Shown: positions 1 to 64,000 of the stretch, piece by piece
Layout: every line of letters starts with the position of its first letter
Position numbering within the stretch: the first letter of the stretch is position 1
Program-made: the position numbers and the translations under genes
NCBI GenBank assembly: GCA_965220745.1
Contig: CBDCQT010000012.1
Coordinates: 512,001 to 576,000 of the forward strand
Direction of reading: 5' to 3'
Length of the DNA: 64,000 bases
DNA from: Alphaproteobacteria bacterium
GTDB lineage: Bacteria > Pseudomonadota > Alphaproteobacteria > UBA828
The notes under the pieces: generated by a model
Seen by the model: only the letters and a program-made list of their open reading frames with translations
What the model was told of the DNA's origin: nothing
The model's database searches: none

Positions 1-1
1 C

Positions 2-214
2 TTTATCGGGCGCTTCCGGCCGGTCCCCGTCATCGTCACGGCGTTCGTGGTGGGCGGCGTCTACACCGCAGGCGACACCCTCAAGGTGTTCTATCAACTG
101 CCCGCCGCGATCACGACGCTGATCGAGGCGGTGATCCTCTTCACCTTCGTCGTCGTCGAGTTCTTCAGCCGCTACCGGCTCAGCTGGGGCGTGCGGGAGC
201 GGGAGCACGCCTGA
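2..214 (+). CDS. ABC transporter permease, C-terminal part (runs off window start)
   Basis: Open hydrophobic frame FIGRFRPVPVIVTAFVVGG...EFFSRYRLSW; its TGA overlaps the ATG of the next permease (TGATG at 212-216). Confidence 0.75.
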   Translation, partial: FIGRFRPVPVIVTAFVVGGVYTAGDTLKVFYQLPAAITTLIEAVILFTFVVVEFFSRYRLSWGVREREHA

Positions 215-1143
215 TGGCGGCCGATTTCGTCCAGAACTGGCTCGCCACCACGCCGGGCTTCGCCACGCCCTACCTGCTCGCGGCACTCGGCCTGATCATC
301 AACGAGCGCGCCGGCGTCCTCAATCTCGGCTGCGAGGGCATGATGCTGGTGGGCGCGATGGTGGGCGCGGTCGTGAGCTTCAACACCGGGCTCGCCGGCG
401 CCGGCGTGCCGGTCGCCATGCTGGCGGGCGCCCTGGTGGGTCTCGTCTTCGGCATCGCCGTCGTGGTCTTTCGCACCGATCAGGTGCTGACCGGGCTCAT
501 CATCGTCGCCCTCGGCGACGGGCTGACCGGGGTCGTCGGCCGGCCCTACATGTTCGAGAAGGTGGCGGGCTTCCGCGACCTCGATCTCGGCGTGCTCAGC
601 GACATCCCGTGGATCGGACCGATCGTCTTCCAGCAGGACATCCTGGTCTACGCCGCTGCGGCGCTTGCCATCGCAGTATGGTGGGGCCTCGACCGTTCGG
701 ACGCGGGGCTCAGGCTGCGCGCCGTCGGCGAGGACCCCGCGACGGCCGATGTCGCCGGCGTCAACGTCCAGCTCTTCCGTATTGCCGCCGTGATGCTGGG
801 GGGCGCGCTCTGCGGAATCGCCGGCGCCTACCTGTCGCTCGCCTCCAGCTTCGTCTGGACCGAGCACATGGTCGCCGGACGCGGCTGGATCGTCATTGCG
901 CTCGTCATCTTCTCCGGCTGGCGGCCGGGGCGCGCGGTGATTGGGGCGCTCATCTTCGGCGGCGCCGAAGCGTTGATCCCGCGCGTCCAGGCGATCGGCC
1001 TGGACGTGCCGATCTATATCGTCGGCATGCTCCCCTACGTGCTGACGCTCGCGGTGCTGATCGTGCCCACGATCCTGCGCGGCGAGCGCTCGCCTGCGCC
1101 GAGCGGGCTTCTGCTCAACTACCTGCGCCAGGATCGGCGTTAG
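214..1143 (+). CDS. ABC transporter permease (nucleoside/simple-sugar type, BPD_transp_2)
   Basis: ERAGVLNLGCEGMML, GLRLRAVGEDP and AGRGWI motifs; many TM segments. Confidence 0.9.
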   Translation: MAADFVQNWLATTPGFATPYLLAALGLIINERAGVLNLGCEGMMLVGAMVGAVVSFNTGLAGAGVPVAMLAGALVGLVFGIAVVVFRTDQVLTGLIIVALGDGLTGVVGRPYMFEKVAGFRDLDLGVLSDIPWIGPIVFQQDILVYAAAALAIAVWWGLDRSDAGLRLRAVGEDPATADVAGVNVQLFRIAAVMLGGALCGIAGAYLSLASSFVWTEHMVAGRGWIVIALVIFSGWRPGRAVIGALIFGGAEALIPRVQAIGLDVPIYIVGMLPYVLTLAVLIVPTILRGERSPAPSGLLLNYLRQDRR

Positions 1144-1189
1144 CATGCAACGGCGGTAATCGACATCGACATCGAATGGGAGGCTAGAC

Positions 1190-1801
1190 ATGTCCGGCTT
1201 GGCAACGGTGCGCGAGACCCACGAAGTGGCGGCGCGCACGGGAAAATCGTTCGAGGTGGCAACCGGAGACCTCATCCGGATCACGGATTTGGAAGGCTCG
1301 CAGCCGGTGGATTTCTGGGCCTTCAGCAAGGAGGACCATCTGGAGTTTCTCTCCTGCGAACACACCAAGCCCTCGATCGAGAAGCTGTTTCCGCACGTCG
1401 GGGACTCGGCCTACACCAACCGGCGCCAGAAGATCGTCACGGTCGTGGACGACACCTCGCCCGGCCAGCACGACATGCAGTACGCCGCGTGCGATCCCAC
1501 GCGCTATGCGGAGCTGGGCGTCGAGGGTTATCACGAGAGCTGCCAGGAGAACCTTCACCTGGCGCTCGACGGCTACGGCATCGTGCTCGACTTCACGCCG
1601 CAGCCCTGGAACCTGTTCACCAACTTCTTCATCAACCCGGACGGCACCTTCACCATCAAGGCGCCGGAGTCGAAGGCCGGCGACCACATCGTGCTGCGGG
1701 CCGAGATGGACGCCACCATCGTCGTCTCGGCCTGCCCCCAGGATCAGAACCCCACCTGCGGCGGCCAGCCCACCGATATCCGGGTCGAGGTCGGCCGCTG
1801 A
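1190..1801 (+). CDS. Urea carboxylase-associated family protein (DUF1989)
   Basis: DLEGSQPVDFW, GQHDMQYAACD, HESCQENL, PWNLFTN and VSACPQD motifs; GGAGG SD upstream. Confidence 0.85.
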   Translation: MSGLATVRETHEVAARTGKSFEVATGDLIRITDLEGSQPVDFWAFSKEDHLEFLSCEHTKPSIEKLFPHVGDSAYTNRRQKIVTVVDDTSPGQHDMQYAACDPTRYAELGVEGYHESCQENLHLALDGYGIVLDFTPQPWNLFTNFFINPDGTFTIKAPESKAGDHIVLRAEMDATIVVSACPQDQNPTCGGQPTDIRVEVGR

Positions 1802-2204
1802 GCCGGCGCCCGAGTCGCCCGCGCCCGGAGGGTCGTGCGCGGCAGGCAGGGTCGCGGGCGCGCAATCAAGAGTCTCGCCCGCGCCTCCCGCACCTTTTCC
1901 CCGGCGCGGTGGAACAAAACCACTTTTAAATTTGCGGGATGCGCTGGGATTAGGCGGGATAGGTGGGAGATGCCGCGCACGCCCGGAGGGACGTGTGCGC
2001 GGTAGATAGGGTCGCGGGCACGGTAACAAGGTTCCGCGCGCGAAACCAAGAGTCGCGCACACCCATCCATCTTGCTTGCCATGACCCGCTCGCTCTCGCG
2101 CTGCGTCGCGCGGCTGCACGCGCGGGAATGTGATTGACGCATGGCGCAATCCTGACGCAGGCCCCGCGCCCTGTGCACCGCATCATGGTCCGGGGGTCTG
2201 GTTC

Positions 2205-2312
2205 CCCACATCGTCATGCCCGGACTTGATCCGGGCATCTCTCTCGCGCAACGCACTGTAAGGAAAAGAAAAACGTGGATGGCCGGGTCAAGCCCGGCCA
2301 TGACGAGGTGGG
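2205..2312. repeat. REP-like palindromic intergenic repeat (GTCATGCCCGGACTTGATCCGGGCATC...GATGGCCGGGTCAAGCCCGGCCATGAC)
   Basis: Two inverted hairpin units enclosed by an outer stem; a second copy at 3850-5237 is split by the IS. Confidence 0.85.
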
Positions 2313-2334
2313 TGGGTTCGCGCCCTTCTCCCGC

Positions 2335-2652
2335 TTAAAAGTCGGGATCGATGCTGTACTTGATCGATAGCGACTGGGGTTTGTCTATATCGGTGGCGAG
2401 CGCTGTCAGCGCGTGACCCTGGATAAAGCCCTGCGCGACGCCCAGGAATCGTGGTTCGGCACCGCTATCCTCGTATAAGCGGATGTGAGCCATGCCCGAA
2501 TCGCAAGTGGTGCTGGCTTCGATGGTTAGCATTCCCATCGCGTTCTGCCACCGCCAGTCCTCGATCTCGCAGGTCCCGACGTGATCGTCGCAGGCAAGAG
2601 CCGAGCCCATGCACAGCGGGATGACAGCAAGCGACAATAGAGCGAACCGCAT
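2335..2652 (-). CDS. Small secreted hypothetical protein
   Basis: Signal-peptide-like N-terminus MRFALLSLAVIPLCMGSALA, purine-rich SD, directly downstream of the CoA-transferase. Confidence 0.65.
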   Translation of the reverse strand: MRFALLSLAVIPLCMGSALACDDHVGTCEIEDWRWQNAMGMLTIEASTTCDSGMAHIRLYEDSGAEPRFLGVAQGFIQGHALTALATDIDKPQSLSIKYSIDPDF

Positions 2653-2667
2653 TCCTCTCTCCTCCAA

Positions 2668-3828
2668 TCAGTTGTCATCGGACCCAGCGCCAAACTCCCC
2701 CCGTATCAACTCACTCTGCTCACCCAGGGCCGGGACGGGGCGGAGGGGGCGGTCGGCGTCCGCGCCGTCGCCGTGGCGGGCGGGGGGTGCGACGATCTCG
2801 ACCGTGCCGGCGGCCGTCTCCACCGGCGCACGCCGAAGCTGTGGGTGCTGGGACAAGCCCGCGACATCGTTGAGGCGGCCGAAGGCGATGCCCGCATCCC
2901 GCAGGGCCGCCGCCAGCGATTCCATGTCGTGGCGGCCGAAGACCGCGACGATCAGCGCGTCCATCTCCGGCTTGTTCTGGAGCCGGGCCGGGTGGCCGGC
3001 GAAGCGCGCATCGGTGGCGAGTGTCGCATCGCCCAGGATGTGCGCGCAGAAGCGCGCCCACTCGCGCTCGTTCTGGATCGCGATCACCATCTGCCCGCCG
3101 CAGCCCACGGGATAGGCGCCGTAGGGCGCGATCATGGCGTGGCTGAGGCCGGTGCGCGCCGGCGCCTTGCCGCCGTGCTCCAAGTGCAGGAGCGGCACGG
3201 TCATCCAGTCCGCCATGCCGTCGAAGAGCGAGACCCTGATGCCGGTGCCCCGGCCGGTGCGCTCGCGGCCGATCACGGCTTCGAGGATCGCGCCGTAGGC
3301 GTTGAGCCCCGCCCCGATGTCGCAGACGGATACCCCGACCCGGCTCGCGGATTCAGGGGTGCCGGTCACCGACGCGATCCCCGATTCGCACTGGATGAGG
3401 AAGTCGTAGGCCTTCATCGCGGCGTAGGGGCCGCTCTCGCCATAGCCGCTGATGTCGCAGGTGATGAGGCGGGGATGCCGGCGCCTGAGCTCGTCGGAGT
3501 CGAAGCCCGCCCGCGCCGCCGCGCCGGGCGCGAGGTTCTGCACGAACACGTCGGCCGTGGCGACGATGCGGTGCAGCAGGGCGTTGTCGCCCGCGTCCTT
3601 GATGTCGAGGACGATGGATTCCTTGCCCCGGTTGAGCCAGACGAACCAGGCGCATTCGCCGCCCACGTGGCGGTCGTAGAAGCGGGCGAAGTCGCCCTCC
3701 GCCCGCTCCACCTTGATGACGCGCGCGCCCGCGTCCGCGAGGCGCACGGTGGCGAAGGGCGCGGCCACGGCCTGCTCGACCGAGACCACCAGGAGACCGC
3801 TGAGCGGGCCGGTGCCTGCTTCGCTCAC
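2668..3828 (-). CDS. CaiB/BaiF family III CoA-transferase
   Basis: EQAVAAPFAT, LADAGARVIKVE, LNRGKES, ISGYG and catalytic D in VCDIGAG. Confidence 0.92.
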   Translation of the reverse strand: MSEAGTGPLSGLLVVSVEQAVAAPFATVRLADAGARVIKVERAEGDFARFYDRHVGGECAWFVWLNRGKESIVLDIKDAGDNALLHRIVATADVFVQNLAPGAAARAGFDSDELRRRHPRLITCDISGYGESGPYAAMKAYDFLIQCESGIASVTGTPESASRVGVSVCDIGAGLNAYGAILEAVIGRERTGRGTGIRVSLFDGMADWMTVPLLHLEHGGKAPARTGLSHAMIAPYGAYPVGCGGQMVIAIQNEREWARFCAHILGDATLATDARFAGHPARLQNKPEMDALIVAVFGRHDMESLAAALRDAGIAFGRLNDVAGLSQHPQLRRAPVETAAGTVEIVAPPARHGDGADADRPLRPVPALGEQSELIRGEFGAGSDDN

Positions 3829-3849
3829 GACCCGCTCTTTTCCCTACTC

Positions 3850-3951
3850 CGTCATGCCCGGACCTGCCCGGACTTGATCCGGGTATCCGGGCATCCATCT
3901 CTGCCCGGCTCGTCCGAGGGTGGGCAGATTCGTGGATGGCCGGGTCAAGCC
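3850..3951. repeat. REP-like repeat, left part (interrupted by IS4; continues at 5211-5237)
   Basis: Matches the 2205-2312 element; removing the IS and one TSD restores GTGGATGGCCGGGTCAAGCCCGGCCATGACGAGGTGGG exactly. Confidence 0.85.
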
Positions 3952-5210
3952 CATTGCTGTCCGGTTTAGCTTGGGTAGACAAGGTGCATGGCTTGGATTC
4001 AACTTGGTTTTTGCAAGACCTGTTGAATCGAAGCTCGCAATGGAGCCCAAGCCATGCCCTACCAGGATACGATTTTCGGCGGACTGATGAAGGCGTTTCC
4101 GCGCTGGCGCTTCGACAAGCTGGCAGAGCGCCACGGAGCGGACTACCGGGTCCGGCGCCTTTCGTCGTGGAGCCAGTTCCAGGCGATGGTGTTCGCCCAG
4201 CTGTCGGGCTCGCGCTCGTTGCGCGAGGCGGTCGGTGCGCTGGAACGCTTTCCGGGCGTCCATGCCCATCTGGGTCTGGCGCCGGTGCGGCGGTCTACGC
4301 TCGCGGATGCCAACCGGGTACGTCCGGCGGCCCTGTTCGAGGACGTACTCGAGGCCCTGGTCGCCCGGCTGGGCGCATCTGCGGGCCAGCGCGGGCGGGA
4401 GATGCTGCGCCTCGTCGATGCGACCCGGGTCCTGGTTGGCAAGCGGATCGAGAGCTGGGAGGTCGACGGTGCCGTCAAGCTGCACGTGGTCTACGACCCG
4501 GACGCAGATGCGCCCGTTTGCTTTGCCGTGACCTCGGCCAGGGTCAACGACATCACGCCGGCCAAGCGCCTCCCCATCGAGCCCGGCGCGACTTACGTCT
4601 TCGACAAGGGCTATTACGACTTCGCCTTCTGGGCAGACATCGACGCCAAGGGGAGCCGCTTCGTCACCCGGCTGAAGAAGAACTCGCCCACAAGCCTGAT
4701 CGAGACCCGCCCGGTCAAGCCGGACGGCCCGGTCGTGGCCGACCGCGTCGCCTTGCTGTCGAAGCGCCTGGCGGCGAGCCGCCAGAACCCCTTCGACAAG
4801 CCGGTGCGTCTGGTCACCGTGCGCATCGACAGCGGCAGGGAGATCATGCTGGTCAGCAACGACCTCAATGCCCCAGCCGAAGAGATCGCGGCGCTCTACA
4901 AGCGGCGCTGGCAGGTCGAGCTGTTCTTCAAGTGGATCAAGCAGAACCTGAAGATCCGGCACTTCCTCGGCACCAGCGAGAATGCCGTGCGCATCCAGAT
5001 CGTCACCGCGCTGATCGCCTACCTGCTGCTGCGGCTGGCGCAGATCGGAACCGGAACCCGGCTCGGCCTCCAGGCCATCGCCCGCCTCGTCGCCAAGACG
5101 ACCTTCCAGCGCCGGGCGCTCACCGACCTCTTCGAACCGCCGCCCGATGAGCCACAAACCCATGACCAACTCCAAATCCCCTTCGCCAAAATCTAAACCG
5201 GACAGCAATG
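3952..5210 (+). mobile_element. Complete IS4-family insertion sequence, 1259 bp
   Basis: Perfect 18-bp terminal IRs CATTGCTGTCCGGTTTAG (3952-3969 / 5193-5210); 9-bp target duplication GGTCAAGCC (3943-3951, 5211-5219). Confidence 0.95.
4054..5196 (+). CDS. IS4-family DDE transposase
   Basis: LVDAT, VFDKGY and YKRRWQVELFFKWIKQ (YREK signature); stop codon lies inside the right IR. Confidence 0.95.
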   Translation: MPYQDTIFGGLMKAFPRWRFDKLAERHGADYRVRRLSSWSQFQAMVFAQLSGSRSLREAVGALERFPGVHAHLGLAPVRRSTLADANRVRPAALFEDVLEALVARLGASAGQRGREMLRLVDATRVLVGKRIESWEVDGAVKLHVVYDPDADAPVCFAVTSARVNDITPAKRLPIEPGATYVFDKGYYDFAFWADIDAKGSRFVTRLKKNSPTSLIETRPVKPDGPVVADRVALLSKRLAASRQNPFDKPVRLVTVRIDSGREIMLVSNDLNAPAEEIAALYKRRWQVELFFKWIKQNLKIRHFLGTSENAVRIQIVTALIAYLLLRLAQIGTGTRLGLQAIARLVAKTTFQRRALTDLFEPPPDEPQTHDQLQIPFAKI

Positions 5211-5277
5211 GGTCAAGCCCGGCCATGACGAGGTGGGATTAACGTGCGAAGGCATGCGAACGGCTGTCGGGGGGCGG

Positions 5278-5454
5278 TAGAGCGTGTCCGCCTTTGACGG
5301 ACACGCGACAGGCCGCGACTGCGGCCCGCCGCTTATGCGGCGCCATCGCGCGCCCGCGCGCGTGGACGCGCGACGCGGAGGCGCCGGCCGTAAGGCCGGC
5401 TGCCGTGAGCGATAAAGAAGCCGGAGCGTTTCCGTGCAAAACGGAAACGCCCTA
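5278..5454. repeat. Structured MITE-like intergenic repeat, family A copy 1
   Basis: Five hairpins; similar to 11729-11876; imperfect terminal IR TAGAGCGT/ACGCCCTA. Confidence 0.7.
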
Positions 5455-6629
5455 ATACGAGCGGGGCATGCCGAGCACATGCTGGCCGAGGTAGGCGAGG
5501 ACGAGGTTGGTCGAGATCGGCGCCACGCGGTAGAGCCGGGCCTCGCGAAACTTGCGCTCCACGTCGTACTCCTCGGCGAAGCCGAAGCCGCCGTGGGTCT
5601 GGAGGCAGGTGTCGGCGGCCTTCCACGAGGCTTCCGCCGCGAGCAGCTTCGCCATGTTGGCCTCGGGCCCGCACGGGCGGCCCGCGTCGAAGAGTGCTGC
5701 GGCCTTCTGCACCATGAGCCGCGCGGCCTCCATCTGCGCATACGCCTCGGCGATGGGGAACTGCACGCCCTGGTTGGCGCCGATGGGGCGGCCGAACACC
5801 TGGCGCTCGGTGGCATACGCGCTCGCCTTCTCGATGAACCAGCGGCAGTCGCCGATGCACTCGGCGGCGATCAGGATGCGCTCGGCGTTCATGCCGTCCA
5901 GGATGTAGCGAAAGCCCCGACCCTCTTCGCCGATCAGGCTGGAGCCGGGGATCACCAGGTCGTCGAAGAAGAGCTCGGTGGTCGCGTGGTTGATCATGGT
6001 GCGGATCGGCCTGATTTCGAGACCCTGGCCGACCGCATGCTCGAGCTCGACCAGGAACACCGAGAGACCTTCGGTGCGCTTCTTGGTCTCCGCCGCTGGC
6101 GTGGTACGGGCGAGCAGGAGCAGCAGGTCCGAGTGCTCGGCCCGCGAGATCCAGACCTTCTGGCCGTTCACGGTGTAATCGCCGTCCGTGCGGCGCTCGG
6201 CGGTGGTCCGCAGCTGGGTCGTGTCCGAGCCGGTGGTGGGCTCGGTGACCCCGAATGCCTGGAGCCGGCGCGCGCCGCTCGCGATCTGCGGCAGGTAGGT
6301 CTCCTTCTGCGCGTCCGAGCCGTGCCGCAGCACCGTGCCCATGGTGTACATCTGGGCGTGGCAGGCGCCGCCGTTGCAGCCGGATGCGTGGATCTCCTCC
6401 AGGATTGCCGCGCCGGCGCCGATGCCGAGCCCGCTGCCGCCGTAGCGCTCAGGGATCAGCGCGGCCAAAAAACCCGCGTCGGTGAGCGCCTGCACGAACT
6501 CCTCCGGGTAGGCGCGCTCGCGATCCTTCTCCCGCCAGTACTCGCCGGGGTAGCGCGCGCATAGCGCGCTGACCGGCTCGCGCAGCTCGCGGTGGTCGTC
6601 GTCGAGGTCGATGAAGGCGCGCTGCTCGC

Positions 6630-6633
<4 letters not shown>
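5452..6633 (-). CDS. Acyl-CoA dehydrogenase
   Basis: VTEPTTGSD, NGQKVWIS, RQVFGRPIG and QTHGGFGF motifs; its ATG overlaps the glmS stop (ATGA). Confidence 0.92.
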
Positions 6634-8453
<1,820 letters not shown>

Positions 8454-8470
8454 GGTGCCGGCGCTCCTCT

Positions 8471-9826
8471 TCAGTCCTCGGCCGGGTCGGGCTGGCGCCG
8501 CTCGCGCCGCCGCGCCGCCGCGCCTTCGCGCTGGCGCTGCTCGCCCCTGGCCACGGCGATGGCGTCCGCCTCCACGTCCTCGGTGATCACGCTGCCGGCG
8601 CCGACCACCGCGCCGGGGCCCACGGTCACCGGCGCCACCAGTGCGGTGTTGGAGCCGATGAACGCGCCCTCGCCGATCTCCGTCCGCGACTTCTGATAGC
8701 CGTCGTAGTTGCAGGTGATCGTGCCGGCGCCGATGTTGGCGCCCGCGCCGACCCCGGCATCGCCCACGTAGCTCAGGTGGTTGATCTTGGCACCTTCCGC
8801 GACCGTGCTGCCCTTCACCTCGACGAAGTTGCCCACGCGCGCGCCTTCGCCGATGTCGCTGCCGGGCCGGAGCCGCGCAAACGGGCCGATCACGGCGCCT
8901 TTCCGCACGCGCACGCCCTCCAGGTGGCTGAAGGGCCTGATCTCGACCTCGTCCTCGATGACCACGCCGGGGCCGATGGCGACGTTCGGCCCGATGGTCA
9001 CGTCGGTGCCCAGGCGCGTGTCGCAGCTGAGCCAGACCGTGGCCGGCTCGGTGAGCGTGGCGCCACCCTCCATCGCCGCCCGGCGCAGACGGCCCTGAAT
9101 GACGCGCTCGGCGTCGGCCAGCTGTACGCGGTCGTTGATGCCCATGACCTCCTCCGCCGGCGCTTCGGCGACCGCGCACCGGCCGCCCTCCGCCGCGACG
9201 ACGGCGGGGAGGTCGGTGAGATAGTACTCGCCCTTGGCGTTGTCGTTGCCGATGGCATCGAGCAGGGAGAAGAGCCGGCGCCCGTCCACCGCCATCATGC
9301 CGGCGTTGCAGAGCGTGACCGCGCGCTCGTCCCCGCTCGCCTCGGCGTATTCCACGATGCGGGCGAGCGAGCCGTCGGGCGCCAGAATCAGCCGGCCGTA
9401 CTCTGCGGGATCCTCCGGGCGGAAGCCCAGCACCGCGGCAGCCACGCTATCGCCCGCCCGCCGCGCCTGGATGAGCCGGGCCAGTATCTCGCCGCGCACC
9501 AGCGGCGTGTCCGCGTAGAGCACGAGCACGTCGCCCCCGAAATCCTGCAGCAGCGGCCGCGTCTGTGCCACCGCATGCGCGGTGCCGAGCGGCTCGTCCT
9601 GCACCGCGCACATCACCGCGTCGCCGACGCCTTCAAGGCCGGGAGCCGCCACTTCGAGCTCGGGTCCGATCACCAGCACCGTGCGTTCCGGCGCAAGCGA
9701 ACCGGCGATGGCCAGCGCGTGCTCCACCATCGGCCGCCCGGCGAGGGGATGCAGGACCTTGGGCAGGGCCGAGCGCATACGCGTCCCCTTGCCCGCCGCA
9801 AGCACGACGCAGGCGAGCCCGCTCAC
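8471..9826 (-). CDS. glmU: Bifunctional UDP-GlcNAc pyrophosphorylase / glucosamine-1-P acetyltransferase
   Basis: LAAGKGTRM, GEYYLTD, hexapeptide repeats and CNYDG; adjacent to glmS. Confidence 0.97.
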   Translation of the reverse strand: MSGLACVVLAAGKGTRMRSALPKVLHPLAGRPMVEHALAIAGSLAPERTVLVIGPELEVAAPGLEGVGDAVMCAVQDEPLGTAHAVAQTRPLLQDFGGDVLVLYADTPLVRGEILARLIQARRAGDSVAAAVLGFRPEDPAEYGRLILAPDGSLARIVEYAEASGDERAVTLCNAGMMAVDGRRLFSLLDAIGNDNAKGEYYLTDLPAVVAAEGGRCAVAEAPAEEVMGINDRVQLADAERVIQGRLRRAAMEGGATLTEPATVWLSCDTRLGTDVTIGPNVAIGPGVVIEDEVEIRPFSHLEGVRVRKGAVIGPFARLRPGSDIGEGARVGNFVEVKGSTVAEGAKINHLSYVGDAGVGAGANIGAGTITCNYDGYQKSRTEIGEGAFIGSNTALVAPVTVGPGAVVGAGSVITEDVEADAIAVARGEQRQREGAAARRRERRQPDPAED

Positions 9827-10030
9827 TTGCTCCTCCGCCGTGAGGTGCGCGCTCGCTGGCGACGTGTGCGATGGGAGACCGCTTGGCTCACGCCCGATGT
9901 CTCATTGGTTCAGGGATATCCAGCGCCGGATCGGTGGAGGCCGCGCGACTCCGACCATCATACCACGCCCGCCCGCGCCGCAGCCCCGCCCGCCTTGTCA
10001 ACATGCGCGGCTTCCCGCACCATCCGCGCG

Positions 10031-10711
10031 ATGCGTGAGCATGTGGACGCGGTGCTCGTCGATTTCGACGGGACGCTTGTCGATTCCGCGCCCGATCTCA
10101 TCGCGGCGCTCAACCGGCTGTTGACGGAACTGGGCCACGCGCCGGTCCCCTTCGAGGACTTCCGCCAGCGCGCCGGCGCCGGTGCCAAGCGCCTCCTGCT
10201 CGCGGCCCTCGATTCCCAGGGTGCGGCGCGGCCCAACGACACGGCGCTCCGGCCGCTGATCGAGCGGCTCATCGCCTACTACTTCGAGATCGAGACCGAG
10301 AGGGTGCGGCTCTTCCCCTCCGTGGCGGCCACCATCGAGCGGCTGCGCGACGCCGACATCTCGCTCGCCGTCTGCACCAACCGGGGGGAGCGCTCCACCC
10401 GCCGCCTGCTCGCCCACTTCGGCATCGACCGTCACATCGAGGCAGTGCTCGCCGGCGACATGGTTGCCAGGATCAAGCCCCATCCCGGCCATGTTCAGGA
10501 GGCGCTGGCGGCCCTCGGCGCTCGGCCGGCGCGCGCGGTCATGGTGGGCGACAGCGCCGCCGACGTGGATTCCGCGCAGGGAGCGGGCGTCGCGGCGATC
10601 GTCACGGCCTACGGATACAGCCCCGTTCCGCCGCACGACCTGGGGGCCGATGCCGTGATCGACGACTTCGCCGGGTTGCCGGCCGCGATCGAACGACTCT
10701 TCCGAGGGTAG
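10031..10711 (+). CDS. gph: HAD hydrolase, phosphoglycolate phosphatase-like
   Basis: DFDGTLVDS, CTN, KPHP and VGDSAAD motifs; divergent from glmU. Confidence 0.8.
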   Translation: MREHVDAVLVDFDGTLVDSAPDLIAALNRLLTELGHAPVPFEDFRQRAGAGAKRLLLAALDSQGAARPNDTALRPLIERLIAYYFEIETERVRLFPSVAATIERLRDADISLAVCTNRGERSTRRLLAHFGIDRHIEAVLAGDMVARIKPHPGHVQEALAALGARPARAVMVGDSAADVDSAQGAGVAAIVTAYGYSPVPPHDLGADAVIDDFAGLPAAIERLFRG

Positions 10712-10719
10712 CCCGCCGG

Positions 10720-11703
10720 ATGACGATCCTCGTGACCGGGGCCGCCGGCTTCATCGGCTTCCACGTCTGCAAGGCGCTGCTCGCGCGCGGCGAGCGCGTG
10801 CTCGGCGTGGACAATCTGAACGACTACTACGACGTGCGCCTCAAGCAGGCCCGGCTCGCCCTGCTGCAAGCACACGCGGGCTTCGCCTTCGCCCGCGCCG
10901 ACATCGCCGACCTCGAGGCGATGGCTGCGGCGGTCGCGCCGGAGCGCGGATCGATCACCGGGGTGGTCCATCTCGCGGCCCAGGCCGGGGTCCGTCATTC
11001 CCTGGTCGACCCCTACGCCTACGTGCAGGCCAACGTGATGGGCCAGGTCGTGATCCTGGAGCTTTGCCGCACGCTGCCCGCGCTGGAGCACCTCGTCTAC
11101 GCGAGCTCCAGCTCGGTCTACGGCGGCGTGGCCGAGGCGCCGTTCAGGGTCGAAGCCCGCGTCGATTCCCCGGTCTCCCTCTATGCCGCGACCAAGAGGG
11201 CCGGCGAGTTGATCGGCCATGTCTACGGGCATCTCCATGCCGTGCCCGCGACCGGGCTCCGCTTCTTCACGGTCTATGGCCCCTGGGGGCGGCCGGACAT
11301 GGCCTATTTTCTCTTCACGCGGTCGATCCTGGAGGGCCGGCCGATCACGCTCTTCAACCACGGCAGGATGAAGCGCGACTTCACCGATATCGACGACGTC
11401 GTGCCGGCGGTCTTGCGCGTTCTCGATGCGGCGCCGTCGGTGGGCGGCGGCACGGTGCCCCACCGCCTCTACAACGTCGGCAACAACCGGCCCGAGGCGT
11501 TGACCGACTTCGTCGCAGTGCTTGAGCGGGCGCTCGGCCGCAAGGCCGTGGTCGAGCACGCGCCGATGCAGCCGGGCGACGTGGAGGAGACCTGGGCGGA
11601 TATCGCGGCGCTGCAGCGCGACCACGGCTACGCGCCGAAGACCACCATCGCCGAGGGCATCCCCCGATTCGTCGCCTGGTACCGCGAGCACTACGGCGTC
11701 TGA
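10720..11703 (+). CDS. NAD-dependent epimerase (UDP-glucuronate 4-epimerase-like)
   Basis: TGAAGFIG, HLAAQAGVR, YAATK and YGPWGRPDMA. Confidence 0.9.
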   Translation: MTILVTGAAGFIGFHVCKALLARGERVLGVDNLNDYYDVRLKQARLALLQAHAGFAFARADIADLEAMAAAVAPERGSITGVVHLAAQAGVRHSLVDPYAYVQANVMGQVVILELCRTLPALEHLVYASSSSVYGGVAEAPFRVEARVDSPVSLYAATKRAGELIGHVYGHLHAVPATGLRFFTVYGPWGRPDMAYFLFTRSILEGRPITLFNHGRMKRDFTDIDDVVPAVLRVLDAAPSVGGGTVPHRLYNVGNNRPEALTDFVAVLERALGRKAVVEHAPMQPGDVEETWADIAALQRDHGYAPKTTIAEGIPRFVAWYREHYGV

Positions 11704-11728
11704 TCCAGGTAAGCTCCCGATAGGTACG

Positions 11729-11876
11729 TGGAGCGTGTCCGTCTCTGACGGACACGCGACAGGCCGCGACCGCGGCCCGCCGCGTTAGCGGCGCCCTCGC
11801 GGAGGCGCCGGCCGCAGGCCGGCTGCCGTGAGCGATAAGAGGCTAGAACGCTCCGCGTAAAGCGGAAGCGTTCTAG
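11729..11876. repeat. Structured MITE-like intergenic repeat, family A copy 2
   Basis: Same hairpin series as 5278-5454. Confidence 0.7.
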
Positions 11877-12940
11877 CCTCTACTAGAAGCCTTCTCCCAG
11901 CCCAGCTCGGCCAACGCGCGTGCGCGGTCGCCGTATTCGTGCGCGTTGGGCGCACTCGCGTTGCCCTTGAGGCCGCGCGCGTAGACCCCCTGGCAGATCG
12001 CCGCCATGCGGAAGAAGGCAAAGGCCATGTAGAAGCGCCACTCGGCGATCGGCCCGCGGCCTGCGCGCTCGCAGTACGCGTCCCGGTAGGCCTCCTCCCC
12101 CGGCAGCCCCAGCGCCTCGAAGTCGGCGCCGCCGAGCCCCGGCAGCGCCGACGCGCCGCGGGGGATCGAGAAGGCGAGGCAGTTGTGGGCGAGGTCGCTC
12201 AGCGGGTGGCCCAAGGTGCTGAGCTCCCAGTCCAGCACCGCGGCGATGCGCGGCTCTTCCGGGTGCACGATCAGATTGCCGGGCCGGTAATCGCCGTGTA
12301 CGATGGTGGTCTCGTCGTCGTCCGGCAGGTGGTCGGGAAGCCAGGCGAGCAGGCGGTCCATTTCCGGGATCTCGTCGGTGCGCGAGGCCTCGTACTGGCC
12401 GGACCAGCGGCGGATCTGGCGCGCGATGTAGTTGCCCTCCTTGCCGAAGTCGGCGAGGCTCAGCCCCCGCCAATCCACGCCATGCAGACGGGCCAGCACG
12501 TTGGCCATCGAGTCGTAGAGCGCCCTGCGGCGGCCGGCTTCCTGGGCGGGCCAGGCCGGGTCCTGGTCCACCGAGCCCTCCACGTGGTCCATCACGTAGA
12601 AGGCCGTGCCGACGATCTCGGGATCCTCGCAGAGGTGGTGGACGCGCGGCACGGGCACGTCGGTCTCGGCCAGCGCCGCGAGGATGCGGTACTCGCGCTC
12701 CACCAGGTGGGCCGAGGGCAGCAGCGTGCCCGGCGGCTTCTTGCGCAGCACGAAGCGCCTTGAAGGCCCTTCGATCAGATAGGTGGGGTTCGACTGCCCC
12801 GCCGCGAATTGGCTGATGGCACGGATCGGCACCGCCTGCGGCACGTGCGCACCCAGATAGCGCTCGAGCGCCGCCCGGTCGATGCGGTGCGCCGCACGCA
12901 CGGGCGTCGTCGCCGTTCCTTGAGCCGATACCTGGGCCAT
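11873..12940 (-). CDS. Aminoglycoside-phosphotransferase-fold protein (ACAD10/11-like kinase)
   Basis: GQSNPTY, LRKKPPG, HGDYRPGN and DWELSTLGHP. Confidence 0.88.
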   Translation of the reverse strand: MAQVSAQGTATTPVRAAHRIDRAALERYLGAHVPQAVPIRAISQFAAGQSNPTYLIEGPSRRFVLRKKPPGTLLPSAHLVEREYRILAALAETDVPVPRVHHLCEDPEIVGTAFYVMDHVEGSVDQDPAWPAQEAGRRRALYDSMANVLARLHGVDWRGLSLADFGKEGNYIARQIRRWSGQYEASRTDEIPEMDRLLAWLPDHLPDDDETTIVHGDYRPGNLIVHPEEPRIAAVLDWELSTLGHPLSDLAHNCLAFSIPRGASALPGLGGADFEALGLPGEEAYRDAYCERAGRGPIAEWRFYMAFAFFRMAAICQGVYARGLKGNASAPNAHEYGDRARALAELGWEKASSRG

Positions 12941-13313
12941 CGCGCCGCTTGGCCCTTCCCGAGCCGTGTTTCCGACCCACCATTCTAGGGAGCGGCCCCG
13001 ACGGCTGCCACCCTCTCTATGTGTCTCTGCTCATCCGATGGACGGAGGCTGGTGAATGCACCAAGTCAGTTATTCAAATGATTTATTTCATAAGAAAATA
13101 TGTCAAAAAACTATTTTATATGATTAAATAATAAAATACGCATATCATCACGATCATGCGTTTGCACGCAGGCCCGCTCGTGCGGTGAGAGCGGCAGTGT
13201 GACGTCGGCCGTTATTGCAAACGCAAGTTGAGGCGCCGCACCAGGCATGAGGGGAGGTTCAACCGACTGAGGCCTGCAGGCGGGGCCTCGACAAAAGAAT
13301 CAGGGAGGCTCCA

Positions 13314-15452
13314 ATGACCGTATCCACCAAGAAATACCTTGCCGCGTTCGCAGCGACCGCAGTGCTCGCGCTGGGGCTATACGGTTGCGGCGGCGGTGGA
13401 GGAAGCGGTCCGACGACTGGGACCGAAACTATGATGCCGGACGACGGCGAGACGATGATGCCTGACGACGGCGAGATGATGATGCCGGACGACAGCGACG
13501 GCATGATGATGGGTCCCGGTGACCGCGATCCGATCGATCTTTCCCAATTTCTACTTCCTGCTACCGAGCAAGGCATCGCACCTGGAATGATTGCTGCAAT
13601 AATCGATGAAGAAGGCGTAAAGGCGATCGGAGCCGCCGGACTTCGCAGGCAAGGATCGCCCGAGATGATCACAGTTGATGACCTCGTTCATATTGGATCT
13701 GATACCAAGGCCATGACGTCGACAATGCTGGCGACGTTGGTGGAGGACGGAATCTTTAGTAGTGGTTGGGATACGACAATCGCGGATGTCTTTCCCGAGC
13801 TTATTGGCACGATCCATCAAGGCTACCACACTGTTACACTCTCTCAACTCGTAAGGATGCGCGGCGGCATTTCTCGTAATGCCGCAGATTGGTGGGCGCA
13901 TTCAAGCAATCCTGATATTGTGGGAATGCGCTACGAGTTACTCAAGGATAATTTAGCCATCCCGCCTGCTGGGGCCGTGGGAGACGACCTCTATTCGAAC
14001 CTTTCATATATGGTTGCGGGCGCAATGGCCGAGCGCCTTACGGGAAAAAGCTGGGAAACATTGATGCAGGAGCGTTTGTTCACACCCTTGGGCATTACCA
14101 ACGCCGGGTTTGGTCCTCCAGGTACGCCAGGTTCTGTCGATCAACCGTGGGGTCATGCGCCCCGTGGCCGGAGCGATTGGGCGCCCAACCAGTATGATAA
14201 CAATCCGGCTCTGGGGCCTGCCGGCACGGTCCATATTTCAATCGAGGACTGGGCTAAATTCATTTCGCTTTGGTTTACAAATAAGGAGCCCGCTATTCTT
14301 AGCCGAAGCATTTTGAATGAGCTCAGCACGCCGGAATCAGGGGAATATGCAGCAGGGTGGTATGTGGCCCAACGAAATTGGGCAGGCGGAACAGTGCTCA
14401 ATCATGATGGCTCCAACACCTATTGGTACGCGACACTATGGATTGCGCCACAGCGGAGCGTAGCATTCGTGGCGGTTGCCAACTCGTCCGACCTTATTGA
14501 AGACCGTGGGGTGTACTTGGCGCTCGATTCGATCATCTCCAGTCTTATTGTCGATGATTCGTTGTCGCGCGGTGCGGGTATCGGTGGAAGTGGACAAGAG
14601 GAGGCCTCACAGAGGCAATGGCTCTTGAACCCGACCAGCGTCCGCTCCGTGACCGGCGCCCAGGCGCCCGACTTTTCCAGCGAAGATGTCGGCACAAGTG
14701 TAAGCCAGCTGAGGGCAGCGGCAAATGCCCTGCTCGCGAGTGACCTTTTGATGTTTGCCGGTAATGGCGTTGCCGTTCGCGGCCAGACCACATGTCTCAA
14801 CGACGAATGTTCGTCGAATTTAGCGGAGACTGCGCTGACGCTCACAGTGTCCGGAGTCGAATTCGGCAATCAGTCTCTCGATTACCAGGCCGTTGCGAGC
14901 CATCGCGGCGCGTCCTTGGCCGAAGGTCGGGGCGAAACGTCGATCGCTGGCACGTCGATAGACTACAATGCATATGGTGGCTGGCTGCAACACAGCTTCT
15001 TCGTAATCGAGGCTGGCAAAGTCGCCGAAGGTCTCCTCGAAGGCACGCCCATCATCTACAGCTATTCGGTTGGCGACGCACCAGACACAAATCCGGCAGC
15101 GGTAGACGGAAGCGGCAGGTGGAGGGGCGTCATGGTCGGTGCTGACGTCGGCCAGACCGCAACACGTGGCAACCTGATCCAGGGCAATGCGGAGATCACG
15201 ATTGCGGACTTCGCTGATCCGCAGGTTGACGTCGCGTTCACTCAAATCTTTGATTTGGAAACCGAAATCCAGCGCAGCGATATGAATTGGGTCGGCATCC
15301 AAGTAACGGCAGGCGGATTCGCCTCCGGCACTGACGGTAACTCGATCGAGGGTCGGTTCTACAGCCCGAACCACCAGGAGGTCGGGGGAATTTTCGAGCG
15401 AGATCAAGTTCTCGGAGCCTTCGGCGGCGCGCGCTCTTCGAGCGACCAGTGA
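13314..15452 (+). CDS. Lipoprotein: beta-lactamase-family serine hydrolase fused to a TbpB-like C-terminal beta-barrel
   Basis: Lipobox LYGC plus Gly linker; SxxK (SDTK), YSN and HDG; C-terminal IEGRFYSPNHQEVGGIF...GAFGG; GGAGG SD; visibly lower GC than flanks. Confidence 0.8.
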   Translation: MTVSTKKYLAAFAATAVLALGLYGCGGGGGSGPTTGTETMMPDDGETMMPDDGEMMMPDDSDGMMMGPGDRDPIDLSQFLLPATEQGIAPGMIAAIIDEEGVKAIGAAGLRRQGSPEMITVDDLVHIGSDTKAMTSTMLATLVEDGIFSSGWDTTIADVFPELIGTIHQGYHTVTLSQLVRMRGGISRNAADWWAHSSNPDIVGMRYELLKDNLAIPPAGAVGDDLYSNLSYMVAGAMAERLTGKSWETLMQERLFTPLGITNAGFGPPGTPGSVDQPWGHAPRGRSDWAPNQYDNNPALGPAGTVHISIEDWAKFISLWFTNKEPAILSRSILNELSTPESGEYAAGWYVAQRNWAGGTVLNHDGSNTYWYATLWIAPQRSVAFVAVANSSDLIEDRGVYLALDSIISSLIVDDSLSRGAGIGGSGQEEASQRQWLLNPTSVRSVTGAQAPDFSSEDVGTSVSQLRAAANALLASDLLMFAGNGVAVRGQTTCLNDECSSNLAETALTLTVSGVEFGNQSLDYQAVASHRGASLAEGRGETSIAGTSIDYNAYGGWLQHSFFVIEAGKVAEGLLEGTPIIYSYSVGDAPDTNPAAVDGSGRWRGVMVGADVGQTATRGNLIQGNAEITIADFADPQVDVAFTQIFDLETEIQRSDMNWVGIQVTAGGFASGTDGNSIEGRFYSPNHQEVGGIFERDQVLGAFGGARSSSDQ
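13425..13496 (+). repeat. In-frame 24-bp tandem repeat x3 (E-T/M-MMPDD-G/S)
   Basis: gaaactatgatgccggacgacggc / gagacgatgatgcctgacgacggc / gagatgatgatgccggacgacagc. Confidence 0.9.
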
Positions 15453-15791
15453 GTGTGTTTTGCTCTGACCCGCGCCCGTTGAAGTAGTCCGGAGCTGGTG
15501 TCTCTATTCTCTAGCTTTGATGGTTCGTCTTCGACGCAAGGCGCTATCGGGAGTTCGCAGCCTGAACCACCTGGCGGAGGCGAGGATGTCGGCGGCCGAC
15601 TTGGACCAACGAAACGGTCGCGAATAACAGTGCCCAGACTGTCTAGAGGGGAAAGGCGGCCGTTTGGCCGCCTTTCTCTTGGCCGGCGTCGATCCTCCAG
15701 AGGCGACACGGCGTTCTGATCGACGACGACGGCCAGAGTCGACTCACGCTCGCGGCCCCCGCTATCATCGCTGCCAGCCGGGGAGGGGTGT

Positions 15792-17663
15792 ATGGAGGCA
15801 GTGGTCGATCGCGGCGGGGCGGAAGGCGCAGCCAGCGCGGCCGCCGGGGCCAACGACGCGGGCGGGGCCGATCCCTTCGGCTTCGAGCTCTTCCGCAACG
15901 CCATCTTCGCCATCGCGGACGAGATGGCGCTCACCGTCTGCCGCACCACCTATTCCGGCGTGCTGCGCGACAACATGGATTTCTCCACCGCGCTTACCGA
16001 CGGCGACGGCCGCCTGATCGCGCAGGGGCTCACCCTGCCTGGCCACCTCGGCTCGGTGCCTACCGCCATCCAATCGGTGCTGCGCCACTATGGCGACGAC
16101 ATGCACCCCGGCGACATCTTCGTGATGAACGACCCGTTCGACGGCGGCATGCACCTGCCCGACATCTTCATCTTCAAGCCGATCTTCGACGGGGACGAGC
16201 GCCTCGCCTTCGCCGCCACGGTCTGCCACCACGCCGATGTCGGCGGCCGGGTCGCGGGCTCCAATGCTTCCGATTCCACCGAGATCTACGCGGAAGGCGT
16301 GCGCATCCCACCGCTCCGCCTCTACGACGCGGGCAAGCGCAACGAGACCCTCTTCGCAATCCTCGAGAAGAACGTGCGCCTGCCGGTCAAGCTCTTCGGC
16401 GACCTGCGCGCCCAGCTTGCCGCCTGCCACATCGCGGAGCGCCAGTTCCTCGACCTGGTGCGCCAGCACGGCGCCGAGGCCACGCGCTTCTACCTGCGCG
16501 AGATCATCGACTACGCCGAGCGGCTGACGCGCGCGGCGCTGCGCGAGCTGCCCGACGGCGAGGCGAGCTTCGAGGACTGGATCGACGACGACGGCATCGA
16601 TCGCGGCAAGCCGATCAGGCTGTTCGTGACCTTCCGCAAGGAGGGTGACAGCCTCCACGCCGACTGGGCCGGCTCCTCGCCGCAGGTCAAGGGCGCGATC
16701 AACGGCACGCTGTCGTGGACCAAGGCTGCGACCTACACGGCGGTCCGCTCGGTCCTGCCGCCAGGCATCCCGGACAACGAGGGCGTCTTTCGCGCCATCA
16801 CCGTCACCGCCCCGCCCGGCACCATTACCAACGCAGTGCTGCCGGCGGCCTGCGCGGCGCGCGGGCTCACCGGCTTCCGCATGGTGGACTGCGCCTTCGG
16901 CGCGCTCGCCATGCTGCTGCCGGACAAGGTTTTTGCGGCCTCTGACGGCGGCAACACGGGCATCACCATCGGCGGCTACGACGCCGAGCGTAAGCCCTTC
17001 ATCTACGTCGATTTCACCTGCGGCACCTGGGGCGCCAGGCCCTGGGCCGACGGCCTCGAAGGCAACTCCAACATCCTCGCCAACATGGCGTCGCAGTCGG
17101 TGGAGGTGATCGAGACCGAACAGCCGCTGCAGATCCTCTCCTACGAGTTCGTGCCCGACCGCGCCGGCGCCGGCCGCTACCGGGGCGGCACGCCCTACCG
17201 CCGCGACTATCGCTTCCTGGAGGCCGAGGGCCTGCTCCAGGTGCGGGCGGACCGGCACACCTTCAGGCCCTACGGGCTCTATGGCGGGAGCCCCGGCCAA
17301 CCCTCGCGCAACGTGCTGAACCCGGGGCCGGACGAGCAGCCGCTGCCGAGCAAGCTCACCGAGACCATCCAGCGGGGCGATGTCTTCCGCCACGAGCTCG
17401 CGGGCGCGGGCGGCTGGGGCGACCCGCTGGAGCGCGACCCGCACGCCGTGCTGCGCGACCTCCGCAACGAGCTGATCGGCGATGCCACCGCGCGCAACGA
17501 CTATGGCGTGATCGTCGACCGGGCCGCGTGGCAGGTCGATCACGCCGCGACCGAGGCGCGCCGGGCGGAGCTGCGCGCCAAGCGGGCGTGGACCGAACCA
17601 CCCGCCGTCTCGCGCGGCGAGATGCCCGAGACGGGGAGCGGCGCGCCCGAGAACGGGGCGTGA
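15792..17663 (+). CDS. Hydantoinase B / oxoprolinase family protein
   Basis: MDFSTAL, NDPFDGGMHLPD, HHADVGG and GAGGWGDPLER. Confidence 0.92.
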   Translation: MEAVVDRGGAEGAASAAAGANDAGGADPFGFELFRNAIFAIADEMALTVCRTTYSGVLRDNMDFSTALTDGDGRLIAQGLTLPGHLGSVPTAIQSVLRHYGDDMHPGDIFVMNDPFDGGMHLPDIFIFKPIFDGDERLAFAATVCHHADVGGRVAGSNASDSTEIYAEGVRIPPLRLYDAGKRNETLFAILEKNVRLPVKLFGDLRAQLAACHIAERQFLDLVRQHGAEATRFYLREIIDYAERLTRAALRELPDGEASFEDWIDDDGIDRGKPIRLFVTFRKEGDSLHADWAGSSPQVKGAINGTLSWTKAATYTAVRSVLPPGIPDNEGVFRAITVTAPPGTITNAVLPAACAARGLTGFRMVDCAFGALAMLLPDKVFAASDGGNTGITIGGYDAERKPFIYVDFTCGTWGARPWADGLEGNSNILANMASQSVEVIETEQPLQILSYEFVPDRAGAGRYRGGTPYRRDYRFLEAEGLLQVRADRHTFRPYGLYGGSPGQPSRNVLNPGPDEQPLPSKLTETIQRGDVFRHELAGAGGWGDPLERDPHAVLRDLRNELIGDATARNDYGVIVDRAAWQVDHAATEARRAELRAKRAWTEPPAVSRGEMPETGSGAPENGA

Positions 17664-19744
17664 GCGGCTGGCGCATCGGAGTCGATATCGGCGGCACCTT
17701 CACCGATATCGTTCTCCTCGGCGCGGACGGCACCGTCGCCACCCGCAAGATCTCCTCAAGCGTCGACGACTATGCCCGCGCCATCATGGAGGGGATCGCT
17801 TCCCTCGTCGCCGAGCACGCCATCGATGGCGCGGACATCGCCGAGATCACGCACGGCACCACCGTCGCCAGCAACGCGCTGCTGGAGCGCAAGGGCGCGC
17901 GCACCGGCCTGATCGGCACGAAGGGTTTTCGGGACATCCTGGAGATCCGCAACCTGCGGATGCCCCGGCTCTACGACCTCGCGTGGGAGAAGCCGCCGCC
18001 CCTGGTCGAGCGCTACCTGCGCCAGGTGGTGGACGAGCGCATCGACGCCCGCGGCAACGTGCAGACCGCGCTCGATGCCGACGAGGCGCGCACCGTGGTC
18101 GACCGGCTGCTGGCGGAAGGGGTGGAGGCGATCGCCGTCTGCCTCATCAACGCCTTCAACAATCCGGTTCACGAGCGGGCGCTGGAAGCCATCGTGCGCG
18201 AAAAGGCGCCGGGCTGCACCGTCTGCATCAGCTACGACGTCCTGCCCGAGATCAAGGAGTACGAGCGCACCTCCACCACGGTGATCAACACCTATATCAG
18301 CCCCATCGTGCACACCTACCTGGAGCGGCTGCGGCAGGCGATCCTGGAGCGCTGCCCCAAGGCCCACCTGCTCATCATGCAGTCCAACGGCGGGCTCACC
18401 TCGGCGGACGAGGCGGCGCGACGCCCGGTCAACATCGTGGAATCCGGGCCGGCCGGCGGCGTGGTCGGCGCGCTCGCCATGGCCGGCGACATCGGCCAGG
18501 ACGATCTCGTCACCTTCGACATGGGCGGCACCACGGCCAAGGCGGCGCTGATCGAGGGCGGCGTCATCAGCCGCTCCGCCGAGTTCCAGGTGGGGGGCGG
18601 CATCCTCACCGGCTCCCGGCTCTTGACCGGCGCCGGCTACCTGGTGCGGATGCCCGCCATCGACCTCGCCGAGGTCGGCGCAGGCGGCGGCTCTCTCATC
18701 GCCATCGACGCCGGCGGCTCCATGCAGGTGGGGCCCGAGAGCGCGGGCGCCGAGCCCGGCCCCGTCTGCTACGACCAGGGCGGAACCGCGCCCACCATCA
18801 CCGACGCCAACGTCGCGCTCGGCTACCTCAATCCGGACTACCTCGTGGGCGGTGCGCTGCCCATCGACGCCGCCAAGGCGATCGCTGCCCTGCGCACGCA
18901 GATCGCGGAGCCGCTCGGCGTCTCGGTGGAGGAGGCGGCCTACGGCGCGCACCGGATCGTGGCCTCCAACATGATCCGCGCGATCCGGGCGGTCTCGACC
19001 GAGCGCGGGCGCGATCCGCGCGGCTACACGCTGGTCGCCTTCGGCGGCAACGGGCCGGTGTTCGGCGCGGCGATGGCGCAAGCCCTCGATATCCGGCGGG
19101 TGGTGGTGCCCCAGGCACCGGGTCTCTTCTCCTCCTTCGGGCTGCTCACGGCGGATGTGGAGCACCATCTCTCGCGCACCTTCCGGGAGCTTCTGCGGAG
19201 CATCGACAAGGCGGCGCTCAACGAGCGCTGGAACGCGCTCGCTGAGGACGCGCGGCAGAGGCTCGCCGCCGACGGCTACGGCGGAGAGGCCGGCCAGATC
19301 GAGCGCCACGCGAGCTTGCACTACCAGGGCCAGACCTACGAGCTCACCGTGCCGGTGCCCGACGGCCCGCTCGACGATGCCACGCTGGCTGCGCTGGAAG
19401 AGGCCTTCCACGCGGAGCACGAGCTCACCTACGGTCATCGCGCGGGGTCGGAGGAGCCGGTCGAGCTGGTGACGCTACGCGTGCTGGGCCGGGGCCGCAG
19501 GCCCACGGCGCCGCCGCCCAAGATCGGCCATGGGGCGGGAGCGGGGCAGGCGCCGGCCACGCGTCGCGCCTATTTCGGGCCTGAGCACGGCTGGTGCGAG
19601 GCCGCCGTGATCGGCCGCGCCGACCTCGCCGAGCGCCGCGAGGGGCCGCTGATCGTCGAGGAGTACGACGCCACCTGCGTCGTGCCGCCCGACGTCTCCG
19701 CCGCCCTCAACGACGCCGGCTGCATCGTTCTAGAGGTGGGGTAG
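17660..19744 (+). CDS. Hydantoinase A / oxoprolinase family protein
   Basis: GVDIGGTFTD, HGTTVASN, ESGPAGG, DMGGTT and PESAGAEPGP; GTG start overlaps the upstream TGA. Confidence 0.92.
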   Translation: MSGWRIGVDIGGTFTDIVLLGADGTVATRKISSSVDDYARAIMEGIASLVAEHAIDGADIAEITHGTTVASNALLERKGARTGLIGTKGFRDILEIRNLRMPRLYDLAWEKPPPLVERYLRQVVDERIDARGNVQTALDADEARTVVDRLLAEGVEAIAVCLINAFNNPVHERALEAIVREKAPGCTVCISYDVLPEIKEYERTSTTVINTYISPIVHTYLERLRQAILERCPKAHLLIMQSNGGLTSADEAARRPVNIVESGPAGGVVGALAMAGDIGQDDLVTFDMGGTTAKAALIEGGVISRSAEFQVGGGILTGSRLLTGAGYLVRMPAIDLAEVGAGGGSLIAIDAGGSMQVGPESAGAEPGPVCYDQGGTAPTITDANVALGYLNPDYLVGGALPIDAAKAIAALRTQIAEPLGVSVEEAAYGAHRIVASNMIRAIRAVSTERGRDPRGYTLVAFGGNGPVFGAAMAQALDIRRVVVPQAPGLFSSFGLLTADVEHHLSRTFRELLRSIDKAALNERWNALAEDARQRLAADGYGGEAGQIERHASLHYQGQTYELTVPVPDGPLDDATLAALEEAFHAEHELTYGHRAGSEEPVELVTLRVLGRGRRPTAPPPKIGHGAGAGQAPATRRAYFGPEHGWCEAAVIGRADLAERREGPLIVEEYDATCVVPPDVSAALNDAGCIVLEVG

Positions 19745-19755
19745 AGCGCGTCCGC

Positions 19756-20403
19756 TTAGAGCTTGGCGAGCGCGTCGGCGATGGGCGTCTCGCCGTCGAT
19801 CATCTCGAAGGTCTTCGCGATGGTGTTGTCGGCGGCGAGGCAATCCACCAGCACCCGCGCCACGTTCTCGCGGCTCACCGAATGGGTCTCCTTGGCGATG
19901 GGGCCGAGGTCGTCGCCGGTGGCGATGGCGCCGGTGCCGGTCTCGTTGGTGAGGAAGCCCGGCCGCACGATGGTGTAGTTCAGGCCGCTCGCCTGCAGGT
20001 GCTTGTCGGCGATCGCCTTGGCCCTGAAATAGTGATGCAGGCTCTCGGGCCCGCGCTCCGGCTCGTCGACGGCAATCGAGCTCAGCATGACGAAGCGGAG
20101 GGCGTTCATGCGCGCGCAGGTGTCGATGAAGGCCATCGCCCCGTTCTGATCCACGTCGATGGTCATCTCTGGCCCGGTCTTGGAGCCCGAGCCGGCGGCG
20201 AAGATGGCGCCGCGGCAGCCGCGAACGGCGTAACCCACCGGCTTTTCCAGATCGCCGATCCGGCACTCCGCGCCGAGCGGCTCCAGTTCCTCGCGCTGAG
20301 AAAAATCCCGGATCATGGCGACGGGCTCGTGCCCGGCCTCCGCCAGCATTCTCAGCACGATCCGCCCGGTGAGCCCGTTCGCGCCCGCAACCACCACCTT
20401 CAT
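19756..20403 (-). CDS. Atypical SDR / NAD(P)H-binding oxidoreductase
   Basis: AGANGLTG, FAAGSG, YFRAK and IVRPGFL. Confidence 0.85.
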   Translation of the reverse strand: MKVVVAGANGLTGRIVLRMLAEAGHEPVAMIRDFSQREELEPLGAECRIGDLEKPVGYAVRGCRGAIFAAGSGSKTGPEMTIDVDQNGAMAFIDTCARMNALRFVMLSSIAVDEPERGPESLHHYFRAKAIADKHLQASGLNYTIVRPGFLTNETGTGAIATGDDLGPIAKETHSVSRENVARVLVDCLAADNTIAKTFEMIDGETPIADALAKL

Positions 20404-20510
20404 CGCCGTCTCCGCGTCTTCGGGCAGCGCGGGCCTGGCGGACCCGCGCTGCTTCTCTCATCCCTCGCGTGCCGGCAGCCGCCTTCTCCAACGCCTGATC
20501 GTCGGCCGCT

Positions 20511-21707
20511 CTAGTTGGCGAGCAGCACCTCGACGGGGATCGGACCCGTGGTCCAGTAGCCCTCGATCTTGTGCTCGCCGTTGTGCCAGCCGATCATCAG
20601 GTAGCGCACCTTGTTCTGGATGTGCAGGTCCTTGCTGTAGCTGCGCGGGCCGGCGACGGTTTCGATGTCGCGCAGGTTCTCGAGCGCTTCGACGACAGGC
20701 TCGGTCTCCACCGTTCCCGCGTTCTCCACCGCCAGCGCCCACATCTCGATAAGGGCATAGCCCGGCAGAGCGTAACCGGTGGCGGGCCGCTCGCCGTAGT
20801 GCTCCTCGAAGCGATCCATGAAGGCCTCGACCTTGGGGTCCGGATCGTCGCCGTACACCGAGCCGATGGCCGTGACGTACACCTCGTCGATGTTGGGCAC
20901 GGCATCGATCCAGAAGTTACCGTCCATGGCCCCGTCGGTGAGGATCGGCGTGTCGATCCCGTTGTCGCGGATCTGCTTGATGACCGAAGCGCCGCCCGGC
21001 ACGAAGCTGCACAGCACGATCGCGTCGATGGGCTCGCTGGTGCTCCTCATCCTGTCGATTTGTGCCTGCACGCTGGGGTCGTTGTTCTGGAACGAGTCGA
21101 AGCCGACGATGTTCAGCCCGTCCAGGCTCTCCGCCGCCCAGCGGAAGCCGTTGCAGACCGACTTGTTGTACTGGGCGATATCGTCCAGGAGGAGGTAGAA
21201 GTTGCGGTAGCCCTTTTCGTGATAGCCCCACTGCGCGACGGTGGAGCCCTGCGCGTGCGCGGCATTGCCGGAGGTGAACGCGTAGGGTCCGATGCCGGCC
21301 GGCCCGGCCTTGGCATCCTCGGCACAGAGGAAGAAGGAGATCAGGCCGGCGTTCTGGGCCATCAGTGCGCCCGGCCCGCCCCAGTCGAAATCGCAGTCGA
21401 CGATCACCATGTCGGCGCCGGCATTGATGACGTCGAGCGCGGCCTTGGCGCTCTCTTCCTGGATCGACTTGGCGTCGGATTCGACGATGCTGATCCGCTG
21501 GCCCAACAGCCCGCCGCGCGCGTTGATGTCGTCGATGGCCATCTTGGCGCCGAGCGCCGAAGGGCCGCTGAAGGCCAGCATGAAACCGGACTGGGAAGCG
21601 GCGATGCCGACGACAATCTCGTCGTCGTCGGCGCTGGCCGGCCCGCACAGCGAGCCGATGGCGAGAAATGCCGCCGCTGCGACGGCAAGCACGGACTTGT
21701 GTGTCAT
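20511..21707 (-). CDS. ABC substrate-binding protein (LivJ/branched-chain amino acid-like)
   Basis: Signal peptide MTHKSVLAVAAAAFLA and INARGGLLG motif. Confidence 0.85.
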   Translation of the reverse strand: MTHKSVLAVAAAAFLAIGSLCGPASADDDEIVVGIAASQSGFMLAFSGPSALGAKMAIDDINARGGLLGQRISIVESDAKSIQEESAKAALDVINAGADMVIVDCDFDWGGPGALMAQNAGLISFFLCAEDAKAGPAGIGPYAFTSGNAAHAQGSTVAQWGYHEKGYRNFYLLLDDIAQYNKSVCNGFRWAAESLDGLNIVGFDSFQNNDPSVQAQIDRMRSTSEPIDAIVLCSFVPGGASVIKQIRDNGIDTPILTDGAMDGNFWIDAVPNIDEVYVTAIGSVYGDDPDPKVEAFMDRFEEHYGERPATGYALPGYALIEMWALAVENAGTVETEPVVEALENLRDIETVAGPRSYSKDLHIQNKVRYLMIGWHNGEHKIEGYWTTGPIPVEVLLAN

Positions 21708-21763
21708 CGGGTCTCTCCCTTTGGCGTCGTCATTGCGTTTCCGCTGCCCGAACCGCGGGCATG

Positions 21764-22975
21764 TCAGGACCAAAGGCGTTCGCTCGCGAGCCTCGCGCCC
21801 TCCGTCAACATCTCGAGCTTCTTCCAGGCGACATCGGCCGGAACCATCACGTAGCCCGCGAAGGTGCTGAAGCCGCAGTCGGCGGCGGCGACGATGCGAC
21901 TGCGATCGCCGACGACCTCGGCAAACTGGCAGAGGCGGTCCGCCACAACCTCCGGGTGCTCCAGGTAGTTCGTGGTCACGTCGATGACCCCCGGCATGAG
22001 GATCATCGAGTCCGGCAGCGGATGGGCCTTGAACTTCTTCCAGTCGTGCTGGTGGCGGGGATTGGCGAAGGCGATGCTGAGCGCACCCACCTTCGCCGCG
22101 TAGAGATGCGGGATGAGCGGCTCGAGGTCGACATCGTCGAGGTGCGGGCCGTCCCAGTTGCCCCAGCACACGTGAAGCCGGACCTTCTCGGGCGGGATGT
22201 CAGCAAGCGCAAGGTTGAGCGCCTCGATATGCAGGGCGACCCGTTCGAGGAACTCGTCGAGCGGGCGGTCGTGAAACATGATCTGCCGCTCAAGCGCGAG
22301 ATCCGGCGCGTCGAGCTGCAGGGTGTGGCCCTGCGAGACGACGTAGTCGTATTCCTTCTTGAGTTCCGCCGCCAACGCATACAGATAGTCTCGGTCGCTG
22401 GCATATGCCGGGTTGTCTTCTGTGCGCAGCAGCGTCGTCGAGATGATGCCGGGGGTCGCCGCCGTCACGAAGGTCTCGACGAACTTGTCCGCCGCGCCGA
22501 CACGCTCGATCGCGGCGTCGAACGCGGCGAGTTCCTCCTTCGCAGCGGCGAGCTCAGGGTCGTAGACGACCTCTCCCTGGCACTCCGGCGCGGCGTACAT
22601 CGACGCGCTCTGCGTGATGTCCTTCTCGTCGTCCTCGCTGGTCTTGTGAGCACCGAACTTCAGCGCCGCGTAGCCAGGGAACTTGGCGAAGTCCGTGACG
22701 GTCCCGCGCTGCGCGACCCCGCCGAAGCCGGACATCCGGTCCTTGACGTAGAAGGAAAAGCCGATGCGGGGCAACTCGCCGTCGCCCGCGACGTCGATTC
22801 CGACCTCGACCTGCTTGCGGACGATTTCGTCCATGTCGTCGGCGAGGCGGGTGCGAAACGCGTCCGGGTCGACGGCCTGGCCGGCTTCCATCTGTACCAA
22901 CATGTCCAGCAGCGCCGGGCTTCGCGGCAGACTGCCAATGTGAGTGGTCAGGATGCGGTCATCGCTCTTGCGCAT
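21764..22975 (-). CDS. Cobalamin-independent methionine synthase II (catalytic-domain-only) family protein
   Basis: TTHIGSLPR, LQLDAPD, HVCWGN, ANPRH and DCGF. Confidence 0.88.
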   Translation of the reverse strand: MRKSDDRILTTHIGSLPRSPALLDMLVQMEAGQAVDPDAFRTRLADDMDEIVRKQVEVGIDVAGDGELPRIGFSFYVKDRMSGFGGVAQRGTVTDFAKFPGYAALKFGAHKTSEDDEKDITQSASMYAAPECQGEVVYDPELAAAKEELAAFDAAIERVGAADKFVETFVTAATPGIISTTLLRTEDNPAYASDRDYLYALAAELKKEYDYVVSQGHTLQLDAPDLALERQIMFHDRPLDEFLERVALHIEALNLALADIPPEKVRLHVCWGNWDGPHLDDVDLEPLIPHLYAAKVGALSIAFANPRHQHDWKKFKAHPLPDSMILMPGVIDVTTNYLEHPEVVADRLCQFAEVVGDRSRIVAAADCGFSTFAGYVMVPADVAWKKLEMLTEGARLASERLWS

Positions 22976-23020
22976 GAGCTCGCCCTTCTCCCTTGTCGAT
23001 CGATGCTATGAATGGGGTAA

Positions 23021-24451
<1,431 letters not shown>

Positions 24452-24539
24452 CCGGGCGGGCGTCAGCTGGCGCCCCACTGATTTAGGCCAACACTGCTGT
24501 CTTGACAGGCGCCGGCGGCGGGGTTGATGTCGTGGCGTC

Positions 24540-24875
24540 ATGGCCGAGCGATTCGCCCGCGTTCGCTACCGGACCATCATCGTGCTGCTCACCTGCGCGC
24601 TGGGCCTCCTCTATGTGGGCTACCAGAGCGTGCAGGGCGAGCGCGGGCTGCTCAGGTGGGTCGAGCGCTCCGCCGAGGTGGAGCGAACCCGCGCCGAGGT
24701 GGCCGCGCTTGCCGAGGAGCGGCGCAAGCTGGAGCATCGCGTCTCCCGTCTTCGGAGCGACAACCTGGACCTCGACCTGCTCGATCAGGAGGCCCGCCGG
24801 ATGCTCAACCTCGGCCACCCGGACGAGGAGATCATCTTCCACGACCGCCCGTCGGGCTCCGGAGCGGACGAGTAA
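24540..24875 (+). CDS. ftsB: Septum formation initiator (FtsB/DivIC)
   Basis: TM segment plus coiled coil, GERGL and LDLDLLDQEAR; follows eno. Confidence 0.85.
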   Translation: MAERFARVRYRTIIVLLTCALGLLYVGYQSVQGERGLLRWVERSAEVERTRAEVAALAEERRKLEHRVSRLRSDNLDLDLLDQEARRMLNLGHPDEEIIFHDRPSGSGADE

Positions 24876-25031
24876 GCGCCATCGTCGCCCGGCCTAACGT
24901 CAAATCCCTTGTCATGGCAAGTAATCGTTGCCTTCCCCTTGTCAGCCGGCCCCGATTGACCTAGCGTGCCTTGACGTTCCGCGCCAGCCGATTACGTGAT
25001 GGGTGGAGCGGGCGTCGGAGGCGAGGACAGG

Positions 25032-26051
25032 ATGGCGACTGCCAGGAAACGGGCCCGGAGTGGGACTGCACCCGCTCGCGAGGCCGCGATGGAGCCGGAG
25101 ACGCTGCATCGCGCGTTCCGCGACATGCTACTGCTCCGCCGCTTCGAGGAGAAGGCCAGCCAACTCTACGGCATGGGACTCATTGGAGGCTTCTGCCACC
25201 TCTATATCGGGCAGGAGGCGGTGGTCACGGGCATCCAGTACGCGCTCGGGCCCGGCGATTCGGTCATCACCGGCTATCGCTGCCACGCCCACATGCTGAT
25301 CGCGGGCGTACCCCCCAAGGAGGTCATGGCGGAGCTTACCGGGCGTGCTGCCGGCTCCTCCAAGGGCAAGGGCGGCTCGATGCACCTGTTCGCGCCGGAG
25401 CGCGGCTTCTACGGCGGCCACGGCATCGTCGGCGCCCAGGTGCCGCTCGGCGTGGGCCTCGGCTTCGCCCACAAGTACCGGGCTTCGGACCGCCTCTCCG
25501 TCACCTATTTCGGCGACGGCGCAGCCAACCAGGGCCAGGTGTTCGAGGCCTTCAACATGGCGGCGCTCTGGCAGCTTCCGGTCCTCTTCGTGATCGAGAA
25601 CAACCAGTACGCCATGGGCACGGCGGTGGAGCGCTCGGCGGCGGTGTCGGAGCTTTACGAGCGCGGCGCGGCCTTCGGCATTCCCGGCGGGCGGGTCGAC
25701 GGGATGGACGTCGCCGCGGTCTACCATGCGACGCAGGAGGCCGTCGCGGGCTTGCGGGCGGGCAACGGGCCGCTGCTGCTCGAAATGATGACCTACCGCT
25801 ACCGCGGCCATTCGATGTCCGATCCGGCCAAGTACAGGAGCCGCGACGAGGTGAGCAAGGTGCGCAAGGAGCGCGACGCCATCGAGCAGGCGCGCCAATC
25901 CCTGATCGACGGCGGCCACGCCGACGAGGACGCGATCAAGGAGATCGACCGGGAGATCAAGGCCATCGTCAACGAGGCCGCCGATTTCGCCCAGTCCGCG
26001 CCCGAGCCCGCTCCGGTCTCGCTCGACGCCGATATCGTGGTCAGCGCCTGA
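25032..26051 (+). CDS. pdhA: Pyruvate dehydrogenase E1 alpha
   Basis: GFCHLYIGQE, GKGGSMH, GDGAANQGQ and YRGHSMSDP. Confidence 0.97.
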   Translation: MATARKRARSGTAPAREAAMEPETLHRAFRDMLLLRRFEEKASQLYGMGLIGGFCHLYIGQEAVVTGIQYALGPGDSVITGYRCHAHMLIAGVPPKEVMAELTGRAAGSSKGKGGSMHLFAPERGFYGGHGIVGAQVPLGVGLGFAHKYRASDRLSVTYFGDGAANQGQVFEAFNMAALWQLPVLFVIENNQYAMGTAVERSAAVSELYERGAAFGIPGGRVDGMDVAAVYHATQEAVAGLRAGNGPLLLEMMTYRYRGHSMSDPAKYRSRDEVSKVRKERDAIEQARQSLIDGGHADEDAIKEIDREIKAIVNEAADFAQSAPEPAPVSLDADIVVSA

Positions 26052-26075
26052 GAGCCGCACAGGACGCCGCCCCAC

Positions 26076-27059
26076 ATGGTTCAGCAGACCGTTCGAGAGG
26101 CGCTTCGCGACGCGATGGCGGAGGAGATGCGGGCCGACCCCGACGTCTTCCTCATGGGCGAGGAGGTGGCGGAGTACCAGGGCGCCTACAAGGTGAGCCA
26201 GGGCCTGCTCGACGAGTTCGGTGCGGCCCGCGTGATCGACACGCCCATCACCGAGGCCGGGTTTGCCGGCATCGGCGTGGGCGCCGCCATGGGCGGCCTA
26301 AAACCCATCGTCGAGTTCATGACCTTCAACTTCGCCATGCAGGCGATGGACCATCTCATCAACTCGGCCGCGAAGACGCTCTACATGTCCGGCGGCCTGC
26401 TGCCGGTGCCGGTGGTCTTTCGCGGACCCAACGGCGCCGCCGCGCGGGTCGCGGCGCAGCACTCCCAGTGCTATGCGAGCTGGTTTGCCCACGTGCCCGG
26501 CTGGCGGGTGATCGCGCCCTATTCGGCGGCCGACGCCAAGGGGCTGCTGAAGTCCTGCATCCGCGATCCCAACCCGGTGGTGTTCCTGGAGAACGAGCTG
26601 CTCTACGGCCAGAGCTTCGAGGTGCCCGAGGGCAACGATCATCTGGTGCCCATCGGCAAGGCCGCCATCGCGCGCGCCGGCGGCGATGTCACCGTCGCCG
26701 CCTTCTCGATCATGGTGGGCCGCGCGCTGGAGGCGGCGGAGACTCTCGCCGGAGAGGGCATCGAGGCCGAGGTCATCGACCTGCGCTCGCTCCGCCCGCT
26801 CGACGGCGCGGCCGTACTGGCTTCGGTGGAGAAGACCAACCGCCTGGTCACGGTGGAGGAGGGCTGGCCCTTCGCCGGCATCGGCGCCGAGGTCGCCGCG
26901 CTGGTCATGGAGCAGGCGTTCGACATGCTCGATGCGCCGGTCGCGCGAGTCTCGGGTGCCGACCTGCCGATGCCCTACGCCGCCAATCTCGAAGCCGCGA
27001 CCCTGCCGGGCGCGAAAGACATCGCCGACGCCGTCCGTCGCGTCTGCTATCAGGAATAG
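26076..27059 (+). CDS. pdhB: Pyruvate dehydrogenase E1 beta (no lipoyl domain)
   Basis: [25 protein letters not shown] and AQHSQ. Confidence 0.97.
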
Positions 27060-27068
27060 GGAGACGAC

Positions 27069-28382
27069 ATGCCGATCCAGATTCTCATGCCGGCGCTCTC
27101 GCCGACGATGACCGAGGGCAACGTCGCGAGCTGGCTCAAGAACGAAGGAGACTCGGTCCAGGCTGGCGACATCCTGTGCGAGATCGAGACCGACAAGGCG
27201 ACCATGGAAGTGGAGGCGACCGACGAGGGCACGCTTGCCAGGATCGTCGCCCCGGCCGGCACCGAAGCGGTGCCGGTGAACGCGGTCATCGGGCTGATCC
27301 TGGAGGAGGGCGAGGATTCGTCCGCCCTCGAAGGCGCAGACGCCGCGGCGCCGACGGCAGCGCCCGCAGCCCCGGCGGTTGAGGCCCCAGCCGAATCTGC
27401 CCCGGCAGCGCCAGCGCCAGAGGCACCTTCGCCCGGCGGCAACGGCGCGACACCGCCGGCGCCCGCGCGCGAGCCCGGCGCGCGCATCTTCGCGAGCCCG
27501 CTGGCACGCCGCATGGCGAAGCAGGCCGGCCTCGCGCTGGAGGCGATCGCCGGCACCGGCCCCAACGGGCGTATCGTCAAGGTCGATGTCGAGGCGGCGA
27601 TTGCCGCCGCTGCGGCAGCGCCCGCGGTCGCCGCGCCCGCTCCGGCGGCGGCTGCACCCGTTTCGGCGCCGGCCGCACCGGCTGCGCCCGCAGCCGCCTA
27701 CCAGGACGCGCCGGCCAGCACCATGCGCAAGGTCATCGCGCAGCGGCTGCAGGAGGCGAAGCGCGAGGTCCCGCACTTCTATCTGACGGTCGACTGCGCG
27801 GTCGACGCGCTGCTGGAGACCCGCGCCCAGCTCAACGAGCGCTCGGACGACTACACCCTCTCGGTCAACGACTTCGTGATCCGCGCGGCGGCGCTCGCGC
27901 TGCGCAAGGTTCCGGCCGCCAATGCGTCGTGGGTGGACGGCGCGCTCCGACAATACGCGAGCGCCGATGTCTCGGTGGCCGTCGCCATCGAGGACGGGCT
28001 GGTGACGCCCATCGTGCGCAACGCCGACGGCAAGGGGCTCGCCGAGATTTCGGCCGAGGTGAAGGAGCTCGCCGGACGCGCCCGCGCCAAGCCCATGGGG
28101 CTCGCGCCGGAGGAGTACCAGGGCGGCACCTTCAGCGTTTCCAACCTCGGCATGTACGGCATCAAGGAGTTCGCGGCGATCATCAACCCGCCGCAGTCGA
28201 TGATCCTCGCGGTCGGCACCGCCGAGCAGCGGCCGGTGGTCAAGGACGGCGCGCTCGCCGTCGCCACCATGATGTCGTGCACGCTCTCGGTCGATCACCG
28301 CGTGGTCGATGGGGCGCTCGGCGCCCGGTTCCTGCAGGCGTTCAAGGGCCTGATCGAAGACCCGCTCACCATGCTTCTCTAG
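27069..28382 (+). CDS. pdhC: Dihydrolipoamide acetyltransferase E2
   Basis: ETDKATME lipoyl site, ASPLAR and DHRVVDG. Confidence 0.97.
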   Translation: MPIQILMPALSPTMTEGNVASWLKNEGDSVQAGDILCEIETDKATMEVEATDEGTLARIVAPAGTEAVPVNAVIGLILEEGEDSSALEGADAAAPTAAPAAPAVEAPAESAPAAPAPEAPSPGGNGATPPAPAREPGARIFASPLARRMAKQAGLALEAIAGTGPNGRIVKVDVEAAIAAAAAAPAVAAPAPAAAAPVSAPAAPAAPAAAYQDAPASTMRKVIAQRLQEAKREVPHFYLTVDCAVDALLETRAQLNERSDDYTLSVNDFVIRAAALALRKVPAANASWVDGALRQYASADVSVAVAIEDGLVTPIVRNADGKGLAEISAEVKELAGRARAKPMGLAPEEYQGGTFSVSNLGMYGIKEFAAIINPPQSMILAVGTAEQRPVVKDGALAVATMMSCTLSVDHRVVDGALGARFLQAFKGLIEDPLTMLL

Positions 28383-28431
28383 CCGGGGCCGGTCGCTCCG
28401 GCCCCTCACGCAGACCAGACCGGAGGACATC

Positions 28432-29835
28432 ATGGCCGATCCGTCCTTTGATGTTGTCATCGTCGGCACCGGCCCCGGCGGCTATGTCGCGGCAATCCGC
28501 GCCAGCCAGCTCGGCCTCAAGACCGCCGTGGTCGAGCGCGAGCGGCTCGGCGGCATCTGCCTCAACTGGGGCTGCATCCCGACCAAGGCACTGCTCCGGG
28601 TCTCCGAGCTGCGCCACACCCTGGACCGGCTCGGCGACTTCGGCATTACTGTCGGCGACGTCTCGGTCGATATCGAGAAGGTGGTTGCTTATTCGCGCAA
28701 GGTCGCGGACCAGCTCTCTCGCGGCGTCGCCTACCTGATGAAGAAGAACGGCATCACGGTGATCGAGGGCCACGCCCGGCTCGCGGGCTCCGGCGCGCTC
28801 GAAGTGACGAAGGAGGACGGGACGGTCGAGACCGTCTTGGCGCGGCACATCATCCTCGCTACCGGCGCCAGGGCGCGGGTGCTGCCCGGTCTGGAGCCCG
28901 ACGGCGAGACGATCTGGACCTACAAGGAGGCGATGGTGCCGCGTGCGCACCCGGCCTCGTTGCTGGTGATCGGGGCCGGCGCCATCGGCATGGAGTTTGC
29001 GAGCTTCTACGCCGACCTCGGCAGCGCCGTCACCGTGGTCGAGATCCTGCCGCGCGTGCTGCCGGTGGAGGACGAGGAAATCTCCGCAGCCGCTCTCAAG
29101 GCCTTCGAAGCGCAAGGCATGACCATCCACACCGGCGCGCGCGTGACCAGCCTCGCGGCAAGTGGTGGCTCGGTGCAGGCCGCCATCGAGACCGCCGACG
29201 GCAAGACCGAGAACGCCACGTTCGACCGCGCGATCCTCGCCGCCGGCATCGTCGGCAACGTCGAGGACATCGGACTGGAGGGCACCGGCGTCGTGGTCGA
29301 GAAGGGCCACATCCAGACCGACCCCTGGATGGCGACCGGCGAGCCTGGCGTCTATGCCATCGGCGATGTCACCGGGCCGCCCTGGCTCGCCCACAAGGCC
29401 AGCCACGAGGGCGTGCTCTGCGTGGAGAAGATCGCGGGCGCTGACGGCGTGCATCCGCTGGACACGAGCCGCGTGCCGGCCTGCACCTACTGCCGCCCCC
29501 AGGTCGCCTCGGTCGGGCTCACAGAAGCCGCGGCGAAGGAGGCGGGGCACGCGGTGCGCGTCGGGCGCTTCCCCTTCATCGGCAACGGCAAGGCGATCGC
29601 GCTGGGCGAGCCCGAGGGCATGGTCAAGACGGTGTTCGACGAGACCACCGGCGAGCTGCTCGGCGCTCACATGATCGGCACCGAGGTGACCGAGCTGATC
29701 CAGGGCTACACCGTTGCCCGCTCGCTGGAGTGCACCGAGGCGGACCTGGTCGAGACCATCTTCCCGCACCCCACATTATCCGAGGCGATGCACGAATCGG
29801 TGCTTGACGCCTATGGGCGCGTCATCCACATCTAG
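28432..29835 (+). CDS. lpdA: Dihydrolipoamide dehydrogenase
   Basis: GGICLNWGCIPTK and HPTLSE. Confidence 0.97.
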   Translation: MADPSFDVVIVGTGPGGYVAAIRASQLGLKTAVVERERLGGICLNWGCIPTKALLRVSELRHTLDRLGDFGITVGDVSVDIEKVVAYSRKVADQLSRGVAYLMKKNGITVIEGHARLAGSGALEVTKEDGTVETVLARHIILATGARARVLPGLEPDGETIWTYKEAMVPRAHPASLLVIGAGAIGMEFASFYADLGSAVTVVEILPRVLPVEDEEISAAALKAFEAQGMTIHTGARVTSLAASGGSVQAAIETADGKTENATFDRAILAAGIVGNVEDIGLEGTGVVVEKGHIQTDPWMATGEPGVYAIGDVTGPPWLAHKASHEGVLCVEKIAGADGVHPLDTSRVPACTYCRPQVASVGLTEAAAKEAGHAVRVGRFPFIGNGKAIALGEPEGMVKTVFDETTGELLGAHMIGTEVTELIQGYTVARSLECTEADLVETIFPHPTLSEAMHESVLDAYGRVIHI

Positions 29836-29856
29836 GCGGGAACCGAGGAGCCGACG

Positions 29857-30807
29857 ATGGCTGAGTCGCAGGTCACACCGCTGAAGTCCCGTAGCGACCG
29901 CGAGCCCAAGCCGCGCTGGCTCCGGGTCAAGGCGCCGACCTCGCCCGAATACAACGCGACGCGGAAGCTGATGCGCACGCACCGGCTGAACACCGTGTGC
30001 GAGGAGGCGGCCTGCCCCAACATCGGCGAGTGCTGGGCCAAGGGCCACGCCACTGTGATGATCCTGGGCTCGGTCTGTACCCGTGCCTGCGCCTTCTGCA
30101 ACATCGCCACCGGTCGGCCCGACCAGCTCGACCCGCACGAGCCGGACGAGCTCGCGCAGGCGGTCGGATCGCTCGGGCTCGACCACGTGGTCATCACGTC
30201 GGTGGACCGTGACGACCTCGACGACGGCGGTGCCTTCCAGTTCGTGCGCTGTATCGAGCGCCTGCGGGAGACCGCGCCCGAGACCACCATCGAGGTGCTG
30301 ACGCCCGACTTCCGCAACAAGCCCGGCGCCATCGAGGCGGTGACGGACGCGAAGCCCGACGTCTACAACCACAACCTGGAGACCGTGCCGCGTCTCTACA
30401 CCCAGGTGCGCCCCGGTGCGCGCTACTACCACTCGCTCCGCCTGCTGGACACGGTTAAGCGCCGCGATCCCTCGATCTTCACCAAGTCCGGCGTCATGGT
30501 CGGCCTCGGCGAGGAGCGCCGCGAGATCCTCCAGGTGATGGACGATCTGCGCTCGGCCGACGTGGACTTCCTCACCATCGGCCAGTACCTGCGCCCGACC
30601 GAGCGCCATCACGAGGTGATGCGCTACGTCACGCCGGACGAGTTCGCCGAGTACGAGCGGCTGGCCTACGCCAAGGGCTTCCTGATGGTCTCGTCCTCGC
30701 CGCTCACGCGCTCCTCCTATCACGCCGGCGACGATTTTCTGACCCTGCGGGCCAACCGCGAGGCCAAGCTCGCCGCCGACGCGGCCGCGTCCCCCTCTGG
30801 CGCCTGA
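29857..30807 (+). CDS. lipA: Lipoyl synthase
   Basis: [20 protein letters not shown] and RSSYHA. Confidence 0.97.
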
Positions 30808-30817
30808 AGGCGCTCCC

Positions 30818-31282
30818 ATGCCGCAGCACGTCGAGCGCCGCTTCATGCCCTACAGCTCGGACCAGATGTTCGATCTGGTGGCCGAGGTCGAGTGCTACCC
30901 CGAGTTCCTGCCCTGGTGTCTCGGCACCCGCGTGACCAGGCGCGTGCCCGGCGAGCCCGGCATCGTGGAGGCCGACATGCTGATCGGCTTCATGATGCTC
31001 CGCGAGCGCTTCGGCTCGCGAATGCAGCTTCACCGCGACGAGTACCGGATCGAGGTGAACCACACCCACGGGCCGTTCCACCACATGGTCAACCGCTGGC
31101 GCTTCGATGAGCGCACTGACGGCTGCGAGGTCGATTTCTTCGTCGATTTCGAGTTCCGCTCCAGGCTTCTGAGGCGGGTCATGAGCGCGCTCTTCGCCGA
31201 GGCCGTGGACCGCATGGTCCGCGCCTTCGAGGTCCGCGCCCGCCAGCTCTACGGCGCGCCGGCGGTGGAAGCGACGGCCTAG
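30818..31282 (+). CDS. ratA: RatA/Coq10 START-domain protein
   Basis: MFDLVAEVECYPEFLPWC, GPF..NRWRF and AFEVRA; typical position after lipA. Confidence 0.85.
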   Translation: MPQHVERRFMPYSSDQMFDLVAEVECYPEFLPWCLGTRVTRRVPGEPGIVEADMLIGFMMLRERFGSRMQLHRDEYRIEVNHTHGPFHHMVNRWRFDERTDGCEVDFFVDFEFRSRLLRRVMSALFAEAVDRMVRAFEVRARQLYGAPAVEATA

Positions 31283-31409
31283 GGCGGAGGCTGGCCGCGG
31301 TGAAAAACTCAAAATTACAAAACGAACCCAATTTCGCATAACCATCTTATTTGATTGAATAATTGACGCCGAAGCCGGCTCTGGATCGGGCGGCGAGGGG
31401 AGGGCAGTC

Positions 31410-32930
31410 ATGGCGATCAAAGCACCCACCACGGACCAGATCGTCGAGGTCGGCGCGCAGCTCGGCATGAGCCTCTCGGAGGACGAGGCCGCCCAGTATC
31501 TCCAGGCGATGCAGCCCATGCTCGCGGGCTACGGCGTGGTGGATTCCATGGCGGACGAGCTGCCCGAGGTCAGATACCCGCGCGTGCCCGGCCACCGGCC
31601 CACGGGCGACGAGAACCCACACAACGGCTGGTACTGGAAGACCGCGATTAAGGGCGCGGCGGAGGGCCCGCTCGCCGGCAAGCGGGTCGGCATCAAGGAC
31701 AACGTCTGCGTCGCTGGCGTGCCGATGATGAACGGCGCCTCGGTGCTCGAAGGCTACGTGCCCGAGGTGGACGCCACCGTGGTGAGCCGCATCCTCGACG
31801 CGGGCGGCGAGATCGCGGGCAAGACCGCGTGCGAGTATCTGTGCTTCTCGGGTGCGAGCCATACCAACGCGACCGGGCTCCCCGTGCACAATCCCTGGAA
31901 GCACGGCTACACCTCCGGCGGCTCCTCGTCGGGCTCCGGCGCGGTGGTCGCGGCCGGCGACGTGGAGATGGCGATCGGCGGCGACCAGGGCGGCTCGATC
32001 CGCATACCCGCGTCCATGTGCGGCATCGTCGGGCTCAAGCCGACGCATGGCCTCGTGCCCTATACCGGCGTCATGCCCATCGAACTCACCATCGATCACG
32101 TCGGCCCGATGACCGACACCGTCGCCAACAACGCGCTGCTGCTGGAGGCGATTGCCGGCGTCGACGGGCTCGACCCGCGCCAGATCGGCGTGCCGGAGGT
32201 CCCGTCCTACACGGCCGCGCTCGGCCAGGGCGCAGAGGGGATGACCATCGGCGTCGTGACCGAAGGCTTCGGCCACCCCAACTCGGAGCCCGCCGTGGAC
32301 GAGACGGTCCGCGCCGCGATCGCCCGGTACGAGGCGATCGGCGCAAGCGTGCGCGAAATCAACATCCCCGAGCATCTGGTCAGCGGCGCCGTCTGGACCC
32401 CGATCGGGCTTGAGGGCACGGTCGATTTCATGATCAACGGCAACGGCTTCGGCACCAACTGGAAGGGCCTCTTCGTCACCAGCCTGATCGACCGCTACGC
32501 CCGTTGGCGCGAGCGCGCGGACGAGTTCCCGCACACGCTGAAGTACGCGATCCTTCTCGGCCAATACATGCTGAACCAGTACGGCGGGCGCTATTACGGC
32601 AAGGCGCAGAACATCGCCCGCCGCATCCGCGCGGCCTACGATCGGGCGCTCGGCGAGTGCGACGTGCTCGTGATGCCGACTCTGCCCATCGTGGCGACGC
32701 CCCTTGCGCCGGCGGATGCGCCGATCGACCTCTATATCCAGCGCGCCCACGAGATGCTGACCAACACCGCCTGCCACAACATCACCGGCCACCCGGCGCT
32801 CACCATTCCATGTGGCATGAACGACGGCTTGCCGGTGGGCCTCATGCTGATCGGCAGGCACTTCGACGAAGCGACCATCTACCGCGCCGCCCACGCCTGG
32901 GAGCAGTCCGTGGACTGGAAGACGCTCTGA
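31410..32930 (+). CDS. Amidase signature family enzyme
   Basis: GIKDN, SGGSSSGS and GGDQGGSIRIP. Confidence 0.93.
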   Translation: MAIKAPTTDQIVEVGAQLGMSLSEDEAAQYLQAMQPMLAGYGVVDSMADELPEVRYPRVPGHRPTGDENPHNGWYWKTAIKGAAEGPLAGKRVGIKDNVCVAGVPMMNGASVLEGYVPEVDATVVSRILDAGGEIAGKTACEYLCFSGASHTNATGLPVHNPWKHGYTSGGSSSGSGAVVAAGDVEMAIGGDQGGSIRIPASMCGIVGLKPTHGLVPYTGVMPIELTIDHVGPMTDTVANNALLLEAIAGVDGLDPRQIGVPEVPSYTAALGQGAEGMTIGVVTEGFGHPNSEPAVDETVRAAIARYEAIGASVREINIPEHLVSGAVWTPIGLEGTVDFMINGNGFGTNWKGLFVTSLIDRYARWRERADEFPHTLKYAILLGQYMLNQYGGRYYGKAQNIARRIRAAYDRALGECDVLVMPTLPIVATPLAPADAPIDLYIQRAHEMLTNTACHNITGHPALTIPCGMNDGLPVGLMLIGRHFDEATIYRAAHAWEQSVDWKTL

Positions 32931-32961
32931 GCGGCGGCGGCAAACCAGGGAGAACCACCAG

Positions 32962-33594
32962 ATGAAGCTCTACGAGTTTTCGCTTGCGCCGGGCCCGCGC
33001 CGGGTGCGCATGTTCATCGCCGAGAAAGGGATCGAGATTCCCTCCGTCCAGATCAACACCCGCGAGCGGCAGCAGTTCACCGACGAGTACCGCGCCGTAA
33101 ATCCCAACTGCGTGGTGCCCACGCTGGTGCTGGACGACGGCACCAGCCTGGGCGAGTCGGTCGCGATCTGCCGCTATCTCGAGGAGACCCATCCCGAGCC
33201 CAACCTGATGGGCCGCGACGCCAAGGAGAAGGCGGTCATCGAGATGTGGAACCGGCAGGCAGAGCTGGAGGGCTATCTCGCGGCCGTTGATGCGCTGCGG
33301 AACAGCGCGCCCATGTTCGAGGGTCGCGGGGTGGCCGGCGTGACCGGCGGGGTTCCCCAGATCCCGGCGCTGGCCGAGCGCGGCAGGCAGCTCATGGGGC
33401 GTTTCTTCGCCAAGCTCGACGGCCGGCTCGCGGAGAGCAGCCATCTCGCGGGCGACAGGTTCTCCATTGCCGACATCACGGCGTTCATAACGATCGACTT
33501 CTCCAAGCGCGCCGAGATCGAAATTCCCGAGGACTGCGCCAACGTCGCCCGCTGGTTTGCCGAAGTCGGCGCGCGTCCCAGCGCCTCGGCGTAG
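32962..33594 (+). CDS. Glutathione S-transferase family protein
   Basis: PRRVR, NP..VPTL, ESVAICRYLE and FSIADI. Confidence 0.9.
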   Translation: MKLYEFSLAPGPRRVRMFIAEKGIEIPSVQINTRERQQFTDEYRAVNPNCVVPTLVLDDGTSLGESVAICRYLEETHPEPNLMGRDAKEKAVIEMWNRQAELEGYLAAVDALRNSAPMFEGRGVAGVTGGVPQIPALAERGRQLMGRFFAKLDGRLAESSHLAGDRFSIADITAFITIDFSKRAEIEIPEDCANVARWFAEVGARPSASA

Positions 33595-33607
33595 GCGGCT
33601 CCAGCCC

Positions 33608-33698
33608 CGGGCCGTCAGGCCCGGACGGCGCGACTGCGCCGCGCGCGAATGCGCGTAGCCAAGCGAGCGGAGCGAGCGCCCGGCGACTGAGGGAAATG
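33608..33698. repeat. Structured intergenic repeat, family B copy 1
   Basis: Shares AGCCAAGCGAGCGGAGCGAGCGCCCGGCGAYTGAGGGAAATG and its hairpins with 52496-52588. Confidence 0.75.
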
Positions 33699-33748
33699 AA
33701 CTAACCGAGGCTTGCCGCCATCGCGTGGCCGCGCTATGAGGCCGGGCG

Positions 33749-34036
33749 ATGGACGTGCGCATCTACAGGCCAGCGAAGACGGCGACTCAGTCGGGCCGGG
33801 CGAAGACCAGCCGCTGGGTGCTGGAGCACGCGCCGCGCGGCCAGCGCGCGGTGGACAGCCTCATGGGCTGGACCGGCTCGGACGACACCACCCAGCAGGT
33901 CACGCTGAGCTTCGCGACCAAGCAGCAGGCGATCGCCTACGCCAAGCGCAAGGGCTTCGCTTACGTGGTGGACGAGCCGCAGTCGCGCCCTATCCGGCCC
34001 AAGTCCTACGCCGACAATTTCATTCGCAAGACCTGA
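33749..34036 (+). CDS. Complex I accessory subunit (NDUFS4-like)
   Basis: RIYRPAKTATQSG, LMGWTGS and KSYADNF. Confidence 0.9.
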   Translation: MDVRIYRPAKTATQSGRAKTSRWVLEHAPRGQRAVDSLMGWTGSDDTTQQVTLSFATKQQAIAYAKRKGFAYVVDEPQSRPIRPKSYADNFIRKT

Positions 34037-34048
34037 GCCCGGCGCCGC

Positions 34049-34966
34049 TCAACCCGCGAAACGGGGCTCGGGGATGCCCCTGATGCCGAGGCCGGTGACC
34101 GCAAACAGGCCGCCGGCGAGGAACTGCGGCTTGGCCTCCACCTGGAACATGTCGTGCACCGCCGGGTGCTGCACGCGGGCCATGGAGGTGACGTAGAGCA
34201 CGTCGAGGTTGTCGCCGCCGAACATCACGCTGGTGACGTTCTTCACCGGCATCCCGATGCGGCGCTCCACCGAGCCGTCGGGCGCATAGCGCACCAGCTC
34301 GCCGCCGATCACCTGCGCGTTCCAGAGGCAGCCTTCCTCGTCCACCGTCGAGCCGTCGGCGACGCCGGCGTCGTCCCTGGTCGAGGCGAACACCCGCTTG
34401 TTGGAGAGCGTGCCGGTCTCGATGTCGTAGTCGTAGGCCCAGAACTCCTCCTGGAAGCTGTCGGCCAGGTAGAAGGTCTTGTCGTCCGGGCTCCAGCACG
34501 GGCCGTTGGTGCAGATGATGCCGCCATCCACCTTGGTGACGCTGAGGTCCGGGTCGAGCCGCCACAGGCCGCAGATGGTGAGCTCCTCCTTGTCGTCCAT
34601 GCCGCCCGCGAAGAAGCGCCCGCGCCGGTCGCACTTGCCGTCGTTGAGCCGGGTGCGCGGCTGCTCGGCATCGACCTTGGTGATCAGCTCCATCTCCGCC
34701 TTGTCGTAGTCGAAGAAATAGAAGCCGTCGTCGAGCGCCATCACCGCGCCGCCGCCGGCACGCAGCGCCATCGCGCCGACATCATGCTCGCCGAGGGTCC
34801 AGTTCTCGACCTTGCCCGTGCGCGGGTCCATGCGCCAAAGCTCGGGCTTGCCGACCCGGCGCCCGGTGCCGTCCACCCAGTAGAGCCGGCCTTCGTCCAC
34901 GTCCCAGACCGGGCCTTCGCCCAGGTGGTTCTCGCAGTCGAGGATGCACTCGATCTTGATGCTCAT
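34049..34966 (-). CDS. SMP-30/gluconolactonase family protein
   Basis: LGEGPVW, RLNDGKCD, NGPCWSPD and DGSTVD. Confidence 0.92.
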   Translation of the reverse strand: MSIKIECILDCENHLGEGPVWDVDEGRLYWVDGTGRRVGKPELWRMDPRTGKVENWTLGEHDVGAMALRAGGGAVMALDDGFYFFDYDKAEMELITKVDAEQPRTRLNDGKCDRRGRFFAGGMDDKEELTICGLWRLDPDLSVTKVDGGIICTNGPCWSPDDKTFYLADSFQEEFWAYDYDIETGTLSNKRVFASTRDDAGVADGSTVDEEGCLWNAQVIGGELVRYAPDGSVERRIGMPVKNVTSVMFGGDNLDVLYVTSMARVQHPAVHDMFQVEAKPQFLAGGLFAVTGLGIRGIPEPRFAG

Positions 34967-35076
34967 GCGCGTCACCCCTTGGTTTGCCCGATGGTGGCGG
35001 CGGGTCGCGCCGCGCGCAAGGCCGCACGCATTGTCACCGCGCCACACGGCCGCTAAGAGGGGGCGGGGAGGACCGC

Positions 35077-35763
35077 ATGACCGCTCACGACATCGACCTC
35101 GCGGCGCTCGGCCGCTACGACACGCCCACCATCTGCAACGCGCTGCTCGCGATCGCGCCGGAGGCGGCGGGGCGCTCGACCAAGGCGACGCTCCACTGCG
35201 CGCGCCCCGATCTGCCGCCGATGGTGGGCTTCGCGCGCACCACGCTCTACCGCACGCTGGAGCCCGGCGGCCTCGACGCCGAGGCCGAGAAGGCGCAGGA
35301 CCTCGCCTGGTTCGACTACGTCGCCGCCGGGCCCGAGCCCCGCATCGTCGTGGTGCAGGATGGCGACACGCCCCACGCCGCCACCAACGCCCTATTCGGC
35401 GAGGTCATGAGCTTCATGCACAGCGCGCTCGGCTGCATCGGCCTCATCACCAACGGCGCCGTCCGCGACGTGGCCGGCATGACCGAGGGCTTCCAGGCGC
35501 TCTACGGCAGCCTCGCACCCAACCGCGCCGACTATCACCGGGTCGCCTTCGACTGCGAGGTCAACGTCTCCGGGCTCTACGCGCGCACCGACACGCTCAT
35601 CCATGCCGACGTGAACGGCGCCGTCGTCGTCCCGCCCGAGCTGGTGCCGCAGATTCTGGAGGCGGCGGTGGAGGTCACCAGGAAGGAGCAGGCGATCATC
35701 GACTTCTGCCGCGACCCCGATGTCACGGCAGACAGCTTCAAGCGCTTCTGGCGCGAAGGCTGA
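35077..35763 (+). CDS. RraA/HMG-aldolase family protein
   Basis: DTPTICNAL, GEVM, TNGAVRD and HADVNG. Confidence 0.85.
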   Translation: MTAHDIDLAALGRYDTPTICNALLAIAPEAAGRSTKATLHCARPDLPPMVGFARTTLYRTLEPGGLDAEAEKAQDLAWFDYVAAGPEPRIVVVQDGDTPHAATNALFGEVMSFMHSALGCIGLITNGAVRDVAGMTEGFQALYGSLAPNRADYHRVAFDCEVNVSGLYARTDTLIHADVNGAVVVPPELVPQILEAAVEVTRKEQAIIDFCRDPDVTADSFKRFWREG

Positions 35764-35769
35764 AGGCCG

Positions 35770-36510
35770 GTGCGAATCCTCCTTCTGCAGAATCACGACA
35801 ACTCCGGGCCGGGTTACCTCGAAGAGCCGGCGGCACGGCGGGGCGTCCAGTTCGAGGCCTGCATGCCGCACCTCAATGCCGACGACCGGCTGCCCGAGGA
35901 CGACTCAGGCTACGACGGCTTCCTCCTCATGGGCGGCGCCATGCACGCGGGCCACGTGGAGGAGCATCCCTGGCTCGAGGACGCGGCGGCGCTGGTGCGG
36001 CGCTTTACCGAGGCGGAGAAACCGGTGCTCGGCGTCTGCCTCGGCTCGCAGATCGTGGCGCGCGCTTTCGGCGGGCGCTGCTACGACGTGGATGTGCCCG
36101 AGGTGGGCTTCGTGCCGATCCGGCTGACGCAGGCGGCGGAGAGCGACCCGCTACTCGGCCAGGGTTTCAACAATCCCGTCCACCTCGCCGAATTCCACAG
36201 CCAGACCTTCGACATTCCCGAGGGCGCCACCCGGCTCATGGTGGGCGAGGAGGTGCCCAACCAGGCTTTCCGCATCGGCGCCGCGACCTATTCCTTCCAG
36301 CCGCATTTCGAGGTGACGCCGGAGATGATGACGCATTGGGTCTCGATCTCCGACGAGATCGTGCCCACCCATTATCCCACGCTGCCCGACGCGCTGCCGC
36401 ACCAGCTGCAGCTCCACCACTACGCCTCGCACGATTTCTGCTACCGCGTGGGCGACGCCTGGCTCGACCTCATCGCCGCACGGGCGCGACGGGATGGGGC
36501 GAGTCGGTAA
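35770..36510 (+). CDS. Class I glutamine amidotransferase-like protein
   Basis: LGVCLGSQ nucleophile motif and QPHFE. Confidence 0.88.
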   Translation: MRILLLQNHDNSGPGYLEEPAARRGVQFEACMPHLNADDRLPEDDSGYDGFLLMGGAMHAGHVEEHPWLEDAAALVRRFTEAEKPVLGVCLGSQIVARAFGGRCYDVDVPEVGFVPIRLTQAAESDPLLGQGFNNPVHLAEFHSQTFDIPEGATRLMVGEEVPNQAFRIGAATYSFQPHFEVTPEMMTHWVSISDEIVPTHYPTLPDALPHQLQLHHYASHDFCYRVGDAWLDLIAARARRDGASR

Positions 36511-36511
36511 C

Positions 36512-36527
36512 GGTGGTGACCCCTACG
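36512..36527 (-). repeat. att site: duplicate of the tRNA-Glu 3' end
   Basis: GGTGGTGACCCCTACG identical to 50433-50448. Confidence 0.8.
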
Positions 36528-36614
36528 ATCTGAGTCGACGCGACGACTGTACGCTGTGCGACCTTGAACCGAGACGCCGGCTCTTGCCTTGGAGGACGAG
36601 CGGCAAGAGTTACG

Positions 36615-36902
36615 CTACGCGGCTTCGACTCGCTCAACCTGTATCGTCTGCTCGAGGTGGCGGGACTGCGCCAGATCGAAGGCCAACTGCATGCCAAGCC
36701 ATGCCTCCGGCGTCGAGCCGAAGGCCTTCGATAGGCGATAGGCCATCTCGATGGAGACCGACGCCTTTTCGTTCACAAGGTTGGAAAGTGTCTGGCGCCC
36801 GACGCCGAGCCGCCTCGCGCCTTCGGTGACGGTGAGACCCAACGGCTTCAGGCAGTCTTCGCGAACGATGGCACCGGGATGGACGGGGTTCTTCATGGCC
36901 AT
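36615..36902 (-). CDS. higA: HigA-family antitoxin
   Basis: PVHPG..IVRED, HTH, AYRLSKAFGSTPEAWLGMQ; AGGAG SD. Confidence 0.9.
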   Translation of the reverse strand: MAMKNPVHPGAIVREDCLKPLGLTVTEGARRLGVGRQTLSNLVNEKASVSIEMAYRLSKAFGSTPEAWLGMQLAFDLAQSRHLEQTIQVERVEAA

Positions 36903-36913
36903 CGTAGTGTCTC

Positions 36914-37022
36914 CTAGTGGTAGTCCAGGTAGTCGACATCCACGGCGTGTCTGTCCTCGAACCGGAACGTCACTCGCCAGTTGGCGGAGACGGATACGGC
37001 ATAATGCCTCTGCAGGCGACCG
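36914..37022 (-). pseudogene. higB: HigB/RelE toxin, C-terminal remnant
   Basis: Own translation GRLQRHYAVSVSANWRVTFRFEDRHAVDVDYLDYH*, directly upstream of higA; N-terminal half missing. Confidence 0.8.
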
Positions 37023-37038
37023 ATTTGACCCCCGCGGC

Positions 37039-37981
37039 TCATGCGTCTTCCTCAAAATTCGCGTGGGCGAGTGTCGCAGCCCCGAGATCGGCAAGCGCGG
37101 AGCCGGAGGACTTGAAGAGCGTGATTTCCTGTTCGTCGCCGCGGCCGGCGACGGTTCCCCGGCAGAGGCCCGTCAGGTCGCCCGCGATCCGCTCCTCCGT
37201 CAGCGCGCCGGACCGGATCGGCCCGATGATGTCGCCGCTCTCTTTCAAGGCTCCCTCCGTATCGATGTAGACGCGCGCGGCGCACCGCCGCGTCGTCGGC
37301 TTCGCGCATGTGGGGCCTGAAGCTCCCGATCAGGTCGAGATGCTGTCCAGGCCTGAGCCACGCGCCCGCGATCAGTGGGTCGATTGCCAGCGTCGCGCAG
37401 CTGATGATGTCGGCGTCCGCCACCGCAGCCTCGAGATCCGTCGCGGCCGCGGCACGAAACCCCGCGCCGTTCAGCCTTCGCGCCAGCCGTTCGGCATTCT
37501 CCGCATTGATGTTCCAGACCGTGACATCCTCGATCGGACGCACGGCACGAAACGCATCCGCCAGGTTGGCGGCGACCCGCCCGGCGCCGACCACCAGCAG
37601 CCGGCGCGCGTCCGCGGGCGCCAGGTGGCTCGCCGCCAGTGCGGCGGTGGCGGCGGTGCGCCGGTCGGTGAGTTCGCCGCCGTCCAGCGCCGCCAGGTGC
37701 CGCCCGGTCTTCGCATCGAAGAGAAGATAGGACGAGGACACCGAGGGGACTCCGGCGGCCGCGTTGCCCGGATTGACGTTCACGATCTTGACCCCGCCCA
37801 GGCCCGCCGGGTTCCACGCGGGCATCAGGAGCAGCGCCGCGTCCGGCTGCCCGTCAAGCGCGATGGCGTGGTGATGCCGCAAGGGCGCGGCGGCGCCGGC
37901 CCGGAACATCTCCCGCAGCGCCTCGATCAGCGCGCCGAACGGCAGCAGGTCTCGGGTCTCTTCGGCACTGAAGACACGCAT
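37039..37981 (-). pseudogene. Ornithine cyclodeaminase / mu-crystallin family, frameshifted
   Basis: LLMPAW, GVKIVNV, ELTDRRTAA and GAGRVA in one frame; VYIDTEGALKESGD...FKSSG.ALAD in another; shift in a CG run near 37271-37279. Confidence 0.85.
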
Positions 37982-38009
37982 GGTTACCTTCCTCGATTTC
38001 GTAGCGGGG
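37930..38009. repeat. 80-bp direct repeat (ocd 5' end plus leader), copy 1
   Basis: 75/80 identical to 49501-49580 by manual alignment. Confidence 0.9.
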
Positions 38010-38190
38010 CAATGCAGCCTTTCGGGCCGGTGCTCCCCACCGGCCGGCGTGGCCCTGCGGCGGAAGTCACGTCCGGGATTCTATGACACCGTCCTCGTTG
38101 ATGCAGCGCGCGGCGCCGGGACCAGGCGGTCCTAGCCCGCACGCCCGCGCGGGATTCGACGTTGGGCCTTGCAGTGCTACCCAGTAGCCG

Positions 38191-39705
38191 TCACGGCACC
38201 ATCGGACCGGCCCACCGATTGAGGCCAACGTCGTCGTCCGCAACGCGCAAGTGCATTTCGCGCCAATATGGCAGCAGCCTGTCGGCGTCTTCGGCCACCC
38301 GGGCGAGATCCTGCCGGAACCCGGCAGAGAGGTGACGCACTTCCTCCTTGACCCACTCCTCGTCCACCGTGAGCACATTCCCGTTCTCAACGACAACCTC
38401 GCCGCCCACCATCGTGAGGACGACGGACGAGCCGTTCTCGCTGTAAATCAGTTGCCGTCGCAAGTCGTTGAGCGGCGTAAAGGCCGTTGTGTTGAGATCC
38501 AGCAGAATCAGATCGGCCTGGTAGCCTGGCGCCAGCATTCCAAGCTCGTCCTGGAGGCACATGCCGCGGGCTCCGCCACGAGTCAAAGACCACAGAAGCT
38601 CGGATGCCTTGGGCCACTTCAGCCAATCCGGCTCCGAAATTCTGTGCATCACACCGGCGGTTTTCGCTACACCCCAGAGATTGAAGGTGCCATCCACCGC
38701 CATGTCATCTATTCCGAGGCCAATGGGAATTCCTCTGTCCCAAAGGCGCCGATAAGGCATGACACCGCTACCGATCCACAGGTTGCTTACAGGATTGTGA
38801 ACCACCGAGCAGCCGCAGTCCGCGATGGCATCAATGTCGTGTTCATCCGCCCAGATGGCGTGAATGATCATGACATGTTCATCCAGGCATCCGAGATCCC
38901 TCGCATATTGGAAGAACGACTTTCCATGTTTATGGAGTGCCAGAACTCTTTGGTACTTCTGTTCGCCGATATGCATGTCAAACGCCAATCCATGCTTCCG
39001 GCTCAAACGGGAGAGCGCCCTGAAGTAATCGGAAGTTACGCGTTCCGGGGTAGATATTGACACCGCGGCACGCAAGCGGCCGCCTCCAGCACCGTGCCAC
39101 CGCTCAATATAGCGATCGTAAAGCCCTAACAGGTGGTCCGGTGAAATTGCTGCGGCAGACTCGTCCATTCGCTGCCGAATCTCGTTGGGCAGCATGTCTT
39201 TAACGTACGGATACTTCTCGTATTCTGGAACGATGGGGTAGGCGATCGTCGCCGTTGCACGCATTCCGGAATCCAGATAGGCCTGCATGGTACCGTCAAT
39301 TGAAGCCTCCGTCGGAACCGGCGCGTAATGCGGGTCGTCGTGAACGGCCGTGATGCCGTTCTTCAGCATTTCGATGGCGCCCCAAAGTACGCGTACGTAA
39401 TGGAGATGCCGGTCCGGCGGCTCCGTGCTTCCGTACCCGTAAAGCATGAGCACGGAGAGCGGTACGTCCAGATCCACACCGCGCATCAGATTGCTTCCGG
39501 AGTGGAGATGTCCGTTGACAAGGCCCGGCATGGCGAGGAGCCCTTCGGCATCGATCACACGCAGATCGCGCTCGCTCTCGGAAGGACGGATATCGGGTTC
39601 AAGTGCCTCGATCTTCGTCCCGCGGACAAGAATGTCGGCCCGTTCAAACTCGGTGTCGTGGTCATCCATTGTGAGCACGCGCGCATTCTTGATGAGTACC
39701 GCCAT
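38191..39705 (-). CDS. Metal-dependent amidohydrolase (SsnA/AtzA/MTA-deaminase-like)
   Basis: PGLVNGHLH, MHIGE, IHAIW, HNPVSN, GIDD and ADLILL. Confidence 0.9.
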   Translation of the reverse strand: MAVLIKNARVLTMDDHDTEFERADILVRGTKIEALEPDIRPSESERDLRVIDAEGLLAMPGLVNGHLHSGSNLMRGVDLDVPLSVLMLYGYGSTEPPDRHLHYVRVLWGAIEMLKNGITAVHDDPHYAPVPTEASIDGTMQAYLDSGMRATATIAYPIVPEYEKYPYVKDMLPNEIRQRMDESAAAISPDHLLGLYDRYIERWHGAGGGRLRAAVSISTPERVTSDYFRALSRLSRKHGLAFDMHIGEQKYQRVLALHKHGKSFFQYARDLGCLDEHVMIIHAIWADEHDIDAIADCGCSVVHNPVSNLWIGSGVMPYRRLWDRGIPIGLGIDDMAVDGTFNLWGVAKTAGVMHRISEPDWLKWPKASELLWSLTRGGARGMCLQDELGMLAPGYQADLILLDLNTTAFTPLNDLRRQLIYSENGSSVVLTMVGGEVVVENGNVLTVDEEWVKEEVRHLSAGFRQDLARVAEDADRLLPYWREMHLRVADDDVGLNRWAGPMVP

Positions 39706-39737
39706 GGCGTCGTCTCCCCTTCGACCGAGCCCGAATC

Positions 39738-39823
39738 GAGGCTATCACGAATGTTGCCGGGATAATCTGCACATCATGCTGGGCGTCCCGCCGCGAGATA
39801 TCCGGGTCGAGATCGGACGCTGA
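39738..39823 (+). pseudogene. Internally deleted remnant of a DUF1989 gene
   Basis: RGYHECCRDNLHIMLG joined to RDIRVEIGR*, matching EGYHESCQENLHLALD and TDIRVEVGR* of 1190-1801. Confidence 0.6.
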
Positions 39824-39967
39824 GCGACGGGAGACGGTGCGCACCTGATGACCGACGAGGGCGGAATACCCGGCTCGAATAAGGGGCGGCGAATTGCGTA
39901 GGCGCTTCACCCCAACTCACTGTAGAGTCGCACGCTTGAAGCCGTTCGACCGTGCTGGAGCGCAGTC

Positions 39968-41014
39968 ATGGGCAGGACGGGTGCCGAGCCGCAACGATGG
40001 GACGCGACAAGTCCCGCCCGGTCCGGAGATGCCGTCCTTTCGGTCGAGCGTCTGAGGACCTATTTCGACACGCCGGCCGGCGTGGTGAAGGCGGTCGACG
40101 ACGTCTCCTTCAGCTTGAACCGCGGGGACATTCTCGCCATCGTCGGCGAGTCCGGTTCGGGCAAGAGCGTCACCGCCCAGTCCATCATGAAGCTGGTCGC
40201 CATGCCGCCTGGCCGATACGCAAGCGGCCAGGTAGTCCTGGACGGAATCGATCTCCTGTCGCAGAGCGAAAGGGCGCTCGGCGCGATACGCGGCAAGCGC
40301 ATTTCGATGATTTTTCAGAACCCGCGTGCCGCGCTCAACCCTGCCTTTACCGTCTCGACGCTGATGGTAGAGACGCTGCGCCGCCACGATTCTTCGCTCT
40401 CGAAGACGGAGGCGGTCAAGCGCGCCGCGGCGCTCTTGCGCGCGGTCGATTTTCCCGATCCCGAGCGTGTTGCCGCGAGCTATCCCCATCAGATGAGCGG
40501 TGGCATGTGCCAGCGGGTAGGCGTGGCGCTGAGCATGGCCTGCGAGCCGGAAGTGCTCATCGCCGACGAGCCGACAACCGCCCTCGACGTTCTGGTGCAA
40601 GCGACGATTCTTCTTCTCCTGAAGCGCGCGCATGCGGAGCGCGGACTCTCGATCATTCTGATCACCCACGACTTCGGCGTCCTGCGGGCGCTGGCCACCC
40701 GAGTCATCGTCATGTACGCCGGGCAGATACAGGAGCAGGGCCGGGTCGACGACGTTCTCGCCAATCCGCAGCACCCGTACACGAAAGCGCTGATCCAGGC
40801 GGTGCCCGATCCGGATAGCACCGACCAACGGCTTCACCAGATCGAAGGCCAGCCGCCCGATCTGCTGAACCTGCCCGCCGGCTGCAGCTTCGCCGATCGC
40901 TGCGCCTTCGTCATGCCCAAGTGTCGGAGCGAGCGCCCGGAACTCTACGAGGCCGCAGCGGGGACCGACGTTCGCTGTCACTTGTTCGGGCCGGAAGCGA
41001 GCGCGCACCAGTGA
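39968..41014 (+). CDS. Oligopeptide/dipeptide ABC ATP-binding subunit (DppD-like)
   Basis: GESGSGKS, MSGGMCQR, DEPTTALD and HPYT. Confidence 0.93.
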   Translation: MGRTGAEPQRWDATSPARSGDAVLSVERLRTYFDTPAGVVKAVDDVSFSLNRGDILAIVGESGSGKSVTAQSIMKLVAMPPGRYASGQVVLDGIDLLSQSERALGAIRGKRISMIFQNPRAALNPAFTVSTLMVETLRRHDSSLSKTEAVKRAAALLRAVDFPDPERVAASYPHQMSGGMCQRVGVALSMACEPEVLIADEPTTALDVLVQATILLLLKRAHAERGLSIILITHDFGVLRALATRVIVMYAGQIQEQGRVDDVLANPQHPYTKALIQAVPDPDSTDQRLHQIEGQPPDLLNLPAGCSFADRCAFVMPKCRSERPELYEAAAGTDVRCHLFGPEASAHQ

Positions 41015-42120
41015 GCGAACCCCTCATCAAGGTGCGCGGCCTGCGCAAGGCCTTCCCCGTGCGAGAGGGAACAGTCCTGCGCAAGAAGGTCGGCGAGATC
41101 GTGGCTGTGGACGACATCAGCTTCGATGTCTTCGAGGGCGAGACTCTGGGCTGCGTCGGCGGCTCAGGCTCGGGGAAGTCCACTCTAGGGCGGCTGATTC
41201 TCAACCTGATCCGCGCCGATGTGGGAAGCGTCCAATTCGGCGATGCCGATCTGGTCGGCCTCTCCCCGGCTGAGATGCGTCCCTATAGGAAGGATTTGCA
41301 GATCGTCTTCCAGGACCCCCTGCACACGCTCAACCCGCGGCGCACGGTTGCGGAGAACGTCACGCGCTCGATGCTCAACTTCGATATCCCGCGCCAGGAG
41401 GCCAGGGAGCGGGTCCAGTACCTCTTCGACATCGTCGGCCTCAACCCGGCGCATACCAATCGCTATCCGCACGAGTTCAGTGGAGGGCAGTGTCAGCGCA
41501 TCGGCATCGCCCGCGCGCTGGCTCTCGAGCCGCGCTTTCTCTTTCTGGACGAGCCGGTCTCGGCGCTCGATGTCTCGATTCAGGGGCAGATCCTCAATCT
41601 GTTGAAGGAGCTGCAAGAGACCCTTCAGTTGACTTATCTCTTCGTCTCTCACGACCTGAAGCTGGTGAAGAATTTCTCCGACCGCATTCTCGTTCTTTAC
41701 CACGGCCGCGCCGTCGAAATCGGTGGCAGCGACGAGGTCTATCATCAGCCGAAGCATCCCTACACCAGGACGCTCCTCGATGCGGTGCTGGGCCTCAAGA
41801 AGGACGACGCCTGGGAGAGGGTCGCAAGCCAAACCGGCGTGCTTGCCGACGACGAAGACCTTGAGAGCGCCATGCGCGCCTCTGCGGCGGCAAGAACCGG
41901 CTGCATCTATTCCGGCACCTGCACGGAGCGCTTCGAACCGTGTGCCACGCAGATGCCCGAGCTACGGGAAATCGAGGCGAGCCACGCCGTAGCCTGTCAT
42001 CTTTACGAGGGCTCGAAGAAAGACTGGAACGCGTCGGCGGCCGCCGGGGACGCACGACGTGAACGCGAACACGCTCTCCGGCAGGCGCGCGACGAGAATG
42101 CGCGCCAACTCATGACATAA
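41011..42120 (+). CDS. Oligopeptide/dipeptide ABC ATP-binding subunit (DppF-like)
   Basis: GSGSGKST, FSGGQCQR and DEPVSALD; GTG overlaps the upstream TGA. Confidence 0.92.
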   Translation: MSEPLIKVRGLRKAFPVREGTVLRKKVGEIVAVDDISFDVFEGETLGCVGGSGSGKSTLGRLILNLIRADVGSVQFGDADLVGLSPAEMRPYRKDLQIVFQDPLHTLNPRRTVAENVTRSMLNFDIPRQEARERVQYLFDIVGLNPAHTNRYPHEFSGGQCQRIGIARALALEPRFLFLDEPVSALDVSIQGQILNLLKELQETLQLTYLFVSHDLKLVKNFSDRILVLYHGRAVEIGGSDEVYHQPKHPYTRTLLDAVLGLKKDDAWERVASQTGVLADDEDLESAMRASAAARTGCIYSGTCTERFEPCATQMPELREIEASHAVACHLYEGSKKDWNASAAAGDARREREHALRQARDENARQLMT

Positions 42121-42137
42121 AGAGGGAGGACAAGATC

Positions 42138-43781
42138 ATGAAAGGGTGGCTTAAAGGTATGGGCCGGGTGAGCCCGACGTGGCTGTGTCGTCACGCCGTG
42201 GGAATCCTCGCCTTGGTGGCGCTTGCCGCGGGGTCGCTGATCGTGGCGGACAAGCCGGCGCAGGCGCAGGACAAGACCATCGTTCTTGCCGTGGAAGGCG
42301 AGCCCAGTCGTCTCGATCCCCATACACATGTGTTGTGGCTCACCTATCGCGAAACGTTCCACATTTACGAAAGCTTCGTGCAGCAAGACCTGACCATCAA
42401 GGACGTCGATCGTCCGCCGGTCATTCCCGCTCTTGCCACGAGCTGGGACATCTCCGAGGACAAGCTGCAATACACGTTCCATCTGCGCCAGGGGGTCACC
42501 TTCCACGACGGAACGCCGTGGAACGCCGATGTCGCGAAGTTCAATTTCGATCGGGTCCTCGACAAGGACTTCGAGCACTTCTATCCGCTGGCCAACGCCT
42601 TCAACGGCTGGTGGCACGGCGATATCGAGAGCTACGAAGTCGTCGACGAGTACACGTTCCGGGTCAACATGAAGCAGCCGAATTCCGAGTTCATCCGGCG
42701 GCTCTCGCAGGGCGGTTTCGGCTCCTCGGGCATGATCAGCCCCAAGGTCGTGGAGACCCACGGCAACGAGGAGGCGCATCTGCACGGCGTCGGCACCGGC
42801 CCGTTCAAGCTGACGGAGCGTGTCTTCGGCGAAAAGATCGTGATGGAGCGCAACGCCGACTATTGGGACCCCAATCGGATTCCCAGGGTCGACAGGCTCA
42901 TCATTCGTGGCATCCCCGATGTCGCGACCCGCGAGCTTGCGCTTCTCACCGGCGAGGTCGATATCATTGCCACGCCGTCTCCGGACTCGACGGACTTTCT
43001 CGCGTCGCAGGGCATGGTCGTCGACATGGCGCCGATCACGACGATCTACAACCTGTGGGTCAACACGCGGCTGAAGCCGCTCGATGATCCTCGTGTCCGG
43101 CGGGCGCTCTACATGGCGATCGACCGTGAGGGTCTGTGCAAATACTTGAGACGTGGCCAATGCTCACCCGCCTACAGCATCTTGAACTATGGCGGACCGG
43201 GCCACGATCCCGACTACCAGCCCTTCCCCTATGACCCGGCCAGGGCCAAGGAGCTGCTGGCGGAGGCCGGTTATCCGGACGGCTTCGACGTGCGCGTCGA
43301 TTGGACGCCGGGCGGCGCCGGCGACGTCAACACCGTGGCCGATGCCGAATGGATTCAGCGTGACTGGGCCCGTATCGGCGTCAATCTGAGCATCGAGCTC
43401 TTCGAGATCAGCACCTACATGGACACGATGTCCCAGGGCATGCGTGAGGGCACCGGCTTCATGCAGCTCTCCTGGGGTGAGAGCGCGTTCCATTGGCTCG
43501 ACGCCGTCATCTCGCCGGCAGCCTTGCCGCCCAACGGCTTCAATGCCGGGTATTACGACAACCCGAGGATCGGTGAGCTGCTTTCCATGGCGCGGGCTGC
43601 GCTGACCGAAGAAGAGATGGTGGCCCACCTCAGGGAGATCCAACGGATCGTCATCGAGGAAGACACGGCCTTTATTCCCACCCACAGCCCGTGGGGAGTC
43701 TACGCCATGCGGCCCAATCTCAAGGGCTTCGTGCTTGCACCGCAGCACTGGCACGACATGGCGATTGTCGACAAAGAATAA
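42138..43781 (+). CDS. ABC substrate-binding protein, family 5
   Basis: Signal peptide, LATSWDIS, LRQGVTFHDG, GTGPF and AKELLAEAGYPDG. Confidence 0.93.
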   Translation: MKGWLKGMGRVSPTWLCRHAVGILALVALAAGSLIVADKPAQAQDKTIVLAVEGEPSRLDPHTHVLWLTYRETFHIYESFVQQDLTIKDVDRPPVIPALATSWDISEDKLQYTFHLRQGVTFHDGTPWNADVAKFNFDRVLDKDFEHFYPLANAFNGWWHGDIESYEVVDEYTFRVNMKQPNSEFIRRLSQGGFGSSGMISPKVVETHGNEEAHLHGVGTGPFKLTERVFGEKIVMERNADYWDPNRIPRVDRLIIRGIPDVATRELALLTGEVDIIATPSPDSTDFLASQGMVVDMAPITTIYNLWVNTRLKPLDDPRVRRALYMAIDREGLCKYLRRGQCSPAYSILNYGGPGHDPDYQPFPYDPARAKELLAEAGYPDGFDVRVDWTPGGAGDVNTVADAEWIQRDWARIGVNLSIELFEISTYMDTMSQGMREGTGFMQLSWGESAFHWLDAVISPAALPPNGFNAGYYDNPRIGELLSMARAALTEEEMVAHLREIQRIVIEEDTAFIPTHSPWGVYAMRPNLKGFVLAPQHWHDMAIVDKE

Positions 43782-43790
43782 ACAATAAGG

Positions 43791-43830
43791 TGGGGCGGTC
43801 TCGCCGGCGATTTCCTGCCGGCGGGGCCGC
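43791..43830 (+). promoter_or_regulatory. Intercistronic hairpin after the SBP gene
   Basis: GCGGTCTCGCCGGC...GCCGGCGGGGCCGC stem between SBP and permease; position fits an mRNA-stabilising or attenuating stem. Confidence 0.45.
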
Positions 43831-43851
43831 TACTGCCCCTCCGAGCCGACC

Positions 43852-44796
43852 ATGCTCAGATTCATTATCTGGCGCTTGATTCACGTGGTGCCGGTTCTAC
43901 TCGGCGTTTCTTTCGTCGTTTTCAGCATTCTCTATCTCATTCCAGGCGACATCGCGACCACGCTGCTCTCGATGTTCTACACCGAGGAGCGCGCGGCCAT
44001 GCTGCGCGAGCAACTCGGCCTGGACAGGCCGATGTTCGTCCAATACGGCCGCTGGCTCTGGGCCGCGTTGCACGGCGATCTCGGCCAGTCGCTCATGATG
44101 CGGATGCCGGTGATGACCGTGCTGCTGGACAAGACCGGAAACTCGCTCATCCTGACCGGTGCAAGTTTGCTCATCGTCATTCCGGTGAGCTTCCTGATGG
44201 GCACCGCGTCTGCGGCCCGTTTCCGCAAGCCCTTCGACCGCTTTACCGTCTTCTTCTCGCTGCTGCTCGCGAGCATGCCGGTCTTCTGGCTTGGGATTGC
44301 GCTGCTCTACCTGTTCGGCGTGCGGATACCGCTCTTTCCCATGTCGGGCATGTACAACATGGCCAATCCAGGCGGCATCCTTGACCTGCTTCATCACCTA
44401 TTCCTGCCGGCGGTGACTACGGCGGCCACCTCGGTCGCCATCGTGACGCGGGTCACCCGAGGCGCCATGCTCGATACGTTGAGCCAGCCCTATATCCTGG
44501 CTGCACGGTCGCGCGGATTGCCGGGGTCACGGGTGATCTATCGCCACGGCGTGCGCAATATTTTGCCGACCTTCTCCAACATGATCGGCCTGCAGATCGG
44601 TTATCTATTCGGCAGCGCCATCTTTTCGGAAATCATCTTCAACTGGCCCGGAATCGGCCTGCAGCTTTACCAGTCGATCCTGCATCGCGATCTGACAATG
44701 GTGCAGGGCTGCGTGCTGGCCGTCGCCATCATATTCGTCCTGGGCAATATGTTGGCCGACATCATCGTCTACGCCCTCGACACCACCCGGAAGTAG
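43852..44796 (+). CDS. ABC permease (DppB-like)
   Basis: LGLDRP, GDLGQS, EAA-like YILAARSRGL and FNWPGIG. Confidence 0.93.
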   Translation: MLRFIIWRLIHVVPVLLGVSFVVFSILYLIPGDIATTLLSMFYTEERAAMLREQLGLDRPMFVQYGRWLWAALHGDLGQSLMMRMPVMTVLLDKTGNSLILTGASLLIVIPVSFLMGTASAARFRKPFDRFTVFFSLLLASMPVFWLGIALLYLFGVRIPLFPMSGMYNMANPGGILDLLHHLFLPAVTTAATSVAIVTRVTRGAMLDTLSQPYILAARSRGLPGSRVIYRHGVRNILPTFSNMIGLQIGYLFGSAIFSEIIFNWPGIGLQLYQSILHRDLTMVQGCVLAVAIIFVLGNMLADIIVYALDTTRK

Positions 44797-44811
44797 CGAG
44801 GGCGGCGTCGC

Positions 44812-45741
44812 ATGGCCACGGGCAGGATCAGGAGGAGCAGGGCATCGAAGCGCTCCCGACGCAGCGTGGAGACGGAGCGCGCGCGGTCGACGCTCTATTT
44901 CATCTGGCGCGGTATTCGCAACGATCCCTACGGGATGGCCGGCGCCCTGATCATCCTGGTTCTCGTGATTTGCGCGCTGTTCGCGCCCTATATCGCGCCC
45001 TACGACCCGCAGTATGCCGACCCGAGGCTGCGGCTGCGCGGTCCGGGAACCGAGGGTCACATCCTGGGCTTGGACCAGCAGGGGCGGGACATCCTCTCGC
45101 GCCTAATCTACGGCACCCGTTACTCGCTCATCGCCGGAGTCACGCCAGTCGTGCTCGGCGGCCTCATTTCGATCCCCCTCGGTACCATTGCCGCGTACTA
45201 CGAGCGTGTCGGCTATTTCATCATGCGCTCCATGGATGTGCTGTTCGCATTTCCCATGGTGCTGCTGGCGATCACGCTCTCCTTCTTCATGGGGCCGGGG
45301 CTCGGCAATCTGATCATCGCCCTCGTCGTGGTCCTGATCCCCTACAACACGCGCGTCGTCTACGTGCAGGCGCTGGCGCAGAAGGAGCAGGGCTATATCG
45401 AAGCCGCCCGCGCCGATGCGACCAGCGATTTCAAGATTCTGTTCGTCGAGATGCTGCCCCACGTCGTATCCGCATCGGTCGTCTATTCCATGACCATCGT
45501 GGGGACGATCGTGGTGACGGCGGCAGGGCTGAGCTTCCTCGGCCTCGGGGTGCAGCCGCCCACGCCCGAGTGGGGCATCATGACCAGTGACGGCCGCACC
45601 GTGCTGCACATCGCCCCCCACGTCTCGACCCTGCCGGGAGTGGCGATCTTTCTCATGGTCACGGGCTTCAACCTGCTCGGCGACAGCCTGCGCGACGCGC
45701 TCGATCCGAAGACAAGGCTGGTGCGGGCCGGGGCACGATAG
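44812..45741 (+). CDS. ABC permease (DppC-like)
   Basis: GRDILSRLIYG, YIEAARA, LSFLGLGVQPPTPEWG and LRDALDP. Confidence 0.93.
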   Translation: MATGRIRRSRASKRSRRSVETERARSTLYFIWRGIRNDPYGMAGALIILVLVICALFAPYIAPYDPQYADPRLRLRGPGTEGHILGLDQQGRDILSRLIYGTRYSLIAGVTPVVLGGLISIPLGTIAAYYERVGYFIMRSMDVLFAFPMVLLAITLSFFMGPGLGNLIIALVVVLIPYNTRVVYVQALAQKEQGYIEAARADATSDFKILFVEMLPHVVSASVVYSMTIVGTIVVTAAGLSFLGLGVQPPTPEWGIMTSDGRTVLHIAPHVSTLPGVAIFLMVTGFNLLGDSLRDALDPKTRLVRAGAR

Positions 45742-45788
45742 GATGACGTGTCGCGGCGGATCGCCATGAACCACGAGGACACGCTGCC

Positions 45789-47027
45789 ATGACCAAGACA
45801 CGATTGATGCCCAAGAATCACTGGGACTGGAGCATGCCCGTGCCGTTCTCGCAGGGGTGGAAGATCGACGACGTGATCTTCGTCGGCGGTCAGGTCTCCG
45901 CCGATGCCCAGGGCCGACCCGTCGGGGCCGGCGACATCGCGGTGCAGACGCGAAACACGTTCGAGTTCATCAAGCGAGTCCTGGAGGAGGCCGGCGGCGA
46001 TCTCTCCGACATCGTGAAGCTCAACACCTACTACCAGCACGACGGGGAGGGCGCCGACATCACCCGCTTCTGGGAGGAGATGACCGAGGTCAGGAAGGAA
46101 TACCTGGCCGATCCCGGCCCGGTGGGCACGGCCGTCCGTGTTCGGGGCTTCGCCTACGAGGGCCTGCTCATCGAGATCGAGGCCATCGCCGTCGTCGGCC
46201 GCAAGAAGCAACGGCTCATGCCCGCCAATCACTGGGACTGGAGCATTCCGGTCCCATTCTCCCAGGGCTGGAAGGTGGACGATCTGATCTTCGTTGGAGG
46301 ACAGATATCATCTGACGACAGAGGGCGCACCATCGCACCCGGCGACATCGGCCAGCAGGTGAGGAACGTCTTCGGCTCGATCCGGAGCGTGCTCAGGGAG
46401 GGCGGCGCGGAGCTCTCCGACCTCATAAAGTTCAATACCTACTACCAGTTCGAGGGCGAAGGCGACGCGCTCCGGCAATACTGGGAAGACATGACCAAGG
46501 TCCGCATGGAGTATCTCAGCGATCCGGGCCCTGCCGGTACCGCGGTCCGGGTCAACGGCTTCGCCTTTGAGGATCTGCTCATCGAGATCGAAGGCATCGC
46601 CTATGTGGGCGCAGACAAACAGCGCCTGATGCCCGCCAACCATTGGGACTGGAGCATACCGGTCCCGCTCTCGCAGGGCTGGAAGGTCGGCGACTACATC
46701 TTCGTCGGCGGGCAGATATCAGGCGACAGCAAGGGCAGCGCCATCGGCGTCGGCGACATCGCCACGCAGACCCGCAACACCTTCGAGAACATCCGCGCGG
46801 TGCTGAAGGAGGCCGGGGCGGACCTGGAGCACATCGTGCGCCTCAACACTTACTACGACCAGGTTGGCGAGGGTCAGGCGTTGCAGGACTACTGGGAGGC
46901 CATGACCAAAGTTCGGATGGACTATCTCGCGAACCCGGGGCCGGTCGGCACCGCCGTTCGCGTCAACGGTCTCGGCTACCAGGATCTGCTTATCGAAATC
47001 GAGGCCATCGCCTACGTCGGGTCGTGA
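45789..47027 (+). CDS. Protein of three tandem Rid (YjgF/YER057c/UK114) domains
   Basis: Three 137-aa units with an exact 411-bp period, each with SQGWK..IFVGGQ, IV/IKLNTYY-like and LIEIEA/GIA. Confidence 0.9.
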   Translation: MTKTRLMPKNHWDWSMPVPFSQGWKIDDVIFVGGQVSADAQGRPVGAGDIAVQTRNTFEFIKRVLEEAGGDLSDIVKLNTYYQHDGEGADITRFWEEMTEVRKEYLADPGPVGTAVRVRGFAYEGLLIEIEAIAVVGRKKQRLMPANHWDWSIPVPFSQGWKVDDLIFVGGQISSDDRGRTIAPGDIGQQVRNVFGSIRSVLREGGAELSDLIKFNTYYQFEGEGDALRQYWEDMTKVRMEYLSDPGPAGTAVRVNGFAFEDLLIEIEGIAYVGADKQRLMPANHWDWSIPVPLSQGWKVGDYIFVGGQISGDSKGSAIGVGDIATQTRNTFENIRAVLKEAGADLEHIVRLNTYYDQVGEGQALQDYWEAMTKVRMDYLANPGPVGTAVRVNGLGYQDLLIEIEAIAYVGS

Positions 47028-47063
47028 TTGGATAACCCGTCTTGGCGCCAAGGAGGAACTGAC

Positions 47064-47969
47064 ATGATCAAGAACCCCGTTCCCTGGCCGGACGGCGCCA
47101 AGTGCGCCGCTGCCATCACATTCGACATCGATACCGACAGCATCCTGCATCTCGAGCACAGGGAGAGGGCGGATACGATGCTGTCGTCGCTGTCGTGGCT
47201 GAAATACGACGAGGTGGCGATCCCGCGCATTCTCGACATGTACCGGGACTGCGGCATCAAGCAGACCTTCTTCTATCCGGCGTGGTGCATGGAGCGCTAT
47301 CCCCATCTCGTCGAGATGATCCTCAAGGATGGCCACGAGATTGCAGCCCACGGCTACATTCACGAAGACCCGAACAAGCTGCCGCGGGAGGAAGAGCACT
47401 ACTGGTTGAGGCGCCAGATCGACGTCATCGAAAAGATGACCGGCCAGCGCCCGCGCGGCTGGCGCGGCCCGCTTTACAACGCGTCCAAGTACTCGGTCGA
47501 CCTCTTGATCGAGGAGGGGCTCATCTACGACGCCACGCTGATGGGCGACGACGTGCCCTACGTCCTGAAGACAGCGCAGGGGAGCGTCATCGAGCTTCCC
47601 TCCCACTGGGCGATGGACGATTGGCCGCACTACACCCATTCGTTCGACTTCAACTACATGATGACGATCAAGTCGCCGGACGAGGCGATGAACGTCTTCA
47701 TGTCCGAGTTCGAGGCCATGTACGACTTCGGTGGCCTCTGGGTGACCGTGTGGCACCCCTTCGTCTCCGGGCGCCTCGCCCGCTGCCGCCGCGTCCAGCA
47801 GATGATCGAGTACATGCAGAGCAAGGGTGGCGTCTGGTTCACAACCATGGAGGAGATCGCCAAACACGTCCAAGCGTGCATAGACGACGGCAGCTGGACG
47901 CCGCGCGTGGACAACCTGCCCTATTACGACGGCTTGGTGCCGGAACTGGAGAGGCTGGCTGCCGAGTAA
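47064..47969 (+). CDS. Polysaccharide deacetylase (CE4, PuuE/HpPgdA-like)
   Basis: TFDIDTD, HEIAAHGYIHE, GWRGP, DDWPH and WHPFVSGR; no signal peptide; GGAGG SD. Confidence 0.88.
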   Translation: MIKNPVPWPDGAKCAAAITFDIDTDSILHLEHRERADTMLSSLSWLKYDEVAIPRILDMYRDCGIKQTFFYPAWCMERYPHLVEMILKDGHEIAAHGYIHEDPNKLPREEEHYWLRRQIDVIEKMTGQRPRGWRGPLYNASKYSVDLLIEEGLIYDATLMGDDVPYVLKTAQGSVIELPSHWAMDDWPHYTHSFDFNYMMTIKSPDEAMNVFMSEFEAMYDFGGLWVTVWHPFVSGRLARCRRVQQMIEYMQSKGGVWFTTMEEIAKHVQACIDDGSWTPRVDNLPYYDGLVPELERLAAE

Positions 47970-48018
47970 GGCGAGACGAACTGTCCCGTCACAGACGGCT
48001 ACCGGGACGGAGGGAGAA

Positions 48019-49464
48019 ATGGCTGGCACGACGCTCATCAGGAACGCCGACTGGGTCGTGGGCTACGACCCCGACAGGGACGGTCACGTCTACATGCGCG
48101 GCGCCGACGTGGCCTTCGCGAACGACACGATCATCCACGTCGGCAGAGACTATGGTGGCGAGGCCGAGCATGTCATCGACGGCAAGGACGTGATGGTCCT
48201 TCCCGGAATGCTCGATCTTCATCTGCATGGCTACATGGAAATGCACGGCAAGGGATTCTTCGAAGACCTTGCCACCAAGCATATGTGGATGACGCAGCTG
48301 CTCGAGTACACGTGGATCCTGCAGGACGACAAGGAATCGTCATTTGCCGCGACCCAGGCGTCGGCCTGCGATCTGCTGAAGAGCGGCTGCACCACGATGG
48401 CGGAACTCTACTGTTCCGGCCTGCCGTTCGACGGATGGGTGGACATGCTCGCAGGCACGGGTATTCGGACCTATGCGTGCCCCATGGTGCAGTCCGCTCA
48501 CTGGTACACGTCCAACGGCAAGGATCACCTCTACGAGTGGTACGAAGAGAAGGGCTTCGAGAACCTCGAGCGATCCCTTGAGATAATCGACGACGCGATT
48601 GCGCATCCCAGCGGCCGCTTGCACGGGATGGTTGGCCCGGCCCAGGCCGACACCTGTACGGAAGAGATGTTTCGGCGGTGCAAGGAGGCCGCTGACTCCA
48701 GAGGGATTCTGTTGCAGACCCATGCTGCACAGTCCGTCATGGAACATCGCGAGATGGTCCGGCGCCACGGCAAGACGCCGATCGAATGGCTGGACGATAT
48801 CGGCGTGCTCGGCCCGAACACGCTGCTAGGGCACGCCATCGACATCGACCAGCATCCCTGGGTCAACCACCACGAGCATCGCGACCTGGAACGCCTCGCC
48901 CGGTCCGGATCGTCTGTCGTGCATTGCCCGCGCGCCTTCGCCCAGTGGGGAGACATGATGCGGAGCCTCGGCGGTTACCGCGCCGCCGGCGTCAACATGG
49001 CGCTCGGCACCGATTGCTACCCGCACGATCTGGTCGAGGAGATGCGAATCGCCGGTCTCATGTCGAAGGTGGCGAGCGGCCATGTCGACCTGCTGCCGAC
49101 CGACGCGGTGTTCGAGATCGCAACGTTGGGCGCTGCCAGGGCGCTCGGCCGGGACGACCTGGGGCGCTTGGCGTCAGGCGCCAAGGCGGATCTCGCCCTG
49201 GTCGATCTGCGTCATCCCTCGATTCGCCCGGTGCGCGATCCGCTGAAGTGCCTAATCTATTCCGGCACAGCCGCGGCGGTCCGCGACGTATTCGTGAACG
49301 GAGAGCAAGTGGTGAAGGACCGCACCGTACTCACGGTCGATCAGGACGATGCGCTGGACCGTCTGCAGGAGGGCCAAAAGCGGGCGCTCGACCGAATTCC
49401 GGAACTGGACTGGGCGAAGCGCAGCGCCGACGACATGTCTCCCTTCTGCCTGCCGATCGACTGA
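48019..49464 (+). CDS. Metal-dependent amidohydrolase (deaminase/chlorohydrolase-like)
   Basis: PGMLDLHLH, THAAQS, GHAI, HCP, GTDC and KADLALVD. Confidence 0.9.
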   Translation: MAGTTLIRNADWVVGYDPDRDGHVYMRGADVAFANDTIIHVGRDYGGEAEHVIDGKDVMVLPGMLDLHLHGYMEMHGKGFFEDLATKHMWMTQLLEYTWILQDDKESSFAATQASACDLLKSGCTTMAELYCSGLPFDGWVDMLAGTGIRTYACPMVQSAHWYTSNGKDHLYEWYEEKGFENLERSLEIIDDAIAHPSGRLHGMVGPAQADTCTEEMFRRCKEAADSRGILLQTHAAQSVMEHREMVRRHGKTPIEWLDDIGVLGPNTLLGHAIDIDQHPWVNHHEHRDLERLARSGSSVVHCPRAFAQWGDMMRSLGGYRAAGVNMALGTDCYPHDLVEEMRIAGLMSKVASGHVDLLPTDAVFEIATLGAARALGRDDLGRLASGAKADLALVDLRHPSIRPVRDPLKCLIYSGTAAAVRDVFVNGEQVVKDRTVLTVDQDDALDRLQEGQKRALDRIPELDWAKRSADDMSPFCLPID

Positions 49465-49500
49465 TCCGCGACGACCTTTCATGTCCGGCTCTGTTGTTCG

Positions 49501-49580
49501 GCGCGCCGAACGGCAGCAGGTCTCGTGTCTATTCGGCACTGAAGACGCGCATGATTACCTTCCTCGATTTCGTAGCAGGG
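49501..49580. repeat. 80-bp direct repeat (ocd 5' end), copy 2, with a nonsense codon
   Basis: Matches 37930-38009; minus strand reads MRVFSAE*. Confidence 0.9.
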
Positions 49581-49760
49581 GAGGCGCAACCCTGTTGTTA
49601 GGCGCGTAAGTTAGACCTCGAAAAATCCAGTTTTCTCAATGGATTACAATGTCGATCGGCGTCAAATCCACGATCCGATCAACAACGTTTCAAATGCGGC
49701 AGCCCTGTCCGGGCTGACGGAGCCCGAGTAGATAGACGGGGTAGCCGTTCCCTCTGCCGG

Positions 49761-50237
49761 CTAACCCGATGGCGTCGAGAGGGAGGCGTTTTGGGCGATT
49801 CCGATTTCGAGTGTGACCACGATCGCGTAAGCCGCCAAGCAGAGCACTGCAGCGAGCAACGAAAAAATCATCACCGGCATACTTCGTGCGAGCCATTTGT
49901 TTCTGGGGACATTAATAAAGCCTTTTGACTGTGTTTTGTTTTCAATATCTTTGTTGAACTGTGTACGATAAGTGTTCGCCGTTTTATTTGCATGACTTAC
50001 GGCCAAATAGGTGGCGGCAGCACCGCTCACTATTCCTATTCCCAATGACGCCCACGTCGCCGACAAAAAGTATTTTGCTGGCCCTTCGGTTGGGGCGGCT
50101 GGCCCCAATCCAGCCAAGATTGCTAGTGCGCCGGCTGCCAAGGTCAGAATTTGTCGAAGCCAAAGAGCCTGCTGCTCATCGCGCTTCTCATCCAATTCAA
50201 CAATTCTCTTAAGGCGATTCTGGATGAATTCTTCCAT
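49761..50237 (-). CDS. Hypothetical membrane protein (low GC)
   Basis: 158-aa ORF with about three hydrophobic segments; AT-rich codons. Confidence 0.65.
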   Translation of the reverse strand: MEEFIQNRLKRIVELDEKRDEQQALWLRQILTLAAGALAILAGLGPAAPTEGPAKYFLSATWASLGIGIVSGAAATYLAVSHANKTANTYRTQFNKDIENKTQSKGFINVPRNKWLARSMPVMIFSLLAAVLCLAAYAIVVTLEIGIAQNASLSTPSG

Positions 50238-50434
50238 ATGGTCCCCACGTCGGTGGTGTGGCAGCAGTGATGATAAGAGCCGCGTCGCCCTGCGTAACCT
50301 TAGCGCTTGGGAGGCTGATCACATTGGGCACGACCATCCCGGTGCCGTCCCCGTACGGAAGGGGGATTGTTGTGGGATCCACCTCAGTTCTTCAAGATAA
50401 AATCATTTACACACAACGGTTTATAACAATTGGG

Positions 50435-50509
50435 TGGTGACCCCTACGGGAATTGAACCCGTGTCTCCACCTTGAAAGAGTGGTGTCCTAACCTCTAGAC
50501 GAAGGGGTC
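50435..50509 (-). tRNA. tRNA-Glu (TTC)
   Basis: GACCCCTTCGTCTAGAGGTTAGGACACCACTCTTTCAAGGTGGAGACACGGGTTCAATTCCCGTAGGGGTCACCA folds as a cloverleaf; anticodon TTC; encoded CCA. Confidence 0.97.
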
Positions 50510-50563
50510 AGCGCGTCAATCGGCGCTATGTAGCTGGCGTGGTGCCTCGAAATCAAGGGGCGA

Positions 50564-52375
50564 TCAAGGATCGGATGGCGGGGGCGCCGGAGCGCCGTCG
50601 TCAATGTGCAGCTCGACGGCGCGGGCGCCCCGGCGCCGGTCGAGGCGGAGCCGGCCCGCCAGGTGGAAGGGGTGCTCCGCGCCCGCCAGCAGCGCGTGGC
50701 CCAGGGCGTTGTCGGCGGCGCGGAAGGCGATGCCCTTGAGCCGCTTGCCCGAGCGGCCGGCAAGCTGGCAGCGCACGTGGCCGCGGCCCACGATATCCGC
50801 GCGCAGCAGCTGGGCGCCGGCAATGGCGAAGCGGGGCTCCGGGTTGCCGGCGCCATAGGGGCCGGCGGCCTCCAGCATCTCCAGCAGGTCCGCCGTCGCG
50901 CCCTCGACGCTGAGCGCGCCGTCGAGGCCGAGGGTCGGCGTGCGCTCGGTTTCGTCCGCGTCCACGCCCAGGCGCTGATGCAGGAATTCCTCCAGCGGTG
51001 AGAGCTTCGCTTTCTCCACGGTGAAGCCCGCCGCCATCGGGTGGCCGCCGCCGTTGACCAGCAACCCTGCCTGGCGCGCGGCCGTGATTGCGGCGCCGAT
51101 ATCGACGCCCGGCACCGAGCGACAGGACGCCTTGCCGACACCGTCCGCGCCATCCTCCCAGGCGACGACCACCGCCGGCCGGTTGTAGCGCTCCTTCAGC
51201 CGGCTCGCGACGATGCCGATGACGCCGGCATGCCAGCGCTCGTCGTGGGCGAGGACCAGGGGCGCCGACGCAACATCTCCACCGTTTGCCGTCTCGACCT
51301 GCTCGATGGCCTCCTCCAGCACCGCCTGCTCGATCGCTTGACGCTCGCGGTTGAGCGCGTCGAGGTGCTGGGCGATCTCCTTGGCCTTGTCGTCATCCTC
51401 TGTGGTCAGCAGGCGCGCGCCCAGGCTGGCTTCGCCGACCCGGCCGCCGGCATTGACGCGCGGCCCGAGGATGAAGCCCAGGTGATAGACCCCCGGCGGC
51501 TCCTCCAGGCCGGCGACGTCGCCGAGCGCCCTGAGCCCCACGTTGCGGCGCTGGCGCATCATCGTGAGACCCTGGCGCACGAAGGCGCGGTTGACGCCGG
51601 TAAGCGGCACCACGTCGCAGACAGTGCCGAGCGCCACCAGATCGAGCCATTGCAGGAGGTCCGGCTCTTCCCGGTCGCGGTACCAGCCCGCCTCGCGCAG
51701 GTGCCGGTTGAGCCCCACGACAAGCAGGAAGGCCACCCCCACGGCGGCGAGCTGGCGGTGCGGGCTCTCGTCATCCAGCCGGTTGGGGTCGATCACGGCG
51801 CAGGCCTGGGGCAGCCGCGCTTCGGCCACGTGGTGGTCGACCACGATCACGTCGAGCCCGGCGTCGGCGGCGTCTTCGAGTGCGTCGAAGGCGCTGATCC
51901 CGCAATCCACCGTGATGACCACGCGCACCTCCTGCGCCGCCAGCATCCGCATGGCGGTGGCATTCGGGCCGTAGCCCTCGCGCAGGCGGTCGGGGATGTA
52001 GATGGTCGGCGGATGGGCGACGGCCTCGAAGAATCGGCTGAGCAGCGCGGCCGAGGTCGCGCCGTCCACGTCGTAGTCGCCGAAGATCGCGATTTTCTCG
52101 CCCGCCTCCAGCGCGCCTGCGAGCCGCGCGATGGCCCGCTCCATGTCATTGAGGTGGAGCGGATCGGGCAGCAGCCGGCGCAGCGTCGGGTCGAGGTAGT
52201 CCGGCGCATCTTCCGCCGCGATGCCGCGGGCCGCGAGCACACGCCCGACCAGCTCCGGCACCTCGATGGCCTGGGCAAGCGAGAGGCCGGCCATCGAATC
52301 GTCCAGCCTCGCGCGCCAGCGCTTGCCGAGCAGCGACCGCTCGACCCCGAGCATCGCCGCCCCGTCGTTCATCAC
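50564..52375 (-). CDS. recJ: ssDNA exonuclease RecJ
   Basis: GDYDVDG, VDCG, VDHH, GPRVNAGGR and GGGHPMAAG. Confidence 0.97.
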   Translation of the reverse strand: MMNDGAAMLGVERSLLGKRWRARLDDSMAGLSLAQAIEVPELVGRVLAARGIAAEDAPDYLDPTLRRLLPDPLHLNDMERAIARLAGALEAGEKIAIFGDYDVDGATSAALLSRFFEAVAHPPTIYIPDRLREGYGPNATAMRMLAAQEVRVVITVDCGISAFDALEDAADAGLDVIVVDHHVAEARLPQACAVIDPNRLDDESPHRQLAAVGVAFLLVVGLNRHLREAGWYRDREEPDLLQWLDLVALGTVCDVVPLTGVNRAFVRQGLTMMRQRRNVGLRALGDVAGLEEPPGVYHLGFILGPRVNAGGRVGEASLGARLLTTEDDDKAKEIAQHLDALNRERQAIEQAVLEEAIEQVETANGGDVASAPLVLAHDERWHAGVIGIVASRLKERYNRPAVVVAWEDGADGVGKASCRSVPGVDIGAAITAARQAGLLVNGGGHPMAAGFTVEKAKLSPLEEFLHQRLGVDADETERTPTLGLDGALSVEGATADLLEMLEAAGPYGAGNPEPRFAIAGAQLLRADIVGRGHVRCQLAGRSGKRLKGIAFRAADNALGHALLAGAEHPFHLAGRLRLDRRRGARAVELHIDDGAPAPPPSDP

Positions 52376-52414
52376 TTCGCTCTACACGGTGGAGGTTGGG
52401 AGGACGTGCCCCCA

Positions 52415-52455
52415 CCTCACCCCGACCCTCTCCTCCCCCCGGGGGGAGGAGAGGG
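52415..52455. repeat. REP-like palindrome
   Basis: CCTCACCCCGA followed by the perfect 30-bp palindrome CCCTCTCCTCCCCCC/GGGGGGAGGAGAGGG. Confidence 0.7.
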
Positions 52456-52495
52456 ATAATTTGCCATTGCCGTCTACGACCTCTCTCCGCCCTGT

Positions 52496-52588
52496 CGGGC
52501 CGCAGGCCCGGAGCGCGCGACTGCGCGCCGCGCCGTATGGCGCGAAAGCCAAGCGAGCGGAGCGAGCGCCCGGCGATTGAGGGAAATG
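52496..52588. repeat. Structured intergenic repeat, family B copy 2
   Basis: Homologous to 33608-33698. Confidence 0.75.
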
Positions 52589-52640
52589 CATAAGCCGGGA
52601 GAGGGACAGGGAGAGGTGGGGGGGTCGCAGCGGAGTCACA

Positions 52641-53627
52641 TCACGCGCCGATGCGCTCGGGCGCGCGGGAGAAATCGTGCTCGGCCTCGATCATGCGCAC
52701 GGTGCCGGTGCGCGAGCGCATGACCACCGAGCTGGTGCGCGCGCCGTGGGGCAGCCGCGAGACGCCGCGCAACATCGCGCCGTCGGTCACGCCGGTCGCG
52801 CAGAACATCACCTCGCCGCCGGCAAGCTCGTGCAGGGTGTACTTGCGCTTGAGATCGGTGACGCCCATCGCCCGCGCGCGCCTCTTCTCGTCGTCGTTGC
52901 GGAAAACCAGGCGGCCCATCATCTGGCCGCCGATGCAGCGAAGCGCCGCGGCGGCAAGCACCCCTTCGGGCGCACCGCCGATCCCCATGTAGATGTCGAC
53001 GGTGCGGTTGAGCCGCGTGGTCGCGATCACGCCGGCGACGTCGCCGTCCCGGATCAGCTGGATGCGCGCCCTGGTCTCGCGCACCTTGGCGATGAGCTCC
53101 TCGTGCCGGGGCCGGTCCAGGATCAGGACGGTCAGCTCGTTGACATCGCAGTCCTTCGCCTTGGCGAGCTTGGTCAGTGTGGTGGCCGGCGGGTCGTCGA
53201 GATCGACCAGCTCGTCCGGCAGCCCGTCGCCCACGGCGATCTTGTCCATGTAGGTGTCCGGCGCGGCGAGGAAGCCGCCTTTTTCCGCCATCGCCAGCAC
53301 GGCGAGCGCGTTGGGGCCGCCGGTGGCGCAGATGGTGGTCCCCTCAAGCGGGTCGAGCGCGACATCCAGGCTGGGCCCCTTGCCGGTGCCGACGGTCTCA
53401 CCGATGAAGAGCATCGGCGCCTCGTCCCGCTCGCCTTCGCCGATCACCACAGTGCCATCGATGTCGAGCGCGTTGAGGCCGCGCCGCATGGCATCGACGG
53501 CGGCCTGATCGGCGGCCATCTCGTCGCCGCGGCCGATCAGCCGGGCCGCCGCGCGGGCTGCGGCCTCGGTCACGCGCACCGCGTCCAGCGCCAGGTTGCG
53601 GTCGAGGGAGATCGCCTCCTCTGCCAT
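52641..53627 (-). CDS. glpX: Class II fructose-1,6-bisphosphatase
   Basis: VVIGEGERDEAPML, DPLEGT, GIGGAPEGV and ATGVTDG. Confidence 0.97.
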   Translation of the reverse strand: MAEEAISLDRNLALDAVRVTEAAARAAARLIGRGDEMAADQAAVDAMRRGLNALDIDGTVVIGEGERDEAPMLFIGETVGTGKGPSLDVALDPLEGTTICATGGPNALAVLAMAEKGGFLAAPDTYMDKIAVGDGLPDELVDLDDPPATTLTKLAKAKDCDVNELTVLILDRPRHEELIAKVRETRARIQLIRDGDVAGVIATTRLNRTVDIYMGIGGAPEGVLAAAALRCIGGQMMGRLVFRNDDEKRRARAMGVTDLKRKYTLHELAGGEVMFCATGVTDGAMLRGVSRLPHGARTSSVVMRSRTGTVRMIEAEHDFSRAPERIGA

Positions 53628-53636
53628 GGGCGCCCC

Positions 53637-54944
53637 CTAGAACGCTTCGATCCGGATCATGCGCGGCGGCTCCAGCACCGTGTCGAGGCGGTCGATGGCG
53701 GCGAGCGCGTTCACCACCGCCGCTTCCTGCGCCTCGTGGGTGGTGAGCACCACGGGCACCAGCTCGCCGGGGTTCCGTCCGCGTTGCAGCATGGCCTCCA
53801 CGGAGACCTGCTCGTCGCGCAGGCAGGCGGCGATGCCGGCAATCACGCCTGGCTTGTCCACCACCATCAGGCGAATGTAGTAGGCGCCGACGTGGTGGTC
53901 CATGGGCTTCGCGGCTGGCCGGGCCGTGCCCGCTGCCCCGGCGGGGAAGGCCGGCATGATCTGCCCGCGCGCGATGTCCGCGAGGTCGGCGACCACGGCC
54001 GATGCGGTCGGGCCCGCACCGGCGCCCGGCCCCTCGAACAGCGCGCTGCCGATCCGATCGCCCTCCGCCACCACGGCGTTGAAGACGCCGTCAACGCGGG
54101 CGATGGGCGCCGTCTCGCGGATCATGCAGGGGTGCACGCGCTGGGTGACCGCTACCTCATCGGCGCGGGTGATTCCCAGGAGCTTGACCCTGTAGCCGAG
54201 CTCGATGGCGAAGCCGATGTCGAGCGTGCTAACGTGGCGAATGCCCTCGACATGCACGGCGCCGAAGTCGACCTGGCAGCCGAAGACGACGCTGGTGAGG
54301 ATCGCGAGCTTGTGGGCCGCGTCGATGCCGTCGATATCGGTCGAAGGGTCGGCCTCCGCGTAGCCGAGCTCCTGCGCCTCCTGCAGCACGGAGGCGAAAT
54401 CGCGCGCCTGGCCGGCTCGCACCGACTCGTGCATCGCGGTCATGATGTAGTTGCAGGTGCCGTTCAGGATGCCGTAGACGCCGCCGATCCGATTGCCGGC
54501 GAGGCCCTCGCGCAGCGCCTTGACGATGGGGATGCCGCCGGCGACCGCGGCCTCGTAGCCGAGATGGCGGTCCGCCTGCTGGGCCGCGTCCGCGAGCGCC
54601 GCACCGTGATGGGCGAGCAGGGCCTTGTTCGCGGTCACCAGGTGCTTGCCGTTGGCGAAGGCGGCCTTGGAGAGCGCCCGCGCGATCCCTTCCGAGCCAC
54701 CGATCAGCTCGACCACGACATCGACGTCCGGGTGAGCGGCGAGCGCCCGCGCATCGTCCCGCCAGTCGAGACCGTCGAGCGGGACCCCGCGATCCTTGCC
54801 CCTGTCGCGCGACGAGACCGCGACCGCCTCGATCGGCCGGCCCGTGCGTTGTTCGAGCAGCGCAGCGTTGTCGCGCAGCAGGGCCAGCACGCCGCAGCCG
54901 ACCGTACCCAGCCCGGCGACGCCGATACGTAGCGGTTCAGGCAT
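53637..54944 (-). CDS. hom: Homoserine dehydrogenase
   Basis: GLGTVG, VTANKA, EAAVAGGIP, GILNGT, GYAEADP and a C-terminal ACT domain. Confidence 0.97.
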   Translation of the reverse strand: MPEPLRIGVAGLGTVGCGVLALLRDNAALLEQRTGRPIEAVAVSSRDRGKDRGVPLDGLDWRDDARALAAHPDVDVVVELIGGSEGIARALSKAAFANGKHLVTANKALLAHHGAALADAAQQADRHLGYEAAVAGGIPIVKALREGLAGNRIGGVYGILNGTCNYIMTAMHESVRAGQARDFASVLQEAQELGYAEADPSTDIDGIDAAHKLAILTSVVFGCQVDFGAVHVEGIRHVSTLDIGFAIELGYRVKLLGITRADEVAVTQRVHPCMIRETAPIARVDGVFNAVVAEGDRIGSALFEGPGAGAGPTASAVVADLADIARGQIMPAFPAGAAGTARPAAKPMDHHVGAYYIRLMVVDKPGVIAGIAACLRDEQVSVEAMLQRGRNPGELVPVVLTTHEAQEAAVVNALAAIDRLDTVLEPPRMIRIEAF

Positions 54945-55165
54945 AGGAATATTCTTCTTTCAGGTTGGTCTGTGGCGTCGGGTCAACGCGGCCGGCCGAT
55001 CCACGACCGCCCGGCACACAGTGGGGGCGACGGGTCACGACAGGGGAGGGGTCTCGGCGGGCCGGTCGCGAGACGAGGGGTACGACACGCCAGCGGCTGC
55101 CGGCGCGCCGTTGGTACGGTCGAGCAAGACGCCCAGCAGGATCATCCGCCGTTCGCTGCTGCAGG

Positions 55166-55531
55166 CTACTCGGTTTCCTCTGCCGGCTGATACACGGCGC
55201 GAACTTGCGTCATCGGCTCTTCCGACTCCACCCGCGCACGGAGCTCCTCGGCCGTGTGTTGCGCCTTCTCGCGGTCCGCTACCAGGCCGGCGGTCAGCTC
55301 GACACGCTCTTCCGCACTCGAAACGGCGGGCGCCTCGCTCGGCACTTCGCTAACGGAGCGGTAGGAGTCGTCGTCATCGGACACCGCATCGCCGGCGAAG
55401 ATCTCGTCGTCGTCCTCGACATAGCTGAACAGGTCGCCGATGTAATCGGTCGTGTCCTCGACCGCCGTGCATCCGGTCACGATGAGGCCAAGAGCAAGCG
55501 GCGCGATCGCGAGGAGCGCGAGTGGCCGCAT
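55166..55531 (-). CDS. Hypothetical acidic lipoprotein
   Basis: MRPLALLAIAPLALGLIVTGC lipobox; alternative start at 55585. Confidence 0.6.
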   Translation of the reverse strand: MRPLALLAIAPLALGLIVTGCTAVEDTTDYIGDLFSYVEDDDEIFAGDAVSDDDDSYRSVSEVPSEAPAVSSAEERVELTAGLVADREKAQHTAEELRARVESEEPMTQVRAVYQPAEETE

Positions 55532-55742
55532 CCGTTGCCGCCTGAGAGTGGGTGTGGTCGCCTGATGGCCCTGGGAATCGTGCATGGGGAATTCTCCTGG
55601 TTGGCTGGCGATGCCCTGCAACCGCCAGCGTTGAGCACGGTCCGACTCGTGGGTAGCATATACGCAATTCAGATCATTCGCATTGGCGGGCGGCGGCCGA
55701 CAGGCGCGCCTGCCGACCCACCCCTCACGGATACGGCTCACG

Positions 55743-57536
55743 ATGCCTGACGACCCGCCCGCCGCAGACGCGACGGAACACGACATGGCCGACCAACTCG
55801 CCGCCATTGCGCAGCAAAGCCAGCGGATCGCGGCGCGTTTCCTGAGCGGGCAGCGCGCGGCGGGCGCCGGGACGGCCTCGGACCCGCTCAACCTGAGCGC
55901 CGCCCTGGGGGCGATGGCGCGAAGCCTGGCCGAGGACCCCTCGCCGCTGATCGACGCCCAGATGAAGTGGTGGGACGGCTATCTCAGGCTGTGGCAGCAA
56001 GGCGCTCAGCGGCTGCAAGGCGAGGAGCCGGCCCAGCCGGTGGCCGCGCCCGAGCCCGATGACCGGCGCTTTCGCGATCCTGCCTGGACCGAGAGCTGGG
56101 TCTTCGATCACCTGAAGCAATCGTACCTGCTGACCGCCGCCTGCATGCAGTCGGCTGTGGGGAACCTGCGCGGCCTCGACGAGAAGGACGCCGCCAAGCT
56201 CGCCTTATACACGCGCCAGTTCGTCGATTCGCTGGCGCCGACCAATTTCCTCGCCACCAACCCCGCGGCACTCAAGGAGACCGCCGAGACCAGGGGCGAG
56301 AACCTGTTCAGGGGCCTGCGCAACGTGCTCGACGATTTGGAGCGCAACGAGGGCCGGTTCGCGCCGCGCATGTCGGACGAGGACCACTTCGTCCTGGGCG
56401 AGACCATCGCCACGACGCCAGGAAAGGTCGTCTTCCAGAACGAGTTGATGCAGCTGATCCAGTACGCGCCGGGCACGGAGACGGTGTATCGCCGGCCGCT
56501 CCTGATCGTGCCGCCCTGGATCAACAAGTACTACGTGCTCGATCTGCGGCCGAAGAACTCCTTCGTCCGATGGGCCGTATCGAAGGGCTACACGGTCTTC
56601 ATGATCTCGTGGGTCAACCCGGACGAGCGCCTCGCGGAGAAGACCTTCGAGGACTACATGGTGGAAGGCCCGCTGGCCGCACTCGATGCGATCGAGCAAG
56701 CGACGGGCGAGCGCGATGTTGCGGCGATCGGCTACTGCCTGGGCGGCACGCTCACGGCAGCGACGCTCGCCTATCTCGCGGCGCGGGGCGACAAGCGGAT
56801 CAGGAGCGCCACCTTCTTCGCCTCCCTCGTGGATTTTGCCGAGCCCGGCGAGCTCGGCGTCTTCATCGACGACGCCCAGCTCGAGTCGCTGGAAGCCATG
56901 ATGGCGGAGAAGGGCTATCTCGACGGCCGTCACATGGCGACGACCTTCAATATGCTGCGCGCCAACGACCTGATCTGGTCCTTCGTGGTCAACAACTACC
57001 TGCTCGGCCGCGAGCCGCTGCCCTTCGACCTGCTCTTCTGGAACGCGGATTCGACCCGGATGCCGGCGGCGATGCACGGCTTCTACCTGCGCAAGATGTA
57101 TCAGGAGAACCTGCTGGCTCGGCCGGAGGGCCTGAGCCTCGCCGGCGTCCCCATCGACCTCGGCCGCATCGACATCCCGACCTATATCGTGGCGACGCGG
57201 GAGGACCACATCGCGCCGTGGCAGTCCTGCTTCGCCGCGTGCGGGCTCTATCGGGGGCAGCGCCGCTTCGTGCTCGGCGCCTCCGGCCATATCGCCGGTA
57301 TCATCAACCCGCCCAAGGCCGGCAAGTACGGCTACTGGACCGGGCCGGTCGTGGAGGCGCAGGACGCCGATGCATGGCTCGCCGCCGCCGAGCACCACGA
57401 GGGCTCGTGGTGGAACGACTGGCACGCCTGGCAGCGCCGCCGCTCAGGCGGCAAGAAGGTGCCGGCGCGTGTGCCCGGCGACGGCGCGCTCAGGCTGATC
57501 GAGGACGCGCCGGGCGCCTACGTCTTGGCGAGCTAG
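55743..57536 (+). CDS. phaC: Class I polyhydroxyalkanoate synthase
   Basis: PPWINKYYVLDL, GYCLGG, DHIAPW and SGHIAG. Confidence 0.96.
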   Translation: MPDDPPAADATEHDMADQLAAIAQQSQRIAARFLSGQRAAGAGTASDPLNLSAALGAMARSLAEDPSPLIDAQMKWWDGYLRLWQQGAQRLQGEEPAQPVAAPEPDDRRFRDPAWTESWVFDHLKQSYLLTAACMQSAVGNLRGLDEKDAAKLALYTRQFVDSLAPTNFLATNPAALKETAETRGENLFRGLRNVLDDLERNEGRFAPRMSDEDHFVLGETIATTPGKVVFQNELMQLIQYAPGTETVYRRPLLIVPPWINKYYVLDLRPKNSFVRWAVSKGYTVFMISWVNPDERLAEKTFEDYMVEGPLAALDAIEQATGERDVAAIGYCLGGTLTAATLAYLAARGDKRIRSATFFASLVDFAEPGELGVFIDDAQLESLEAMMAEKGYLDGRHMATTFNMLRANDLIWSFVVNNYLLGREPLPFDLLFWNADSTRMPAAMHGFYLRKMYQENLLARPEGLSLAGVPIDLGRIDIPTYIVATREDHIAPWQSCFAACGLYRGQRRFVLGASGHIAGIINPPKAGKYGYWTGPVVEAQDADAWLAAAEHHEGSWWNDWHAWQRRRSGGKKVPARVPGDGALRLIEDAPGAYVLAS

Positions 57537-58083
57537 GGGCGGGTGCCCGCTGCGGCGGGCCCGAGGATGCCCGGTATTCGCCGGCACGGTTCGCGTAGCG
57601 CCGGGCGATGGTGGTGATGGTTTCGCGCTCCGCGTTGCTCACCATGCGCACCGCCTTCGCGGGCCGGCCCATCCACATCTCGCCGCTCTTGACCCGCTTG
57701 CCCGGTGTCACCAGCGCGCCGGCGGCAACCCACGCGCCGCTCTCCACCACCGCGAAGTCCATCACGGTGGCGCCCATGCCGATCATGCAGGCGTCCTCCA
57801 GGATGCAGGCGTGCAGCAGGCACATGTGGCCCACCACCACGTCGTCTCCGATGAGCGTGGGGCCGTCTGCCGTGGCGGTATGGATGATCGTTCCGTCCTG
57901 GACGTTGCTGCGTGCGCCCATGCGGATGTAGTTCACGTCGCCGCGCAAGACACAGTTGAACCAGATGCTCGACTGCGCCCCCATGATGACGTCGCCGATC
58001 ACGGTGCTGCCGGCCGCGACGAAGGCGCTCGGCGCCACCTGGGGCCAGCGGTGGCGATAGGGGAGCAGCAGGCCGGCGGACAT
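57490..58083 (-). CDS. Gamma carbonic anhydrase family protein
   Basis: LRGDVN, NVQDG..H, GH..LHAC and hexapeptide repeats. Confidence 0.9.
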   Translation of the reverse strand: MSAGLLLPYRHRWPQVAPSAFVAAGSTVIGDVIMGAQSSIWFNCVLRGDVNYIRMGARSNVQDGTIIHTATADGPTLIGDDVVVGHMCLLHACILEDACMIGMGATVMDFAVVESGAWVAAGALVTPGKRVKSGEMWMGRPAKAVRMVSNAERETITTIARRYANRAGEYRASSGPPQRAPAPSSPRRRRPARPRSA

Positions 58084-58097
58084 AGGCTCCCGTCTCG

Positions 58098-59156
58098 CTA
58101 AGGAAAGAGCGGCGCCTGCTCGAGCCCGGTCGTCTCCGGCAGGGCGTGCATCAGGTTCATGTTCTGAATCGCCTGGCCCGAGGCGCCCTTGACCAGATTG
58201 TCGATGGCCGAGATCAGGATCGCGCGCCCCTCGATCCGGTCGTCGAAGACCCCGATGAGGCAGTGGTTGGAGCCCCGCACGTGGCGTGTCGCCGGCGCCG
58301 TGCCCGCAGGTAGCACGCGCACGAACGGCTCGTCCGCGTAGCGCCGGGCGAGGGCTTCGCGCAGGGCATCGGCGCCCGCGCTGCTGCGCACGTAGATCGT
58401 CGCCAGAATGCCTCGGTTCATCGGCATGAGGTGGGGCGTGAAGTTGACCCGTACCGGCGCGCCAGCCGCGGCCGAGAGCCCTTGCTCGATCTCGGGCGCG
58501 TGGCGGTGGGCGGCGATGCCGTAGGCGTGCACGCCTTCGCCGACCTCGGCGAAGAGGCTTCCCTGCTTGGCCTCGCGCCCGGCGCCGGAAACGCCCGACT
58601 TGGCGTCGATGATGATGTCGTCGCTCTCGATCAGCCCGTCTTCGAGCAGCGGCGCCAACGGCAGCTGCGCGGAGGTCGGGTAGCAGCCGGGGTTCGCCAC
58701 CAGGCGGGCGCTGCGGACCTCCTCACGCGCGAGCTCGGTAAGTCCGTAGACCGCCTCGGCCTGAAGCGCGACGGCGCCGTGCGCCCGCCCATACCATGCG
58801 GCATAGACCTCGGGGTCGGCGAGCCGGAAGTCGGCCGACAGGTCCACGACCTTCAGGTGCTCGGGGAGCGCGGCAATGACCTCCTGCGTGGTGCCGTGAG
58901 GCAGGCAGCAGAAGACCGCGTCCAGCGCATCCCAGCCGGCGTCCTCGATCTTGACGAGGTCGGGGAAACCCGCGCCGTCGAGATGGGGGAAGACTGCGCC
59001 CAGGCTCTGGCCCGCGCGGCGTTCGGCGGTCAGCAAGCCGACCGAGAAGCCGTCGTGATGCGCCAGCAGGCGCAGCAGCTCGCCGCCGGTATAGCCGCTC
59101 GCGCCGAGCACGCCGACGCGCGCGGTGTTGCCCGTGCCTGAGGAGGAGGGGCTCAT
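58098..59156 (-). CDS. argC: N-acetyl-gamma-glutamyl-phosphate reductase
   Basis: GASGYTG, DLSADFR, ANPGCYPT and DNLVKGASGQA. Confidence 0.97.
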   Translation of the reverse strand: MSPSSSGTGNTARVGVLGASGYTGGELLRLLAHHDGFSVGLLTAERRAGQSLGAVFPHLDGAGFPDLVKIEDAGWDALDAVFCCLPHGTTQEVIAALPEHLKVVDLSADFRLADPEVYAAWYGRAHGAVALQAEAVYGLTELAREEVRSARLVANPGCYPTSAQLPLAPLLEDGLIESDDIIIDAKSGVSGAGREAKQGSLFAEVGEGVHAYGIAAHRHAPEIEQGLSAAAGAPVRVNFTPHLMPMNRGILATIYVRSSAGADALREALARRYADEPFVRVLPAGTAPATRHVRGSNHCLIGVFDDRIEGRAILISAIDNLVKGASGQAIQNMNLMHALPETTGLEQAPLFP

Positions 59157-59213
59157 GGGTAGCCTGTTTCGATCGCGAAAGCCGGAGGTAAAGGCGCGCC
59201 GGCGACGCCTGAC

Positions 59214-59696
59214 TTAACGCTTCGAGAACTGGAAGCTGCGGCGGGCCTTGCGCTTGCCGTACTTCTTGCGCTCCACGACGCGGCTGTCGCGGGTGAGGAA
59301 GCCGCCGGACTTGAGCATCTTGCGCAGCTCCGGCTCGCGCGCTGCAAGCGCCCGGCTGATCCCGTGACGCAGCGCTCCGGCCTGGCCCGAGAGGCCGCCG
59401 CCCTTGACCGTGCAGATGACGTCGTACTGGGTGCGGCGCCCGACCAGCTCCGCCGGTTGGTTGATGATCATCCGAAGCGCTGGGCGGGCGAAATAGTCCT
59501 CCACCGGGCGCTTGTTGACCGTGATCGTGCCGATGCCGGGCCGCAGCCACACGCGCGCCACCGCGTCCTTGCGCTTGCCGGTCGAGTAGGTGCGGCCGAG
59601 CCGGTCGATCTGCGGCTCCGGCTCGATGTCGGCGTCGGGCCGGGCGACCTCGCCAAGCTCGGCGAGGCTGGTCAGGGTCTTCGGCTCGTCAACCAC
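59214..59696 (-). CDS. rpsI: 30S ribosomal protein S9
   Basis: [20 protein letters not shown] and ERKKYG..KAR..QFSKR. Confidence 0.98.
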
Positions 59697-60162
59697 GGAG
59701 CGTGCTCCTCGCGTTCTTCGGATTCATCGCGGCGATATCGAGGGGCTCCGGCTGCTGCGCCTCGTGCGGATGGTCCGGGCCGGGATAGACCTTGAGGTTC
59801 GCCATCTGCCGGCGGCCCAAGGGGCCCTTGGGGATCATCCGCTGCACCGCCTTGATCACCACCTCCTCGGGCCTCTTGCCGCCGAGAATGCGGGCCGCCG
59901 TGCGGGTCTTGAGGCCGCCGGGATACCCGGTGTGGTGGTGATAGAGCTTGTCTTCCCGCTTGCGCCCGGTGAGCCGGACCTTCCCGGCATTGACGACGAT
60001 GATGTTGTCACCGCAATCCATGTGCGGGGTGTAGCTCGGCTTGTGCTTGCCGCGCAGACGGGTCGCGACGATGCTGGCGAGCCGGCCGAGGACGAGGTCC
60101 TCCGCGTCCACCAGCATCCACTTCTTCTCGATTGTGGCAGGCGTTGCCGAGAAGGTTTTCAT
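59689..60162 (-). CDS. rplM: 50S ribosomal protein L13
   Basis: MKTFSA, LGRLAS, GKHKP.YTPH.DCGD and HTGYPGG. Confidence 0.98.
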
Positions 60163-60237
60163 TTCGCTCACGACGATGGGATGTGACAAAACGGCGCGCG
60201 GCCTCGTTCGGCTCTCGCCGGCCCGCGCGCCGCCGGG

Positions 60238-60265
60238 AGTATGCCACAGGACTTTGCCCAGTCAA
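60238..60265 (-). promoter_or_regulatory. Putative sigma70 promoter of rplM-rpsI
   Basis: TTGACT-N16-CATACT on the minus strand upstream of rplM. Confidence 0.5.
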
Positions 60266-60327
60266 CGGCAGCGTTGCGGGATGATGCGTGGCACTATCGC
60301 ATGGATCGAAGACGGAGTTTGGAGACC

Positions 60328-61140
60328 ATGTCCGACGTAGCGGGGAAGGTGGCACTCATCACCGGTGGCGGCACGGGGATCGGCAAGGGCATCGCACTGC
60401 TGTTCGCGCGCGAGGACATGAAGCTGGCCCTCAACGGGCTGGAACGCGCGCCGAGTGCCGAGAACCAGTACGAGACGAACCACATCGGCGGCTACTCCGC
60501 GGCGCTGGCCGTGGCGCAGGAGATCGGCGGCGATGCCATCGCCATCGATGCGGATGTGTCCGACGCCGGCGCCGTCGAGGCCATGTTCGCGCAGACGGTG
60601 GAGCGCTTCGGCCGGGTCGATGTCGTGGTCAACGCTGCCGGCGTGATCACCGCCCGCCCGATCGCCGACATGAGCGAGGCCGAGTGGGACAACATCATGG
60701 ACGTGAACGCCAAGGGGACGTTCCTGGTGAACAAGGCGGCGGTCATCCAGATGCGCGCGCAAGGCGACGGCGGCAGGATCGTCAACATCTCCTCGGTCGC
60801 GGGCAAGTTCGGCACCGCGACGCTCTCGCATTATTGCGCGTCCAAGTTCGCGGTCATCGGCTTCTCGAACGCGCTGGCCAAGGAGGTGGCGCGCGAGGGC
60901 ATCACGGTGAACTGCATCTGCCCCGGCATCGTGGGCACGCAGATGTGGACGCTGCTTAACGTCGCCTTCGGGGAATCGGGGGAGACGCCGGAGCAGACCT
61001 ACGCACGCTTCATCGAGGGCTACATTCCCCAGGGCGTTCCACAGACCGAGGAAGACATGGCGGAGCTCGCGCTCTATCTCGTGCGCGCGCCCCATGTCAC
61101 CGGGCAGGCCATCAACCTCGACGGCGGCGCTGCGCTGTAG
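60328..61140 (+). CDS. SDR family oxidoreductase
   Basis: TGGGTGIG, NAAG, YCASK and ICPG. Confidence 0.9.
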   Translation: MSDVAGKVALITGGGTGIGKGIALLFAREDMKLALNGLERAPSAENQYETNHIGGYSAALAVAQEIGGDAIAIDADVSDAGAVEAMFAQTVERFGRVDVVVNAAGVITARPIADMSEAEWDNIMDVNAKGTFLVNKAAVIQMRAQGDGGRIVNISSVAGKFGTATLSHYCASKFAVIGFSNALAKEVAREGITVNCICPGIVGTQMWTLLNVAFGESGETPEQTYARFIEGYIPQGVPQTEEDMAELALYLVRAPHVTGQAINLDGGAAL

Positions 61141-61167
61141 AGCCTGAGCCGGGACGTCACGCCGGAG

Positions 61168-62778
61168 TCACGCCTCGCGAATCATGTCGGCGGCCTTCTC
61201 CGCGATCATGATGACCGGCGAGGCGGTGTTGCCCGACGTGATCCGGGGCATGATCGAGGCATCCACGACGCGCAGGCCCTTCAGCCCGTGCACGCGCAGC
61301 TCCGAGTCCACGACCGCGTCGGGGTCTTCGCCCATCTTGCACGTCCCGACCGGGTGGAAGATCGTGGTCGCGATGTTGCCGACCTCCCTGACCAGGTCGT
61401 CGTCGGACTTAACCTCGGGGCCGGGCAGCAGCTCCTTCGGCGCGTAACGCTTCAGCGCCCTGGCCGTCATGATCCGGCGGACCTGGTGGACGGACTTGAC
61501 CGCGATGCGGCGGTCGTGCGCGGTCGTGAGGTAGTTCGGCTTGATCTCGGGTTGCGCGTCCAGGTCAGTTGTCGTCACGTGGCAGGTGCCCCGGCTTTCC
61601 GGGCGCAGGTTGCAGACTGACATCGTGATGGCGGGGTAGGGATGGAGCGGATCGCCCAGCCGGTCGGTGGAGAGAGGCTGGACGTGATACTCCAGATCGG
61701 GCGTAGCGAGCGCGGGGTCTGACTTCGTAAACATGCCGAATTGGCTCGGCGCCATCGACATCGGGCCGCTCCGGCGCAACGCGTATTCGAGAACGATGCC
61801 CGCCTTGCCCCAGAGGCTGTTCGCGAGAGTGTTCAGGGTTTTCGCGCCGCTCACGCCGTAGACCGTGCGGATCTGCAGGTGATCCATCAGGTTCTCGCCG
61901 ACTCCGGGGCTTTCGTGCGTCGCCTCGATACCGAGCCCGGCGAGCCGCGCGGGCTGGCCGATGCCGGAAAGCTCCAGGATCTTGGGCGAGTTGATGGACC
62001 CTGCGGCGAGCAGCACCTCGGCATCGGCGTGTGCCTCGCGCCGGGCCCCTTTGTGCCGATAGACCAGGCCGCGCACCGCGCGCCCTTCGAGGATCAGCCG
62101 CTCGGTCTCGGCCCGGAGGACGACGCGCAGGTTGGGTCGTTTCATCGCCGGCTTGAGGAAGCCGCGGGCCGTGGTCCAGCGCACGCCGTTGCGCTGGTTC
62201 ACCTCGAAGAAGCCCGAGCCCTCGTTGTCACCGTCGTTGAAGTCGGCGCGGGGCTGAATCCCGAATTCCTTCGCGGCCTCTTGCACCGCTTCCAGGATGT
62301 CCCAGCGCAGCCGCTGCGTCGTGACCTTCCAGCCGCCGCCGGTGCCGTGCATCGGGCTTGGGCCGGCGTGGTAGTCCTCCGACTTGAGGAAGTAGGGCAG
62401 CACGTCGTCCCAGCCCCAGCCGAGGTTGCCGAGCTGGCGCCAGTGGTCGTAGTCCGCCGCCTGGCCTCGCATGTAGATCATGCCGTTGACCGCGGTGCAG
62501 CCGCCCAGCACCTTGCCGCGGGGGTAGACCAGGCTGCGCCCGTTGAGGCCCGGCTCGGACGCCGTCTTCATCATCCAGTCGGTGCGGGGGTTGCCGATGC
62601 AGTAGAGGTAGCCCACGGGGATATGGACCCAGTGGTAGGCGTCGCTGCGGCCGGCTTCGAGCAGGAGCACGCGGGTCCGGGGGTCTTCGGTCAGGCGGTT
62701 GGCGAGCACGCAACCGGCCGTGCCGGCGCCCACGATGATGTAGTCGTAGCGGCCGTCGAGCGATTCCGGGGCTGCCAT
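61168..62778 (-). CDS. GMC oxidoreductase (choline dehydrogenase-like)
   Basis: [31 protein letters not shown] and VVDASIMP. Confidence 0.93.
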
Positions 62779-62797
62779 GCGCGTCTCCACGCGGCCG

Positions 62798-64000
62798 CTA
62801 CAGCGAGAGGCCGAGCCGGCCGCGCGTGAGCTGGAACTCGGTGACCCCGCGCGACCAGAGCGCCGGCCGATAGCGGCCGGACGCCACGTCGGCGATCAAC
62901 GTACCGAGCGCGTCCACCATTGCATCGATGTCCTGTTCCGGCGCGAGCACGCGGTCCAGGTCGCTGTTGTACTGCGCCGCCACCTCGGGCACGGCCGTCA
63001 CCTGCACGAGGGGGAGCATGGGATGCCCCTGCAGCGGGGTCTGGCCTGCGTGGCAGAGCATCAAGTCGACCCCGGTCGCGCCGAGGCCCGTGAACGCCTC
63101 CACAGGGTTCTGCGTCGGGGTCTCCATGACGTGGAACCCCGCCTCCGTCGCAGGCCGGCCGAACGCGAGCGAGGCAGCGGGCGCTTCGCCATCGAGGAAG
63201 ACGGTGCACTGGAACCCATCGTTGCCGAGCAGGCCTTTACTGTCGGGTACCACCACCGTCGCGCCGGCCGCGACGAGGCCGGCGGCGAGGCGGCCGAACG
63301 CTTCCCCCATCGTCGGCGTCAGCGGCCCATGCGCAGCGAGTCCCACGCGCATCTCGTCCGCGCCCACGCGCCGCCGCTCGGAAGCAGGGGCGGCGCGGGC
63401 CGCCACCATCGCCTCGAGCTGCCGGGTCACCTTGGCCTGCACGCTGGCGATGCCGCCGTCCAGTTGCACGCTCGCCCAGCCGAAGCGCTCCGCCGGGACG
63501 CCGTGCGCGGCCAGGTGATTGCGCACCGCATCGTTGTGGGTCATCTCGCAGCCGTGCTCCAGCAGCACCGCGTGGCGCACGCTCCGGTGCGCGAGGTGTC
63601 CGGTGAGGGTGTCGAGATAGAGGCCGGCGCCATTGGCCGAACCGCAGCCCTCCGTGTGCACGAGTGCCACGAAGCGCGACACGTCGCTCCAGGGTGGCGG
63701 GTTGGCATCGAGTTCCTCGGCAATGAGGCGGGCGACCTGGCCGGAGCAGAGGCTGGTCGGCATCACCAGAGCGATCTGATCCGACGCCACGCCGTCTTTC
63801 GTGACCACCGCATCGAAGGCGAGGTCGAGCGGCGGCGCCTTCAGCACCGCGACGGGTCGCCCGTTGGGGACTGGACGCTTGCGGGCCTCGTCCAGCCCGT
63901 CCCTGTCGGTGCGCGGCCAGTCGCGCCAGATCGAGACCTGGGCGTGGCCGGCAAGCTCTCCCTTGCTGCGCTGCCCCGACGCGATGTCGAGCGCGAGCTC
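62798..64000 (-). CDS. UxaA/altronate dehydratase-family protein, C-terminal part (runs off window end)
   Basis: Frame open to base 64000; [15 protein letters not shown] and ASG..S/KGE-like motifs. Confidence 0.75.

Follow-up and report, generated by a model that had tools for sequence, protein, structure and literature searches.

An 11.4-kb island, at about positions 38121-49516 of the window (the whole 64,000-nucleotide stretch of alphaproteobacterial DNA analysed), is bordered by a native ocd gene with a frameshift on one side and by a tRNA-Glu gene on the other (Table 1). All nine of its genes are present and intact: a Dpp-type importer (dppD, dppF, a family-5 solute-binding protein (SBP), dppB and dppC) is followed by a triple Rid protein (3xRid), a CE4 deacetylase-family enzyme and an amidohydrolase (AH2), and a second amidohydrolase (AH1) is divergent. 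The eight plus-strand genes are tightly spaced, at -4 to 70 nt. This layout had been described in an initial annotation and was confirmed throughout, as was the lack of a regulator gene within the island. A gene for a HigA-like HTH protein is located outside it, at ~36615-36900. A consensus promoter and terminator scan returned fewer sites than in shuffled sequence and is uninformative. The operon is represented, at 90-99% identity, by contigs from four RNA libraries in three studies that also span the dppC-Rid and CE4-AH2 junctions; this is weak evidence, as transcription is not proven by such contigs.

Table 1. Features of the island and its borders (positions within the window)
Feature	Position	Strand	Remarks
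ocd, ornithine cyclodeaminase/mu-crystallin, frameshifted	37039..37981	-	Pfam OCD_Mu_crystall 1.3e-46
Left 83-nt repeat copy	37927..38009	.	ocd 5' end and upstream sequence
Acquired island (putative)	38121..49516	.	limits taken from alignment to G008 and G011
AH1, canonical cog0402-type amidohydrolase, divergent	38191..39705	-	Amidohydro_1; HxH, HxxE, His, Asp present
DUF1989 remnant, 84 nt	39737..39820	+	tblastn E 0.005 and 0.42; in AH1-dppD spacer
dppD/oppD-type ABC ATPase	39968..41014	+	ABC_tran and oligo_HPY
dppF/oppF-type ABC ATPase	41011..42120	+	GTG start overlaps dppD stop
SBP_bac_5, periplasmic family-5 solute-binding protein	42138..43781	+	SBP_bac_5 5e-85
dppB-type permease	43852..44796	+	profile matches
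dppC-type permease	44812..45741	+	profile matches
3xRid	45789..47027	+	three Ribonuc_L-PSP stretches, tandem, period 411 nt
CE4/NodB-fold metallohydrolase, cytoplasmic	47028 or 47064..47969	+	likely start ATG at 47064
AH2, atypical cog0402 amidohydrolase	48019..49464	+	NF004801 359.9 vs cut-off 416
Right repeat copy	49498..49683	.	dead ocd 5'-end fragment and upstream sequence
tRNA-Glu(UUC)	50435..50509	-	landmark adjoining island in three genomes

In two genomes of the same genus (G008 and G011), the whole island likewise adjoins tRNA-Glu (blastn 93.6-96.7% over 38121/38132-49509/49516, then tRNA-Glu and recJ). Two further same-genus genomes, G006 and G013, show the ocd-tRNA-Glu-recJ site unoccupied, yet AH2 is found on other contigs of both (97% and 91%); strain mixtures, or insertion elsewhere, may account for these empty sites. 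The GC content is 60-64% in the island versus 67-71% in the flanks, and an 83-nt direct repeat stands on both sides (37927-38009 versus 49498-49580, 93% identical, spacing 11571 nt), the right copy having an in-frame stop at codon 8 and matching the ocd 5' region of G006 at 84%. Moreover, IS or primase genes flank other copies (related loci L002 and L004, and G008 with rve_3), and the distribution is patchy, with AH2 at E<=1e-60 in 7 of the 20 same-genus genomes searched. The GC content, the repeat, the empty sites and the patchiness are best read as marks of a horizontally acquired genomic island that lacks an integrase.

The initial annotation had also placed an ocd pseudogene and a DUF1989 remnant alongside the cluster. 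The former is indeed a pseudogene, lacking 2 nt (CG, near 37271-37279) that are present in four same-genus genomes, three of them with an intact 314-aa frame, and in one RNA-library contig; its Pfam match is limited to profile positions 19-244, with the C-terminus in another frame. However, it does not belong to the cluster: comparison with relatives that have ocd and no island at the site identifies it as native chromosomal flank. The remnant, found by tblastn with the intact DUF1989 gene of the window (1190-1801) as the query, sits at the exact place occupied upstream of dppD by an intact DUF1989 gene in L004, but it is short and only weakly similar.

Chance alone does not account for the cluster, as its synteny, dN/dS, GC content and direct repeat attest. 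The synteny search proposed earlier recovered the order dppDF-SBP-dppBC-3xRid-CE4-AH2 at L002, L004, L007 and L013 (nucleotide identity 67-96%) and a rearranged eight-gene set at L005; dN/dS is 0.06-0.12 versus the L004 copy, which is 87% identical, and 0.14-0.22 versus L007/L013. 3xRid and CE4 are paired in 25 of 31 proteobacterial loci (<=3 kb apart in 24, and 8.5 kb apart at L005), in none of the 49 loci from other phyla does a CE4 gene lie within 3 kb of 3xRid, and AH2 is present at 11 of the 31. Judged from these neighbourhoods, the conserved core is the 3xRid-CE4 pair plus AH2, and an importer and three putatively hydrolytic enzymes travel together in marine Alphaproteobacteria. L007 and L013 additionally contain a D-hydantoinase (TIGR02033, 565 bits versus a cut-off of 393), an M20 allantoate-amidohydrolase/carbamoylase (458.5 versus 452), an arginase-family gene and an HTH-cupin (PuuR-like) regulator, none of which is in the window's island; the island is, on this comparison, a trimmed version of a fuller cluster. 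The genome holds seven D-hydantoinase matches above cut-off, one of them 72% identical to that of L007, and three M20 carbamoylase matches above cut-off. Neighbours of distant 3xRid homologues are highly variable (monooxygenases, an ectoine-like gene set), and context transfer from them is therefore loose; where an HpaB monooxygenase and a flavin reductase are found, CE4 is present at L041, L047, L048 and L067 and absent at L011 and L061. Single-domain homologues of the Rid protein adjoin other amide hydrolases (M20, cyclase family), accompanied in Arthrobacter by a flavin reductase and by a 498-aa gene with a siderophore-biosynthesis-related annotation.

No enzyme of the cluster, nor dppD, reaches a curated equivalog cut-off, and literature searches found no characterised equivalent of the cluster, in keeping with the initial view of a conserved uptake and hydrolysis cluster whose enzymes lack a characterised orthologue. 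The SBP, with an N-terminus resembling a signal peptide, has HbpA, YliB/GsiB and DppA as its best solved relatives (1e-55 to 1e-44), and it falls far under every peptide-binding equivalog cut-off (171.6 versus 1005 for the DppA model). Peptides are the commonest ligands of family-5 binding proteins, which counts against a ring compound as the cargo.

AH2, a single-copy gene in this genome, retains its metal ligands, but Gln replaces the HxxE Glu of deaminases in 8/8 orthologues, an exchange that could mean that the protein catalyses another reaction, or even serves in binding; the deamination first assigned to it is thus not a safe reading. Both amidohydrolases match TRZ/ATZ, 8-oxoguanine-deaminase and SsnA models at 1e-35 to 1e-64, and AH2 also matches a chlorohydrolase-family model at 2.3e-107. 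In G012, a Dpp transporter is followed by six tandem AH2 paralogues, an arrangement that ties AH2 directly to whatever is imported, and on a Methylobacterium plasmid an AH2 homologue (46%) accompanies a carbamoylase, a dihydroorotase-like enzyme and an Asp/Glu-racemase-family gene. AH1, which attains no NCBIfam cut-off (best 216 versus 609), lies beside the operon only within the genus, as 98% orthologues in G008 and G011; its first ~120 nt alone remain at L002, and it was not found at L004, L005, L007 or L013. Its earlier inclusion in the cluster consequently holds for the genus only, and AH1 is best read from this distribution as a later, genus-specific addition.

The five NodB motifs of CE4 are invariant in 13/13 aligned homologues. 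The enzyme shares its fold and cytoplasmic location with the small-molecule CE4 hydrolases PuuE allantoinase (3cl6), HpPgdA (3qbu) and 3rxz, matching HpPgdA at 4e-27 and PuuE at 1.6e-19. The label PuuE-like was nevertheless abandoned, because CE4 retains the Asp-His-His metal triad that PuuE lacks, including the second metal-binding histidine (HGYIHE versus HGYRW in PuuE), scores 84 bits where the PuuE cut-off is 424.6, and is ~50% identical over 268 residues (E 6e-60) to M. smegmatis 3rxz, whose PDB title assigns no function.

The structure model of 3xRid (pLDDT 92.9, pTM 0.93) predicts a single-chain pseudo-trimer. Its best full-length structural matches are the pseudo-trimeric chorismatases 4bps and 5a3k (TM 0.53-0.57 on the query, identity 13-14%), and RutC is among its sequence and structure matches. 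In all three domains, the position of the RidA arginine is occupied by Gly, an invariant Arg follows four residues on, and a conserved N-terminal HWDW extension is present, features that set the protein apart from the known 3x-RidA proteins and chorismatases. According to Niehaus et al. 2015 (PMC4433059), fusions of three tandem Rid domains, termed 3x-RidA, are expected to form covalently linked trimers.

The cluster is proposed here, with about an even chance of being correct, to be a mobile route that hydrolyses a hydantoin-, dihydropyrimidine- or cyclic-guanidine-like compound. The substrate is probably a nitrogen-rich cyclic amide or amidine, in line with the hydantoinase, carbamoylase, arginase-family and M24 genes that adjoin relatives of the cluster. 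The compound would be imported by the family-5 binding protein and DppBCDF, after which AH2, a metal-dependent member of the SsnA/TRZ/ATZ amidohydrolases, would act first; instead of a classical exocyclic deamination, it would hydrolyse a C-N bond of the ring or of an amidino group. The metal-dependent CE4 would then strip an N-acyl, N-formyl or N-carbamoyl group, or open a cyclic amide, to expose an unstable enamine or imine, which the arginine-less 3xRid would turn into a carbonyl compound and ammonia. The RidA arginine is regarded as needed for imine hydrolysis, and since 3xRid lacks it, this last step may be something else. In the fuller relatives, D-hydantoinase, M20 carbamoylase and the arginase-family hydrolase would finish the route under the PuuR-like regulator; as the island has none of these hydrolase genes, their part would have to be played by paralogues located elsewhere, and without regulator, hydantoinase and carbamoylase the route may be incomplete in the island. 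Such a pathway, if true, would yield nitrogen and some carbon.

The initial annotation had favoured a purine, pterin or triazine, with AH1 and AH2 as deaminases or dechlorinases on an aromatic purine, pterin or s-triazine, a PuuE-like CE4 and an imine-reducing ocd. The family matches of the amidohydrolases, the full HxH/HxxE/His/Asp set of AH1, PuuE matches of CE4 at 1e-19 to 1e-24 and a xanthine/uracil permease 5 kb downstream at L013 are consistent with that scheme, but it is unlikely: the conserved amidohydrolase is the one with the Gln exchange, AH1 is not conserved beyond the genus, CE4 departs from PuuE, ocd is broken and belongs to the flank, and no xanthine dehydrogenase, uricase, or cyanuric-acid, biuret or allophanate genes were seen in the island. 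No evidence singles out any of the three substrates. Salvage of modified peptides or N-acyl amino acids is distinctly unlikely; Dpp would import an unusual di- or tripeptide (N-acylated, dehydro- or with a D-residue), CE4 would deacylate it, AH2 would be peptidase-like, and 3xRid would clear a dehydro-amino-acid (enamine) product. Although the peptide/opine/nickel (Dpp/Opp) type of the transporter, the solved SBP relatives, M24 Xaa-Pro-peptidase-family neighbours (L005, L013, L067, Mesorhizobium plasmids and the Methylobacterium plasmid) and PLP dehydratase genes, potential enamine makers, near relatives agree with salvage, AH2 belongs to the cog0402 branch rather than to dipeptidases or aminoacylases, its best models being of chlorohydrolase and deaminase types; the tightly linked partners at L007 and L013 are hydantoinase and carbamoylase, and the SBP scores argue likewise.

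It is very doubtful that the island is a trimmed remnant, merely carried along and no longer a working pathway in this genome. The genes missing relative to L007 and L013, the DUF1989 remnant, ocd fragment and frameshifted ocd at the edges, and the end of L002/L004 homology at, or <=7 nt past, the AH2 stop (49462 and 49471) would fit decay; against it stand the nine intact genes, the low dN/dS versus L004, the persistence of the same trimmed form in G008 and G011 (94-97% identity), the paralogous hydantoinases and carbamoylases elsewhere in the genome and, weakly, the RNA-library contigs.

The proposed hydrolytic route can be compared with known pathways and clusters. Hyu-type clusters combine a hydantoinase and an N-carbamoyl-amino-acid amidohydrolase with a transporter; the L007/L013 operon shares a D-hydantoinase and an M20 carbamoylase-family gene with them, and the surroundings of the AH2 homologue on the Methylobacterium plasmid are similar, whereas the window's island lacks both enzymes. 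To our knowledge, the AH2, CE4 and 3xRid core is not a part of hyu clusters. The reductive pathway by which E. coli and Clostridia degrade uric acid (2,8-dioxopurine), as described in two reports, comprises XdhD, YgfK, SsnA, HyuA, YgeW/UacY, YgeY and YgeX and ends via an enamine (10.1101/2025.05.19.654654; 10.1101/2025.04.24.650524); SsnA is reported to cleave the ring hydrolytically, in concert with HyuA and YgeY (bioRxiv 10.1101/2025.05.19.654654). As described there, the superfamilies in common are a cog0402 ring cleaver, a hydantoinase and an M20 amidase, and CE4 and 3xRid have no counterpart. The island also lacks XdhD, YgfK, YgeW, YqeA and YgeX genes, AH2 and AH1 fall far under the SsnA cut-off (127.7 and 148.4 versus 455.5 bits), and the host is an aerobic-type marine alphaproteobacterium. 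The Rut pyrimidine pathway employs the RutA/F oxygenase, the RutB amidohydrolase and the Rid protein RutC. The window has no oxygenase, its hydrolase is CE4 and not an isochorismatase, and 3xRid scores 111.7 versus a RutC cut-off of 169.1; nonetheless, both schemes would pass an unstable amino-acrylate-type product from an amide hydrolase to a Rid-family protein, and two-component flavin monooxygenases occur at the distant 3xRid loci.

The cluster is an acquired island of the tRNA-adjacent genomic type: its GC content is 0.60–0.64 over 38–50 kb vs. 0.67–0.71 on both sides, it lies beside a tRNA-Glu gene, it is flanked by an 83-nt direct repeat (93% identical), and the corresponding site is empty in relatives. 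The repeat comprises the 5′ end of ocd, an ornithine cyclodeaminase/mu-crystallin gene left of the island, together with its upstream sequence, and the right copy is a dead ocd fragment, interrupted by a stop at codon 8. At the empty site of two same-genus genomes, G006 and G013, tRNA-Glu and recJ come within ~130–330 bp after ocd; two others, G008 and G011, carry the entire island (window 38121/38132 to 49509/49516) at 93.6–96.7% identity, with tRNA-Glu and recJ directly after it in both. A search of 20 same-genus genomes recovered the amidohydrolase AH2 in 7 (E ≤ 1e-60), and G006 and G013 possess it (97% and 91%) on other contigs despite the empty site, so that either the island resides elsewhere in these genomes or the bins mix strains. 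Mobile-element genes surround other copies, namely Toprim/DUF7146 and IS66 at locus L002 and four transposase families at locus L004, and an rve_3 fragment lies at the edge of the G008 copy; no integrase or recombinase gene occurs among the ORFs scanned from 38121 to 50434.

Several features of the surroundings can be further differentiated. In G011, the ocd flank (to window 38141) is placed on contig C1 and the island with tRNA-Glu-recJ on C3; this genome is 7.9 Mb in size and 9% contaminated, and the bin may contain two strains. An AT-richer stretch of ~750 bp separates the dead ocd fragment from tRNA-Glu; it encloses a membrane-like ORF and is absent at this site in G006, G008, G011, and G013. 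A second stretch of lower GC (0.60–0.625 vs. ~0.70 around it) at window 12001–16000 may be another acquired segment.

All genes named in the initial annotation were recovered at their coordinates by ORF listing and Pfam/NCBIfam scans, with the amidohydrolase AH1 divergent to the remaining genes and the eight plus-strand genes no more than 70 nt apart and, at the closest, overlapping by 4 nt.

Features of the island and its surroundings (window coordinates)
Feature	Position	Strand	Remark
DUF1989 gene, intact	1190–1801		after a BPD_transp_2 permease gene
HigA-like HTH_3 gene	36615–36900	-	antitoxin-type; adjoins ocd
ocd	37039–37981	-	frameshifted
Direct repeat, left	37927–38009		
AH1	38191–39705	-	amidohydrolase; divergent
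DUF1989 remnant	39737–39820		AH1-dppD spacer
dppD, dppF, SBP, dppB, dppC		+	in that order
3xRid	45789–47027	+	triple-Rid protein, 412 aa
CE4	47028–47969	+	NodB-fold hydrolase
AH2	48019–49464	+	amidohydrolase
Direct repeat, right	49498–49580		dead ocd fragment
AT-richer stretch	49684–50434		
Membrane-like ORF	49761–50237	-	158 aa
tRNA-Glu	50435–50509		right of island

The transporter genes encode a Dpp/Opp (PepT-type) ABC importer, with two oligo_HPY ATPases, two BPD_transp_1 permeases, and a family-5 binding protein (SBP) in one operon; measured against the dipeptide permease DppABCDF proper, DppA scores 171.6 vs. a cut-off of 1005, and the other components also remain below theirs. None of the cluster proteins reaches the curated cut-off of an NCBIfam equivalog, the nearest being AH2 on NF004801 ‘chlorohydrolase family protein’ (359.9 bits vs. 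416). As originally described, the cluster contains no regulator, and the HigA-like gene lies 1.3 kb to its left; the long upstream extension of the latter ORF appears spurious. A scan for consensus promoters and terminators returned fewer sites than in shuffled sequence. The description of ocd as a pseudogene also holds: four same-genus genomes have an extra CG near 37271–37279, and three of the four retain an intact 314-aa frame. Likewise, the proposed DUF1989 remnant, 84 nt long, is a trace with tblastn E values of 0.005 and 0.42; its only credibility comes from L004, in which an intact DUF1989 gene occupies the very same position. An intact DUF1989 gene also stands elsewhere in the window; its protein is 84% identical to that of L004, where the gene is directly upstream of dppD, and it represents the source family of the remnant.

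The cluster is conserved, and selection acts on it. When one genome per species was scanned by pattern, 204 loci with a 3xRid relative emerged, and the synteny search called for at the outset, counted over the best 80 of these, demonstrated that the cluster genes co-occur in other genomes. The full order dppD-dppF-SBP-dppB-dppC-3xRid-CE4-AH2 recurs among these 80 in L002, L004, L007, and L013, at a nucleotide identity to the island of 96%, 87%, and, across the aligned segments of L007/L013, 68–76%; L005 has the same genes in a rearranged order, and the short contigs L001, L003, and L008 agree in order as far as they extend. With loci of the best 80 assigned as proteobacterial or otherwise by record titles, 3xRid has a CE4 homologue of at least 40% identity no more than 3 kb away in 24 of 31 proteobacterial loci, and at 8.5 kb in L005, as compared with none of the 49 loci from Planctomycetota and Acidobacteriota, 33 of which have 2 kb or more to either side. 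Of the same 31 proteobacterial loci, 11 contain AH2 at an identity of 60% or more. The dN/dS ratio for six genes is 0.06–0.12 against L004 and 0.14–0.22 against L007/L013. AH1 is absent from L004, L005, L007, and L013, retains just the first ~120 nt in L002, and is found beside the operon (98%) solely in G008 and G011; another genome of the genus, G012, has a 92% copy elsewhere. The island illustrates how a catabolic module at a tRNA site is trimmed and passed among closely related genomes.

The 3xRid protein has the 3x-RidA architecture, as indicated by three Pfam stretches, a DNA repeat of period 411 nt whose domains are 70–74% identical at the DNA level, and chorismatase-like full-length matches. 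Its single-chain AF2 model (pLDDT 92.9, pTM 0.93) matches pseudo-trimeric chorismatases best over the full length, and its single domains match RidA, RutC, and AmnE. The conserved arginine of the RidA subfamily (E. coli Arg105, PAR motif) is replaced by Gly: PVG of domain 1 aligns to the PAR of PH0854, YabJ, and others, and domains 2 and 3 read PAG and PVG. The whole-protein score on TIGR00004 (165 vs. 106) passes only because the three domains add up. Each domain has an invariant Arg four residues after the RidA arginine position and an N-terminal extension containing HWDW. The 3x-RidA architecture received its name in 2015 with no function assigned to it (Niehaus 2015, PMC4433059). A complex prediction for 3xRid with CE4 scored 0.00 and returned no answer, for or against.

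NodB-type metallohydrolases are defined by five motifs, including an Asp-His-His metal triad and a catalytic Asp and His. The CE4 protein belongs to this group, with TFDID, HGYxHE, PRGWRxP, MDDWPH, and WHPF invariant in 13 of 13 aligned homologues and a Pfam Polysacc_deac_1 score of 62 bits vs. a cut-off of 23.1. Its active site is not PuuE-like: it scores 84 bits vs. 424.6 on TIGR03212 and keeps the second metal His where PuuE has Trp; it is ~50% identical to the uncharacterised M. smegmatis protein 3rxz. The cog0402 metal ligands (HxH, β5 His, β6 His, and β8 Asp) are retained in AH1, AH2, and seven AH2 orthologues. In AH2 and all seven orthologues, the catalytic Glu of HxxE is replaced by Gln (THAAQ), and AH1 keeps Glu (HIGE). 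AH2 stays below the SsnA cut-off (TIGR03314, 127.7 vs. 455.5) and matches just ‘amidohydrolase family protein’ clusters in the ESM Atlas; the best named-equivalog score of AH1 is 216.2 vs. 609.

The neighbours of related clusters share a common thread, an amide/amidine hydrolase beside this Rid type, in the wider company of ureide- and guanidine-handling enzymes. L007 and L013 contain a fuller cluster, in which arginase-family and M20 allantoate-amidohydrolase/carbamoylase-family genes (the latter 458.5 bits vs. a cut-off of 452) lie upstream on the opposite strand, followed by an HTH-cupin, PuuR-like regulator, then the eight genes of the operon, and then a D-hydantoinase/dihydropyrimidinase (565 bits vs. 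a cut-off of 393). L005 additionally has a single-domain Rid, an arginase-family gene, a creatinase-type M24 gene, an L-aspartate-oxidase-like flavoprotein, and a DDAH-like gene. A Methylobacterium plasmid carries an AH2 homologue (46%) together with a carbamoylase, a dihydroorotase-like enzyme, an Asp/Glu-racemase-family gene, a binding protein of family-5 size, and an M24 gene. In G012, a striking local amplification of the AH2-type amidohydrolase is observed (L134; G012:C6:976000-994000, about 5057–14100): dppF-SBP-dppB-dppC directly precede six tandem AH2 paralogues, 64–70% identical to the AH2 of the window, with a distant CE4 directly after and, ~1 kb beyond it, a D-serine-dehydratase-like gene in the opposite orientation.

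More distant 3xRid loci bring in other partners. An HpaB-type monooxygenase is present in L011, L041, L047, L048, L061, and L067, with a flavin reductase in L011, L041, and L061 and an AsnC regulator in L041 and L061; a soluble di-iron monooxygenase and a NitT/TauT-type ABC system are near 3xRid in L012, L014, and L021, and a TAXI-TRAP transporter in L006. Single-domain homologues with ~52% identity to the Rid repeat, on Paracoccus (L135) and Arthrobacter (L136) plasmids, stand beside M20, adenine-deaminase-like, and cyclase-family hydrolases without CE4; the Arthrobacter gene follows a flavin reductase and a 498-aa gene that carries a siderophore-biosynthesis-related annotation. In a Pseudomonadales MAG (L020:9467-11236), the 3xRid frame abuts a TonB-dependent receptor gene and, from the ORF as called, encodes 589 aa with an N-terminal extension of ~180 aa. 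On two Mesorhizobium plasmids (L093, NZ_CP083953.1; L094, NZ_CP083955.1), 3xRid (41–45% identity) directly precedes an M24 Xaa-Pro-peptidase-family gene, near an amino-acid ABC system, a succinylglutamate-desuccinylase/aspartoacylase-family gene, and a Thr/Ser dehydratase, a gene set that we take to resemble the eut/doe genes for ectoine/hydroxyectoine.

Known pathways were weighed against this gene content. Ectoine degradation, prompted by the Mesorhizobium context, is rejected, as the window has none of those enzymes. A hydantoin-utilisation cluster would combine a hydantoinase and a carbamoylase beside a transporter, a combination absent from the island, and AH1 cannot stand in for the hydantoinase because it is of cog0402 type rather than a dihydropyrimidinase. 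Similarly, ocd is ruled out as an imine reductase of the pathway, being a native gene and broken. The window’s genome (G000) has an unusually large set of cyclic-amide hydrolases, with seven D-hydantoinase/dihydropyrimidinase matches above the TIGR02033 cut-off and 12 CE4-like matches; three carbamoylase matches also exceed their cut-off, and no AH2 paralogue was detected in it at E ≤ 1e-30. One of the hydantoinases is 72% identical to that of L007 and lies beside another Dpp system. Beside the hydantoinase at C10:406486-407874 are another Dpp system as well as genes for a Rieske oxygenase and an isochorismatase. Outside the window, G000 also has a second, native and divergent pair of 3xRid (53%) and CE4 (72%) (L125; G000:C12:377093-388000), followed by a NitT/TauT-type ABC system, a toluene-monooxygenase-like di-iron oxygenase (Phenol_Hydrox, TmoB), an SDR, and a hydantoinase-B/oxoprolinase gene. 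A precedent is the reductive uric-acid pathway, in which a cog0402 enzyme is reported to act as a ring-cleaving hydrolase together with a hydantoinase and an M20 amidase (bioRxiv 10.1101/2025.05.19.654654). The cluster has no counterparts of the redox and PLP enzymes of that pathway, and its amidohydrolases score far below the SsnA model.

A hydrolytic route is favoured; gene content, conservation, and motif states are observed, and each reaction is put forward as a proposal. After import, AH2 would cleave a C–N bond of the substrate, CE4 would then carry out de-acylation or ring-amide hydrolysis, and 3xRid would dispose of the resulting enamine/imine with the release of ammonia. The island is a mobile catabolic operon of known superfamilies and not a new kind of system. 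A bolder version of the hydrolytic route, which we consider rather unlikely, would have the arginine-less 3xRid and the metal-dependent CE4 act as a dedicated ‘de-acylate, then de-aminate’ pair fed by the ring-opening Gln-variant AH2, in an oxygen-independent pathway for a cyclic guanidine, amidine, or ureide of which sponge/coral holobionts contain large amounts, with AH2 representing a new reaction type and 3xRid a new catalytic solution in the Rid fold. Example substrates would then be of the glycocyamidine, 2-aminoimidazole, or substituted-hydantoin type; creatinine/N-methylhydantoin and 2-aminoimidazole are purely conjectural candidates. Searches of open-access PMC and bioRxiv papers yielded no published account of a Rid, CE4, and amidohydrolase cluster or of its substrate. 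If the favoured hydrolytic route holds, it would provide a shared physiological context for three widespread families, the arginine-less 3xRid (993 of the scored candidates at E ≤ 0.001), its CE4 partner, and the NF004801-type amidohydrolase, as well as a testable route by which sponge/coral symbionts exploit a nitrogen-rich metabolite of host or microbial origin. The operon is a good enzymology target.

The stretch is represented in sequencing runs labelled as sponge, coral, or marine metagenome from several studies (39–51% of sampled words), RNA runs with a small share of it being excluded from naming the habitat. Contigs 90–99% alike from four RNA libraries in three studies partly cover the operon and span the dppC-3xRid junction (45308–45853) and the CE4-AH2 junction (47883–48141 and 47840–48078); these are weak evidence for expression of the operon, as presence in an RNA library is no proof of transcription. 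By the same token, uncovered parts (e.g., most of AH1 and 49142–50075) are no evidence of silence. The listed RNA-contig ‘joints’ are read as cross-matches with short sides (20–37 nt), and the high contig depth over the ATPase genes arises from conserved ABC motifs of other organisms.

Follow-up and report, generated by a model that had tools for sequence, protein, structure and literature searches.

A Single-Chain Triple Rid Protein without the Catalytic Arginine, Encoded beside a CE4-Type Hydrolase in an Alphaproteobacterial Operon

The Locus

The DNA analyzed here (the window) is a stretch of 64,000 nucleotides from an alphaproteobacterial contig. On its forward strand, an open reading frame at positions 45789..47027 runs for 412 amino acids from an ATG at 45789, with a GAGGA sequence approximately 10 nt upstream, to a TGA stop codon at 47025-47027, and encodes three Rid domains in tandem (the triple Rid protein). 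Upstream and in the same direction lie the genes of an Opp/Dpp-type ABC importer (39968..45741, forward strand), comprising the ATPases (39968-41014 and 40921-42120), a family-5 binding protein (42138-43781), and the permeases (43852-44796 and 44812-45741). Only 36 nt downstream of the Rid gene is its conserved partner (47064..47969, forward strand), a gene for a CE4 “polysaccharide deacetylase”/PuuE-like hydrolase (PDB 3rxz, 5.8e-60; PuuE, 3cl6, 1.6e-19), whose reading frame is open from a TTG at 47028 and whose likely start is the ATG at 47064, which is preceded by AAGGAGG. The last gene of the operon (48019..49464, forward strand) encodes an amidohydrolase of the ATZ/TRZ (chlorohydrolase/deaminase) type, scoring 360 bits against PRK06151, whose cut-off is 416. 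A second ATZ/TRZ-type amidohydrolase gene (38191..39705, reverse strand) is divergent from the operon and is located in the same lower-GC block. No oxygenase gene is present in the window's operon, and a promoter and terminator scan of the region from 37 to 50.6 kb returned sites no more numerous than those in shuffled sequences.

Three Diverged Units under Purifying Selection

The first-pass annotation of this DNA described three homologous 137-aa units with an exact period of 411 bp, starting at 45801, 46212, and 46623, and this description is borne out: unit 1 occupies 45801..46211 (residues 5-141), unit 2 occupies 46212..46622 (residues 142-278), and unit 3 occupies 46623..47024 (residues 279-412), all on the forward strand. 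The units are 66-68% identical to one another as proteins (BLASTP of unit 1 against unit 3: 68%, E = 7e-70) and 70-71% identical as DNA, with different codons at 41-44% of the identical residues and dS values of approximately 1.0-1.16. The repeat is demonstrated at the protein level; Tandem Repeats Finder did not detect the 411-bp array in the DNA, as is expected at 70% DNA identity, and an assembly echo is therefore excluded. When each unit was compared with its orthologues in three loci (L002, L004, and L106), dN/dS was 0.04-0.15, and thus all three are under purifying selection. The orthologues of the whole protein are 82-97% identical to it and nine of ten are also 412 aa long, while its homologues amount to at least 109 full-length proteins and at least 182 genome loci.

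An artefact, whether an assembly echo, a recent tandem duplication, or a decaying gene, would have the exact 411-bp period in its favor and nothing else; the divergence of the units (with dS about 1), the selection acting on every one of them, and the number of homologues refute it, and we give it practically no chance. The earlier statement that the units are diverged and are not an assembly echo thus holds, whereas the accompanying idea of one old triplication was too simple, because the domain trees reject a single triplication and require several events.

A Distinct Rid Clade

The PF01042 profile matches three stretches of the protein (E = 8e-60; 200.6 bits against a gathering cut-off of 27.3), which places it in the Rid/YjgF/YER057c/UK114 superfamily. 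A Pfam scan at E ≤ 0.01 reported PF01042 together with a weak PF21220 and nothing else, and hence no chorismatase-type family. The subfamily profiles give a divided answer: the whole chain passes TIGR00004 (the RidA subfamily) with 165 bits, but only because the three domains add up, and the single units, with 61, 50, and 64 bits, stay below the cut-off of 106.25. Against TIGR03610 (the RutC equivalog), the units score 36-48 bits, the cut-off being 169, and the ESM Atlas offers only generic “RidA” clusters.

By sequence, the units are part of a tightly conserved and distinct Rid clade with the signature MPxxHWDWSxPVPFSQGW ... PGPxGTAVRV, which we call HWDW-type. The clade is found both as single-domain proteins of approximately 140 aa (60-72% identical) and as triple fusions, and its members from Bacillus, actinobacteria, and alphaproteobacteria share 60-72% identity. 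Literature searches did not turn up an experimental datum on any member of the clade.

An Active Site without Arg105

In alignments with E. coli RidA, RutC, and YjgH (reference sequences from NC_000913.3), the column of RidA Arg105 is occupied by Gly113 (codon 46125..46127), Gly250 (46536-46538), and Gly387 (46947-46949), and a HMMER alignment to PDB 2dyy also places Gly there. Each unit reads PGP(V/A)GTAVRV and LLIEIE(A/G)IA; in other words, PVGT or PAGT stands in place of PAR and the C-terminal EIE is kept, as the first-pass annotation had noticed. Among the findings that, according to that annotation, would overturn its view was an alignment of an arginine such as that of TAVRV with Arg105, combined with normal RidA activity. 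The arginine in question (Arg117, codon 46137..46139; Arg254, 46548-46550; Arg391, 46959-46961; all forward strand) falls four residues past the Arg105 column, where RidA has the Glu of “CVEV”, and is therefore not at position 105.

The same pattern extends through the homologues. Across 109 of them, none of the 327 domains has Arg in the Arg105 column, and neither Arg nor Lys occurs there or within ±1 residue. The residues found in that column are G/T/A/D/S/L; G/A/V; and G/A/S/V/L/I/Y, and Trp is never among them, whereas Arg is present at +4 in 79, 102, and 108 of the 109 homologues for units 1, 2, and 3, respectively. Clade-wide, Gly, Ala, or Thr stands in for Arg105, and the same strand carries a conserved Arg four residues later. 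This pattern makes Arg117, Arg254, and Arg391 candidates for a relocated substrate-binding arginine.

The remaining RidA active-site columns are largely preserved. All three units retain Gly31 and Glu120 (E. coli RidA numbering), units 1/2/3 have F/F/L for Tyr17, position 104 reads V/A/V, and the G, A, R, and E columns are identical among the units. The proposal of three non-equivalent pockets consequently does not suit this protein, whose active-site columns are nearly alike; asymmetry among the units does occur, in paralogues and in other clades. The Trp-rich N-terminal arm described earlier is present as sequence, but it is not an added structure: its counterpart in the alignment is the normal N-terminal stretch of RidA, some 20 residues long, from which it differs by a three-residue insertion (HWD). 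A second insertion, of approximately six residues (GEG...W), precedes helix 2 in the units, and there are four conserved Trp residues in each unit and twelve in the chain.

Predicted Fold and Structural Relatives

The structure prediction that the first-pass annotation had proposed yields a single-chain pseudo-trimer: the AlphaFold2 model of the 412-aa chain (pLDDT 92.9, pTM 0.93) has the Rid fold and the three-fold barrel, as a prediction only. According to this model, the chain would fold as a covalent copy of the Rid homotrimer with three nearly identical inter-domain clefts. The single solved Rid chains align with the domains of the model at Z 10-12.6 (VIA-align), and the E. coli single-domain homotrimers RidA, TdcF, and RutC share the domain fold with Z 11-12.6 and rmsd 1.4-2.1. 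In these proteins the subunits are separate and the HWD and six-residue insertions are missing, whereas the triple Rid protein has both insertions and fused subunits.

Every Foldseek match that spans the bulk of the chain (367-372 columns) is a chorismatase. The chorismatases FkbO/Hyg5 (PDB 4bps, 5a3k, and 5ag3) are single chains in which three fused YjgF-like domains mimic the Rid trimer. VIA-align superposes them with Z 27.8-28.0 over 293-294 residues at rmsd 3.0; they are among the few solved chains that cover most of the model, and the FBXO22 chains are weaker (Z 15-17). With 331-335 aa they are shorter than the triple Rid protein, to which their identity is 13-16%. The domains of a chorismatase differ greatly from each other and form one active site, whereas the units here remain two-thirds identical to each other (66-68%).

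What Was Already Described

The architecture has a precedent: Niehaus et al. (2015, BMC Genomics 16:382, PMC4433059) had already named “3x-RidA” proteins and spoken of “presumably covalently linked trimer units”. The first-pass annotation had allowed that an existing characterization of the architecture would count against its view; since 3x-RidA is in print, this is partly the case, the proteins having been described there but not biochemically characterized. Going by the description, 3x-RidA proteins such as EF_0115 of Enterococcus faecalis resemble the protein reported here in having three tandem Rid domains and approximately 400 aa. They were, however, assigned to the RidA subfamily, the hallmark of which is Arg105, whereas all three units here have Gly. 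Deacetylase, cyclase, and monooxygenase do not occur in the main text of that paper, and in searches for a characterized triple Rid protein, for EF_0115, and for RidA gene clusters with HpaB, a cyclase, or a pyrrole-2-carboxylate monooxygenase, it was the only relevant publication.

The main text of the same paper also supplies the biochemical background: Rid proteins that retain the arginine hydrolyze imines, Arg105 is needed for the imine deaminase activity of plant and Salmonella RidA, and “other functions” were predicted for the subfamilies that lack it. Among these are Rid4-Rid7 (for example, E. coli YjgH), which share the absence of Arg105 with the triple Rid protein. However, Rid4 and Rid7 have Trp at this position (YjgH reads PNWT), and the HWDW-type clade has Gly/Ala/Thr combined with Arg at +4. 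Rid proteins also appear in two papers on the degradation of nicotine and paracetamol, where, as far as described, they belong to other subfamilies.

Gene Neighborhoods of the Relatives

A survey of gene neighborhoods, also among the checks proposed at the outset, identified CE4 as a recurrent partner in proteobacterial loci. By tblastn, 22 of 80 genome loci have a CE4 gene no more than 9 kb from the triple form; these are 22/31 proteobacterial loci and 0/49 others. In 11 of the 22, the CE4 gene follows the Rid gene directly and in the same orientation, and in nine it is upstream and divergent; in loci below 80% identity, CE4 is more conserved than Rid (50-77% versus 49-70%). Nine genome loci (L001-L005, L007-L009, and L015) have the window-type amidohydrolase, just downstream of CE4 in eight of them, and so do two metagenome loci (L106 and L107). 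ABC genes were seen in eight of the nine genome loci, and L002, L004, L005, L007, and L015 have them in the same order as the window. The homologues from Planctomycetota and Acidobacteriota (42-49% identical) have heterogeneous contexts, with no CE4 neighbor in 49 loci searched by tblastn or in six loci scanned with Pfam.

The single-domain relatives keep different company. Among 28 loci with 1 kb or more of sequence on either side, 13 have a cyclase-family hydrolase gene no further than 300 nt away and 18 have one within 8 kb, and genes for an M20 hydrolase (17/28), HpaB (8/28), and a flavin reductase (7/28) also recur. Pfam confirmed PF04199 and M20 in six each of ten such loci, an NCS1 permease in five, and HpaB and a diiron monooxygenase in three each. 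Greedy longest-ORF calling in high-GC loci produced antisense ORFs without Pfam matches, which were disregarded. Among the longer forms searched (722-2060 aa), no fusion of Rid with a hydrolase was found, which is weak evidence.

In a plasmid collection, there were two triple-Rid matches, both in Mesorhizobium, and the one examined (H3) adjoins a gene of the Xaa-Pro peptidase family, with no CE4; two single-domain matches in the same collection adjoin cyclase, M20, and flavin-reductase genes.

The E. coli rut operon, which by annotation contains a permease, an oxygenase with its flavin reductase, an amidohydrolase, and RutC, parallels these loci, and the triple Rid gene likewise shares an operon with a transporter and an amidohydrolase. 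RutC, however, reads PAR where the triple Rid protein reads PVG or PAG; it keeps the arginine, and the Rut analogy therefore stops short of the active site.

Possible Functions

In our view, the best explanation, to which we give a probability of about one half, is that the triple Rid protein hydrolyzes enamines or imines as a partner of amide-bond hydrolases in the catabolism of a nitrogenous compound. The Opp/Dpp-type ABC system would import the substrate, the CE4/PuuE-like hydrolase and the ATZ/TRZ-type amidohydrolase would open its C-N bonds, and the Rid clefts would hydrolyze the resulting labile enamine or imine, yielding a carbonyl compound and ammonia and preventing side reactions. The gene context speaks for catalysis at a step after amide hydrolases; what we infer is the chemistry, the substrate, and its binding by the relocated arginine. 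Counting against imine hydrolysis are the requirement for Arg105 in RidA, the retention of this arginine by RutC, the lack of an oxygenase in the window's operon, the Planctomycetota/Acidobacteriota homologues without a CE4 neighbor, and the failure to find a hydrolase fusion. A route from pyrrole-2-carboxylate (monooxygenase, lactam, hydrolase, enamine, and then Rid) was also considered and rejected for this operon, since it has no oxygenase, and serves here just to illustrate the chemistry.

The loss of Arg105 from 327 of 327 domains could also be read as a sign that the Rid fold serves a different chemistry here, such as tautomerization/isomerization, decarboxylation, or a chorismatase-like cleavage of C-O or C-N bonds in a ring-opened or aromatic intermediate. 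For the greater part of the chain, the closest structural matches are chorismatases; the four conserved Trp residues and two clade-specific insertions of each unit would reshape the cleft, and oxygenases of the HpaB or diiron type accompany relatives. Nevertheless, we consider such a change of reaction unlikely, given the low identity to chorismatases and the lack of a chorismatase-type Pfam match at E ≤ 0.01, the preservation of Glu120, the conservative F/F/L at Tyr17 and the Arg conserved on the same strand, and the fact that the most constant neighbors are amide hydrolases, the products of which are amines or enamines. The missing arginine and the twelve Trp residues, together with the binding of small carboxylates in Rid clefts (Niehaus et al. 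2015, main text), would also fit a protein without catalytic activity, one that sequesters an aromatic/heterocyclic ligand or a reactive intermediate or acts as a sensor. Ligand binding of this kind was the first alternative in the first-pass annotation. We see it as a rather poor prospect, because the identity maintained from Bacillus to the alphaproteobacteria, the low dN/dS, and the position of the gene in mid-operon, flanked by enzyme genes, are more typical of an enzyme; as for a sensor, the loci have separate AsnC, GntR, or MerR regulator genes.

The close spacing of Rid and CE4 in the window and in the 11 loci where CE4 follows immediately, and the exchange of partners between the two forms (CE4 for the triple, cyclase for the single), raise the further idea that Rid is a structural or activating subunit of the CE4 hydrolase, or of the cyclase-family hydrolase in the case of the single-domain forms, in a product-channeling complex. 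We regard this as improbable: CE4 is divergently transcribed in nine loci, many homologues have no such neighbor, and, as a weaker point, no Rid-hydrolase fusion was found.

Returning to enamine/imine hydrolysis, the single and triple forms can be brought together in one tentative proposal, which we hold to be possible but far from probable. The HWDW-type Rid clade may be an unrecognized subfamily in which the substrate-binding arginine has moved four residues along the strand. With an amide hydrolase (CE4 or cyclase), M20, a nucleobase-type or ABC transporter, and often an HpaB-type or diiron monooxygenase, it may constitute an undescribed and widespread “Rut-like” pathway that opens N-heterocycles or N-acyl enamines and releases ammonia. 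The covalent trimer may then have arisen or been re-homogenized several times independently, letting the clefts specialize in some lineages.

Significance

Rid proteins lacking the arginine are numerous and, to our knowledge, almost entirely uncharacterized. To what was in print, the present analysis adds the definition of the clade, the counts for Arg105 and the +4 arginine, the linkage to CE4 and other hydrolases, and the rejection of a single triplication. With its strong conservation, its constant hydrolase partner, and a clear exchange of residues (Gly for Arg105 and Arg for the Glu at +4), the HWDW-type clade provides a clean handle on the Arg-less Rids. The binding protein of the operon could reveal the substrate, and the single-chain trimer lets the clefts be mutated one by one, something that a homotrimer does not permit. 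What there would be to gain in practice is a new catabolic route for nitrogen compounds, together with a test of whether imine hydrolysis by Rid proteins can do without Arg105.

Sequence and active site of the triple Rid protein

The triple Rid protein P0001 is encoded by 412 open codons (45789..47027, + strand), in which three tandem units start at 45801, 46212 and 46623, with a period of exactly 411 bp. The Pfam profile PF01042 matches the product three times (E = 8e-60), and BLASTP aligns units 1 and 3 with 68% identity (E = 7e-70). The units are 66-67% identical as protein and 70-71% identical as DNA, use different codons at 41-44% of the residues that are identical between them, and have dS values of about 1.0-1.16; no DNA-level repeat was detected in the gene by Tandem Repeats Finder. 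On these results, the repeat is genuine and ancient at the DNA level and is not an assembly echo, as the first-pass annotation had maintained. Each unit shows a dN/dS of 0.04-0.15 against orthologues in loci L002, L004 and L106, and therefore none of them is decaying.

When the units were aligned with E. coli RidA, RutC and YjgH (from NC_000913.3), the column of RidA Arg105 was occupied by Gly113, Gly250 and Gly387, and an HMMER alignment to PDB 2dyy concurs. The region reads P-A-R105-S-C-V-E-V in RidA, P-A-R-F-C-I-Q-C in RutC, P-N-W-T-A-V-G-V in YjgH, and P-V/A-G-T-A-V-R-V in the three units. The catalytic arginine is thus missing from all units, as the first-pass annotation had proposed, and the Arg of "TAVRV", which it had considered as a possible occupant of position 105, lies four residues later (Arg117, Arg254 and Arg391; hereafter the +4 Arg), aligned with a Glu of RidA. 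Gly31 and Glu120 are retained, and the Tyr17 column holds Phe, Phe and Leu in units 1, 2 and 3. The Trp-rich N-terminal arm described in the first-pass annotation corresponds to the ordinary N-terminal stretch of RidA plus three inserted residues (HWD); about six further residues are inserted ahead of helix 2. Since the active-site columns are almost identical across the units, the three clefts of P0001 should be nearly equivalent, contrary to the earlier suggestion of three potentially non-equivalent pockets.

These features were followed in a set of 109 full-length homologues (395-445 aa, among the 120 matches listed, plus the query). The Arg105 column contains G, T, A, D, S or L in domain 1, G, A or V in domain 2, and G, A, S, V, L, I or Y in domain 3; in none of the 327 domains does Arg or Lys occur in this column or within one residue of it. 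The +4 Arg is kept in 79, 102 and 108 of the 109 homologues in domains 1, 2 and 3, respectively.

Taken alone, each unit of P0001 falls below the cut-offs of TIGR00004 (50-64 bits against 106.25) and of the RutC model (36-48 bits against 169), and the whole chain passes TIGR00004 only through the summing of three domains. With unit 3 as query, 283 proteins of 73-235 aa were retrieved. Seventeen aligned single-domain relatives, from Bacillus-group, actinobacterial and other sources, share 60-72% identity with unit 1 and have in common the motifs MPxxHWDWSxPVPFSQGW, QTRN, NTYY, PGPxGT..R and LLIE.EAIA. HWDW is present in 102 of the 113 single-domain relatives of 125-165 aa, most of which have GP(V/C/A)GT..R. 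Judged by sequence identity, the units of P0001 resemble single-domain Firmicutes proteins about as much as one another; they belong to a distinct, tightly constrained HWDW-type Rid clade with both single-domain and fused forms.

Predicted fold

An AlphaFold2 model of P0001, built on a 32-row alignment, reached a pLDDT of 92.9 and a pTM of 0.93. In Foldseek searches of the PDB, the matches spanning most of the chain (367-372 columns) were all chorismatases (4bps, 5a3k, 5ag3), followed by single Rid chains; sequence searches of the PDB matched only single-domain relatives (best 2dyy, 1.5e-15). VIA-align superposed the model on the chorismatases over 293-294 residues (Z 27.8-28.0, rmsd 3.0), with FBXO22 chains next (Z 15.3-16.6) and about 40 Rid monomers, aligned over one domain each, at Z 10-12.6. 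The model scores and these structural matches support, in silico, the single-chain covalent pseudo-trimer envisaged earlier. The human FBXO22 chains (PDB 8ua6, 8ua3, 8s7d, 8s7e) can be superposed on 255-275 residues of the pseudo-trimer, with Z values well above those of Rid monomers, which points to a related three-lobed fold in part of this F-box protein.

Distribution and history of the fusion

A relative is encoded in 182 of 260 candidate stretches (one-genome-per-species contigs), and the best 80 represent Planctomycetota, Acidobacteriota and, within Alphaproteobacteria, Rhodospirillales, Dongiaceae, Hyphomicrobiales and others. PF01042 has 20 matches in the genome that contains the window, where the gene of P0001 is one of three triple-Rid genes. 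Of the other two, one (C12:378876-380111; L104:8876-10111) is an HWDW-type paralogue, 53% identical to P0001, whose middle unit is degenerate and has lost HWDW. The other (C3:112185-113378; L105:8185-9378) encodes a 397-aa protein of a different Rid subfamily with Trp in the Arg105 column (PAWT), indicating that triple fusion also occurs in another subfamily.

Neither a FastTree tree of 389 domains nor an IQ-TREE tree of 83 domains recovered one clade per domain position. On the trees, 10-16 changes of position label are required, 5-7 of them forced by well-supported branches alone, and the AU test rejects one common clade for all third domains (p = 0.00096). All three units of one protein group together in P0059/P0086 (SH-aLRT 99) and P0038 (96), as do the 12 domains of P0013, P0026, P0033 and P0038 (98). 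Units 2 and 3 of P0051/P0081/P0045/P0060 group with units 1 and 2 of P0048/P0056/P0083/P0100/P0119/P0070/P0041/P0054 (SH-aLRT 95-96), as if the domain order had been shifted by one. Such non-positional clustering speaks for repeated fusion events or for homogenisation within genes (gene conversion). The single old triplication proposed earlier stands within the 16-protein clade holding P0001, where each position is monophyletic in FastTree (98-99), and fails for the family as a whole.

Genomic context

In the window, two Opp-type ABC ATPases, a family-5 binding protein and two permeases (39968-45741) lie upstream of the Rid gene in the same operon. Directly after it comes a CE4 gene ("polysaccharide deacetylase"/PuuE-like hydrolase), followed by an ATZ/TRZ-type amidohydrolase (48019-49464), the last gene. 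The best PDB match of the CE4 product is the uncharacterised 3rxz (5.8e-60), and PuuE (3cl6) is matched at 1.6e-19. The CE4 ORF is opened by a TTG right behind the Rid stop codon (47028-47063); because ATG 47064, the likely start, has a good ribosome-binding site (AAGGAGG) before it, automatic annotation beginning at 47028 would probably include 12 codons too many. Divergently upstream are a second ATZ/TRZ-type amidohydrolase and an ornithine-cyclodeaminase-family reductase gene (37052-37981, - strand), whose score on the Delta1-pyrroline-2-carboxylate/Delta1-piperideine-2-carboxylate reductase model, 317.8 bits, falls just short of the 322-bit cut-off and whose match spans only model positions 1-238 of 314.

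The whole catabolic cluster lies within a block of about 12 kb (38000-50000) with a GC content of 0.60-0.64, against 0.67-0.72 in the flanks, which hold housekeeping genes. Upstream these are the genes of the pyruvate dehydrogenase complex and a radical-SAM gene that probably encodes lipoyl synthase; downstream they are recJ, glpX and hom (homoserine dehydrogenase). By composition, the block looks like an acquired island; the reductase gene is at its edge.

The gene-neighbourhood survey compared the window's neighbour genes with 80 genome loci of triple-Rid relatives by tblastn. CE4 was found in 22 loci: it follows the Rid gene directly on the same strand in 11, lies divergently upstream in nine and is more distant in two. 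Among proteobacterial loci this amounts to 22 of 31, among the rest to 0 of 49. A window-type amidohydrolase (identity at least 75%) occurs in nine genome loci and in metagenome loci L106 and L107. A Pfam scan of 83 of the 149 ORFs picked, from 14 loci, found HpaB-family oxygenases in five loci, a flavin reductase in two and, in one, a diiron monooxygenase together with an NMT1-type ABC system; no neighbour recurred in six planctomycete and acidobacterial loci. The C12 paralogue adjoins a divergent CE4, an AsnC regulator, an NMT1-type ABC system and a diiron monooxygenase.

For the single-domain form, 79 metagenome loci were collected and counts made on the 28 that extend 1 kb or more on either side. 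Thirteen of these have a cyclase-family hydrolase gene no more than 300 nt away, and 18 have one no more than 8 kb away; other neighbours are M20 (17/28), HpaB (8/28), flavin reductase (7/28) and CE4 (1/28). Among eight triple-domain metagenome loci, CE4 is adjacent in three, HpaB present in four and the cyclase in none. A Pfam scan of 71 of the 124 ORFs picked, from 10 single-domain loci after four loci and distal ORFs had been left out, gave Cyclase PF04199 in six, M20 in six, NCS1 permease PF02133 in five, HpaB in three and diiron monooxygenase in three. Recurrent clusters (in L114, L122, L129, L132, L159, L172 and others) combine the single-domain Rid gene with the cyclase, M20, an NCS1 nucleobase-type permease and one of two oxygenase sets: HpaB plus flavin reductase, or diiron monooxygenase plus a YHS domain. 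Our literature searches found no described pathway with this cyclase/M20/NCS1/oxygenase/Rid composition. The constant theme of the clade is a Rid gene beside a metal-dependent amide hydrolase, CE4 for the triple form and the cyclase family for the single form; nucleobase- or peptide-type transporters are common, oxygenases often present and further amidohydrolases frequent.

Possible function

The rut operon offers a parallel to these loci: it combines a permease and RutA/RutF with an amidohydrolase (RutB) and a Rid protein (RutC). By this analogy, the partner hydrolase would open an amide, lactam or N-acyl-enamine, and the enamine or imine so released would be hydrolysed by the Rid protein. 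The +4 Arg, a candidate stand-in for Arg105, would anchor a differently shaped substrate. This is the reading that we favour, at about an even chance (roughly 0.5); it is supported by the hydrolase, transporter and oxygenase neighbours together with the rut parallel. Against it, RutC retains the arginine whereas the P0001 units have Gly, the planctomycete homologues have no hydrolase partner, and loss of Arg105 is reported in Niehaus 2015 (PMC4433059) to abolish RidA activity. A different chemistry on the same Rid scaffold is an unlikely alternative; that P0001 is a binding protein seems more doubtful, and that it is a subunit of the neighbouring hydrolase the least probable of the three.

The architecture has been in print since 2015, together with the pseudo-trimer idea: in Niehaus 2015 (PMC4433059), 3x-RidA forms such as EF_0115 of Enterococcus faecalis are termed "presumably covalently linked trimer units", two- and four-domain forms being rare. 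Full-text literature searches found no later characterisation of 3x-RidA or EF_0115. What is new here is no more than a variant: a clade of HWDW type that lacks Arg105, carries a putatively relocated Arg, has a conserved hydrolase partner and shows a dynamic history of fusion.
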